From Lenisia limosa (Eukaryota; Protista; Breviatea), in NCBI GenBank assembly GCA_001655205.1, contig LPNZ01005834.1, positions 1 to 61,552 of the forward strand: DNA of 61,552 nt, read 5' to 3'. Of the stretch, positions 1-61,552 are shown one piece after another. The notes beneath the pieces are model-generated. The model worked only from the letters and a program-made list of their open reading frames with translations. It was not told where the DNA came from and did not search any database. Position 1 is the first letter of the stretch; each line of letters starts with the position of its first letter. The translations under genes and the position numbers were made by a program.

Positions 1-3000
1 AGACTATCTCAACCCTCCCACTTGAACAAAGTTGAATCCGACAGTGATAGAGGCGTAGTACGCGGCTAGGTTGTGAGGGAAGGAAAGAGAAGGGCAGCAA
101 TCATTCCAGCGTACCAGTGTGGCTTTGAGCGGTCATTCTGAGCAAAATGGCACCCACAATGAAGATGAGAATGATCATGAGGATCAGGAGGTACTTGGCA
201 TTGTCCGGGCAGATCTAAGGAATGAATACACTGCAAAATTGACTTACGTTACAGACGCCGTCAGCCTTGTAGTATCCCATAATGCAGTTGGTGCATCTGT
301 CCCCCTCATAACCAGTAGCACAGGCCTCATCAGCACGTCCTGGGGGTGAGAGCCGCATTTCTATTCCAGATACCAACCTCCAAGACACGCCGCCGCCACC
401 ACGCACTGCAGGAACTCGGGCTGGCCGTTCTCCAGTGTTTCACCTACGAGTTAGAGACATAGCTGACTCACAACTCACCACTATCCCAGCATCCAGGAAG
501 GGCCACGGGGTACTCATCACCGCCCGGACAGTCGCCACATGACGGGCACTCTTCGCACTTGTTGGTGTCCGGTGACGTGTAGAACAAGGGACGGCACCAG
601 CATCTTGGGGACTACTGTGTTAAACATGTTGGCAAAGTCAATTCCTGAGCCCCTCTTACGCCCTCCGGGGAGTATGACGTGTTCGGGTTGTCATCGGAGC
701 CGTAGACACTGGAGCAAAGGTCGCAGGAGGAGCCGCCGGCAGTGGCCTTGAACTGGTTGGCGGGGCAAGGCGTGCATCTGGAGGCGCCCTCATTGGCGGC
801 AATGTATCCCGCTGGATAGTCATGTTGGCGGAACAGGACGAATCATACCAGGACAAGGGGTGTTACAATTGGGCTGGCCGAGGCTGGGGTTGTAGTACCC
901 AGGCAGGCACTTTTTACACTCATATTGGCCNNNNNNNNNNCGATTTGCCTTGTGTTCGTACCTGTCCTCTTGGGCACCGCGTGCATGCAGAAGCACCAGC
1001 CAGTGAGTATCTTCCCTTGACACATTCCTAAACAGTCAATTTGTTTCGGGTTTTCTTTCAGTTCCCCTGAAAAGAAAAGCAACAAAGAGGAAATAACGCA
1101 TAAATCCGAGGACAGCAACACACCTCGGGGTCGACCTGTCCAACTTCGCAGTAGTGGCCACGGGGACATTCAGTGCACTCATCCACAGTGGTGTTGGTCT
1201 GGGTGAAGGAGCCTGCTGGGCAAGGCTCGCAAGTCTCCCATGACTTCTGCGAGTAGTGACCCACGGGACACGGGTCGGGATTCTTTTGCCCCTCCGAACA
1301 GCTGTAGCCGGCCGGACAGTCGAGACAGCTGCTTGTTAGACGCTTGGGCATTGAACAATGACGCAAGAGATGTGAAGCGTACTAAGAAAGCCCGATCATC
1401 GGTGCGTAGCTCCCGGCAGGACAAGGCAGGCAAGTCGTGGCACCAACAGGGGACCAATATCCGGCTGGGCATGGCTACGGGTATGAGAACATGGTCTAAT
1501 TCACAAGTCCAGTCCAGTTCAGTTCAGTTCAGTTCCTCTCACCTCGGGGGCGGTTGATCCTTCGAAACAAATGTAGCCCGTGGGACAAGGCTTGCACTCG
1601 CTCTGAGCCTGATGGTCCTGGTAAGAACCCTCTGTGCAAAGAACTGGTGCCGTGGCGCGAGTCGTTTCGACAAAGGAGCCTTTCTGAGGGGGTTAACGCG
1701 AATATGATAGTTCTCAACTCTACACCCAAAGAATCACAAAGGACTTGGCGTTGTGAAAAGTTACGGACACTTACCTCGGCAGGTTGGCAAAGGGACATGT
1801 TGGTTGCAGGAGAGTAGTACCCAATGGCACAAGGGTTACAATCAGATGAGCCAGGCTAAACGTGTGAAAAAGGTAGCGCTATTTCAATTCAGTTTTGAAA
1901 GGTAAGACAGAGCTTTACACTCGAGCAAAGGAACAAAAGAGCTTAGAAATGGCTCACCAGTTGGGAATGGAAGCCCATTTCACAGACAATACACAGGTCA
2001 ATCGTTGTAGCGCCAGTGATGGGCTGCATGGACCCTTCATAACAGAGTGTGCATGCCTCGGTTTGGTGGTTCTCGGTGTACGTTCCGACGGGGCAGAACG
2101 AGCAATGGTCCTACAACGTCAGCGGCAGCCGTCAAACAAAGCCCTCACCTGGCCCTCCATATCCTGGTACATGCCGGGTCTGCAGTCTGTGCAATACTCC
2201 TGGCCGTCAGCCTCGCCATACGTTCCGACGGGACACGCCAGGCAGTCGGCGGCGCTGGTGGAAGCCGTCTCGTTGTTGTACGTCAGCATGGGGCAGGCGT
2301 AGCAGAAGGACTATGGGGTGAGTCAAGCTGGAGAGAACACTCACCATGCCCGTGTCATTTCCGTAGTGGCCGACTTCACAGGGGAGACACGTCTCCCAGG
2401 CCTCTTCCGCATAATATCCTGCAAAGCACCCCACACAGTCTGAGGCAAGCTTCGACTTGGTCTGGGGGGGGGGTAAGCAACGAAACACGATCTGCGTACA
2501 TTGGGGTTGGCGGTTCCTGCAGAGCATTTGAGACAGGTTGTTTGCTCAGTGCCTTCGTTGTAACTGCCAAATTCGCACTAAAGGAGTAAGAGCGGCAGAA
2601 CAGTACGAGGAACATGAGACACCCACATCAGTGCACGAGCCTGAAGCTTCAACTGGGGAGTATGTACCCTCGAGACAAATATCGCAGGTGGTAGCCTTGG
2701 GGGCTCCGCTGAAGCGGCCTGCGGGACATGGAAGACAGTCGCGCTGCATGGGGTCGGGCTGGGGGGTCAGAACAAACACGCTGAAATCCAGGGTCGTACC
2801 TGATTGTATCCAGGCTGGCANNNNNNNNNNGATATCACAGGTGGTAGCCTTGGGGGCTCCGCTGAAGCGACCTGCGGGACATGGAAGACAGTCGCGCTGC
2901 ATGGGGTCGGGCTGGGGGGGTCAGAACAAACACGCTGAAATCCAGGGTCGTACCTGATTGTATCCAGGCTGGCATTCGTAGCAAAAGGCCTGCCCAGTTT

Positions 3001-6000
3001 CGTTCTGATGGTGGCCGCCTTGACACGTTTCACATGTGTTTTGACCGGGCAGCGGCTGATATTTACCGATCGGGCAGATCTACAGTGTGACGGAAGGAAC
3101 AGCAAGGAATGAGGCGAATAAAAGTGCACAACAGCTGACTTCGCATTTCGTATTGCCAGTTCCGACACTATAAGTTCCAGTGGGACACTCGACACAATCC
3201 TCATTGCTGTCGGTCGACTTATACCAGCCTTCAGGACAAGCTATACGGTTATTGTTTTGGATCATTTCAAACACTACGTTGCACCATTGCATACCAGCAC
3301 AGGTGGGTCCAATAGCAGTGCCACCATATCCGGCTATGCACACGTCGCAGGTGTGCCCGGTTGTGAAAGTGGATGTGTCACACAGGCATCTACCTNNNNN
3401 NNNNNCGCTGACTTCGCATTTCGTATTGCCAGTTCCGACACTATAAGTTCCAGTGGGACACTCAACACAATCCTCATTGCTGTCGGTCGACTTATACCAG
3501 CCTTCAGGACAAGCTACACGGTTATTGTATTGAATCATATCAAAAAAAAACTACGTTGCACCATTGCGTACCAGCACAGGTGGGTCCAATAGCAGTGCCA
3601 CCATATCCGGCCATGCACACGTCGCAGGTGTGCCCGGTTGTGAAAGTGGATGTGTCACACAGGCATCTACCTCCACTAGGGTTGCAGACAATGACAGTAC
3701 CCGCATCAATCATAACCTGGGGTGATGAACAGAAAGCTGCACAGCAAATGCCCATTGCACATCACATCATGAAGCTAACCGAATTGCCGTTACAGAAGCA
3801 GGTGGTACATTCAGCGCCGTCAAGGGGAGGAAGATACTGGNNNNNNNNNNAGTGGTGAACAGAAAGCTGCACAGCAAATGCCCATTGCACATCACATCAT
3901 GAAGCTAACTGAATTGCCGTTACAGAAGCAGGTGGTACATTCAGCGCCGTCAAGGGGAGGAAGATACTGGTTCTTGCCACATTCAGAACTACACACGGAT
4001 CCGAAGATCGGATTTTCTGGGTCAGGTTCCTGGGTGGTCAGTATGACATGTAGTAGGGATAGAGCATACCTGGAGGGGGTTCTTCATTGTTGGACAGTTA
4101 TCACAAGAATCTCCGACTAAAATGTAAGGAATACCGCGAGCAATGGACAAAGAAAGACCAAAGAAAACCACCGCTCACATCCGTCATTATCGTAATCGTC
4201 CTGGGTGGGGTTGCTAATCTAAAACATGAGATAGTCTCGGGGGTGAAAAACTTACAAATGGACACGTGTCATTGAACCGAGCCTTAATTGCAGCCGGAAT
4301 GTCAAGGGGCGTGAAGGAAGTGAGATTGGCATAGCCGTCTCCGTCCAGATCATTATCGGGGTCGAACATGTTGAGGTAGTAGGTCTTGCCATCAGCCTGA
4401 AGAATTTCGCCATCACACATATCGCCAAGCCCTAATTGTTAAGATCAAATGAGGACCAACCATCGCCGTCAATATCTGACGTTTCGGGCCCATCAACAAC
4501 ACCGCATTTATCGAGGCAAACAGTGCCGTCAAGCTTGCTGTCAGTGTAGTGTTCTGAGTGGTGAGTGAGGCGTGGCGGCGGACCAACCCAGGCATTCGCA
4601 TCTGTGTGTTCCGGGCATATTGATGCAGTTGGCCTTGACGGAGCAGCCTCCATGGTCGGTCTGCGAAGTAAGGGTCGAACAAGCGGCAACTGAGTGTACG
4701 AACGCATTCCGCCTACCAGGCATTCGTCAATGTCAATACAGACGTTCAAACTCGGTAAATCATGTTCATAGCCCTCGATACATGTGCAATTGAAGAGTTC
4801 ACCACCAGAGGTCAGAGGATTCAGATTGACACAGATCTGCCGGTCAATGGGGAACAAAGCTACCTACCGTGAAAGCACCACAGTCATTGGAGCCTTCAGC
4901 ACATTCATCAATGTCAACACAGTTTTGCTGGAGAGGTCAGTTCAGTTCAGGTCAGTTTAGTTCACCCCAAAACCCACCAAGTCGTCCAGAAGGCGGTGGC
5001 CTGTCATGCAAGAACATTCGTAGCCGATAGTTGGATGTCCGGGATTGTCAAGATAGTTGGGGCAGGAGGTACCGGGAATGGGAGAACAGTCCTAAATATA
5101 AGACAAGATTGATGCAAAACAAAAAATGGGTTCACTTTGAGCTTACAGTGCATGTCTGTTCGCAGTTGCCCCTTCCGTCATTATGGAGACAGTTGTGAAT
5201 ATCTGGGGGTGAGAAAGGTCACACTGATATAAGTACATACTTGTGCACTCCAGGCCGTCAGCACCAATAAAACCATCGGGACACGGGTCACAAACAAACG
5301 TGCCTCCACAGTTGATGTCCGTGCAATTGACCCTGTGCTGTTAGAGGGCAACATGGAGATGGTGCAAGACCAGGCACTCACAATGGGTCGCAAGGGCTGT
5401 CTTCGCAGTAATTGATCTCGTAACACGTTGCATTGTCAGCACCAAGGGTCATGTGGTTGGGGCAGNNNNNNNNNNATTAGAAGGCAACACGGAGATGGTG
5501 CAAGACCAGGCACTCACAATGGGTCGCAAGGGCTGTCTTCACAGTAATTGATCTCGTAACACGTTGCATTGTCAGCACCAAGGGTCATGTGGTTGGGGCA
5601 GGAGCAGGTCCATCCTGGAGTGGTGTCACTGCACGTGTCGTAGAACGTGGCGCCGCCGCAAGAATCCAGCATATCGCAATCATCCGTTTCAAGATAGCAC
5701 TCATCGATGTTCTAAGGAGTCATTTTTGTTCATTGGTGCAGAACACCACGCCCTCATACGACACACGTGACACCGTCAGGAAGCAGTTCGTAGCCCCAGC
5801 GGCAAGTGCACTCAAAGGAGCCGAACGTGTTGTTACTAGGGGGTCAGAAGCAACGATGATGACAAGGACGGAATGGCAGTAAGATTGAATCCAACCAGAG
5901 CTCAGGGAAGAAGCAGGCGTTATTTCCAGCGCTGTTGAGAGCGCATTCATNNNNNNNNNNAATGAAAAGGACGGAATGGCAGTAAAATTGAACCCAACCA

Positions 6001-9000
6001 GAGCTCAGGGAAGAAGCAGGCGTTATTTCCAGCGCTGTTGAGAGCGCATTCATCAATGTCCACGCATGACGCGGTGTATGAGTCTCCAGAGAACCCATCA
6101 GGACAAGGGCTGCATTCATAGTAGCCTTCAAAGTTCGTGCACGTGACAGCTTCCTAGAAAAGTGAGCGTCTTGACGTCATACCAGTAGGTCACAGCCACC
6201 CTTGTTGGTTGCGCATTCGTTGATATCATCACAAGATGTCTTTCCTGGGGAGTTAGCGATGCTGCAGATGGACAGGCCCAGTGCAACATACCCGTTCCAG
6301 AGTAGCCAGGAGGGCAATCAGTGCACTCAAACGTTCCAGGGAGATTGGTGCAGTTTGTGAGGGAATGGCATTGAGTGGGGTTGCATTCGTCGACGTCTGG
6401 AGATGAGACCAAAAAAGAGACCACCAACCATCACAAGCCGCTAAGTCCGCATTGAGGAGATAGCCGTCTTCACAGGAGCATACGAAGCTTCCAGGAAAGT
6501 TCGTACAGATCTAAAGCGGTCATCACGGCGGGCATAACCCTGAGCAACCTGTCCGCAATTGTCGAGTTCGTCGGTACATTCGTCGATGTCAAGACAATTG
6601 TCCGCGTTATCCGGGTCAACAATGAAGCCGTCGTTGCACGTGCACAGGTAGCCTGGAACGAGATCCTCGCATGTCTGNNNNNNNNNNCAAGTTCGTACAG
6701 ATCTAAAGCGGTCATCACGGCTGGCATAACCCTGAGCAACCTGTCCGCAATTGTCGAGTTCGTCGGTACATTCGTCAATGTCAAGACAATTGTCCGCGTT
6801 ATCCGGGTCAACAATGAAGCCGTCATTGCACGTGCACAGGTAGCCTGGGACGAGATCCTCGCATGTCTGGGGGGGGGGGGNNNNNNNNNNCAATTTCAAC
6901 ACATTCGTTGATGTTGGTGCACGTGTAGCCGTCACCATCGAATCCTAGGATGTGAACAAACACGAAAGGAGCTCACCATTAGGACAAGGCTTGCAAGAGT
7001 CCGTGGTTTGCGTGTAGATGACAGCCAACTCAAAGAGCTCGCTTGCCGAACCTCTCAGTCCAATGAACGGCTGCGACGTTACGCTGACCAACAGGAATGA
7101 GGCAAACCTGGGTGACGTTGCCGGTGAGAGTGGCCGTTTTGTAGTTCGGGAGAACAGACGTGCTTGGTTGCACTGCGTCTGACGCTACAGCGCATTAGAA
7201 CCACCCAAGGAACATGGCAGTAAACGTGATGCACTCGCCGCCTACGAGCTACTACGCCAACAACTTCCCAAACAAAACNNNNNNNNNNAATTTCAACACA
7301 TTCGTTGATGTTGGTGCACGTGTAGCCGTCACCATCGAATCCTATGATGTGAACAAACACGAAAGGAGCTCACCATCAGGACAAGGCTTGCAAGAGTCCG
7401 TGGTTTGCGTGTAGATGACAGCCAACTCAAAGAGCTCGCTTGCCGAACCTCTCAGTCCAATGAACGGCTGCGACGTTACGCTGACCAACAGGAATGGCAA
7501 ACCTGGGTGACGTTGCCGGTGAGAGTGGCCGTTTTGTAGTTCGGGAGAACGGACGTGCTTGGTTGCACTGCATCTGACGCTACAGCGCATTAGAACCACC
7601 CAAGGAACATGGTAGTAAACGTGATGCACTCGCCGCCTACGAGCTACTACGCCAACAACTTCCCAAACAAAACTGTCGTTGGATTGGACCACTTCGCCCG
7701 CCCTGAAAAGTAAGATCAAGAGATCCCGCGGTCAAACCAGTCCACAGCGGCGGCGTAGAGGACATGTGAAATAATAGGGACTTCATCGCTGCCAGCCGAG
7801 GCGATCTGAACTGCAAACGTTGTGTCAGCTGAAAGTCAGAGAAACCAAGCCACAAGTCAACTCACCATCCAGCGCCACACCCGGGGTGGTGATGACCTCG
7901 TCAATCAGATTGGCGATGGAGGGAAGGTCCTGAAGTTCACACACGGTGATAGGTTGGTTGACCAGTCTGAGACGGTCCAGAGCAAAGTCGAAGCAAGTTN
8001 NNNNNNNNNTCAAGCCACAAGTCAACTCACCATCCAGTGCCACACCCGGGGTGGTGATGACCCCGTCAATCAGATTGGCGATGGAGGGAAGGTCTTGAAG
8101 CTCGCACACGGTGATAGGTTGGTTGACCAGTCTGAGACGGTCCAGAGCAAAGTCGAAGCAAGTTATGACGTTGGCGGTGGGGGCAGTTGTGGGCCAAAGC
8201 TCGAGGGCGGCTGGCTGAGATGGTACCAGACATGTGGTATTTTGATATGGCAAGAGATACATTGTCGTGTTGTCGGGATGTACTTGTTTTATAATGTTCA
8301 TCTTGAGGGTTAGAGGACCTGAGGAAGCAAAATGAGGATTGTTGACACCCACCGTTCCATTGAAAATGGGAGTACAATCGGTCACTAGCACAGTGACATT
8401 GATGGGAATGATAGTTTCAATAAGCTGAAGGGTGAAAATCGGAACAGTTCAGTTTAGAACATACCTCAGTTTTGTTGACCAGCTCAGTGGTGTTGAAGAA
8501 AACAGTCTCATTGACCAAGGAAGTAACGTTTTGCATTTCCCATGACGGTCCGGGTAGAGTCTGGATGGTGAGAGGTCAAGAGTAACATACGACGTTGACA
8601 AGGTTGGTGACGTTGACAAGCTGAGTGGTGTTGTGAAGAGTCGTAACGTTGACCACAGTCGTGACATTGTTCCACTGGCTCTCGGTACCGGGTTCCGTGG
8701 TGTTGTACGACACACAATCCTGGGGGAGGTCCTCCACGATGATGTCCTCCAAAGTGGTACTGTTGACAAGAACAGTCACGTTCACCGGTGTGACATCGTA
8801 ACACTCAGTAATGCCTGGTGGGGTCAGAAGAGAAATGACATAATAACACCCACCATCGAGGAAAACGAATTTGCCATATTCCACGGTGTTGAGCAGGCTG
8901 GTATCCTGGGGTACCCAGCATCCCTCGATGCTGGTGGGGACAACTTCCATGTCCATGGTGGTGGAGGAGGGATAAGTCACCTGAACTGTCAGACACGTCC

Positions 9001-12000
9001 AACACCAATGACACCCACATTAACCCAGTTGTCGACTGGAAGACACGCAAACGCAAGAGGCGTANNNNNNNNNNCGGTACCCAGCACCCCTCAATGCTGG
9101 TAGGCACAACTTCCATGTCCATGGTGGTGGAGGAGGGATAAGTAACCTGAACTGTCAGACACGTCCACCGCCCAATGACACCCACATTAACCCAGTTGTC
9201 GACTGGAAGACACGCAAACGCAAGAGGCGTAGACGCAAGACGATATGGCGTCACATCGGACAGACATCCTGACCATTCACTGCACGTACCTGCCACACAT
9301 TTCTCGTTTGTGACTGCGCATTTGCCATCAATGACATCGTAACCCTTAAAAGGTGACGAGTACATAAAGAACAAACCTGGACACAGCCGCAAGAATGTGA
9401 GCCTGCTTTGTTGGTGCNNNNNNNNNNCATCAACTAAGAGATGATGAAGGTCAGTGAATAAGGCCACGACGTCCCGCGGGCCTACCACAAGGGTATCTGT
9501 CATCACCGTCAGGATGGTAGAAGCCACTGTTACAGCTGCATTCATAGTCTCCAATCGTGTTGTTGCAATTGTGCTGGCAAATCGAAGATCCTGTATACAG
9601 GCCAGCTATAGAGTGTCAATGAAAACAAGATAGTCCTTCAAAAAGCTCCTTCCCACATCCAGCGTCCAAGGTTCCGCCATTATCAAGACACTCGTTGTCG
9701 TCGTTACAGGCAGGTCCGTCAGCTGTGAAGCCACTCAGACAGCTGCAGGACCAGAATGGATCTTCGTCTGTGCAGATCTGCTGACAATCGTCGAGACCCT
9801 CAGCGCACTGAAGACGTCAGAACCGGGCATTAAAGACATTCAGCATGGTATAACTTCACTCACCNNNNNNNNNNCGCTTCGTCAGCTGAAAAGCGGTACC
9901 CTTCGTTACAAGAGCACGTGTATGACCCAACTGTGTCCGTGCTTGAGGGTAAAACGGATTAATAAAGTCGTGATAAACTCTCCACCCACATACCAAACTT
10001 GGGCATTGACACAAACAGCCGGACTGAAGCCAACAGCACACTCGTCCACATCTACAGTGTGAGTCAACCTGGGGTGGACAAACTTTGACAGTTGGTGCCG
10101 TCGTCATAGTAGCCGTCGTCACACTCGCAGTCGTAAGAGCCGACCGTGTTGACACCTGAAAGTAAGCAACCACAAGGCATAGCGTACAATGGGAGTTCGG
10201 ACGACAAGAGGCAGTGAGTAACGTGCATTCGTCAAGGTCCTTGCAGTCATTGTAGGGTTTGCTAGTGTCTAATTCATAGCCAGCAGGACAGGGAAGGCAT
10301 CTACAGGTGAGTGACAGCAAAAAGAGCCCACTCCCATGAGGATTCGCTGATCGAGTTGCAGTTGTCCTGGAAACACGTGCCACACGGGTCCACGCGGCCG
10401 ATAACTTGAACCTACAGACAGTGTAAGAAAACAACTGCGGAATAACAGGAAGGCTGTTCGACTCAGTACCTCATTAGCCACAACTGTGGTGTAAGTCTTG
10501 GCATTTGTGGACATGAGCACCAGGTAAGAGGCCCGGGCATAGACCTGAATTAGTTATTTCTGGTCGTGGTGCTGACAATTTGTTGCTTCAGAAATACGTG
10601 AAAAATTATCAATTTTTGGTCACTATTTAATTTGGTTTTGACAATTCACCCCCACCTCTCCCCGAGACCCACCGGGACAACAACGTAGAGAGAGTGGCCA
10701 AGGCCGACGGTGTTGGAGTAGAGAACATCAACCTCCCAATCGGCCTGATCCGCAACGTCCGTGGTCGAAAGGAAGGCCTGCGTCTTGCCGTAGAGTTTGA
10801 GCTACAGAGAGTCAGCGTTCCAGGTAATTGAGATAAAGCTCTGAAGCACCCTCCCTACTGGTAAGTAGTCGGAGACACTGATGAAATTACTAGATTTGGG
10901 GAAGATGAAGCGCACCACGTCAATATAAGCCGCATAAGAGGTTGTGAAACGGATAGATGCCTAAAAAGAGTCAAATGGTCAACAACCACTGTCCATACCT
11001 TTCCGTTCATTCCAACACTGAATTGCCCGGTGAAACTGTTCGAATTGTAGTCCATGTACTCAACTTGGTCACTCAACTATTCTGTAAACAAATACAAAAA
11101 AAAAGACAACTTTCGTCAATTGCTAACCAAAAGGAAACTCTAAATATCAGCCCCCCCCCCCCNNNNNNNNNNNNNNNNNNNNNNNNNNNNNNNNNNNNNN
11201 NNNNNNNNNNNNNNNNNNNNNNNNNNNNNNNNNNNNNNNNNNNNNNNNGGGAATCATTTCTGGAGAGTGAGGCAAAGAAACTCGAAACAGCAAAACAGCA
11301 TCATATAACTGGCCCTCCAACTGGGGTAGATCATCCAGTGAATTTTGAAGTTTGCGTTGATGTTATCCGAAGATTTCCTTTCAATAACCGAAATATCGGC
11401 TCCATCAACCCTCGTTCTGAGAACAACAGTCTGAAGATTGAGGTCCCTTTGTCCGTGCTGGGTGTCAGCAAAAACGACCGGTGGGAGACTGAGCTGGACA
11501 TCCCACGAAATTGACACTTTTGTTTGATGTGTGCCGGGGTTGGCGAATTCCGATGTAACACCTGCAAAGTCAAAACACTATCTCTCTCAAAAGTGGCCAA
11601 GAAACAAACCGGAAAAGCCATCTTTGGGCCGTTGGAGGAACGCATAATTGGCAGGGTCATAGTAGTTCTTATAGTGGCTGTCACGATAAACCAGTTCGTT
11701 CTCCCACTAAAAGTGTTAATCCATCTTTTTAGGAGGCCTCAAATTCCTACCTCATTGTATCTCATCTGAGGGTTCATGAAAACGCGACTACTACTGTAGT
11801 ATGTGTACGAATTAACACCAATAAAGTTGGCATTTCCCTAAACTGTCAAACGGAAGAATACTCGGATATTTGGTGTACTAAACAGAACCCCACAAACATT
11901 AATAAAAGTCGACGGTAAACTCTCCTGGCTAGTACTCGCAAACCCTGCGTAGTAGTATTCTGAGGGGTGAAGTCAAAAAAATCCGAATAAAAGCTTACCA

Positions 12001-12659
12001 AAAGCGTTCTGTGCTGTTGTGGGACACATTTTGTGCCATGTCACGGTGCCGACATAGTGGTCACCGGAATGAGGCCTGGTGAATAAGCGCAGAACACAAT
12101 ACTTCATTACATCATTGAAGTTCAAACTCCTCTTACTCGTAGTAGAGGTTTTCACTGTGCGTATTGTAGATAAAAAAGGCTGAGTCAGAAACAGCAGAAG
12201 TGTATTCCATCTGAGCGGCAATTAATCCAACACGAAGGAGAAAAAAATGGTATAGGTTGTCATCTGGTTTTCTTTTTTTTCAATCCAAGAGGTTTAAAAT
12301 TATAAATATTAAAAAAAACCTTCTAATGTAAAAATCTACGGAATTTAAAAACTTCCGAAGGTGAAAAGTAGTGCAAGATCTTGACAACTCATAACCCACA
12401 ACAACAAAAAGTTTGATTAGTTGACAAACCTGAACAAAACATCCTTGACCAATTCCTGTACCTCCACAGTTTGGCGTTACTACATAGGTAAAGGAATAGC
12501 AACTGGGCAGACAACTTCAAAGAAGCAGACTTGAAAATAGCCGACAATCAGAAACAAGCAAAAAGTCAATCCCTGGATACCTTTGTACGAAAATGTAAAA
12601 CTAATAACAAATGTAAGCCATAGAGCAAGGAGAGCGGTAATGGGCGGCATTTTGGCCAT
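1..12659 (-). CDS. Giant Cys-rich cell-surface receptor/adhesion protein, copy A (many exons, 3' end outside window). Order: signal peptide, unknown beta-rich N-terminal domain, EGF/cbEGF repeats, NxT-rich stalk, DxDxDG motifs, laminin-EGF and GCC2/GCC3-like repeats, start of a membrane region
   Basis: Signal-like MAKMPPITALLALWLTFVISFTFSY at ATG 12659. Spliced exons give cbEGF motifs (CLDIDECTDELDNC, CIDIDEC, CKDLDEC) and CLPCPAGRFS/CEPCPAGSF repeats. Hydrophobic YLLILMIILIFIVGAILL then ASITVGFNFVQ at about 15-215. Interrupted by 10-N gaps with duplicated flanks. Confidence 0.85.
1507..1535 (-). repeat. Intronic (GAACT/GGACT)n pentanucleotide microsatellite; similar run at about 4936-4973
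   Basis: Plus strand gtccagtccagttcagttcagttcagttc lies inside the short intron GTGAGAG...GAATTAG of receptor copy A. Confidence 0.8.
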
Positions 12660-13014
12660 TTGAGAGAGCAATCAAACTTTAATTGAACCCAAGTGAAGGC
12701 CAAAAGGCATCAATTCAGGCGCTATACCACAGCCATGTAAAATGCAGTCTGATTATACCGAAATTAAAGGCATTAACGCTCTCAAATACAAGATACTACC
12801 GCACAATGCACTACACTCCAATAAACTTATCAAATATTATGTTGATAGTTTTAATAAAGTACAATTGGGTTAAGTCTTTGTCAAAAAGTAAAAATTGATT
12901 CGTTTTCACGAGTGGCATTTTTTCCATTGGACACCGCATTTCCCGTCCCGGGTTACAAAAAAACAAAATGAAAAAAAACTATTCTTCTAGAGCAAATACT
13001 CAAGGAGGAAGAAG
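12660..13014. promoter_or_regulatory. Probable bidirectional promoter between receptor copy A and GCAT
   Basis: About 355 bp between divergent ATGs at 12659 (-) and 13015 (+). No specific element is assigned. Confidence 0.4.
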
Positions 13015-15292
13015 ATGTCATCCGTTGCTATTGCTTCTGCAGTCTCTGTGGCCAGGCCGCAGTTTGTTCGATTCCTCAGTGCCGCTTCTGTTGCGCGTAA
13101 GGCCGATTTGGCATCCTTCCTTCAAAAAGAAATTGATGGTATCCATGAATCTGTGAGAGGAGACAGTTTTAATCTTATGAAAGTGATCCTTTGCCTTGCT
13201 GACACCATAGGGACTTTTCAAGCGCGAACGTGTGATGACTACTGCTCAGTCAGCTCATGTTAAGACTGAAGAGACCGGTGAAAGAGATCTTATTATGATG
13301 GCGTCTAACAACTACCTCGGTTGGCTTCTCCCGCTTTCGATCCCCTTTTTTTCCTTAAAATATAAAATATAGCTTGCATACAGTTGCATTCCTGTAAATC
13401 GAGTTATTTTCATTTTCCCCGCAGGACTCTCCGACAACAAGAAACTTATTGAAGCTGGAAAGCACCGAATGGACACACATGGCCTTGGACTTGTAGGTTG
13501 TTGTCTTTATTATTTTTGTTGAATTGTTTTGACTTCTCAGGCCTCTGTTCGTTTCATTTGCGGTACTCAAGATATTCACAAGCAACTTGAGCAAAAAATC
13601 TCGGCTTTCCACGAGAAGGAAGACACTATTCTCTACGGTGTAAGCATATATCAAATTATTTTGCATATTGGTAGTGTGTTTGGGTGTGTGACTTCAAATA
13701 GTGCTTTGTTATACCTTCTAATCAGGCATGGCTTCCCATTTTGAATTAGATATGTTAATCTAGAATGTTCATGTGCTGATCCCTTCTTCTTCTTTTTTTT
13801 TTCTCTCCTTTTTTCCTTCCCTTTACCTTCCTTCAGAGCTGCTTCGATGCCAACGGTGGTATCTTTGAGGTTCTCACCAACGAACAAGATGCACTCAGTA
13901 CGCTGGCCTTTCTCCCTCCCCCCACCTCCCATCCGGATTACTCTAACCTGTCCAGTCTCCGCCTCTCTCAACCATGCTTCCATCATTGACGGAATGCGTC
14001 TGTGCAAGAAGCCCAAGAAGGCTTTCTACCAGCATCTTGACATGGATGGTGCGTTTATTTTCCAGTTGGACGACTTACTCCGCAGAGCTCGAACAGCGCC
14101 TTGTCGAAAATGAGGACCGCCGCATCCGTCTCATCGTCACTGACGGTGTCTTCTCCATGGATGGTGACATTGCCCCTCTTGACAAAGTTGGCAAGGCGTG
14201 TAACCTAGCCACCCCACCCCACTTTATTCTACCCGGATATGGACTCATCACTCTAGATCTGCGACCTTGCTGACAAGCACTCCCGCCCCGGCCACCCCGT
14301 CCTGACTTTCACCGACGAGTGCCAGTACGGGGGCTCCCTTAGTTTTATTCACTCCCTGCCCTCCACGGTATTGACTGTTTAGTGCTTCCGGATTCCTCGG
14401 CAAACGCGGCCGCGGTACCCCCGAGCTCATGGGCGTCATGGACCGCATCGACATCATTAACGGAACTCTCGGCAAGGCTCTTGGCGGCTCAACCGGCGGC
14501 TACACCTGCGCCTCCAAGGAGCTCGTCACCCTCCTTAGGTTTGCCTGCGTTCGATTGGTACTAGGGCTTCACTTCTGTTCAAAAATAGACTGAATTTCTC
14601 CTCGACATCTATCGATTTTACCGGTATTTTTTGAACCGAAGTGAAACCCTAATTGGTACCCTCTTTTTGTTCGCACAGTTACCGCATGTTGCTAATCTGC
14701 CCAGACAACGCTCTCGCCCCTACCTCTTCTCAAACTCCATTGCCCCTGCCGTTGCCGGTGCCGGCATCGAACTCTACGACAGTGCGCCGGGCTGTTTAGC
14801 GTCATAATGGCTCAGCCCAGTGTCTTGAACCCAATGTTCTTTCATCTTACCCCCTAGTGCTCATGTCTAGCAACGAGCTCGTCGATAAACTCCAGGAGAA
14901 CACCCACCGCTTCCGGTTCGTTTCCTTGCCAATCCTCCTGCTCTAACTCTCGCAGTACTCAGATGAAGGCTGCTGGCTTTACCATTTCCGGACACGACAA
15001 CTGCCCCATCTCCCCCGTCATGCTCTACGACGCCGTTCTCGCCTCCAAGATGGCTGACGACCTCCTTGAGCGTGGCGTCTTCGCCATTGCCTTCTCCTTC
15101 CCTGGTATGTGTCAAGAATGTTGCGGTTAGACTATTCCTCTCTTGTCGTATTCCCTTCCTCACGTCGCAGTTGTCCCCAAGGAGCAAGCCCGTATCCGCA
15201 CCCAGCTCTCAGCCGGTCTTTCTCTCGACGATGTTGACTTTGCCGTCAACGCCTTCATTGAGTCCGGCAAGAAGTTCGGTGTCATCAACTAA
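13015..15292 (+). CDS. GCAT: Glycine C-acetyltransferase (2-amino-3-ketobutyrate CoA ligase), mitochondrial, multi-exon
   Basis: Spliced motifs [60 protein letters not shown] (PLP lysine), [19 protein letters not shown]. Ala/Ser/Arg-rich presequence. TAA at 15290-15292. Confidence 0.95.
14562..14651. mobile_element. 90-bp hAT-type MITE inside a GCAT intron
   Basis: Left TIR TAGGGCTTCACTTCTGTTCAAAAATA versus reverse complement of the right end TAGGGTTTCACTTCGGTTCAAAAAATA. Perfect 8-bp TSD ATTGGTAC at 14554-14561 and 14652-14659. Confidence 0.85.
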
Positions 15293-15417
15293 GCTAAGTG
15301 GCCCGCGCCACTCCTCTGTAATGCATGGAATACTATACTGATTTCAAGTTTTGGTGAAACATTACAAGAACCTGAATTAAACGTAGATAAGAAAACACAA
15401 AAAAAAAATAGAACATA

Positions 15418-18400
15418 TTAGCGCTGTTGGGCTGTGAGTTGCCGGTGTTGGCTTGGGGTAATCAGTCCATCACCTGCAGGGATGAAAAAATTGTGAAACA
15501 CAAAAATAAAAATACTCTGGAAAACTCACCCAGAAGGGCATCGAAATTTGAGAGCATCTTGTCTCGAAGCTGTGACACTTCTCCCCGAAGCGACTCAGCT
15601 GAATCGTTGTTACAAATATATTATGTATCAAATCAGGACAGTTGAGAAATGCAAGATGTTCCTACTCTCTGGGTCCGGCTTGGAGGGCTGGAAGGACCGA
15701 GCGAGCTCAATCCTAAGATGTCAAGTAGGCTCAAACAGATACACAAGGAAACGCAACTCACATTCGGGTTCTGTCATCGGGAACCTGCGACACTATTCGA
15801 TGCCCTGGTTTATGAGAAAAGCAATAAGATTAACTCAAGAAATGGAAAGAAACCGTAATGATACCTGAAGGGGGGTAGTTCATTGGGGGCTGTTGCACAG
15901 GCTGCTGGGGGTAACTCGGCGGCACTTGCGGTGCTAATTGGCTTGTTGTCAAGGGCGAGGGTTCCTACGGTATCAAAAAAAAAAAAAAGACGGAGAATCA
16001 TCAATAATCATATGGCTCAGAAGTTCAAGCTCACCTTTTGCATATTGAGAGCATTGAACGTCAGATGTGTGCCTTTTCTTGGGCTGCTAGTTGGTCGCGG
16101 GCTGTGGGACTCACCACGAGGACTTCGGGGCCCTGAATAGATAAGCTGAAGTAATTCAAAAAAAAAAGTCACTGAGAAAGAGAAATACAAAAGCCAACCA
16201 GTGGCCAGTGGAGGAGCATTTGCTTCCGGAGCTACGTGGCTCTGGATAACCTGCAACAATGACATCACAGATTTAAGTTGTAATCACACTCCCCAAATTG
16301 AAGACCCCAACATTCTGATTCTGCCACTTCAGCTGTTTCTGCGCCATGATCTCAGCCCGGGCCTGAAGAGCCGAAATCTCATGTCTTGCAGCATCCAATT
16401 GCCCGTCCTTGTTCACTAATTGCTTTTCAAGGTCTGAACCGTCAGATTACCGGAGCACCACCATTTGCTACTGTCAAAGCACCCCAACCTTCAATGAGAG
16501 CGTCTTGCTGCTTATCTTGAACAGAAAAGCTAAATGATCCGTTAGATTACAGCACCAACAGTGAAGTTCACTCTACCCCTTACATTTCGCCTCCTGCAAG
16601 ATGGTTTGTCAGTCTAATGACTTCATCTGTTAACAGTGTGACCTCATTTCGAAGCCTCTTATTGTCCCCATCTAATCGTGATGCCTGGAGAGCGGTGAGG
16701 TAAATGGGGAATATGAAATGAAATGAAAAACTGAAAAACTGCAAAGAGCAAAAGAAAAGCCCTTGATTGAAGAATAGCGTCAACAAAGAGGAAACAAAAA
16801 TGCACGAAGAGTATTGAGATCCAAATCTTGAGTCAACACCGCTCAGACATCATCTTTGGCCTTTTGAGTAGCTGCCGCCATCTTAGAATCTTGTTTGGAG
16901 TCGTTATGGGCAGAAATAGCCAGAAGCCTTTCCAGCTCTTCAATCTTCGCTTTGTCTGCTTGACGCCTAGGCAATCAGAAATACTCGGCCAATCACAACG
17001 TACTTAGCTAAAGCCCGTGCCTGGCTCTTTTTGATGCTTGCCATTTCAACCTCCATGTCACTCACTTGCGCTGCCGCAGCCTGGAGGTGAATCACGCGTT
17101 CTGCCTACTGAAGTGTCTCGGAGCTGTCTTGATGCCGCCATTCGGTCTCTTTCAACCCGTCGAATTGCCCCATCTGAACTGTTACCTCGCAAAAAGAACA
17201 GTGACAAACCTCGCTTTTTGATAGTGGCGTGGAGCTTTTCTATTTCCCTCTTCAGTTGATTGATTTCTGTGTTTTGTTTCGATATGGTACTATCCATCTA
17301 AAACAATACGTTAGATAGGTAAACTGTCTTTTCATAGCTGTACACCACCCACCACATCCTTGTGAAACTTCAAACTATCAAGGTCAGAGTCAGCTTTACG
17401 CAGTTCCTCACGCAAGCGTGAGATTTCAGACTTGTCTTCCTAAAAAGCGTTAACAGTCTCTCAAATCTGCAGCAATTCCAACCTCTCGGTTTTTTCTCAT
17501 TTCATCAATGCCATGCCCAGAGGTTACTGTGGCTAAAAATGGTTATTCTGAAGCTCGCTGAGAAGGAACTCGGAACTATGCAACCGACGGCCTATCGATC
17601 TGCGGTTAATTGGGAAAGTGATTCTATTGATTTTTATGCCCTTATGATATTTTATCAATTAAAAAAGGTATTCCGTGTATGCTCTGTTTGGACCCTTACA
17701 TTCCACACATACTGAATAACAGAGCCAACTCGTCTCGCTCAGCTTCAGCCTTGGCCTAAAATGGTCACAAAAACGTAACCTGTAGTATCTACGACTGGTA
17801 AAATAATAATGGCTATAAGCAGCCCTCCCACCACTGCTTCCTTCAACTGTTTAACAGCAATGAGCTGTGCGCGGGTTTCAAGAATCTCATCAAGGTCCCT
17901 TGAGGGTGAGAAGACAAGGTAACATATAAAAATGGAAGCAACTCACCCGGCATCTCCGTTCTCAACGTTTTGGTTGGCCATGAGGGAGGCGCTGATGTCG
18001 AATCGGTCCCCCTGAAATGTCAAAAAAAAAAAGATATACTGTTCCTAACATAATATAATATGACCTTTTCTTATCTCCTTTTGTTTTTTAAATTACCCCA
18101 CCCCTGACCGAAGAAACAGCACTATGTGAAAGAGACCCCTGAGAAACTGCTTTTGGAAGGGGCTGGATTGTAAAGAAATATGACTTAAGATCAAACCTGT
18201 GATTCAGGGTAAATCTGAGTATGGAGAGGGTCGGGCTTGGGTTGGGGATTCTGGGGGCTTAAAGAAGTGGGTCGGGATACGTTCTGTGGACGATGCGAGA
18301 CATTCACTTGAGAATAACGGGAGAAAGTTGGGGAACTATGTTGTGTGTGGCTTTGGCGGGCGATTGTCGGGTGGTCTTCTTGCTGACATGGGGCATGTCT

Positions 18401-21040
18401 TTCACTTGTTGGATGGCTGAATGACGTGTCATTTGGGACGACTGCGAGGAATGTCGGGTGTGATTGGGGATGATGCGAATTATGGACCGGACGTAATCGA
18501 GCCAAAGAGCTGACAGATTCCTGGCCATGTCCAGAATAAGGTGATGTTGGCTCGGAAATCTGGTATGACGCTGCGTTCTGCAGACTTTGCTGATAATGTA
18601 ACGGCGGCTTGGTGACAAAGAGGGCCGGATCTTCAAAGGCCTCGCGGGGAATTATGGGTGGTAACTGCGAATTACTATCAGGGCAGTGCTGCGGCTCCAC
18701 TGGTGGTTCAGGTTCACTCTGCAGGATTAATCATTGCTGTTTCTTGTTGCAACAATCGACGTTTCAAAGGCCTTACCTGCTGTGGTACATAGCTACCATT
18801 TGCCTCAGGAATAGGGAGAGAAAAGGTGGGAAGAGGGTTCCTGGATAGTTAGTTTCCGATTTTGATCAGAGGTTCGCCTCAAGAAACCAACTTCTTCTTT
18901 TGTGGTAGTTTTTTGAGGAGTGATGTTGAGAGTATTGATGAGAGAGTTGGAAGAACTTGGCTCATTGTAGGCGGTACCATTAGTAGCCACGAGGTGTTAT
19001 CTAATAATTAGTCAAGGATATGTTGTGAACGGATATGAAGCTGATATCCTAATGAAGAATGTAACGGCTAAGAAAAACAAGGCGTGAATTTGTAAATTGA
19101 AAAAATAGGAATCATTATTCTCCTCTATCCCATATAACTTTCAAATAGTGTTTTTCTACCGTTAAAACCAACCATGGTCCGTGAGAGCAGGTCTGAGAAC
19201 CTGTGTTAGCTTTGTGCGGTGGAAGGATATTGACGGGGACTTTGTTGAAACTACATCATGATATCACCATCCTTAAAAACAGTGTTTCCAAGCTTTACTG
19301 CAAAAAAATTGGAATACACCAACGTGAAGATATGATGGAGTGAAGCATCGTAAGGTCAACGGGTGCCGCCTTTGGTTTTGCTCTGAAATCGGATGGAGGG
19401 GGCTGTTGGGAAGGGAAATTAAAACAGAACAAAGTGGTTCTTTAACACAATAAATCAGCACACTCAGTGGAAATTTCATTGTCCAAAAACACGACCACAT
19501 TGCCTTTACGATTCACCGAACTGCTCTTTTTCCAAGGAACCAGTCTCACCTGAGCAACCGTGATGAAATCAAGTCTTGAACTCAGAATGGAGTCCTTCGC
19601 CTGTGACTCTTGTTTTGGAAGGGGTGCTGAAGGAGGGACCGGGGCGGAGGAGCCCCAGGGTCGGGGATGGGATAGTTTGGGGTCTATTCGACTTTCTGTG
19701 AGCACTATGCTGTAAGAACAACGAGCAGTTTCAAGAACAGAAAAGCAAACCAGTAGCAGCATTCAAAGATGGATCGGGGTTTGTCAATTGCTGCTCAACT
19801 GTGATAGAGAAAACATGGTGATTGTGTCGAGATGAGAGCCTTCGACTTCTGAAAGAGGTCAGAAAATTTCATTCAATTGAATCTCAAAGGCTTCACTTAG
19901 GTACAAAAAAGTCCTTTCTATCAATATTAACTATTAGGAATTCTCTGACTGAGACCAAAGTACCACTCTATTTACTGGGCCAAACCCGGCCAAACGTTTG
20001 GAAAGCAATCAAAGCATCCTCCAGAGTACGAGCTTGAATCTCCTTCAATCCCGCAACACTGGGTATATTAGTTGGCTGAGTTACCATTCACATTCAAATG
20101 TTTCTTGGTGCTCACTCACCTAATTCCATTTTTCTTATCAGTTCTAAGACGAAGTTTGATAGAAGAAGGGGCTTCAGGATCTGTGAAAAGATCTTGGAGC
20201 CCTTCTTTTCCAATCTAGGGCAAATAAGGGGTGATTTTGAATTATTCATTTCAAAGATTTAATAAGTTTACTTTGTGTATGTTACTTCTTCAAAGAGAGA
20301 GCCCTGTCACCCACTCACTTCGTACCACGAGAGCCACAACGTACAAGTGAACGCACGCTCTTTCGGTGCAGAAGCTAATTCTTGCATTCCTATTGCCGTC
20401 AAATTGTTTAAAGGAAAGAAATATTTGAAAACAAGCTATTGAGAGAGAGAAAAAGGGAGTTGTTTCCAAGGGATGAGCCAAAACCACTGACGGTTAAATA
20501 ACGATCGAAGAGTGAGCGGTATAATTCCAGGAATCTCCTTGGTTCCTAAGCGATGTTAGTAAGCTTTTTGCGCACAATACAAGAACTTGTCCCTTATATA
20601 ACACTACACCAACCTTCTAAAAGCCATGCTTTTGCAGTGCCAATAGTATCATGGATCACAAAAACCTGTCGGTTGTTCTGATCGTTATGAAGATAGGTAA
20701 TAACCTTACTCCAATGGTATTCTCAACGCGGGGATGGACCAAACTTGAATAAATATCGTGCTGAGTGGCCATACAGCTATAGGCAGCATCGAATACAAAC
20801 CTATAGAAGGTAACGGAAACACCAATTATATTTCCAATGGCTAATAATAACTTATTTTTATTCATACCGTCTTGATTCAAGCCTTGATTTATCTTGGAAG
20901 ACCTCAATTGCTCCCTCATCTCCAACCACTACGCTAACTGAAGCTAAAATGGTAAGAAAAATTGTTTAAATTGCTGGAAATGACATACAATCATCAACAG
21001 TGACCCCAGGAAGGGGCTGGAGAGAAACTCCTACTAACAT
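15418..21040 (-). CDS. Kinesin-like protein with degenerate motor domain, Pro/Ser/His-rich linker and long coiled-coil tail (start approximate)
   Basis: Spliced motor landmarks in the correct order: VGVSLQPL, RFVFDAAYSCMATQHDIYSSLVHP, EGTKEIPGIIPLTLRSLF, VAGLKEIQARTLEDA, HVFSITVEQ, SRLDFITVAQ, ISFHRTKLTQVLRPAL. Then coiled-coil exons (EINQLKREIEKLH, DLEKQLVNKDGQL). Stop at 15418. Joining motor and tail into one gene is by manual splicing. Confidence 0.7.
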
Positions 21041-21387
21041 AGTGGCCCAAATGGCTTTAGTAGCCTTAACAAGTTGTTTATCTAGTTTCTACTATGGCTA
21101 TACTACTATATTTTGGCTGTATTTTGGAAATCAATTGGGAACTTTTTAATGAAAATACTTTTCACCCACAAAAAAGATCTACTGGATCTGGATCACCCCA
21201 CTTTCCTTTTATAGAAAGTGACTGCAAGCCGAGCCTGGAGCCCGGACTGAGCCCGGATGATTTAACACGCAAGTTTGAACTTGATACATAAATCCAATAT
21301 AGTGAACTTATTAGTGAAAGTATCTTAATTACGCCATCGCCCGTCAGCTTCTGTTATTTGTGAACACTCTTTTATCGAATTTCTCAA

Positions 21388-22482
21388 ATGTGCTTCAGCT
21401 TCGAAGTATCTTTAACAGCAGCAGTCATCTTAACTGGTGCCACGGCATATTGTTTGAGGTTTATTGAAATGTTTTTTTTTATTTTTGTTTTTTGATAGTT
21501 TTAGATTCAGTCAGATTACCATTTCCAAACCACATGTCATTTCACATTCCAGGCCTTTATCTCTCGAAAAGAGTAAATGAAATACCGTTGGCACTCATTC
21601 CCTTGTTCTTTTGCCTCCAACAATAGTATGGCAAATTTCTTTGTCATATTTTTTCTTACCACCCAGCTGTGAGGCAATGATATGGCACCTTTTACAGGAC
21701 AAAAACAAAACGGCCGAAGACAAAGCCGTGGAAATGTCAACTTGGGCGTTCCTGGTAGTGGCGTTAATGATATGGCCTTTTTGGATACCTATGAGCCTTA
21801 TGGTTGTTGAGGTAAGGTGTTTGTTCATTGTATGACCCTTTAGCATTGTCGTAGCAGATGGCTTGCAATGTTCCCACTGTTGATTACCGGAATAGCGGTT
21901 ACATCATACTTCATCATCGCAACCGAAGCCGAACCTGTGAAGTACGTTCACAGATCATGATATCTTACCATCCAGAGTTTCTGAAGCAGATCACCACATC
22001 AGCTACGAAATCACATTTTTCCGTGATTCGGATACGTATACGATTATTGCATTCTACTCCTTAGCTGTCATCCCGCCATTTTTCATTTCTTCGAAAAAGT
22101 GGGGTGGTATTCAATCATCATTTTGCGCCATGTTATATTAGTCTACTAACCGGCCAGAAACATGCCAGTCCTCGGAGCCCTCATGCTAATCGGCTACTTT
22201 CTGGCTTTATTCATTTACGAAGAACATTTTGCAAGTGTCTGGTGTATGTTTGCAGCATACACGTCAGTGCTCATCATGTGGATACTCTACGGAATGCGTA
22301 ACGACCATCATCCGATGTACCGCCCTGCCTGGCTCTTGTGTGACGAAGGCCAAGAGGAATCGGAGCCTCAGGCCCCAATTCAAGTTTGCCATGCTCTCAT
22401 CTATGTTCTATGGGGTAGTAGATCTCCTCTACTACCCCATGGCGCATCTGTCACATTCTGTCCCATTGTTCGGATTTTGTGA
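21388..22482 (+). CDS. Multi-pass membrane protein of the bacterial-type MCFS...SVWC family (DUF6629-like), with introns; 3' end approximate
   Basis: MCFSFEVSLTAAVIL at 21388, EIPLALIPLFFCLQQ|YCEAMIW, WPFWIPMSLMVVE, FASVWCMFAAYTS. The family name is from memory of these motifs. Confidence 0.65.
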
Positions 22483-23179
22483 CACATTCAGGTCATTGTC
22501 ATTTCCTCTCCTCGGCTCAAGAATCCCGTACCACCTTCGATCAGAACCCTTAGACCTGAAATCGGTCTCACAAAGTAAGCACGCAACTCAAGCTCACCCT
22601 CTAGGTCGCAACCCACAACCCCCGTCATATCACAAGCTCCAATTGACCACCACTACCCAATGACTCCAACTGCGCTCAACTGTCCGTCACTTTATCGGAC
22701 ATATCATGGTATTAGGGATCCCATCCCACACTACCAGTCCATCATATTTAGACAATACTTGTCAATCCAGAGTTTGGTTTTAAACATTTTAGAGCCGATT
22801 CGACAAAACATCCAATACGATAAGTTGTACGGTCACCTACCAGTACCAGTCAATAAGCCTCCACCATGAAATACTAACTTCAGACTGTTGTGTTTTGTCT
22901 TATAGCTGTTCAACTTTCATGAAGAAATATGATATGTTTTGATACCATCTCAAAAAAAGATAACTAACATGATCATAACTATCATTACACATGATCCTGA
23001 GACCTTCTTTACACTTCCTTGAAAAAACTACAACTGGTTATGTGACCATGACTATCAGGACAATAGTATACTACCACATTTACTCGATGAAATCATGATA
23101 CATCGCAAATGGACCAAAATATTTCAATTCTCATTTGCTTATGCATAACACAATAATTGCAACCTGGGTGAAATTGAAG

Positions 23180-25872
23180 TTAAAATTCAATGACTCCTGA
23201 TGATGAAACAATGGCAATTTGAGATAAAATATCCCAGCCAAGCCAGGCAGCTAAAGTAGACACTGGCTCCACGTTCTTTTCAACTATTTCTTGAGGAAGA
23301 AACTACAAGTGATAAATACTAAGTCACAACCAACCAACCTCGAAAGGAATCAGCATAGGAGACGGTTTCAGAAGAAGAAGGTTAAGTTTGCCTATCTTTT
23401 CTACATGTTCAATATCATATTCTATCTGGGAGAGCAATTCAGGTTCACTTACCTTGTAACAAAGGGTCCTTTCTGATACAATCAATTATGGTATATTTTG
23501 ACCCCACATGCTTTGATACTCTGTCTTTTGACTCATTATGTGGAGGCTTATCTGAAGTGTGAGATCCCTAGCCCCATGAATGTGAAATCGCCAAGTTGCA
23601 ATTCCACCATCCTCACCATCAGCTAGTCTACAGTACTTTTCTTGGTCAATCCGTTTTTGGACAGCTTCGGATAAGAAATGCCAGGAAAATTCTTCCGGAC
23701 AAAGTAGTTCAGACGGGCAGTAGTTCGCTTTGTAGCGCATTTTCGGGCCTGAAAATAACACCTTGGAGAAGAGTAATACACTTACAAGATGAAATGTAGT
23801 ATCCAAAGTAGTAATGTTGACAGTTCAGACTAAGTGCTAAAGACGATTCGTAAATTGCAGAGTATGAGCCCAAAGACAGGTCTTTGTGGGTACTACATGG
23901 GTAAAAGTATAGTTTCATAACTCCTTACGAATCATAAAAGAAGTAAACGGATGAAAGGACATTTGGAAGGAGATCAAGAACTCCAACCGCAATCAACTGG
24001 CCATTCAAAACATAACCTTGGAGAGTTATCACTGCTAAATTGAAACTGCCGTACGTAAATGGTAATGTCCAAAAGCCTTCTCCTCTGACGATTCCTGCCC
24101 CATTCTTCTTTTGCCACTCGCTGTGGGCTGAAATGCTCAGAGAATGCAAGTACAAAAAACAACATACTGTTGGTGCCATAAAAGGAGAATCACACAGAAA
24201 TCTGGTATACTGTTTCGGGGTCAACTCCTCGGGTTTATCATGGTGAACCTCGGCCTTTTTGGTCAAATAAACAAATAAAACACCCATCAAAAAGTTTCAT
24301 TCTCCTCAAAAATATCACTATGTGAGGACTGAGGCCTGATTTTCTTCAAAGATTCACCATACTTGGTACTTGCAATAAAGTTGAAAAGCATCCTCTTGAA
24401 ATTTGGCTGGCACAAGGGTAACAACAAGGTTGTTCTCGCCCCCAGCCGGAGAAAGAGATAATGGGAAGATACCTACATAAATCAGCAATAAGTTTTATTT
24501 CTGGACAAATACGAAGCCCATCATATGATGAACTACAATAAGTAAATAGAAGTACTACTTTTGATAGATTTGGAATAACCACATCATGAAGGCGTATATC
24601 AGTGGTGAAAAATTATGATATATTCCACCCCAAGAATAGTACGGCAGAGTTTCCCCTACTTTTGAGAGGCGATTTTGGGGGAGCTTTTTTCTTTTTCTCT
24701 CGTTTCGTTGTCTGGACAATAAGAATAAGGACAAGCAAGAAAATAAGAGATGGGTAAGAATGACAATAAGAGATGGGTAAGAATGAAAATAAGAGATGGG
24801 TAAGAATGAAAATGACAAAGTCCTTTATGTAAAGAGCTATCACGAGGCCAACTGGATAGAACTTCCCGTCCTCATGTATTGAGCCTTCCCTAAAGTTCTT
24901 GATTTTGTGGCTTTTGAGTCTAGAGAGGCTACCTTGGCTGCATTCTTTGTTGCTTGACCCTATATTGATAAATAGGAACCTGTCAAATCGTTGACCACAA
25001 AATTCTGGGATGCTGAGTGACGACATACCTACAAACCATTTCACAGTCAAAATGGCGCCCTTCTACCACAATTTATCCAAAGGACATATAGCTCTGGTTT
25101 GCCTTTATCTGTAATGATGCAATTTTGTTATATATTTTTTTTGCAATTTTGGAATGAATATTGACAGCAGTATCTAGTGAACGCTATGTTTATTGTCAGG
25201 TGATCAAAGCGCATGGCCATTCTTAGTTTCTAGAACTTCTTATGTGGCTGAAATATATGTATGATTTATAGTACACTACATGTAGATAATTATCTCATAT
25301 ATATAGCTCCTCAAATGCATCAAGGTGAAGAAATCAACAATATTCGTGATTGATCTGCAATAATTGGTATCATGTACATATATTATGTGCCCCAGACGTT
25401 GTTGTGGAGGCAGCTTTTCTGGTGCCTTTGGAACCGTTTTGCTTCCAGTTAGATACTTGGTCATTTTCTAAATAGGTCACAAGGTCGCGAATTAATCATT
25501 TGAAGCATGGCCTACTTTTACAACGTTTTTCTGGGATTTTGACAGTTGTAAGCGTTGAACGTCAAGGCGAATGGTGTATTGGGGGCAACAAGTCATGGCA
25601 TTGTCAGGGAAGTATACTGCATGGTGTAAAGAGAATATTTATAAACAAGAGACTATGTAACGAGCTAATAACACCCATCCCCAGTCACACTACAATCCCC
25701 CCCCCCCACCGTAATTGCCCGAACGCCTTCCTCCACGATTGATAATGTCCAAGTAGAGCTCAGGCGTGAGCTTGTGGAAATACACCCCGAAGCTTCGTGA
25801 CCCTACGTCTGACCCGCAGTATCCACAATGGTGTGCACTGCCCCCAGTGACTTCACCAATAGCATCCGTCAT
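23180..25872 (-). CDS. ATE1: Arginyl-tRNA--protein transferase
   Basis: HCGYCG, RG(G)RRSGNY, TCCPQYTIRLD, YTRFLCDSP, GQLIAVGVLDLLPNVLSSVYFFYD, SLGSYSAIYE, YYYFGYYI, MRYKANYCPSELLCPE. TAA at 23180-23182. Confidence 0.92.
24742..24810. repeat. Three tandem copies of a 23-bp unit in an ATE1 intron
   Basis: AATAAGAGATGGGTAAGAATGA(C/A) x3. Confidence 0.9.
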
Positions 25873-25981
25873 GTTGTATGTATGGTGGATGGTGGGGAAC
25901 CTCTCCCCAACCTTTTTTGTGGCTATTGTTGTATTATTGTTGTGTTTTTCTTCGCTGGTTTGGGGGGGGGGNNNNNNNNNN

Positions 25982-28900
25982 AGACAGACATCCTGACCAT
26001 TCACTGCACGTGCCTGTGACACATTTCTCGTTTGTGACTGCGCATTTGCCATCAATGACATCATAACCCTGAAAAGGTGATGAGTACATAAAGAACAAAC
26101 CTGGACACAGCCGCAAGAATGTGAGCCTGCTTTGTTGGTGCACATTTGGGGGCAATCTCCGTTATTCAGTAAGCACTCGTCGGTGTCAGCTAAGAGATGA
26201 TAAAGTCAGGCAATAAGGTAACTATGACGTCCCGCGGGCCTACCACAAGGGTATCTGTCGTCACCGTCAGGATGGTAGAAGCCACTGTTACAGCTGCATT
26301 CATAGTCTCCAATCGTGTTGNNNNNNNNNNGGTGTCAGAGAAAACATGATAGCCATTCAAAAAGCCCCTTCCCACATCCAGCGTCCAAGGTTCCGCCATT
26401 ATCAAGACACTCGTTGTCGTCATTACAGGCAGGTCCGTCAGCTGTGAAGCCGCTCAGACAGCTGCAGGACCAGAATGGATCTACGTCTGTGCAGATCTGC
26501 TGACAATCGTCGAGACCCTCAGTGCACTGAAGACGTCAGAACCGGGCATTAAAGACATTCAGCATGGTATAACTTCACTCACCTCATTGATGGGGTCACA
26601 TCTGCCGTCGGCTTCGTCAGCTGAAAAGCGGTACCCTTCGTTACAAGAGCACGTGTATGACCCAACGGTGTCCGTGCTTGAGGGTAAAACGGCTTAATAA
26701 AGTCGTGATAAACTCTCCATCCACATACCAAACTTGGGCATTGACACAAACAGCTGGACTGAAGCCAACAGCACACTCGTCCACATCTACAGTGTGAGTC
26801 AACCTGGGGTGGACAAACTTTGACAGTTGGTGCCGTCGTCATAGTAGCCGTCGTCACACTCGCAGTCGTAAGAGCCGACCGTGTTGACACCTGAAAGTAA
26901 GCAACCACAAGGCATAGCGTACAATGGGAGTTCGGACGACAAGAGGCAGTGAGTAACGTGCATTCGTCAAGGTCCTTGCAGTCATTGTAGGGTTTGCTAG
27001 TGTCCAATTCATAGCCAGCAGGACAGGGAAGGCATCTACAGGTGAGTGACAGCGAAAAGAGCCCACTCCCATGAGGATTCGCTGATCGAGTTGCAGTTGT
27101 CCTGGAAACACGTGCCACACGGGTCCACGCGGCCGATAACTTGAATCTGGGGGGGAGGGGTGAAAAATGGGGTGGGGGGCACAATTTTGGTAAGGCAACA
27201 TGGGTAAGAAGGTCTCAGAGAACAATTGAAAGTCTAATACCTCATTGGCGACAATAGTTGTGTAGGTATTGGCATTGGCAGAAAGAAGAACCAAGTATTG
27301 GGCACGTGCATACACCTGAAGATAAGAATAGTAAACAACAGAAAACAATTCAATGAGAGACATACTGAGACAGTGAGGTAACGCGAATGGCCAAGGGAGC
27401 TTGAGCTGTAAATGTTTACATCTTTCACCCAATCAGCCTGCTCTGCTACGTCAACGGTATTCGAGAATGCTGTAGTCTTTCCGAAGAGTTTCAGCTGAGG
27501 AGTGAGGAAAAAAGCAGTTGCATTACAATTAGAGGAAACGAAGACCCACAGGGTAGTTGTCCGCAATGTTGATGATGGAGCTAGAAGTAGGGAACACAAA
27601 ACGGACCACGTCAACATAAGCAGCGTAGTTGAGAGAGAGTCGGATGGATGCCTTAACCATGATGATTTTGATCCGCCAAAAACGGTATGATTGATATTAA
27701 CTATGACGCAATGAAGCAGTTCGTCGGGTACAGGTAGAGAATACAACATATTAGAAGAGCAATTCGCACCGACATCATCTGACCAGCTCAACCACCTACC
27801 TTTCCACTGATTCCAACACTGAACTGCCCTGTGAAGACGTTACTATTGTAGTCCATGTACTCAACTTGGTCAACAAGCTACATTCAATTAGATGGGCACC
27901 ACTCCCTCCCTGCCTACAGTGCTGACAGTGCCGCATGTTGTCGAACCTGAACCACAACTTGCAGTGAACGGAATGATGTCTATGACAATCAGCAGTACAA
28001 GGAGAGTGAAGGCATACAACAACAGCAAACCCCCATCATACTTGGGTAGATCATCCAGTGAATTTTGTAGTTGGCGTTGATAGTTTGGCCGGGGATGTGC
28101 TCAAAGACGGAAATATCAGCTCCGTTAACACGGGTGCGCAGAATAACAGTTTCCAAATAGAGGTTGGTGTCACCGTGTTGCGTTGACGCAAACACGACAG
28201 GTGGCAGACTCAGGGAAACTGTCCATGAAATCGACACTTTGGTTTGGTGGGTATTTGATTTTGAGAATGAAGTAATTCCTAAAGAGTCAAGAAGAAGCTT
28301 TCATGACAGAAAACATTTCAATCCCCCAAACCTGCAAATTCATCATCCGGCCTCTGAATGAAAGCAATATTCGTGGAGGCCGCGTAGTTATCATAACGTT
28401 TGCTGCGCCAGAGATTTTGAACTTCCCACTACAGAATTACAAGCTGACCCTACGTGCACAAAGACTAAATTGGTACACCCACGTTTGACGTTCTCAGTTG
28501 AGGGTAGATAATGTCCTCATCGCCTTTGTACCATCCGTAACCATTGGTCCCAATGAAAACAGGCTGAAGGGTGAGCTGGGCACAGAAAAAAACTACTCGA
28601 AGCTGGATTAAATTTGAAAAACAATGTTCATATAGTAAAAGATTTGTGCAATTTTTCAATTCCCCTTGCTGTAAAATACGTAATTACTGCAGCAGAAAAG
28701 TTCACCAAAATTTGACAGTAATTTTTTTAAGAAATAAAAGTCTGTTTAAGATTTCTTCGAAATGAAAAACAAACAATTGGCAAGGGCAATAATCAATTCA
28801 ACTGTCACTGCCCAAATATTAAACCAACATAGCTTACGTTATTAATGGCAAATGGTAAGGCTGTAGACTTGGTAGAGCTAAATCCGGCGTAGTAGTACTC

Positions 28901-29635
28901 TAAACAGTGAATTTCGGACTCATTGAAGAAGAGAACATACCAAAGGTATTCTGTGTTGCAGCTGGGCAGATTTGATGGTAGATGTAAGAACCAATATGTC
29001 CACCGCCCGAATGCCTAGAATTGTGAGCCAGCATTCGCAAATGTTTTAAACTGACTCGATAAAAGACTTCTGGGAGTGTATGTTGTACTCAAAGTAAGCT
29101 GTATTGGCAACCGTGGCGGTGTATTGGGCCTGTGGAATCAGAGAATGTCGAGAATAAATAAGATGCCAATACCTGGATTGCAAGAATTTAAGCAGATAAG
29201 AAGATGGGGAAATGGAAAAAAAAGCCAAAATAAATAAAAAAAGTAACACTATTTCAAAGAGAATCAACCCCAGCATTGTATGATTGGATTAGTTGGAATC
29301 ACAACAGTAAAACAGGATGAAATTCCTGGAACTGTATGATTACCACTAATGACAAGATACATAAGAAGGTTCCTGCCTACCTGCACATAGCACCCTTGTC
29401 CAAAGGAATTTCCTGTGTTCAAAGAAACTACAGAGGTGAGTTCTGGCACTAGTAGGGAGCCAATATGCCAATATTAAAACATAAATTACTGATAAATAAA
29501 GCAAAGCTATCATCGGAAGGCTTCTAGAGTTCAGAATGGAGATTGGAGAAAAAAAAACATGTTAAACAAACCGTAATAGGCACTTGTTAAGGACACAATA
29601 GTGCATATTATCAACAGATTAACTGCTGAGAGCAT
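25982..29635 (-). CDS. Receptor copy B: paralog of copy A. Signal peptide, N-terminal domain and first EGF modules are present; truncated at an assembly gap
   Basis: MLSAVNLLIICTIVSLTSAYY at 29635. Exons homologous to copy A with shared intron positions (GQGCYVQ/GQGCFVQ; SISWTVSLSLPPVVFA/SISWDVQLSLPPVVFA; DQVEYMDYNSN). 25982-27145 is nearly identical to 9260-10410. Confidence 0.8.
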
Positions 29636-29917
29636 TGTTGGAGGAGAACCTGAGATTTTGTCACCAATTCATACTCCCCAAGGGTCTAAGGTTCGTTGCT
29701 TTCTCTTATTTCTCAGTTTTACTTACTAAAGACCACTAAAGAACTTACAACCTTTATTCCTTTATTTTTGAAAAATGTCAAAAATTTATCTGCGGATGAA
29801 TTCAATTTTTCGCCGAATAGCCGATGACCTCCTCCTATTCCTCCAACCCCCACCCCCATTTTGTGCCCCCACTCCGGTGACAACCCTGTGACAACCCACT
29901 GAAAGACAACTGAAAGA

Positions 29918-30350
29918 CAAGGGGCCTCCAATCATGAAAATTAGTATTCCATCAGATTCTACCACCCGCACTCTCCAAAACCCAGTTTCCACCACTGTTT
30001 TCCAGCTGTTTTTGGCATATTCGTTGTATATACATATACATATATAATAATTTATAATTAGACCTAATTTGTACCTAATAAGTACCTAATTACATAACTA
30101 CACATAGCTACTCAATGACTCAACTGTGTCTGCTGTGACTCAACCGAAGAGACTCAGTCCAACAACCCCCCCCCCCCTTTTTTTTTTTNNNNNNNNNNNN
30201 NNNNNNNNNNNNNNNNNNNNNNNNNNNNNNNNNNNNNNNNNNNNNNNNNNNNNNNNNNNNNNNNNNNNNNNNNNNNNNNNNAAACTCGGTTTCCACCATC
30301 CACCACTATTTGACTGGTGAAATACTAATTTCATGAGTGGAGCCCCCCTG
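29918..30350. mobile_element. hAT-type MITE (about 430 bp including an N gap), second family
   Basis: Left TIR CAAGGGGCCTCCAATCATGAAAATTAGTATTCCATCAG versus right TIR (reverse complement) CAGGGGGGCTCCACTCATGAAATTAGTATTTCACCAG. Perfect 8-bp TSD CTGAAAGA at 29910-29917 and 30351-30358. Confidence 0.8.
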
Positions 30351-30537
30351 CTGAAAGAGGGCTGGTGACCTCCAGATATTCCATCCAGACTGGCAATAAA
30401 AAATGAAACAGATAAACAGATATCTAGATATGCATCATGGGCGCAACACAATACCCAACTTGATTGTAAGTCTCTGAGGGGAGGGAGAATTGGGGGAGAA
30501 TGAAAATCTATCAATAAATAAAGTGTGTGTAACTGGC

Positions 30538-32025
30538 CTAACAACAAGGTTTCTTTTCCGGCTCCTTCTGAGACGCAACATTGACCTGTGAACTTGAGGG
30601 CGATGCTGCGTCCACTGTTGACACGTGTGCTCCCGAGGACGGGTCTACCCCCAAGAAGTCCGCGGCAATACGGAAGAAAATCTAAACTGTGAAAGGAATA
30701 CTTATCACAACCTGTTATACTACATATATCATTCAAATTTGACAAGTCTTTAAAATACCCTTCCCACCGTCTCAACATTTTTACCGGTCAAAGCCGACGC
30801 TGTTGTCATAAACGGCAGCTCAACGTCCCTTTTGACACTTCTCATCGCGTCCATCACAAAAGACTCCGCATCACGTTGTGAAACCTCAATATTTTCCTGA
30901 TACGTGAGATGATACTATCACCACAAAATGCCAATGGAGAAAAATAGGAAGAGCAAATGGCCTCGATGAATACATATCAAAACTTTTTTCTAAGGTAAAA
31001 GCTTGAACACTCAGCCAATTGGAACACATAACATATCCTCGCACCTCATCATCCGCTTTGTTGCCAACAACGTACACTGCACAATCAGGTTCATTTGAGA
31101 GGAGTTCGCTGATCCAAAACTTCAGTTTCAACAATGAGTTCTTCTCCAACAAATCTAGAAGGTTACGGAACCAAGAGAAAAGCATTTTTTCATCCATTAG
31201 ATTAAGGGTGGTGACAAAAAAAAAATACTTAGTTGCTCTCTAGTATTAAAACCACACTTTTCCTTCTGAAAAATCATAGAGATAATGCTCAAAGAAAAAG
31301 AATACTCCACCCAGAGCCTCAAAAAGTCGTGGGTAACCCCCAGATAAATCGAAAAATATAAATAATAAAGAAATGAAAGAACAAACAAACAAAGAAATAA
31401 GTAAACAAACAAACAAATAAATAGTAATATAAGCTCTATTTACATTCATGAGGAGGGGTGCATGTCCAGAAGCAAATAAAAAATATGTATGGCCAATACA
31501 ACCACTTATTACGGCAATCCCCCTCCCCCCAGCACCCACAAACCATAGCACACTACAGCGGCCTTTGCTCCTCTGTAATAAATCTTTGACATCGACTCAA
31601 AGCGCTCTGAAAAGATTACAGTTTTAACATTTTCTGAAAAGATATTTAAATATGGAATGTACAACAACAAAGTGAAGAAAATGATAGTTTAATGTTACGT
31701 ATGGAGCAAATTTCTAGAAATTTACATGTGAAATACCCGTTTAAAAGGCAACAAACTAACCTGACCCAGCCGTGTCCCATATGCCAAGTACAACTTGGGA
31801 TCCTCCGATTTCGACTTTACGCCCGCCAAACGCTGCTCCAACTGTCTGAATTGAGTTAAAATGGTGAGGGATATAAAGGAAGACACAACAGTGCCCAAAA
31901 GGGAGCCTAACCTGAGCCTGAGACTGGTTATACGTGTTATTCAGGAACCTTTGGACTAAACATGTTTTTCCTGTTCCTGCACGCCCAAGAATGACGACTT
32001 TAACGTCAACCTTAGGAGCAGACAT
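30538..32025 (-). CDS. RAB24: Rab GTPase, Rab24-like
   Basis: VDVKVVILGRAGTGKTCLV, TVGAAF, LGIWDTAGS, LKFWISEL, VYVVGNKAD, TASALTGKNVE. C-terminal KKPCC prenylation motif then TAG. Confidence 0.8.
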
Positions 32026-32432
32026 GATCTAAAACTGTTTCTTTCGAACAAACCAGATAGTTTGTCACAACTAGCTCTTTTTATTTTCCGCGCAAGTTTA
32101 TCTCTTTTATACTCTCAAATCTTTCGTTTCCTTTGTTTTTCGATATTTTTAGCGATCTCTTGATCTATGCCCCCTCCCCTCTCCCACTTTCCACCTTTCC
32201 CCTCGCTCTCCCATCCACATTGCTTCCACACCTCCCATTTTAAACAACTTAACAGCTCAGTGACAACCAATACAGTCAAACAGTTCACACAATATACAGG
32301 TCCACTACAGGTCACCCCTGCCTGTCCACAGTTGTGAAGGGCAATAATCAATTGACAACTTGCGGCGATATGGGATCCGACTAAATCTTGTTGTCAAAGA
32401 AGTTTTGTTGTTTCAACCCCAATTGATGAATT

Positions 32433-33578
32433 ATGGATGGCGTCTGGCACACTGATACAGGAGGCTATGCGTATGGTCTTTCCAAAGGTNNNNNNNNNNN
32501 NNNNNNNNNNNNNNNNNNNNNNNNNNNNNNNNNNNNNNNNNNNNNNNNNNNNNNNNNNNNNNNNNNNNNNNNNNNNNNNNNNNNNNNNNNNNNNNNNNNN
32601 NNNNNTGATGACAAGAAAGCACCAAAAAATAAGGAAAATGAAGAAATTGAGAAAGAATGGGCTGAGCTGAAAGCCAATGTTCAGGAATCTATGCGAGATA
32701 ATAGGTTTGTTGCTTTTTGCTGTTGTCCATTCCACTATTTGGATAATTCAATGTAGTGCTGTCATTATTCTGGGCGTGCCTCCTGAAGTTTCACATGCCG
32801 AGCTTCTTGAAAAGCTTTCAACCTATGGAACTGTCTGTTCTCTCCGTGCCAGGTTTGCGTCGACTTGATCCAAAATCATTTATCTCAATGTAGAGAAGAT
32901 AACCTGGGTCATATTTGTGAATTTTCTCGACCTGATATGGCACAACATGTGCTGACCGATTTGAATGGTCATATCTGGAACGGTTCAGCCTTGAAAGTGC
33001 AATATGTCACTGTATGAGGGGTTACGCAAATGGCTATATCCCTCTAGGTGCAATAAGCTGATTCATTACTCACCTCCCCACTAATCCGTAGGGGGTTGGA
33101 GGACCCTCTCTCCTCTTGCCTCCGCAGCCTCCTCGTGCCGCGTTATCTCCACCTCCTTCTCCACCGCCTGGGTGGAAGCAGCCCAATGAAGGGATTAACA
33201 AGGTAGGTATGGGTTATCACAAAATAAATTTCGCTGGCTCATGAAATGCAATTGACGTTAGCATGAAGTCCTTAATAGAATATATGATATATCTTTACGC
33301 GACCAGATCCCTTTCATTGACCTTGAGCCTGTTGAACTCGATAGTGAAACGGGTGCTACAAGGCACCAGCTTCTTCCTGGTGAGACAAATTTACTTACTA
33401 ATATTGCAGGAACATCCGTGATGCCGTCCATCATTCTTGATGAGGCTGCCTTTGACGTGGATTTGACTTCTGAGGTGAGAAGTTGGTATTCCCAAATATC
33501 TTCCTGCTATATTGGTTATCGTTGCGTCAATGAGGGGTACAGCTAAACATTTGGTGGAAACAATGTCAGTTTCAATAG
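32433..33578 (+). CDS. RCAN: Calcipressin / regulator of calcineurin (both ends approximate; N gap inside)
   Basis: RRM-like segment (VIILGVPPEVSHAELLEKLSTYGTV...DLNGHIWNGSALKVQY), SP-repeat LSPPPSPPPGWKQ, and PxIxIT-like HQLLPGTSVMPSIILD. Confidence 0.8.
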
Positions 33579-34088
33579 TCATATTTGACTTTAGTATTAC
33601 GAATCTTTGGGTTAGGGCGAAGTTTTTCGCTTCCCAATGCGTTTTGAGTGAACTATTTAGAAACTGTAAAATATAACCATTTTCACATTTCTACATATCA
33701 TACCATTTTATGATATGATCCCTTAATTTCGTGACGATGTGAAATAGCATTATTATTTGCCATTCCTTCTTAGAAGGCGGATTGCAAATCTATTTTTAGT
33801 CGGATTTTCGTACTCGGAGTCGCATTTTTACGTTTTCCGCCGACGAGTTATAAATTAACGCTTTTTGCTCAAAGTCATTATGCAACTCAGCTTGGTAAAG
33901 GCTCTCTTCGTCGGATTTTGTCAAAGAGGCCTGGAAACAACCTCAGATTAACCTCATGGGATGGCAATAATTGTAGGAGGGCAGTCCACTACGCCGGTTC
34001 TCCTATTAGAGAAAACAGCATTTTTGCCCCTCAAAAATGTGACACGTCGGGTTTCTGAAAATCCGACCATAAATCTGACGAGTAAAAA

Positions 34089-34969
34089 ATGCGACGACGA
34101 ATAAAACAAATTTTGCATAATCTACCTCTTCATGTGGCCTTGGACTTATTACCCAGGATTTATCGCGAGTTGAGCAAACTTCAGAACCAGCACCCCACAC
34201 AGCAAACCCTCTCGGTACGGGAGTGGGAGATTATTATAAGCTTTTACTGTAGTGACAGTCTTATGCTACCAGGCCGAACTTACAAGCGACCTGGCTCTCA
34301 GTATCTCAAGAAGAAGGCTGATTCTGATAATCCAAAACCGGCACGAGGATCACCTTTTTCGTTTGGTCCACCCAAGCCCCCTTCCACCCCGTCACAGTCC
34401 AAGCAAGTTCCCGACACAGCCCAAACCAAGAAAAAAGTTACCGATACAGTAAAACCCAAGGAAATTCCCCATACAGCAAGACCTTCCATGGATGGAGCTC
34501 CAAGTCAAGACAAACCTATCCCTCTCATGGGACTCTTTGCCAAGCCTAAAGAGAAGGAGGATACTCCTGAAAACAAGCAGAGCCCGTCACCTCCTTCTCT
34601 GGATGATAAAGATAATGACACCAAGGTAGGCGTTCAAGTCTCCAATTAAGCTTATTTCTCTAGGAATCAACTGATGCTGTGAAAGGTTTAGGTTTGTTTT
34701 GGATCCGATAACTCTTGACTTTGTTTCTGCTTTCCTCCAACCCTTTAGCCCAATCTGGTGTTCCTGTGAGTCTCCTGAAGCTCGCTTTGGCCTCCAAAAA
34801 CTCTCAGGGCTTCAACGATTCGCTGCGAAAGATGCTGGACGAAATGTCGAGTGACAGTGATGAGGATGAGAGCGACGACGACGCCGACGTCACTGCCAAC
34901 GATGTTTGGCAGAGTTATGTTCTGAGAGCAACTTCCACTGCCCTCAATGCTGAAGAGAAGAAGAAATAG
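34089..34969 (+). CDS. Hypothetical low-complexity protein (Pro/Lys/Ser-rich middle, acidic SDSDEDESDDD patch)
   Basis: Long ORFs 34089-34649 and 34715-34969 joined by plausible GT-AG introns. No recognised family. Upstream exons are possible. Confidence 0.5.
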
Positions 34970-35400
34970 TGTTGCAATGTCAATTGGTATTATGCTGTAT
35001 CGTAGTTGTTTTTTTCTTTTTGACCCCCCCCCCCCCNNNNNNNNNNNNNNNNNNNNNNNNNNNNNNNNNNNNNNNNNNNNNNNNNNNNNNNNNNNNNNNN
35101 NNNNAATTATATTTGGTGGTGGTGGACAGTTGTTGGAGCTGGTCTGAGATGATCAACAATATGATAAGAAAGGTCTCTATCCAAGCTTAAAGTTCCCAAA
35201 ATGCGGCAGCGGGGGGATCTTTATGATCTATTCTTTACAAAAATTTGATATTTTTATCGGCAATTTTTTTTGAAAGTTTGTGCGTTACAGGTTGCAAGTT
35301 GGATTTGGTTGGGAGGTATTGTTGGAAGAAGGATTCAAGGCAATTGAACGTTTTGAGCGCCAGGAAGTACCCCCCCCCTCATGATTTTGAAAAGTGTCTG

Positions 35401-37215
35401 ATGTCACAGGACTTGCTGAGTGACTTTGTGTCTTCTCCCCAACAAACATATGCTGAGTTTGCAAAAACCTTCAACACTGACGTAGGTAGGTTTTGGGGCA
35501 ATAAGGAGATAATGTACTTTTTTGCTTTTGGGAAATCATATTGATACCTCTAGAGAAATACTATGACAATAAAAAGCTCCATCCAAATGTTGATGCAAGA
35601 ATGTCACAACAACAGAAAGGTGGGTAAATAGATAACCTGCAAAATGAAGAGTTTACCTTTTTAAGGCATAGTAGACATAGTAGACTCTGAAGCAAATGCA
35701 ATGGAGACACCAGCTGAACCAATTTTAGGTATGACGTGGTAGGTATTTGATTGGCCAATATATGCTATTGGGAAATGAGAAATAAATCATTGCTTCACTT
35801 ATAATGTAGAAATTGAGTTAACAAAAGAAACCCATGGGGGATTTGACTTCAACAGGCCTTTTGGTTTGAAGGTAATATGGGATTTCTTTCATAGTACATC
35901 TTATGATACTCTGACAAGAGTCAATATAGTCAAGTAATAGTGTAGTTTATCAAGGGGTTTTTTAAGTGACACAAAACATTTAGTTTCAAATTACCATCGT
36001 CTGAACTCCCATGATTCTGAAGAGTGTTAGTTTTTTTATTTTATCTTTGCAGTGTGACAACTTTGTTGATATTCATGAAGACTCCCAAAGCTTGGGGTCA
36101 GCACCGGGTTACCAGCCCTGGAATGGTGAGCTATGGTTGTCAGAAATCTGAACTTCAAATGCTGTATGTCATACATAGTGTATGATTTAATCACTTGTTT
36201 TATTTCTCATCTACTCTAATATTATATACAAGGGGAGTTACCGTTTTCACTTAGTCAGAAAGTAATTCGAATTCTTTAGCAATTCCCTTGGACCCGGTCT
36301 AGTTAATTTGAAATCTAGTTTACAATTTGAAGTGGGTACCATTTTTTCGAAAACACCATTTATGTTACGCAATCATTATGAGTATAAGCCTTTCCAACTT
36401 TTGCGTAAGACTTACCCCGTTATATCTTGTGTTCGCTGAGTGTGTAAAATTATATTTTCAGAAAGTGAGGAGGTGGTCCAGTACGATGCTACAACTACTC
36501 AAGAAAAGGACACCAAGGAAAGCCCACGGTTTGCTGTCGATCTCAATAGGATTCATTTGAGTTCACCATGGGATCAAAACGTGGGCATTTTCTGTATCAA
36601 TCCAAATTGTAGCATATCAGTATTTATATACATGCTAGTATGTCAGTAAAGACAGCATATTTAAAAAAAACGCGAGAAATACAAGGACTAAAGAAACAGA
36701 AGGCCCCGAACCCCTGATCTTGAGGTGTTTCCGAATGATGATGTGGAGTACCCCGAGCCAGTTCTTGGTCCTACGGATCCTAATAAATGGGTCGACTATG
36801 TAGGCTTAATTACAGAGCTGCTGCCTTTGTTCTCTTTTTATTGAATAGCTGATTACTGTTCAGACGGAGCCTTTTTCCCTGGATCCGGAATTTGACTACG
36901 ATAACATCCCTAATATGAGCAAACCTCTACATGAGGTGGATGGGCTTTGTTGGTATCGTATCAATTATTGAGGGGGGGGGGNNNNNNNNNNNNNNNNNNN
37001 NNNNNNNNNNNNNNNNNNNNNNNNNNNNNNNNNNNNNNNNNNNNNNNNNNNNNNNNNNNNNNNNNNNNNNNNNNNNNNNNNNNNNNNNNNNNNNNNNNNN
37101 NNNNNNNNNNNNNNNNNNNNNNNNNNNNNNNNNNNNNNNNNNNNNNNNNNNNNNNNNNNNNNNNNNNNAAGAAGAACTGGAGCAATGGAAAAAGGACCAC
37201 CCTGAGTGTTTATGA
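35401..37215 (+). CDS. IFTAP: IFT-A-associated protein (C11orf74-like)
   Basis: N-terminal LLSDFVSSPQQTYAEFAKTF, middle GLK|CDNFVD and C-terminal EPFSLDPEFDYDNI match the three conserved blocks I recall for C11orf74. TGA at 37213-37215. Confidence 0.7.
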
Positions 37216-37541
37216 TATTAACCGACAAGTCACATTCCAGCCAACTTTTTCAAAACTCTGGTAGCCGTCATTTCGTTTGTATTTATTTTCACTCTTATGG
37301 AACTGTGTTCATATTTACACCCCTATCATTGTAGTCTTAGACTATGAGAACACTATCACCCACACCGCTAGTTCCATTCAACCAGAGGAAAGAAAAGGGA
37401 GGAGATATTGGAGGTGAGGAGCTGATGACATAAACAAAAAAGGAGAATACACCAAAGATTGTACAATTAAAGATTTCCAATATGAAGCTCACAAATACCG
37501 CAATTAAGGGCGTTTATTAGTCAGATGGGAAGACAGATCGC

Positions 37542-38474
37542 TTAGTTGGTGAGCTTCTTGAGAACGGGGGCAAGGGGGCCCTTGTTGTTCCAGACACGAA
37601 CGTTGATACCGTCCTTGATGAGCTTGCCCTCAGCCTTCTTCTCGGCGTACTCCTCGCGGGTGAGGTTGGTGAAACCCCACTTCTTGGAGATGATGATGTT
37701 CTGGCGTCCGGGGAACTTGTACTTAGCGCGACGGATGGCCTCAACAACATGAGGAACGTTCTGCTCCTTGGTACGAACAGACATGAGGATCTGACCGATG
37801 TCAACACGAGCGACGGTACCTATTTAAGTTAATGCAATAGATCTAAGATGAAAAACAAACCGAGAGGCTTGCCGAAAGCGTGTCTCATTCCAGTCTGGAG
37901 ACGATCAGCACCGGCGCATGAAAGCATCTTGTTGATACGGAGGACAGCGTAGGGGTGGGCACGGATGCGGAGATGGAAAGACTGCTTTCCGGACTTCTTG
38001 GAGATGTACCTGTTGCAAGCAACACGAGCAGCTGAAAGTATAAGCGATTTTCAAGCAAGTCGACAGAATGTCGAAGAACAACCAACCCTCAAGAGCCTCA
38101 GAAGAGATGTTTTCCTTCTCGTTGGAAACGAGGTGGACACAGTGGGGGAACTCGTCAGCAGGGAACTTCTTTCCACCAAGGTCAAAAGCACGAATCTTGG
38201 AGTCTGTCCACAAATGAGAAAACAAACATTAAAATGACAAGAAAAAAAAAAAAGAAGCAGCTTGTTTGAGAAAGAAAAACAGAAGGTAATGAAAATAGCT
38301 TACCGGGGACACCACGGCAGAAACGAGACTTGATGTAAGGCTTGTTGTTTTGCCAACGGTAACAGCGAGCCTAAAGAGTTAGGCTTAGTCAGAACAACGC
38401 AACAAGGAAATTAAGTAAATGAGAAAATATATGTTGTGACAATCTTTCAACCCTCATACAGGACGACGACCCAT
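37542..38474 (-). CDS. RPL10: 60S ribosomal protein L10 (uL16)
   Basis: MGRRP|ARCYR...[45 protein letters not shown]. Confidence 0.98.
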
Positions 38475-38641
38475 CTTGACTTCAGAAAAAGGGTCTTCAA
38501 ATTTTCAGAATTTCTGATAAAAGAAAACTGGGTGACCACTTTTGTTCAGTTCAGTTCCTTATACGAAATTAGACTACTTTCCTTTTTATTCAAGTTGTTA
38601 GTGCTGTTTCGCTCTTTTTTGTCGTGAACTTAACTTTAATC

Positions 38642-40234
<1,593 letters not shown>

Positions 40235-40339
40235 GTTTTTTTTATAGACTGTTCTTGGTGCAGTTTCGATTTTCAATAAAGTACATTACAAAACAATTCA
40301 AGAAACATAAACCTAAAGATCTACAAAAAAGAAAGCCGT

Positions 40340-43300
40340 TTATTCAAACGTTTGCTCCATGTTTGCCTTGTACTCCTGGTAGAGTTGGCTCCATTTGCTT
40401 CGAGAAACCGCTAAATAGTCAGAGTGGTTGGGAATAAATGACACCGTCTGCTCTCACCTAGACGCTCGAGATGGATATTAAGTTTAGGAAGAACCTTGGC
40501 GACACTGGTGAACATTGGGATCAGAATGTGGTCTAAGAAGTTCACCTGTACATGTTATTAGAATGGAAGACTCTCAGAATCATATCAGGGAAAAGGCGAA
40601 ATGAGATAATAGAAGACATCTCACGTTCGTTATTAACTGTTTCCGACATCAGTTCAAAAAGAAAACAGAGAGGATCCCTTCGGTCCGAAAAAGACCAATA
40701 AATTAGCACTTTTCAAGGATTTATCGAAAAATTCAGTCTTTTTGGTCTCCTCCAAAAGAATACACCCTTTCTTCATCGTGACTCATTTCAAGCCCCCATT
40801 ATGACAAACCTGCATTTGACTTTGAACCACGTTCTCGCGCTTCATCCATTCAGTTACCTACGAACGTAAATAACAAAGCAATAAGACGCTTCAAATCCTT
40901 GAGCAGACCTTGACACCGCTCTTCAGCTCGGCATCTGTCTGGTTGAAGAACTCCTCCAGAAGCCCATCAGCCCAGGGCTTTGCCACTGACCATTCTAAAG
41001 CATCATCAGGCTTTGGAGGAATGTATTAACCATAGCAAAATACTTTTGCATGTATGGTTGAAGCAATTCATTCATAGACTTCTGCCCCCCCCCCCNNNNN
41101 NNNNNNNNNNNNNNNNNNNNNNNNNNNNNNNNNNNNNNNNNNNNNNNNNNNNNNNNNNNNNNNNNNNNNNNNNNNNNNNNNNNNNNNNNNNNNNNNNNNN
41201 NNNNNNNNNNNNNNNNNNNNNNNNNNNNNCATGAGAAGTGTTTTTTGACTTGCATTCTCCCACGAGAACCCTTCCTTCGCAACCGTATCGATCTTGGAAA
41301 CCTAATCCATAAGAAGGTGAAATACCGCTATGACTTTGTTCATTTGCGTTTTACATAATCAAAAGATGGCATAAATAAGAACCCCATAACCCCCCACGAA
41401 GTCGAAGTGCTGGGCCATGTCGGTGGAGAGGACGAGGGGGATGACTATGGTTCGGATGGCCTTGTAGAGTTCGTCCGAGGGCGTTGCGTTGAAAATGGAA
41501 ATGAGGGGGTCACTGCAGCCAATCAAACAAATAAACAATACTATGGTGGAGTGCCAATATGATATAATAGCCCCATACTTTGGGTGATATATTACTGATA
41601 CGATCTCTAAAAATCCCAAATTACTTGATGATTTTGAGTGCGGTTGAGCAATGGTGGTTTTCCCTAAAAGATAAGCCACTTGTGTGATTTATTGTCCAAA
41701 GGAACCCAGACAAACAGGGGGGAGTTGTCGTTATAAATCATTGCAAGTTTTGAGCGAGATGCTACTTGATAGGCGTTTGTCAGTCCTGAATGGTGAAAAG
41801 GATTGGGAAGTCAATTCAAATACCAATGAGATTTCATTGTTCTCAGAAGGACAGTTAATAAAAGAGATTCCAACTGAAAGGCCTCTCCCACCAGGGTGGT
41901 CGAGGTCGTGACATACAGCAGCAACCATGAGGCCAAGTCTTTCCGTGTTGCTGAACTTGTCTCGGACTTCGAGCTTCGTCAAGAAGTGGTAGGTCATCTA
42001 GGGGAGTGAGTATGGCCCTTGAAAAATGAACCATTCGAACCAATTTATACAATGATCGCAAACCTGGGCAACACAGAAGACGTGTCGAGAATTATGGAAG
42101 GGAATCTTTCTCATCCGACTGAGGACTTCACGAAGGAATCTTAAAAGACTATCTTGGTCAATGGGAAATTCGGAGATGTCCACTACAGAACTGATAATGT
42201 GCGCCAGAAGCAGAGCCTGTGATGTTAATAATTGGAGCAAGAAATGACAGAATTCAACCAAGTCACCCCCTCCCCCAACCAATTCACTGTCATTATAGGG
42301 CCACATGTCAAAATCCATTTTGAGAAGGGCTAATTTCAGCTCGTCTGTCACACTAAAGCTCTGTGTTGTGAGACTGTATCGATCTCTGGTTGAGTACAAA
42401 AAAACAAAAAAAACGACCCTTATTCGAATCTTCCACTCTTACAGCCTTGGGGTCGAAGGGGCTCTGAAAGGTGAATAAATGATGACTTATATTGTAAAAT
42501 ATAGCGTCATATTATTAATTATCCTATCTTGAGTGTTAGCAAACCGGGGTAAGATCAGAGAATGATGCCATAAGGTCCTTCAGATGGTCATTGTCCATTC
42601 CCCTGAAAACGTTAATTGAAAAATGCCGAATATTCCTCACTCCAAAGAAGAGTCATCAGTTGACCTCTCGGGATTCTCAGTGAACAGGAAGCTCCACACC
42701 TTACTCTCTCGGGACTAAAACAACTGTTATATGCTGTAAGAGGGAAAAAACTCAGTATGATACCCAACCAGCCCAATTTAAGACCGAGAGTTTGTATGAC
42801 TACCTTAACAATGATATACTGCGTACCTCAATGTGGCTTGTGAGCATTTGGACTTTCCATTGGAGACGATTGAGGTTCTCCCCTCCTTCCTTGAAACAGT
42901 CAACCACATTGAGTAACCCGTTCCAAAAGGGGTAGTCAAATCCCACAAAAGAGCTTTTACCATCATCATTAAATCACTTTCCAGTAATATTCTATGAAAA
43001 GAAAAAATGTGACAAAACACCATGCAATGCTACACAATGGTAGGAATTAGATTCGTTTTACAACATCATAGTTGCCCTATCTGACCAACCTTGAGGCGGA
43101 ACTCAGCTCTCTTAATATCACCTCTTAAACTTGTATTTTCAGCCTCCAATGCAGCAAGCTTGGTCATATGCTGACTCTGGAGGAGTCACCAAAAGGTGTG
43201 TCAGTTATACTCAAGGAGGAAATGCAATTCATACCATCTCATTTTCGTGGTCTTTCCTCTGCTGATCACTTTCTTTCATCATAAACTCCAATTCTTCGGA

Positions 43301-43480
43301 GAGGCGGTGCATTTCTGAGGTGGCTCTGAAAAATAAACAAGATAAACACACATAAGACCACAACCAATTGACCGGAAATTCAACTATAATCAATTAGGTA
43401 TTAACCTACGCCTCATAGAGCATCATTAGCTCGGCATTCAGCTCCTCAGGGGCGGCTTGGTTTGCTGGAGGCAAACCCAT
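40340..43480 (-). CDS. Class I cyclic-nucleotide phosphodiesterase, PDE9-like, with N-terminal coiled coil
   Basis: PFHNSRH, HDLDHPG|LTNAYQ, YNDNSPLENHH, TDMAQH, AKPWADGLLEEFFNQ, MQ|VNFL..ILIPMF. The CADISN region probably lies in the 41096-41229 gap. Confidence 0.9.
40668..40769. mobile_element. Degenerate copy of the 90-bp MITE in a long PDE intron
   Basis: CTTCGGTCCGAAAAAGA and AAAATTCAGTCT match the reverse complement of the GCAT-intron element (CTTCGGTTCAAAAAATA; AAATTCAGTCT). No TSD recognisable. Confidence 0.45.
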
Positions 43481-43740
43481 TGCGTCAAATAGCAGTCAAT
43501 TTATACTCAAGTCTACCCAAAGTGTACTCTTTAATAGTTATAGTGTTGTAGTTGTAAAAAAGACGCCTCGCCAAATCTCAAAAAGGGTATAATTGGAGGG
43601 GTTATATGGCTCCTTCCGCCCGGCCCATAAACACCTTTCTGACACTGTATTTTACTATTACTATGAAACAAAAGTGAATAATAATAGAATATATAGAAAT
43701 AATCTCTAAAACGTTGCTCTCTTCCTGAGGGCTTCCCTTC
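43481..43740. promoter_or_regulatory. Probable bidirectional promoter shared by the PDE and the cyclase
   Basis: 260 bp between divergent ATGs at 43480 (-) and 43741 (+). Confidence 0.5.
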
Positions 43741-46700
43741 ATGGCCGATTCCGACCATCCGCAAAGAGTGACGCTCTGGGATGAAGAATCCAGTAAGCTT
43801 TGGGTAAAAAATTCATTTTTATTGTGTTTGTAACAGTAGTGGGTAGAAATGGCGGTACTGGGGCTCTTCGAGGGTATGATGATGAAACAGGCACAGGTTT
43901 ATTGAAGACTGTGAATATGGCTTGTTTCACTGTTTTTTTTTTGTTTTCAATGTGGCAAAGATAATCTTTAAGATAAAACAACGCCAACAATTTTGACCGC
44001 CCAGGAATCAGGCAAGACTCGTCTCTCAACAGCCTTGTGTCACAGGATACAGTTACTGAGGTTACTGAGATAGGCCAACATTTCGGGCCGGGGATAGAGT
44101 TCACGTCCACGGTAGGGTTCTGTTTTGAACATGCTTTTGGCAACTGTTTTGCCTTTAGTTTGATTAACGACCAGATTGGTCAAAGTCAAGATGAAGAGGA
44201 CTGTACAGATGAGGACATCACCTTGCTCAGGTTTGTGACTGAATTGATGGCTGCTGTGTTATTATTTTGGTTTTGGTCATATTAACTCTTATTTCCGCAT
44301 AGTGTTGCTTGTGATGGGCGTTTATGAAATATTCGTCTTGGAACTGTCACATTTGTCAGTTTTATTTGACCCCNNNNNNNNNNNNNNNNNNNNNNNNNNN
44401 NNNNNNNNNNNNNNNNNNNNNNNNNNNNNNNNNNNNNNNNNNNNNNNNNNNNNNNNNNNGGCCTCCTCAGCTGTTCTTGCTATTGTCCCCGGTGCCTCAA
44501 TCTTAACCTCCTTGTTCTTTGGTATCACCGTTTCCCTCTTGACATTTGTTTTGGCCTTCTTTGATACTGCCATTTACGTTTGTCTCTTCCTGGCTTCCTT
44601 TTCGAGAGCGGCCAAATTGAGGCGGCGACACGTCACCCTCTTGATCAGAGTAGGCATCATTTCATTTGTTGTGATGTAATTTTCCACCCATTCAAATTTA
44701 TAGGGCGAGACCCATATGCTTACCGACCACGGACTTGAGGAGATACCAACAATTAGAGTCAGTAAAAATCTCTTAGCCCCTCCCCAGCTTTTCTTTTTAA
44801 TACTTTCAGAAGTGCTTGTCTTCGAAATGGTGGTTTGATTATGCATCAGCAATTGGCTATGCAACAGGAACGGCTATTTTTGCTTACAAAGTTACGGAGT
44901 CGCATTTCTTCCAGCCAAATGGAGAATACGCCCCAACTGTCTTATGTCTCCACATCATGTTCTTTCGTAAGCGGTTTGAATTCTGAAGTGTTTGTCCATT
45001 TCTTCATAATGGCTCTCCCTCTAGAAATCTTAAGCGGCGTACCTCCAAAGTACTCCTGGCTTCAAGTCGTAATTCCATTGGTTTGTGAAACTGGCATCGC
45101 TGACCCTCCAGGCCCTGTATTTACCCTGGTCCATTGGCCACGTTGACGCATCGGTTTTGGTTGTCTTCTTCCTCGCCATTGTCTTTTCGGTCATTGTTGC
45201 AATCAACCAGAGAGCACAGGTGGGCAAGTACTATATTGAGCCCGTTTCATTGGTATTCATTGTTAACACCAATGTAGGCTTGGCGAGCCGTTTATGCCAG
45301 TATTGAGCTAGCTGACGAGATGGAGAGCATGGGTAAGAGGCAATGTCTTGACATCCTTGGGTTTATAACTTTTTTATTCAAGTAGATGCGCTGTCAAGTG
45401 CTATTTTGCCCATTGAGTTTGCTGATAAACTGCGAAAAGGACTTCACCCAAGAGACTTGACTGAGACGTACCCCCATGTTACCATTATTTTCATTGACGT
45501 TAGTTGAGATTATTTTGAATAATCGAGTCTTTCAATATCAAACTGACCTCCACAGCTGTCAATTGTGAACGAACTCTCTGAGGACCAGTCGGTCAAAGCA
45601 CTGCATGACATCTCATCCGTACTGGACAACGCTGTTGTGGCTCACGGTAGAGAGGGGTATTCAGTACCGTCATTTTTTATCACTGTGACACTCAAGGTCT
45701 GCATAAACTCGAACAAGTTGGTACGTCATATTTGGCATGTGCTGGAGCACCCACTCCCGACCCTGACCACGCCATCCACGCGTGCATGTGTGCGTCTGAT
45801 CTCATGAAGGCGGCATTACAGGTGGGCATGTGGCTGTTTCAGCCCATTCTGACATAACAGTTTGCGCCACCTTCAGTCGGACAGAAGTCTGAAGTCGGCT
45901 CCCTGTACTCTGTTCCAAGTCTCACCGATGAAGCTATGGATGCATTTGATAAAAAGTTGGAAATCTGCCACTGTTCACTCCCAATAACCTGAATTCAATT
46001 ATTCAGGCTTCCCGCTGACAAGCCAAACGTGACAATTCGGATTGGCCTTGCTTCGGGTCCTGCGGTTGGTGGACTACTCGGACTAAGCAACCTCCACTTT
46101 TCTCTTGTCGGCCAAACCATCAACACTGCGGCGCGAACAATGTCTGCTGCACAGATGATGCAGTGCTTGGTAGGGCATGATTGTGGTTTTCTCTCTTTTC
46201 CTCCTCGATTTGACCTTTTCAGATCAGCGAGTCCACAGTTGATTATCTAATAACCAAGCCTGGAATCGGGGTAAATCTTAACTCGTTGACAATGTCTCCG
46301 ATCGAACAAAGATGTTAGATGAAAGGATGTTCTCACCTTTTAGCCCTTGCGTCATTTTCACCAATCACGTCAACATTATCCCTCAAAGCAGTTCCAAAGC
46401 TACCCAATCTCAGTCTCACCCCATCATGCCAAGCATACCCGGTAGGCTGTGCTGTCTATAATAATTTACTTTGCAGTCCTCCCATGGAAAGCCATCACCG
46501 GCGAATCCAAAACCACCAGCAGAATCCAGCCCTCCAGTAACATTCAAATCTCCTTACCTTAAAGGCTCTGTGAGTTAGGAACAAATGAGTTTTTGGTTTG
46601 GGTATGGATATACCGGGGGGGGGGGTCGTTTCCCTTTGACTAATGATTTTTGAATGTTTCACTTCCAAGGAACTTGAGCCATCGTCATCTCTCCAAAGTA

Positions 46701-49700
46701 TGAGATGTGACTCCAATGTCAAAACAAATCTTAAAGACCGAATGAAGGGTGTGATTCGTGAGAGGGAAGAGGCATTCAAGCATTTAAAGCCATTCAAGGC
46801 GTTTCCGTAATCACCAGTATCTCTTACTCTTTTTTCAGAGGGAAGTGATCTAGTGATCCAGAAATGGGCCGATATTGAACTGAAAGGACTTGGTTCCACT
46901 TCACTGTTCCAACTATCTACAAACAAGTCAAGAGCTGGCCGAAAGCGGCGACAAAGGTATGCTAATGAACAAATCCTTGTTCAATCTAACACAGCTTAGT
47001 CGGAAACTACTCGTAATGAAAGGAACAGGTGTATCTCAAAGTGTTAAAGGAAGGTCTCAAAGTTTGAGGGAAAGCTAAATAACATAGTTTACTGAGAGTA
47101 TCCATTCACCACTTTAGTGTATTTACAAGAAACCCAAATGAGCCATGATACTCGAAATGTTGGTGATTGGTTTTTACATACATATAATATGTACATGTTT
47201 CACAGAGTGTCGATTTACTGTTTAGCACGATATCTTTCAAGAATCCAATTTAACCAGGGAGGATATCAACATTGCCTACTTCCTTTCTGGAAAGGTAGAC
47301 GGGTTCGAATGTTTCTGGAAAAGTAGACGGATTCTAATGTTTCAGCATGAAATTCGAAAAACCTCCAAATAACATTTGGGTCATTCTTAATTCACACCCC
47401 AGGTTGCGCTGCAACGTTTCCTCATTGGATACGCCCTGGTTACTCTTTTAACGATTCTCTTCTACTACGTGCCACCAGATCTCACTGTTTGGAACCTCAA
47501 CACTGTATGAGTTGTTTGACAAGATATATACTTCTCAATTATACATGTTAGACTACAATCAATATCCCTTATAAATGCTTCTGTCTTATACAACCTTGTA
47601 CCAATTTTTATTTCTATTATGTAAAGACTTGTACAGTAACCCTTGTTTGATTTTTTTAGTTCCGGTTCATTCACTTCACAATACTGGTCCTAACAGCAAC
47701 CATTCTGGCGCTGGGCCATAGCTTTATCGAACCAAACCTTCATCGAAAAGCTGTGTTCGTGTTTATGGGTACGAAATCTTTATTGTGAAGAGCAACACTC
47801 ACAGCTCAGTGGTAACCACTGTGCTTAGTCAGCCCTTTGACTTGGCCAGCCGCCCTCAGTCTATTATTGTTCCCGCTCTTATGACTTTACTTCAATTTAC
47901 TTTCACCAATGTTGGATTCCCTCTCACGTGAGGGGTGGAGGGATTTGAAATGCATGTATCAAATTTGCTTTGTTTAGCTGTTTAACTGCTTTTAGAGTGC
48001 TTGGAGGTGTTTTTGTAGTTTTTGGAGTGGCAGTCGTTTCGGCGCTTCAAGTTGATATCAATTCTGCCATCTTTGTCTTCCGGTTAGTGGTGATCCAGTT
48101 TTCTTATTATGATTCAGTGTTCTGCTAATGGCCTGTGTTGCTGTTGGAGCAAATAGCATTTCACTCACCCTCTACGTTTCGTTTGTCACCATTGTTCAAT
48201 CAAAGGTGGGAAGTTGAGGTATTTTTGATAATAAAACTTAGGTTATGGAAGAGCTTCAATTTCTTGCTTCTGAAGGTACTATATTCCTTTCACCTTTTCT
48301 CCTTCTAACACTGAATTTAGATTTGATACACAACTTAGTCCCTTCACATATGGTAATACCACTAATCGAATCCCGGAAAAGACATAGCCAAGAAGGCATC
48401 ACAGACCTCCTCATGAATGACATAACAATTGTTCAGGTCGGCTGACTGTGGCATGAACATTTTTCACTCTTTAGACGGACATTGTTGGGTTTACGAAACT
48501 CTCAACTGAAATTCCTCCAATCCAACTATTCACGCTTCTTTCTCGCCTAGTTGATACTCTTGACAAAACAGGTGCTTATTTCTTGGCGGTTCGAATCTAC
48601 ACAGTTGGTATGCTGGAGGTTTCTTGAGTTACGATTTGAGTGATGTTTTGCTCGTTTGTCGATTTTACATCATTCAGGGGATGCGTGGGTTGCGGCATTG
48701 GGTCTTCCTGGGACAACAGGGGCGCATTATCTTGGGGGTTGTGACCTTGCCGTCGCCATTCCACCAACTATTGAAACATTTAATTTGGCGATTATGGTTA
48801 GTTTTTGCCTCTGATAGCTTATCCCCAGGATCTAAATTTACCGAATATTAAGTTGCGATGTGGTGTCCATTCGGGTCCTGCAGTGGCGGGCGTAATTGGT
48901 ACATTACAGCCGCGCTACCTCATGGTCGGCTTAACATGCTGATTTTGTACCTTGAAATGACGTGTCATTCGATTAACACAATAGTGGGGTGATGCGGTGA
49001 CCGGCGCCAATACAATGGAGCAACTCTGTTCGGCCGGGAACATTTTGGTGTCAAAAGAGGTAATTTATGATACTCTTTCCTTATTCTCCAGACCTTTACT
49101 GGCCTCTTTGAGTTCACAGAGTCCCAGCTGGTTCGTGTTGGAAGTAGACGATGCTCGATTGACGAAACTCCAGTCGCGATCACACGATCTAGTGCCTCAA
49201 AATCATTCGTCCTCAAAAGGTACATATTTTTTTGATCATACTCTCATTTCTCAGTCGGGAGCTAGAAACATATAGTTCCAATTCCCTACAAATTGGAATT
49301 CCAAAAGGTGAGTCCTCGTTCTGAACCAAATGCTCTTATTTGGCTTTTATTCCTATTCAGCTGGGAGCAGGCGCAACAGCACCGCTGCTACCCAACTTGA
49401 AGTTTCAAAAGTGCGTGTTTGACACATTTTGATATTTTTTTTTTCACACCTCATTTCAAACAGGATCCGCAATTACGTCGTAAGAGTATAACAGAGGTTA
49501 GCAATTGCTAGAATACAATATTTTAATTTGTCTGGATGACTCTTTAGGAACTACTAACAACAAGACGAAATGGTGTTCAAGATGAAGAGGTAGGCAGGCC
49601 ATAATAAATCAATGACCTTCTCTTTTGTTCCCATTATGCCCAGGTTGTTCCTATTCCGATATCCTCTCAATCAAGCCATGATGTTAGACGACTATCAGTT

Positions 49701-50097
49701 GCCTCCGATTCTGCAGAGGTACGGCCGTTTAGCTCACTTTCTACTATTGAAAGCAATTGATTCGTTCAGGTAGTGCCTCAATCCAGGCGAAGTAGTTTGA
49801 CCCAAACCAGCACGTCAGAATTCCTCCCGCGGTCAAATAGTAGCTTCCTCCATAGGTAAGGAGAAACGTTTCTTTTACCATTACAGCAAACAACTACATA
49901 AACAGTCTACTGCAATCCTCCCTCCTCTGGAAGCGTCTGCCCAGTCACCCGTTCTGGACAGAGCCAACTGGCTTGTTCTCGGTGACATAGTTAAGTGAGA
50001 ACTCTCCTTAGTGTTACAATATAGGTACACAGGGCCGCCAGGACAAGCGGTTGTTGGGTTCGACTGGCTTATTGAGCAGCCCACTCCAGTGCAGTAG
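43741..50097 (+). CDS. Class III nucleotidyl cyclase with two TM blocks and two catalytic half-domains; predicted guanylyl cyclase (Dictyostelium GCA-like topology)
   Basis: TM block about 44200-45230. Domain 1: VTIIFID, HKLEQVGTSY, IRIGLASGP, HFSLVGQTINTAAR, ISEST, IELKGLG. TM block about 47410-48205. Domain 2: TDIVGFT, RIYTVGDAW, RCGVHSGP, WGDAVTGANTME. A few linker junctions are uncertain. Confidence 0.85.
47284..47339 (+). repeat. 28-bp tandem duplication spanning a splice donor of the cyclase
   Basis: TTTCTGGAAAGGTAGACGGGTTCGAATG followed by TTTCTGGAAAAGTAGACGGATTCTAATG. Confidence 0.85.
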
Positions 50098-50315
50098 GTA
50101 TTTTGGTTTCAAATTTCTTGTTATTTTTCTTGTTTTGTGATGTGGCTGTGATTTTTTTCTTCCAAATGTATGCCTTTTTCTTTAAACATGAATGATCTAA
50201 ATAAGAGTATACTATGAAATGAAGGAGGAATATCAATAAACTGACCCCCCTCCTTGAAACCTAATTGAGACAGCTTAAATGCAGTTGCATAGATCCAATA
50301 CAGTATTTATGATGC

Positions 50316-50920
50316 CTATTTGCCTCTCCAGGCGTGGGGACTGGCATATCCACCATTATAGGGGAGATCCATTTCGGTCTACAGGGTGAGTCAAACTCAA
50401 ACTAGTGACAGTGAGCTCAATTTTCGCCACCTACCTCAAAGTCGATGAGATCGTCTTCAATTCCATAGTTTTTCACGTCATTTTTTTGTGTCTAAAAGGT
50501 AAGAATAATTGGTTCACTACTAGGGGATAAATGAACTTGTTTATATTTATAACCCTCCCACCTTTGGTGATGGTTTAGGAGAACATGCCCTTAGGATTTC
50601 ATTCTTCACCGGGTGGTGGACACGTCTTTTGGCTGAATTGTCAAGAAAAGTGGTCAATCTTTGAAGAAACTAATGACTGGAAATGTATGCTAGCTACAAC
50701 ATCAATTGTTGAGAAGCAAAATCATTCATCCGCACTTTCATTTTACAATTTGTCATAGCAACAGTAGCTGTCAAATTGTGATATCTGGATGATTGAATTA
50801 CACACGAAAAAGTTCAGTCTAGAGATGAAGGCCACTTCTCCTAGCCAAAATATTTGGGTTTTGCTTGGTTCAAATATCATGAAATTGCCTGTCCATACCT
50901 TTTGTGGAAGGAGACCCACG
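50316..50920 (-). CDS. Possible small multi-exon hypothetical protein
   Basis: Phase-compatible exons AKRRVHHPVKNEILRACSPKPSPK | TQKNDVKNYGIEDDLIDFE | TEMDLPYNGGYASPHAWRGK* with GT-AG borders. 5' end unresolved. Confidence 0.3.
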
Positions 50921-51343
50921 ATCCATTGTTGAAACTTGCAACAGATATTTCAAATTATGATATCAGCAGAGGGTTTCGGCTAATGTATATTTTCACTGGC
51001 AATAATATCACTATAAATAAATAGCAAACTAAAAACCGATTGATATAAATCTTTGAAATAAACACATAAAAGATAGCATTTCTTGCCTTATAAGGAAAAA
51101 GACTGACGTGTCTCCCGGTCGCGTCCTCCCTGTTTTCCCCCAAATTTTTTCTGTTTTTTCAATTTCTGCAATTTCTGGCTGGCAAGCTTGAACCCGCAAA
51201 TATTTGAGAGTTCTTCTTGTTTTACGTACGAGTAGAAAGAAGAAAGTGGCTTACCGCAGAAGCTAACTACGGGAACGGGCACTCTTAGTGTTACAACTGT
51301 GCAAGCTGGCAAATTTTAGGCAATTTAGCTGTTAACGAGAAAG

Positions 51344-54300
51344 ATGTCACTCCCAGGCAAGGCTGTGCCTTACTTGGAGTACCCAGCACTTGAAGAGAAA
51401 GATGACATGGCCGTTCTTGCGGTTAGTGTGGATTGCTGGCAATATCAGTTCGTTATTTTTTATTTTTGTTTCATTAATAGTGCTTTTTATTGCCGCATTC
51501 TATTGTTTGTTCTGTCGGTATTTTCCCTCAATTTGTTTGCATTTCTACGGTCTAGATTTGTTTATTTTGTGTTAATATGGCTTCTAGGCTTCGAAGCAGG
51601 TCTGGGTTCGCGCCGAGAAAGACTCTGATTGGGTTCAAGCCGATATTACCAAGGAAACAGATACAAAGGTCACCGTTACCATGGCTAATGGAGAGGTAAG
51701 AAACGATATTCGGCTATCAACCGTTGAGGTCAACTTATTTGAGTCCCCCAGTTATCTTTTTTTATAATTGTTGCTCCTTCTTCCTTATCCCTTTACTTAG
51801 GAACGTGAATTTTCTGTGAAGGAAACGGAGGAATGCAATCCTGAGCGTTTTGACGGAAAAGCGGATCTTTCAGAGCTCTCACATTTGAACAGTCCAGCTG
51901 TCCTCCACAACCTTTACCAGCGCTACCAAAGAAAGATCATTTATGTGAGCGTACAAAAGGAGGGTTGAATAGATGTACTTAATGGGGGTATCGTCTAAGT
52001 CTAAGACTCTGATTTGGTATTCAGGTATTTGTCCGTCTTCTTTGCTTATGATCTTTAGACCTACTCTGGACTTTTCCTGGTCACAGTGAACCCCTATGAG
52101 TGGCTTCCTATTTATACAAACGAGGTATGCAGTATAGACATTAGATCCTTATACAGCATTACTACACCGATTCAACTGAACTCATGTGTTGACGGGGATG
52201 TCGGGATTTTTCTCATGCCTCGCACTTGTGGTGTATGTACATAGCAGGAATGGACATTGAGAGAACATTCATTGCTGCTCTCTTGACCCTTTAGATTGCG
52301 CATTTCTATAGAGGCCGTCCACGCTCTGAGGCCCCACCCCATGTCTTCGCCGTGTCTGACAAAGCTTTCCAGAACATGCAAAGTGGTGAGCTCCCTCCCC
52401 CCTGCAAACTTCTTTTCACCCTGCTTATCCCATCCAGGCCACTGTAATCAGTCCATTCTCATCACGGGAGAGTCAGGAGCAGGAAAGACCGAAAACACGA
52501 AGAAAGTCATTCAATACCTTGCCACAGTGGCCTCGAGAGGAACCGAAGGCAACAAGGCGAAACTCGAGGAACAGGTAAGCCCAATTCCCTGTTTATGCCT
52601 CATTCGATTAGATCCTGAGATCAAACCCCCTTCTTGAAGCCTTTGGTAACGCCAAGACCCTGAAGAACAACAACTCTTCTCGATTTGTAAGCAAAGCCTC
52701 TATGCTCAGCCTTTTGCACCCTTCTAATCCTCTAGGGAAAGTTTATTGAGATCCAATTTGACGCCATGGGACTTATTGCTGGGTCTTCGATTCGATCCTG
52801 TAAGGGGCGTTACTGATGGCATCAACAGTCGTCGTGTCTTACCAATTAGATCTTCTTGAAAAGTCACGTATCACCACCCCCGGGTTCAACGAGCGCTCAT
52901 ACCACATCTTCTACCAGGTTCTTGCTGGCGCGTCCCCGGCCTTCAGAGGTTGGCACCCCCCTCCCCCTTCCTTGCTCACTCTGCAGAGAAGTTCCATCTT
53001 CTTGCCCCTGACGAGTACAAACTGTTGTCGCAGTCTGAGTGCTTCCACGTCCCCAGCATCAATGACGAGGCTGAGTACCAGGATACCTTGGTGGGTATTT
53101 ATAATGGGTCTTCTACTGTTCCAATCCAACTACTGCATAGTATAGACAGCTGACTCTGCAGAAAGCAATGGGCCTGATGGGCATAACGGAGGAGGAGCAG
53201 GAGGCGGTCATGCAGACAGTGTCATCCATCCTCCATCTGAGCAACATCACTTTCACTGATAACCGCAATGATGAAAGCTCCATCGACAGAGGAGACAGTA
53301 TGCTGGATCTTTCTTTGCATTCTATTTCAATTACTCACACAACCAGGCGCAAAGATTTCTGCCGAACTCCTTGGATGTTCTGAGAAGGACCTGACCTCGG
53401 CCCTTTGTACCCCTAAGGTGACGTCAGTGCAATGAAAACACCACCCAGTATCACGACGCAGCAATGACCTTTTAGATCAAGGCCGGACTGCAGTTTATCG
53501 CCACCGCCGTGTCTGCTGAAAAGGCTGCGTCCGGACGTGACGCTCTCTGCAAGGTCTGTCCTCAACACTCATTCCGTTGTGTTGCTGCTCTGATTCTTTA
53601 GGCCCTTTACAGCCGTCTTTTCGAGTGGCTTGTCTCTAAGATCAACAAGGTTGGTGCCGCATCATGTACCCTCCTTAAGCTGCAAATGGAACTCACCCTC
53701 ATCCCCAGGTTCTTGCCTCTAAATTCAGTGTTGCCAACTTCATTGGTGTGCTCGATATTGCTGGTTTCGAAATCTTTGAGGTTTGCCGCGGATGTGCGGG
53801 TGTGGGTGGTGACCTTTTCTGTAAAATATTGACACTTCTTCGAGGGATTTTTAAGAAATTCATTCTATTTCGGAGAAGTGAAGCTCTAGTCCCCCCTTTT
53901 TGATTGATTCTTTAAGTCCATAGCTTGTCAGAAGATAACCGTTTCAGAACAACTCTTTCGAGCAGCTCTGCATCAACTACACCAACGAGCGTCTCCAACA
54001 GTTCTTCAACGACCACATGTTCAAGCTCGAACAGGTGCGCTGGGCCGTTCACGTTAATACTGCAAAGAAAATTTTTTAAACTGACTGAGCAGGAGGAGTA
54101 TGCGAAGGAGAAGATCCAATGGACCTACGTCAACTTCGGGCTCGACCTTCAAGAAACCATTGATCTCATTGAGAAGGTTCGGGGCTAATCATTCGCCTCG
54201 CTGAAATGACCTGTCTCACGTCGTAGAAACCAAGTGGCGTGCTTGTGATTCTCGAGGAGGAATGCATCTTCCCGAACAGCAGCGACGAAACCTTCAGCAG

Positions 54301-57300
54301 CAAGATGACCAAGGCTCACGAGAGCAACCCGAACTTTACCATCCCCCGCTACACCAAGACTGCTTTCTCCCTCAAGGTAAGTAAAAATCACAATTTGAAG
54401 ATAACACCCTTTTACCCCGATTGCACTAACTCTTCAGCATTACGCCGGAGTTGTGACCTACGACTGCACAGATTGGCTCCAAAAGAACAGAGATCCCCTC
54501 AATGTACGCCTTTCTTCCTGAACCGTCGGTATTGACCCCCCCCCCCCAGGCTGACATGGGCAAGCTGATGAAATCCTCCAAGATCCCGCTGATCTCCAAG
54601 CTCTTTGAGAACACCGATGAGGCAGGAGGAAGTGGTAGGCCTTGTCACCATGTTATGGTAACCCTCAGACTCCCCCCGTCGCCAGTCGGCTGTCACCCCC
54701 CGCGGCTCCGCAGGCGGCCGCAGAGGAACAACCAGTTTGGGGAGGCAAATAAACAATTGCTTGGCTTCCAATATACACTTCCATTTTTGGATGGACGTTT
54801 GGGGTGGCCTGATCCAAGGACTCACAGTTTCAGCCGTCGGCAAGAAGGGTAGCAACTTCCAGTTCATCTCCACCAAACATCGCAACCAGCTCAACGAGCT
54901 CATGGACACTCTGCTGGCTACTGAACCTCATTTCATCCGTTGCATTGTCCCTAACCGCAAGCAAGCTCGCAGCATACTCGAGCAGGAGCTGGTCGAGGAA
55001 CAGGTGGGAGCATTCTGATTCGCACTTTGCCGGTTGCTGACCCTCCAGCTTCGCTGCAACGGTGTGTTGGAAGGCATCCGTATCAGCCGAAAGGGCTACC
55101 CCAACAGGATCCCGTACGACCACTTTGTTGACGTCTACTCGGTCCTCGCCGGCAAGATCGACATCCGCGACTTCAAAAAGGCCACGTGGGTGCATATTTC
55201 TGGGCCTCTTTCCTTTCTGACGCATGTTGTTGTTGTTTTTTGACTTTTGCAGCAAGGCCATTCTTGACAACATCGGTTACACCGCAGAACACTATCAGAG
55301 TGGGTGTGGATGCAGCCAAATAATCGTCTGTGATGATCAAACTTCGGACATTTGCGTCGGATTTGATAAGAAATGGAATTAGTCTTTTGACATACAGTCC
55401 ATTCGGATAGCTGACTGTTCAGTGGGTCTGACCAAGGTGTTCTTCCGCACTGGCCAGCTTGCACGCGTGGAGGACATGAGAAGGGAGTACATCGGAAGCC
55501 TCATCACCAAGGTCCAAGCCAGGGTGCGTGATGCCATTGTCGTTCTCCAATACTCCTGAGTGCTGGACATTCCTTACTGGACTAGGTCCGCGGTATGATT
55601 GCGCGCGAGAAGTTCAAGGTGCTCAAGGCCCAGATCAAGGCTGTCAAGGTGCTGCAGAAGTTCGCCAGATGGTGGCTCAGGTAAGACCCGTGCTCAGTGG
55701 TCCCTCTGACCTCCCAGCCGCCGCCAGGATAAGTGGTGGAAACTGTGGCTCAAAACCAAGCCCATGCTGGGATACTACAGAGAACAGTCCAAGGTTGGCG
55801 TTAGTGCGATGTACAGTGTAGAGATGACGGGTTAACGGTGTAGGTCAAGGTCCAAGAAGAGGAGCTCAAGAAGACCGAGGTTGAAATGGCTGCAGCCAAG
55901 AAGGACATCACTTCTGTAGGTCACGTGCCAGTTATCGCTTTCTACTTTTCTGGCTTTCTTGACACTGACTGTTTCAGTTGATTGAGGAGCGTGACTCTCT
56001 GCTCGCTTCAAATGAGGTTAGCAATACGCACAACTCCCTTTATTTATCCCTCTCTCCAGGTCCGTAAGCGCCAGCTTGATGAGGTTCTTCCCGAGCTTCA
56101 CGACGAGAAGGCGAGGAGGGCCGAGCTGGAGGTCCATCTCGAGTCGTCCACGACCAAGGCCAACAACCTCAGGACTAGCCTTGACAAGACACAGGTGAGC
56201 TGCGGGCTCAACTTTGCTTACAATGACGCGGTGCTGATTATTGCAGGCGGACCTTTCGAAGGAGCAGCAAAAGGCGGCAGAGCTGTCCAAGGCGAAGGAG
56301 AACCTCGAGAGAGACATGGCCGACCTGGAGGAGTCGCTGACCACTGAGCAGGCTGAGGTGGTGCGACTCAAGGCCGAGAGGTGAGCCGTTCCTCAACAAG
56401 CATGCATTCTGACGTTGTAGCGGCGACCAAGGAGACCTACTTGCCGACCTCCGCCGCCAGCTTGCCGACGAGCAGGCTGCCCACTCCAAGACCACCAAGC
56501 GTGCCGACGGTGCCGAGGCCGAACGCGACGACGCTCTCGAAATGGTCCGTCCCGGGGCTGAATCAAATACTCCTGGAATAAGTGACTTTTTGTTTTATTT
56601 TAATTTCCTAATTCACACCTTTTCAGATTGCGCAGCTACAAAAGGACCTGAAGAAGCAGGAGACCGAGTCAAAGAACCAGGCTGACAAGGCTGACACCTT
56701 CGAGTCTGAGATCGCTCACATCAAAAAGTGGGATATTTAAACACATGGGTATCCCGAATTGAGTCGGCACACAAAACGTGTTCTTTCCTGGAATGACAAT
56801 ACAGGAAACTTGACGCAGTTGAGAAGCAGAAGAAGGCAGCCGACACTTCCGGCCAGCAGGTTGAGCAGGAGAAGGAGAAGGCTCAGCGCGAGGTCGAGCA
56901 GACTAAGGCCAAGGTTGGTGCAGCAATGCCGTGTTGTCTCACTGTCAGGTTGTTGCGCTGGAGAGCGAGCTTGAAGACGCTAAGGACACAGCAGCGTCAC
57001 AGGCCTCTGCCGCCAAGAAGAAGCACCAGAGGGAGGTCCAGGAGATGGAGGACAAGCTGCAGGAAATGGAAGATGACAACGCCCGCATGCTTGCCAAGAC
57101 CAAGGTCGATGCGGGATCTGTGAAGACTTAGTGCCACAACCGACTCACTGACGTATTAGGCCCTAGCCGACGGGGAGACAGAGGCCATGCAGGCCCAGAT
57201 CGACGAGCTGGAAGAGGCCAAGTCCGCCGCCGAGACCGAAGCCATCAGTCTCAGACAACAGGTCACTGGGGCTGCTTTCTGCTTGTTCGTCTGTTCCGGT

Positions 57301-60300
57301 TATGATCTCTTCTTTCCCTTAACACCGCAGTTGGAGGCAGCACAAGGAGACGCTGAAGCCGCCAAGGCCGCCGCAGCCTCCGCTTCAAAGCACTCGTCGT
57401 CATCGAAGAAGGATATGGAGGATGCCCTCTCCGACGTGGGCGGCTCTCTGTTGCTCATACTACCCGTTTCTATTCTCATTTTGCTACTTATCTTGTTGCA
57501 CTCACGCCTTAGGCTGAAGTGGCCAAGACTACCGCCGCCGCCGCAGAAAAGGCCAAGACTAAGGCTCTTCGTGAGGCTCATGAGGCTAACGAGGTTTGCT
57601 GCCCCTTTCTGGCCTCGTGACTAACTCCCCGCAGAAGATGGAAGCCGAAGCTGCTGGCCGCGCCTCTGCCGACAAAGCAAGACGCAAGGCTGATGGTAAG
57701 ACTTGAATCGCACCTTCCTTCTGACATTTCAGCCGAAGCCAAGGAGGCCCAATCCCAAGCCGCACGTGCCGAGAAGGAGGCCAAGAGTCTCAAGGTACGT
57801 GTCTGATGCCCTCAAGTCCAGGAATTCATTATCTAGGCTGACAAGGAAAGCTTACAGAAGGCCCTTGACAAGACCCAAAAGTCCCTTACTGAGTCTCAAG
57901 ATGTACGAAGGAGGAGGGATTGTTAGTATCATTGGTCATAGTTAGGGACAGTTTATCACTGCCTAGACTGTCAGTAAGAGAGACAAGCAGGTCAAGCGTC
58001 TCGAGGCTGAGCTTGACGACGCCAAGGACCAGGGCGACATCCTTGACCAGGCTGGTAACGAAGCCCAACGTCAGAGGAGGCAGCTGGAGGCCGACCTTGC
58101 TGAGACTCGTGACCAGCTCGAGGATGCCGAGGTACAGGGCTCTGCCATGCATTTACCCCTGCTCTTTCTTTGTTATTGTGCTGACGTCTAAGGAAGCCCG
58201 CACTGCAGCCGAAAACGAAGCCAAAAAGGACAAGGCCGAGGCCAACGTGGGGGGGGGGGGCTTAGCGTACACATGTACCCNNNNNNNNNNNNNNNNNNNN
58301 NNNNNNNNNNNNNNNNNNNNNNNNNNNNNNNNNNNNNNNNNNNNNNNNNNNNNNGCCGAACAAGCCGAGGCCCGGGCCGACACTTCGGAACAGAGCGCTT
58401 CCGACGCCACTGCACGCGCCGTCGAGGCGGAAGAGCAGGTCAGATGTTTATTCCTTTCGTATTACTTTTTGTAAACTTGGAAATCTACTCTTGCTATTTT
58501 TTGGCATCCTCGTACGTAGTATTTCACCTTTTGCCATCCTCGTACGTAGTATTTCAGCCTTCTCACCCCGCCAGGCAGCCACAGCAACAGCTCAAGCTGA
58601 TAAGGCGACCAAGGAGCTCAAGAAGGCTGTTCAGGTACGCTCCGTCTGAGTGTACAAAAGAGCCCATCACCCCCATATATATACATGTATATATCATATG
58701 ATATCCATGTATATTGTTGCTCCTTGACCCGGTAGGCCATGCACGCAGCTGAGAACGAGCTCGAGACGGCTGTAGCCAAGGGCAAGGCTGAGGGCGACAA
58801 GGCCAGACGCAAGGTCGAACAGGACCTCCAGACCGCCAACTCCAAGGTGAGGCTCTGGCCGCCGGCTCGTTTTACATTGTCTATTTTCGCTTTTTCGTTT
58901 TTCGGAGGTTGTTGTTGAATATCGGTTTTTTTTTTATTTATTTTTTACAATCGTTTTTCGTTTTTCGCCGCTTCTAACCCCGTAGCTCGCCGACCTTGAA
59001 AGTGCAGTGTCACAAGCCGAGGGCAAACTCAGGGCCAAGGTAAGCCCTTCCGTTGCAATGCCCCTTACCCTCAGGATACCGCGCATGCTGACCTTGAGGA
59101 GCAGCTCCAGGACATGACCGCCAAGAAAAACAACGTTTGTGGCATCTTCGGCTTATCTTATAAGACTTAATTCCTTCTCAAAGAGCATGAATGAGACTGT
59201 CAACCGTAACCCCCCCCCCCAGCTCGAGAAGTCGCTACGCACCGGGTCGGCCGACATTGACGGACTTCGCGATGAACTCGAGGACGCGGAGGACCAGCTC
59301 AGGAAGGCCAATAACGTGGGGGGGGGGGTGCTGTGAGAATTTTGAAGTGAATTCGGAAAATTGGTCGTCATCCGGATGTGTTTTTTATAACCTCAGGTTT
59401 TCATAATTTTTATTCATGACTGTCTGACCCTACAGGCGAAGAACAGTCTCCAGGCCCAGCTTGATGAGGCTGAGGAGTCGCGTGACGAGGCCGAGACCCG
59501 AGCTCAGGACTCGGATGAGAAGCTCAGAACTGCCAATGTTGGGGGGTGCCCACTCCATGTCACGCCCATCTTGATCACACTGATCACTGATCGTTTCAGG
59601 CCACCATAGCTCGTCTGCAGCAAGAGAAGGACGCCGCCGCCGCAGGTTCGTCATTCGCATATTTAGGCTCTTCGGTTATAAGCAAAGGGACTTGATTTAT
59701 CGATGTTTATCTGCCTTTTCCACCCCCTGTTAACCCAGCAGCTGCAGCCTCCGCCGCCGGGGACCGTAAGGCCAAGGCTATTGCAGAGGAGATGGCAGCC
59801 GAGCTCGAGGCCACCAAGGCCAACCACGCGCAACAACTCGACGTGAGCGCAAAGCCTTTTGTCCGTGCCGCACCCACGTGACACTCACCGTTTTAGTCGC
59901 TGCGCAAGCGTTTTGAAGGAGAGCTTGACACCGTCCGGGCCGACCTGGACACTGCCAGCCGCGCCAAGGTGGGGGGGGGGACTGGTTTATCGCAATTCAA
60001 CTTGGATGTTACGAGGGTTATGGAGAAGGGAGACAGAGTAGAGAGATAAGACTGCGTGGGCAGTAGTGCCGTTTGGCTGACGTTCCAGACACAAAGCGAC
60101 AAGGCCCTTCGGAAGGAGCGCTCCAAGACCAGTGACGCCCAAACCAAGCTTTCCGAAGTCGAGGTTGGTTGGAATCTGTCATTACCCCGATTTCGAGATG
60201 TGCACATTTGCTTTCCTTCATTTAGCAGCTATTTGTGAGATTATCTCGGGCTTAGATTGTTTTGTTAGTATCAACCCTCGTGTATTGGCTGTCAACTAAG

Positions 60301-61552
60301 TTGATTTGGGCTTTTTTTTGTTTCATTAATTTTCCAATTTTACCCGATTATTCGGTTCGTGATTTGTACCTTTACGCCAATATGCTTCATCGAAATTTCC
60401 TTCGTTTCACNNNNNNNNNNNNNNNNNNNNNNNNNNNNNNNNNNNNNNNNNNNNNNNNNNNNNNNNNNNNNNNNNNNNNNNNNNNNNNNNNNNNNNNNNN
60501 NNNNNNNNNNNNNNNNNNNNTGGAGGAGGAGGTTGAAGAGGCCAACGCCAAGGCTACCAAGGCCCTGGCAAAGGTATGAAGGCCCTCTTTGCCGCAGTCT
60601 TTACCGCCTAGGTCCGTCAGCTCGAGGCCCAGATTGCCGAGCTTGAGGAGGAGAATGAAATGGCTGCCGGTAGAGCCGCACAGAACACGTCACAGATTGC
60701 CGACATGGATGCCGAGATCCAGGACCTGCAGGAGTCCCTCGCCGCTGCTGAGGCCAACATGGTTGGCCATGGTCTTTTGCCGTAAAGCTTCTCTGCAGAA
60801 CTAGGATCATAAACGTCCTGGTGATTTACAATGCTGTCCTCTTAACGCCGCAGGACAACGCACACGCCATTCGCGAGGCTGAGATGGCACGTGACCAGCA
60901 GAAGGCGCGTGCAGATGAGGCCGAAAGGAAGCTCTACGACAGCGAGAAGAAGGTAGGCCCTCTTCCGTCATTCAACTGACGCTGTAGTCGCAAGCTCGCA
61001 TCCAGGCCCTCGAGTCTGAAATGGAGGAGGGCGCCATTGAGAAGGACCGTGTTTCCGCCCGGTGAGCATCCATGAGTTTAGAGATCGTTTTGTTTTGTTG
61101 TGTCTCGCTTCTGACCTCACAGCACAATCGATAAACTCAAGGCTGAGAAGAACGCCCTGGCTAAGGACGCCACAACCCACAAGCAGACCGTAAGCTGGAT
61201 CCTTCTCGTATCCTCGCATTCTTCTCGCCCCTTTTCTCACCATCCAGGCTGACCGAGCCACCAAGGACAAGCGTCGTCTCATGAAAGAGATCCAGGAGCT
61301 CAAGGTGGGTTCCCTGGGTTTTTTCACCGCTGCTTTCTCCCCTAACCTCTCCAGCTTGAGGTTGATAACCAGACATCCAAGGTTCAGGAGGCGCAAGAGA
61401 GCGCTGACGTTAACAAGACCGAGCTGCGCAACGTGAGAGACGATCTTGAGGATCTACAAGCCATGTCGAAGAAGGACAAGGACAAGATCACCAGTCTCGA
61501 GGCCCGGCTTGCCGACAGCGAAGATGGCGCCGCCGCAGAGGAGGAAATCATG
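51344..61552 (+). CDS. Myosin II heavy chain (SH3-like N-terminus, motor, IQ neck, long coiled-coil rod; continues beyond window)
   Basis: [37 protein letters not shown]|[61 protein letters not shown]-rich heptad rod from about 55850. Confidence 0.95.
53820..53888. mobile_element. Degenerate, oppositely oriented copy of the 90-bp MITE in a long myosin intron
   Basis: AGAAATTCATTCTATTTCGGAGAAGTGAAGCTCTA versus reverse complement of the GCAT element AGAAATTCAGTCTATTTTTGAACAGAAGTGAAGCCCTA. GTAAAAT and TCGAGG are also shared. Confidence 0.5.
58499..58558. repeat. 30-bp tandem duplication in a myosin intron
   Basis: TTTTG(G/C)CATCCTCGTACGTAGTATTTCA(CC/GC) x2. Confidence 0.85.

Follow-up and report, generated by a model that had tools for sequence, protein, structure and literature searches.

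The window analysed here, a stretch of 61,552 nucleotides from the Lenisia limosa assembly, holds two paralogous genes (copies A and B) in one neighbourhood and on the same (minus) strand, with 5′ parts (heads) that diverged long ago and downstream parts (bodies) that are nearly the same wherever both can be read. What we see is most probably regional gene conversion of an ordinary kind between the paralogs, blurred by a poor assembly, rather than a recognition system that generates diversity. We favour two full-length paralogs that were homogenised by gene conversion, the body of copy B being mostly collapsed into an assembly gap, and place the probability of this reading at about 0.58. Judging from the sequence, each gene would encode a large surface protein, the body of B beyond its first part being presumed.

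Results

The two copies are spaced 16.7 kb apart on the scaffold, have unrelated flanks and are separated by at least the ATE1 gene (Table 1). The head of A is found on a single unbroken contig of 14.7 kb extending to ATE1. Copy B comprises just two contigs with gaps on either side; its body contig begins mid-intron, with a poly-G run directly before it and the ATE1 start codon about 100 bp away, and shows no stop or end signal at the contig start. Since this contig starts at the gap 25972-25981, the left edge of the identity between the copies is an assembly boundary rather than a biological one, and most of the body of B is presumably hidden at 25961..25981, the 10 N setting no length for what is hidden. 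The gaps at 9418-9427, 9865-9874 and 26321-26330 each conceal about 26-50 nt visible in the other copy, with order and orientation preserved across them, and the gap at 11163-11248 adjoins a homopolymer run within intron 8 of copy A. Both junctions of unique head and shared body are internal to contigs (9875-11162 and 26331-30188) and therefore exist in reads. Contig overlaps are exactly 60 nt, which indicates a k=61 graph, and one leftover unitig of 249 bp (C265) is 100% identical to copies A and B alike. The gap that links the upstream flank of B to 30282 onward is of the ordinary type, to which 31 of the 32 sampled gaps belong, and in the window self-BLAST the 550 bp upstream of the ATG of B had nothing in common with the upstream flank of A. 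The window contains 15 ten-N gaps as well as leftover unitigs, and this region is its worst-assembled part.

Table 1. Positions of the features of copies A and B in the window
Feature	Position	Strand	Remarks
Copy A body continued, EGF-type cysteine repeats	1..9258	-	runs off the scaffold start into C3031
Copy A first body part, exons 13 to ~20, cbEGF modules	9259..10411	-	introns of 31-56 nt; EGF_CA/EGF_3/cEGF exon-level matches
Copy A intron 12 (58 nt)	10412..10469	-	last unalignable block before the shared body
Copy A head, exons 1-12	10470..12659	-	~380 residues; exon models read from sequence
Copy A exon 12	10544-10470	-	
Copy A exon 8	11561-11322	-	
Copy A signal peptide exon	12659-12581	-	
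Poly-G run and 10-N gap severing the body of copy B	25961..25981	.	gap itself 25972-25981
Copy B first body part (equivalents of exons 13-20)	25982..27146	-	contigs 25982-26320 and 26331 onward
Copy B intron 12 (94 nt)	27147..27240	-	
Copy B head, exons 1-12	27241..29635	-	exon models read from sequence
Copy B exon 12	27315-27241	-	
Copy B exon 8	28278-28042	-	
Copy B signal peptide exon	29635-29572	-	

In the window self-BLAST a single long match appeared off the diagonal, pairing 9259-10413 with 25983-27148 in the same orientation. In a global alignment of 9259-10410 with 25983-27145 there were 33 mismatches over 1085 comparable positions. The earlier note had described this segment as nearly identical, introns included; the resulting identity of 97.0% does take in the introns, but the copies are 3% apart and the introns are tiny (31-56 nt each), so that the intron part of the statement rests on only about 200 nt. 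The copies diverge by about 5% over 9259-9818 and by 1.4% over 9819-10413, where 10021-10269 match perfectly; identity is greatest beside the head/body junction (10021-10413, about 1 mismatch per 130 bp) and declines away from it. This fine pattern may be partly a product of the assembly, the phasing of variants across neighbouring contigs being unfixed. The similarity ends at the acceptor AG of exon 13, exact to one base: that exon opens with G in copy A (10411) but with A in copy B (27146), and identity begins with the next base, 10410/27145. Thus the abrupt end at an exon start that had been noted is confirmed, and divergence steps sharply at this edge rather than building up gradually. For a random tract end, a breakpoint at the exact exon edge would be an event of about 3-4%. 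GC3 is 0.60 in the homogenised part vs 0.51-0.54 (187 codons), and intron GC is 0.47 vs 0.39 (203 intron bases only). This modest rise points toward gene conversion or recombinational replacement, though the sample is small and may partly reflect EGF codons.

The heads are homologous exon by exon, with 210 of 368 residues identical (57%). All 12 head exons of both copies have canonical GT..AG splice sites and zero stops, and every intron position and phase is conserved although the head introns, including intron 12 (58 nt vs 94 nt), are unalignable; this agrees with the earlier description of upstream exons half to two-thirds identical as protein. The exon 12 peptides, quoted then as having most silent sites changed, indeed share 20 of 25 residues at a nucleotide identity of 72% and a pS of 0.72. 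Summed over the 12 exons, pS is 0.72, pN is 0.29 and dN/dS is about 0.15, a rough value since silent sites are saturated. These sums over two sequences suggest that the heads evolve under purifying selection and gave no sign of diversifying selection on the head. Because its splice sites and frames are intact and dN/dS is about 0.15, the head of B has presumably been constrained for a long time. Since silent sites and introns of the heads are saturated while intron positions are kept, the duplication would be old, as had been proposed, and fast protein evolution of a recently duplicated head is ruled out. A single stalk with two alternative 5′ cassettes was also rejected, since each head runs directly into an exon 13 of its own and 33 sites distinguish the copies. 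Searches of the 49-Mb assembly with exon 8 (as single sequence and as profile) and exon 11 at E<=10 found exactly two heads. With no more than this pair of N-terminal variants and a dN/dS of about 0.15, the variable tip of a diversification system that had been suggested is not supported.

Attempts at assigning the head to a family gave one lead. Exon-by-exon Pfam searches with 20 pieces of both copies returned no match beyond EGF families and none in the heads. Exon 8, searched exhaustively with phmmer against 1.84 billion representatives, yielded no homologue (one spurious repeat-motif match), and a PDB profile search gave chance matches only, with E above 1. In the ESM Atlas, the language-model features of exon 8 resemble those of small H_lectin-bearing proteins (score 0.90-0.91, a weak lead), and exon 11 returned nothing. 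The likeness is to the H-type lectins (PF09458), such as Helix pomatia agglutinin and the C-terminal domain of discoidin. Unlike these, however, exon 8 of neither copy is matched by the H_lectin HMM in hmmscan, and a six-frame genome search with PF09458 at E<=10 found 10 places, none in this gene. AlphaFold with a two-row alignment of exon 8 gave an unusable pLDDT of 53, the low-confidence model being all-beta. An H-type lectin-like head is therefore a weak, model-based lead only, and the allorecognition or prey-binding role attached to the pair in the earlier note found no footing in a head that matched no recognisable family in these searches.

The gene body is about 15 kb long and continues on scaffold C3031; it comprises cbEGF modules and GCC2/GCC3 repeats, then a multi-pass membrane part and a tail. 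With calcium-binding EGF (PF07645), single exons score up to 24.7 bits, which is below the cut-off of 27 because introns split the modules; the six-cysteine pattern (DxDEC ... CxC type) and the Asp/Asn-x-Asp-Glu-Cys starts are visible in the translations of exons 13-18. Body exons on C3031 score 37.6 and 30.1 bits with Ephrin_rec_like/GCC2_GCC3 (PF07699; cut-off 23.1). Four or five helices are seen in the readable portion of the membrane part, whose exons had no Pfam match. The predicted protein would thus run from a signal peptide through an orphan, all-beta-looking head of about 380 residues, a cbEGF array and GCC2/GCC3 (ephrin-receptor-like) repeats to a multi-pass membrane part and an Asn/Met/Gly/Gln-rich tail. 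Dictyostelium SadA and the Plasmodium CRMPs are protist EGF/cysteine-repeat multi-pass receptors, and this gene, also from a protist, shares with them a cysteine-rich EGF-type ectodomain followed by several membrane helices. The likeness is one of general layout, and a membrane module of the TRP/Flc/SadA/CRMP type was rejected since the TRP model PF06011, in a genome search at E<=1, matched four other contigs but not C3031 or any part of this gene. Contig C11665 is 85% identical to the tail and is a candidate for a separate 3′ end; it could equally belong to one of at least three other family members sharing the membrane module.

The assembly contains the body in two variants, 93-98% identical, which show up at 13 ten-N gaps as duplicated overlaps and also where scaffold ends overlap. 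The overlap duplicates (95-98% identical) flank 9 of the 15 ten-N gaps of the window, all nine within 1..9258, and 4 of 4 in C3031, in every case in the gene body. The remainder of the window and of C3031, and 65 kb sampled from 20 other contigs, showed none. Heterozygosity across the genome or a mixture of strains was rejected, since about 128 kb of other sequence was free of such artefacts. Real tandem EGF repeats were rejected as well: the pairs abut gaps on both sides, span 92 to 659 bp with introns included, and are accompanied by no other off-diagonal matches. At the scaffold end, C3031:16762-19184 is a 93-96% variant of window 1-2309. At the other end, 8910-9064 is equivalent to 9076-9231 and copy B starts at the equivalent of 9259, so that the variant contig ends about 27 nt from the start of B. 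A shared part limited to the stalk piece of 1.15 kb seen in the earlier note is thus not supported, since the two-variant signal extends over the full body of about 15 kb, membrane part included.

Discussion

We propose that after an old duplication, recombination between the copies would have homogenised both bodies from exon 13 to near the 3′ end, either by gene conversion tracts of differing ages or by a single large replacement followed by smaller tracts. Tracts derived from the body would halt at intron 12, which is short and indel-rich and is the first block without homology, and the step would on this proposal therefore coincide precisely with the edge of the exon. In the de Bruijn assembly of short reads, only the first 1.15 kb beside each unique head would have been phased; the rest of the body of B would have been stacked on that of A in the form of overlap duplicates, leftover unitigs and a scaffold end that overlaps, leaving a 10-N gap in its place. 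On this evidence we infer that the second variant is the body of copy B, that copy B is complete and that gene conversion is the cause. Gene conversion or another recombinational replacement is, as far as the sequence can tell, the natural cause of a body that appears young and sharply stepped. The earlier view that conversion keeps the stalk identical thus stands as regards a younger, homogenised body (93-100%) with a sharp step, but not as regards identity, since divergence is 3% in the shared segment and up to 7% further along.

Against a full-length copy B, only 1.16 kb of its body is assembled and the 3′ end is absent. The 10-N gap beside ATE1 may be a scaffolder distance estimate near zero, which would fit a truncated B. 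Copy B could then be a partial duplicate with its own old head and a body of about 1.2 kb that was obtained from A by recent copying or conversion, ending near ATE1 as a truncated gene that may be dead or have a secreted product; the two variants along the remaining body of A would be local heterozygosity or a third partial copy. The gap at 25972-25981 lacks an overlap duplicate and coincides with a poly-G run, and such runs break contigs at other places in the assembly; the body of B would stop there if 10 N means a near-zero distance. We nevertheless consider a partial duplicate quite unlikely, since one signal would require two unrelated causes and three variants would be predicted in 9259-10413, where only two are assembled. 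Furthermore, the head of B is intact in splice sites and frames at a dN/dS of about 0.15, its contig starts mid-intron with no stop or end signal, and the variant contig of the body of A ends within about 27 nt of that start.

The alternative of one locus with two very old alleles would make heads A and B idiomorph-like balanced haplotypes, the B haplotig having been misinserted into a nearby scaffold gap and the 2-7% variation along the body being linked heterozygosity. There are exactly two variants throughout, in heads and body, B is confined to two gap-bounded contigs with no 3′ end and abuts the ATE1 start, and the sampled rest of the genome lacks heterozygosity artefacts, as expected if only a balanced locus were heterozygous. 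However, the 550 bp upstream of B is unlike the flank of A and is joined onward to 30282 by an ordinary gap, the head of A is on a continuous contig reaching ATE1, and identity is highest at the head/body junction and falls with distance, the reverse of the decay around a balanced site; old alleles are therefore quite unlikely in our view. Pure misassembly, in which the shared segment is single and one head/body junction is a chimeric contig, would suit the worst-assembled region of the window with its 15 ten-N gaps and leftover unitigs. We regard it as very improbable since both junctions are internal to contigs and coincide exactly in the exon edge they meet, each having a proper acceptor, since a chimeric join at k=61 requires a shared 60-mer, of which the two introns have none, and since 33 positions differ between the copies.

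If homogenised paralogs are the correct reading, the pair would be a clean protist case of conversion homogenising the stalk, membrane part and tail of a receptor and stopping at a domain boundary, and would add an unclassified head of about 380 residues on an EGF stalk. About 15 kb of one gene is then probably missing from the assembly and the region collapsed; gene counts and models at the locus are unreliable without long reads, including the apparent internal duplications in the window at 2.7-9.2 kb. It is a speculative and distinctly doubtful extension that the orphan heads are sugar- or surface-binding modules giving two specificities on one signalling or adhesion body, with conversion keeping the shared body co-adapted and selection keeping the heads apart. 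Were this so, the specificities might be for different bacterial partners or prey of a breviate with epibiotic bacteria, and the locus would be a minimal protist counterpart of "constant body, variable head" loci with a head fold outside the family databases.

Regional gene conversion between tandem paralogs has been demonstrated for TLR1/TLR6 by comparing nine species (Kruithof et al. 2007, PMC2077338). Like the two L. limosa genes, these are neighbouring surface-receptor paralogs; their membrane-proximal, transmembrane and intracellular part is kept similar by conversion while the N-terminal ligand-binding part remains distinct, as is proposed here for body and head. In contrast to that pair, the present one comes from a single species, has a homogenised block of about 15 kb with dozens of introns and copies separated by other genes, and encodes proteins unrelated to TLRs. 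The clustered protocadherins differ in having tens of variable exons, whereas here there are two genes with 12 exons per head and splicing to constant exons is not involved. They are alike in their divergent 5′ part and their near-identical 3′ part and, as far as the small sample here shows, in the higher GC3 of the homogenised part. Fugu Pcdh paralogs diverge in the 5′ sequence for the recognition domain and are >95% identical in the 3′ part, with raised GC3 in the homogenised part (PMC1852091, which cites Noonan et al. 2004 for regional homogenisation of protocadherins), and the similarity of the paralogs likewise hampered assembly (PMC1852091).

Results

Self-BLAST of the window recovered 9259-10413 in copy A and 25983-27148 in copy B, the two minus-strand gene copies, as a single long same-strand repeat. 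With N runs excluded the shared segment is 97.0% identical (33 mismatches in 1085 positions), with divergence unevenly spread at approximately 5% across 9259-9818 and 1.4% across 9819-10413, and no mismatch at all in 10021-10269. Read on the minus strand, its product carries calcium-binding-type EGF modules interrupted by introns of 31-56 nt (38-274 nt between the upstream exons), which cut each module at a recurring spot, directly before the cysteine preceding the xNTxGSY motif. Over exons 13-16 and 18, 479 bases in all, there are 7 base differences and three residue differences between A and B. Three 10-N gaps within the segment each mask 26-50 nt present in the other copy, and order and orientation are preserved across them.

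At exon 13 both copies have an acceptor AG and one unlike base (G at 10411 in A, A at 27146 in B), after which identity begins. Immediately upstream, intron 12 (58 nt in A, 94 nt in B) bears no resemblance between the copies, and the DNA of exon 12 is 72% identical. The earlier note had described a near-identical segment ending abruptly at an exon start, and self-BLAST, exon models and alignments bear this out, including its coordinates and quoted exon peptides. The gap at 25972-25981 is unlike the others. It lies directly after a poly-G run, and since the copy B contig starts there, approximately 25 nt inside an intron, it is an assembly boundary that limits the identity on the left. The ATE1 start codon (25872) is about 100 bp from this run and gap, and the 3' end of copy B is absent from the assembly.

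Exon models for both heads, the regions of approximately 380 residues ahead of the shared part, were derived directly from the sequence. Each head has 12 stop-free exons with GT..AG introns and matching phases, whose lengths in A and B are the same or differ by whole codons, and in each the first exon is signal-peptide-like. The head proteins are identical at 210 of 368 residues (57%), lowest in exon 1 (29%) and highest in exon 9 (85%); exon totals give a pS of 0.72, which is saturated, a pN of 0.29 and a dN/dS of approximately 0.15. The donor of exon 8 is in phase 1 and the best acceptor of exon 9 in phase 0, the same mismatch in both copies, which suggests either that splicing uses an alternative acceptor located 13 nt deeper or that a micro-exon is hidden. 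An 86-N gap in copy A falls within this intron.

Protein family searches were run one exon at a time. No Pfam family was found for either head, nor any meaningful relative among PDB sequences, and an exhaustive phmmer search of 1.84 billion representatives gave only a spurious repeat match to exon 8. The ESM Atlas provided a weak H-type-lectin lead for the head; the H_lectin HMM had no match in this gene. For exon 8, an AlphaFold prediction reached a pLDDT of 53 and was unusable. Judged by these searches, the head is without a recognisable family. The assembly contains exactly two heads of this type, even at E<=10.

Beyond the shared segment, the body of copy A (exon 13 onward) occupies window positions 1-9258 and then runs on into scaffold C3031, where it encodes GCC2/GCC3 repeats of the ephrin-receptor-like type (37.6 bits; cut-off 23.1), four or more hydrophobic membrane segments and a predicted low-complexity tail. 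Several other contigs give weaker DNA matches to the tail, apparently from the same sort of low-complexity sequence.

Along this whole stretch the assembly holds two sequence variants. Thirteen 10-N gaps, nine of them in the window and four in C3031, have the same 92-659 bp on either side at 95-98% identity, and C3031:16762-19184 is a version of window 1-2309 at 93-96% identity. The duplicates at these gaps are unmerged variant overlaps. They place false internal duplications in the scaffold, by which any stalk gene model would be corrupted. Some small leftover contigs match stretches common to both variants at 100% identity, among them C265, which equals A and B alike. No overlap duplicates were found in the remaining 50 kb of the window, in the remaining 12.7 kb of C3031 or in 65 kb sampled from 20 other contigs; within the sampled 65 kb, 31 of 32 gaps were of the ordinary variable-length type. 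Since the duplicates are confined to this body, the signal is a property of the gene body and not of the genome.

Coordinates of features in the window and on other contigs of the assembly
Feature	Location	Strand	Remarks
Exon 8 donor/exon 9 acceptor	A 11322/11076; B 28042/27877	minus	phase disagreement
EGF-body introns, exons 13-18	window 26371-27146	minus	31, 32, 32, 52 and 56 nt, all tiny
ATE1 (arginyl-tRNA-protein transferase)	window 23928-25872	minus	ATE_N 6.8e-6, ATE_C 1.1e-12; between copies A and B
Thirteen duplicate-flanked 10-N gaps	window 2679-9231; C3031:12736-16821		self-matches at each gap
Predicted C-terminal tail	C3031:11888-12385	minus	long low-complexity Asn/Met/Gly/Gln-rich stretch; end near C3031:11888
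Tail copy	C11665:1-572		85% identical to Asn/Met-rich 3' tail, C3031:11944-12536
Membrane-exon paralogs	C9867:1299-1457; C2665:1918-2067; C10888:1454-1561		89-92% protein identity

Discussion

The simplest account, to which we assign a probability of about 0.58 as a whole, is that copies A and B are two full-length paralogs, with bodies 93-100% identical that have been homogenised by gene conversion, with the body of B mostly collapsed in the assembly. The assembler would then have phased no more than the 1.15 kb adjoining either unique head, stacking everything else, and the finding that the contig of the other variant ends approximately 27 nt from the start of the copy B contig fits this account. 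Two variants would likewise result from misplaced divergent alleles of one gene, which we regard as quite unlikely since the upstream flank of B is unrelated to that of A and is connected onward through an ordinary gap, while the head of A sits on an unbroken 14.7-kb contig extending to ATE1. Furthermore, identity peaks at the head/body junction and drops with distance, the reverse of what a balanced site would give. A truncated copy B is also unlikely, as it would require a second cause for the body-wide two-variant signal. It also predicts that the shared segment should hold three variants, and the assembly shows only two. Misassembly into a chimeric contig is very improbable, as it leaves unexplained why both copies have a proper acceptor junction at one and the same exon edge.

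Under the full-length-paralog account, the combination of an old duplication and a young body implies recombinational homogenisation, and the unevenness of the divergence, which ranges from 0% to 7%, suggests tracts of conversion that may differ in age. Intron 12, as the first non-homologous block, would halt tracts coming from the body, and we infer that this is why the step falls exactly at the exon edge. Values of GC3 and intron GC are somewhat raised in the body, on a small sample in which EGF codon content may play a part; a rise has also been reported where protocadherin paralogs are converted (PMC1852091). Overall, the alike C-terminal body and distinct front match the pattern of TLR1/TLR6, in which the C-terminal part is held alike by conversion and the ligand-binding part stays free (PMC2077338). 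A useful warning is that the assembly has probably collapsed approximately 15 kb of one gene.

The earlier note's interpretation is partly supported: in favour are an old duplication, reflected in the saturated heads, and a young, probably homogenised body, but a recognition or adhesion diversification system is not supported. With only two heads in the assembly, purifying selection (dN/dS ~0.15) and no relatives, the A and B heads are probably a pair of diverged paralogs and not a variant-generating system. One membrane exon of the body has close paralogs on three other contigs without this head, which suggests that this body module is common to a small family with other fronts, without the A/B-type head. 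The tail copy on contig C11665 may represent the missing 3' end of copy B or belong to another family member.

The assembly totals 49 Mb in 11,727 contigs, and the window, which is the entire scaffold C5834, is eukaryotic in character (GT..AG introns, 46% GC). Contigs overlap by exactly 60 nt, which indicates a k=61 de Bruijn graph. The ordinary variable-length gaps are often found at homopolymer runs of poly-G/poly-C or poly-A (window 11150-11162, 25961-25971 and 30180-30290), suggesting that sequencing dropout at such runs lies behind them.
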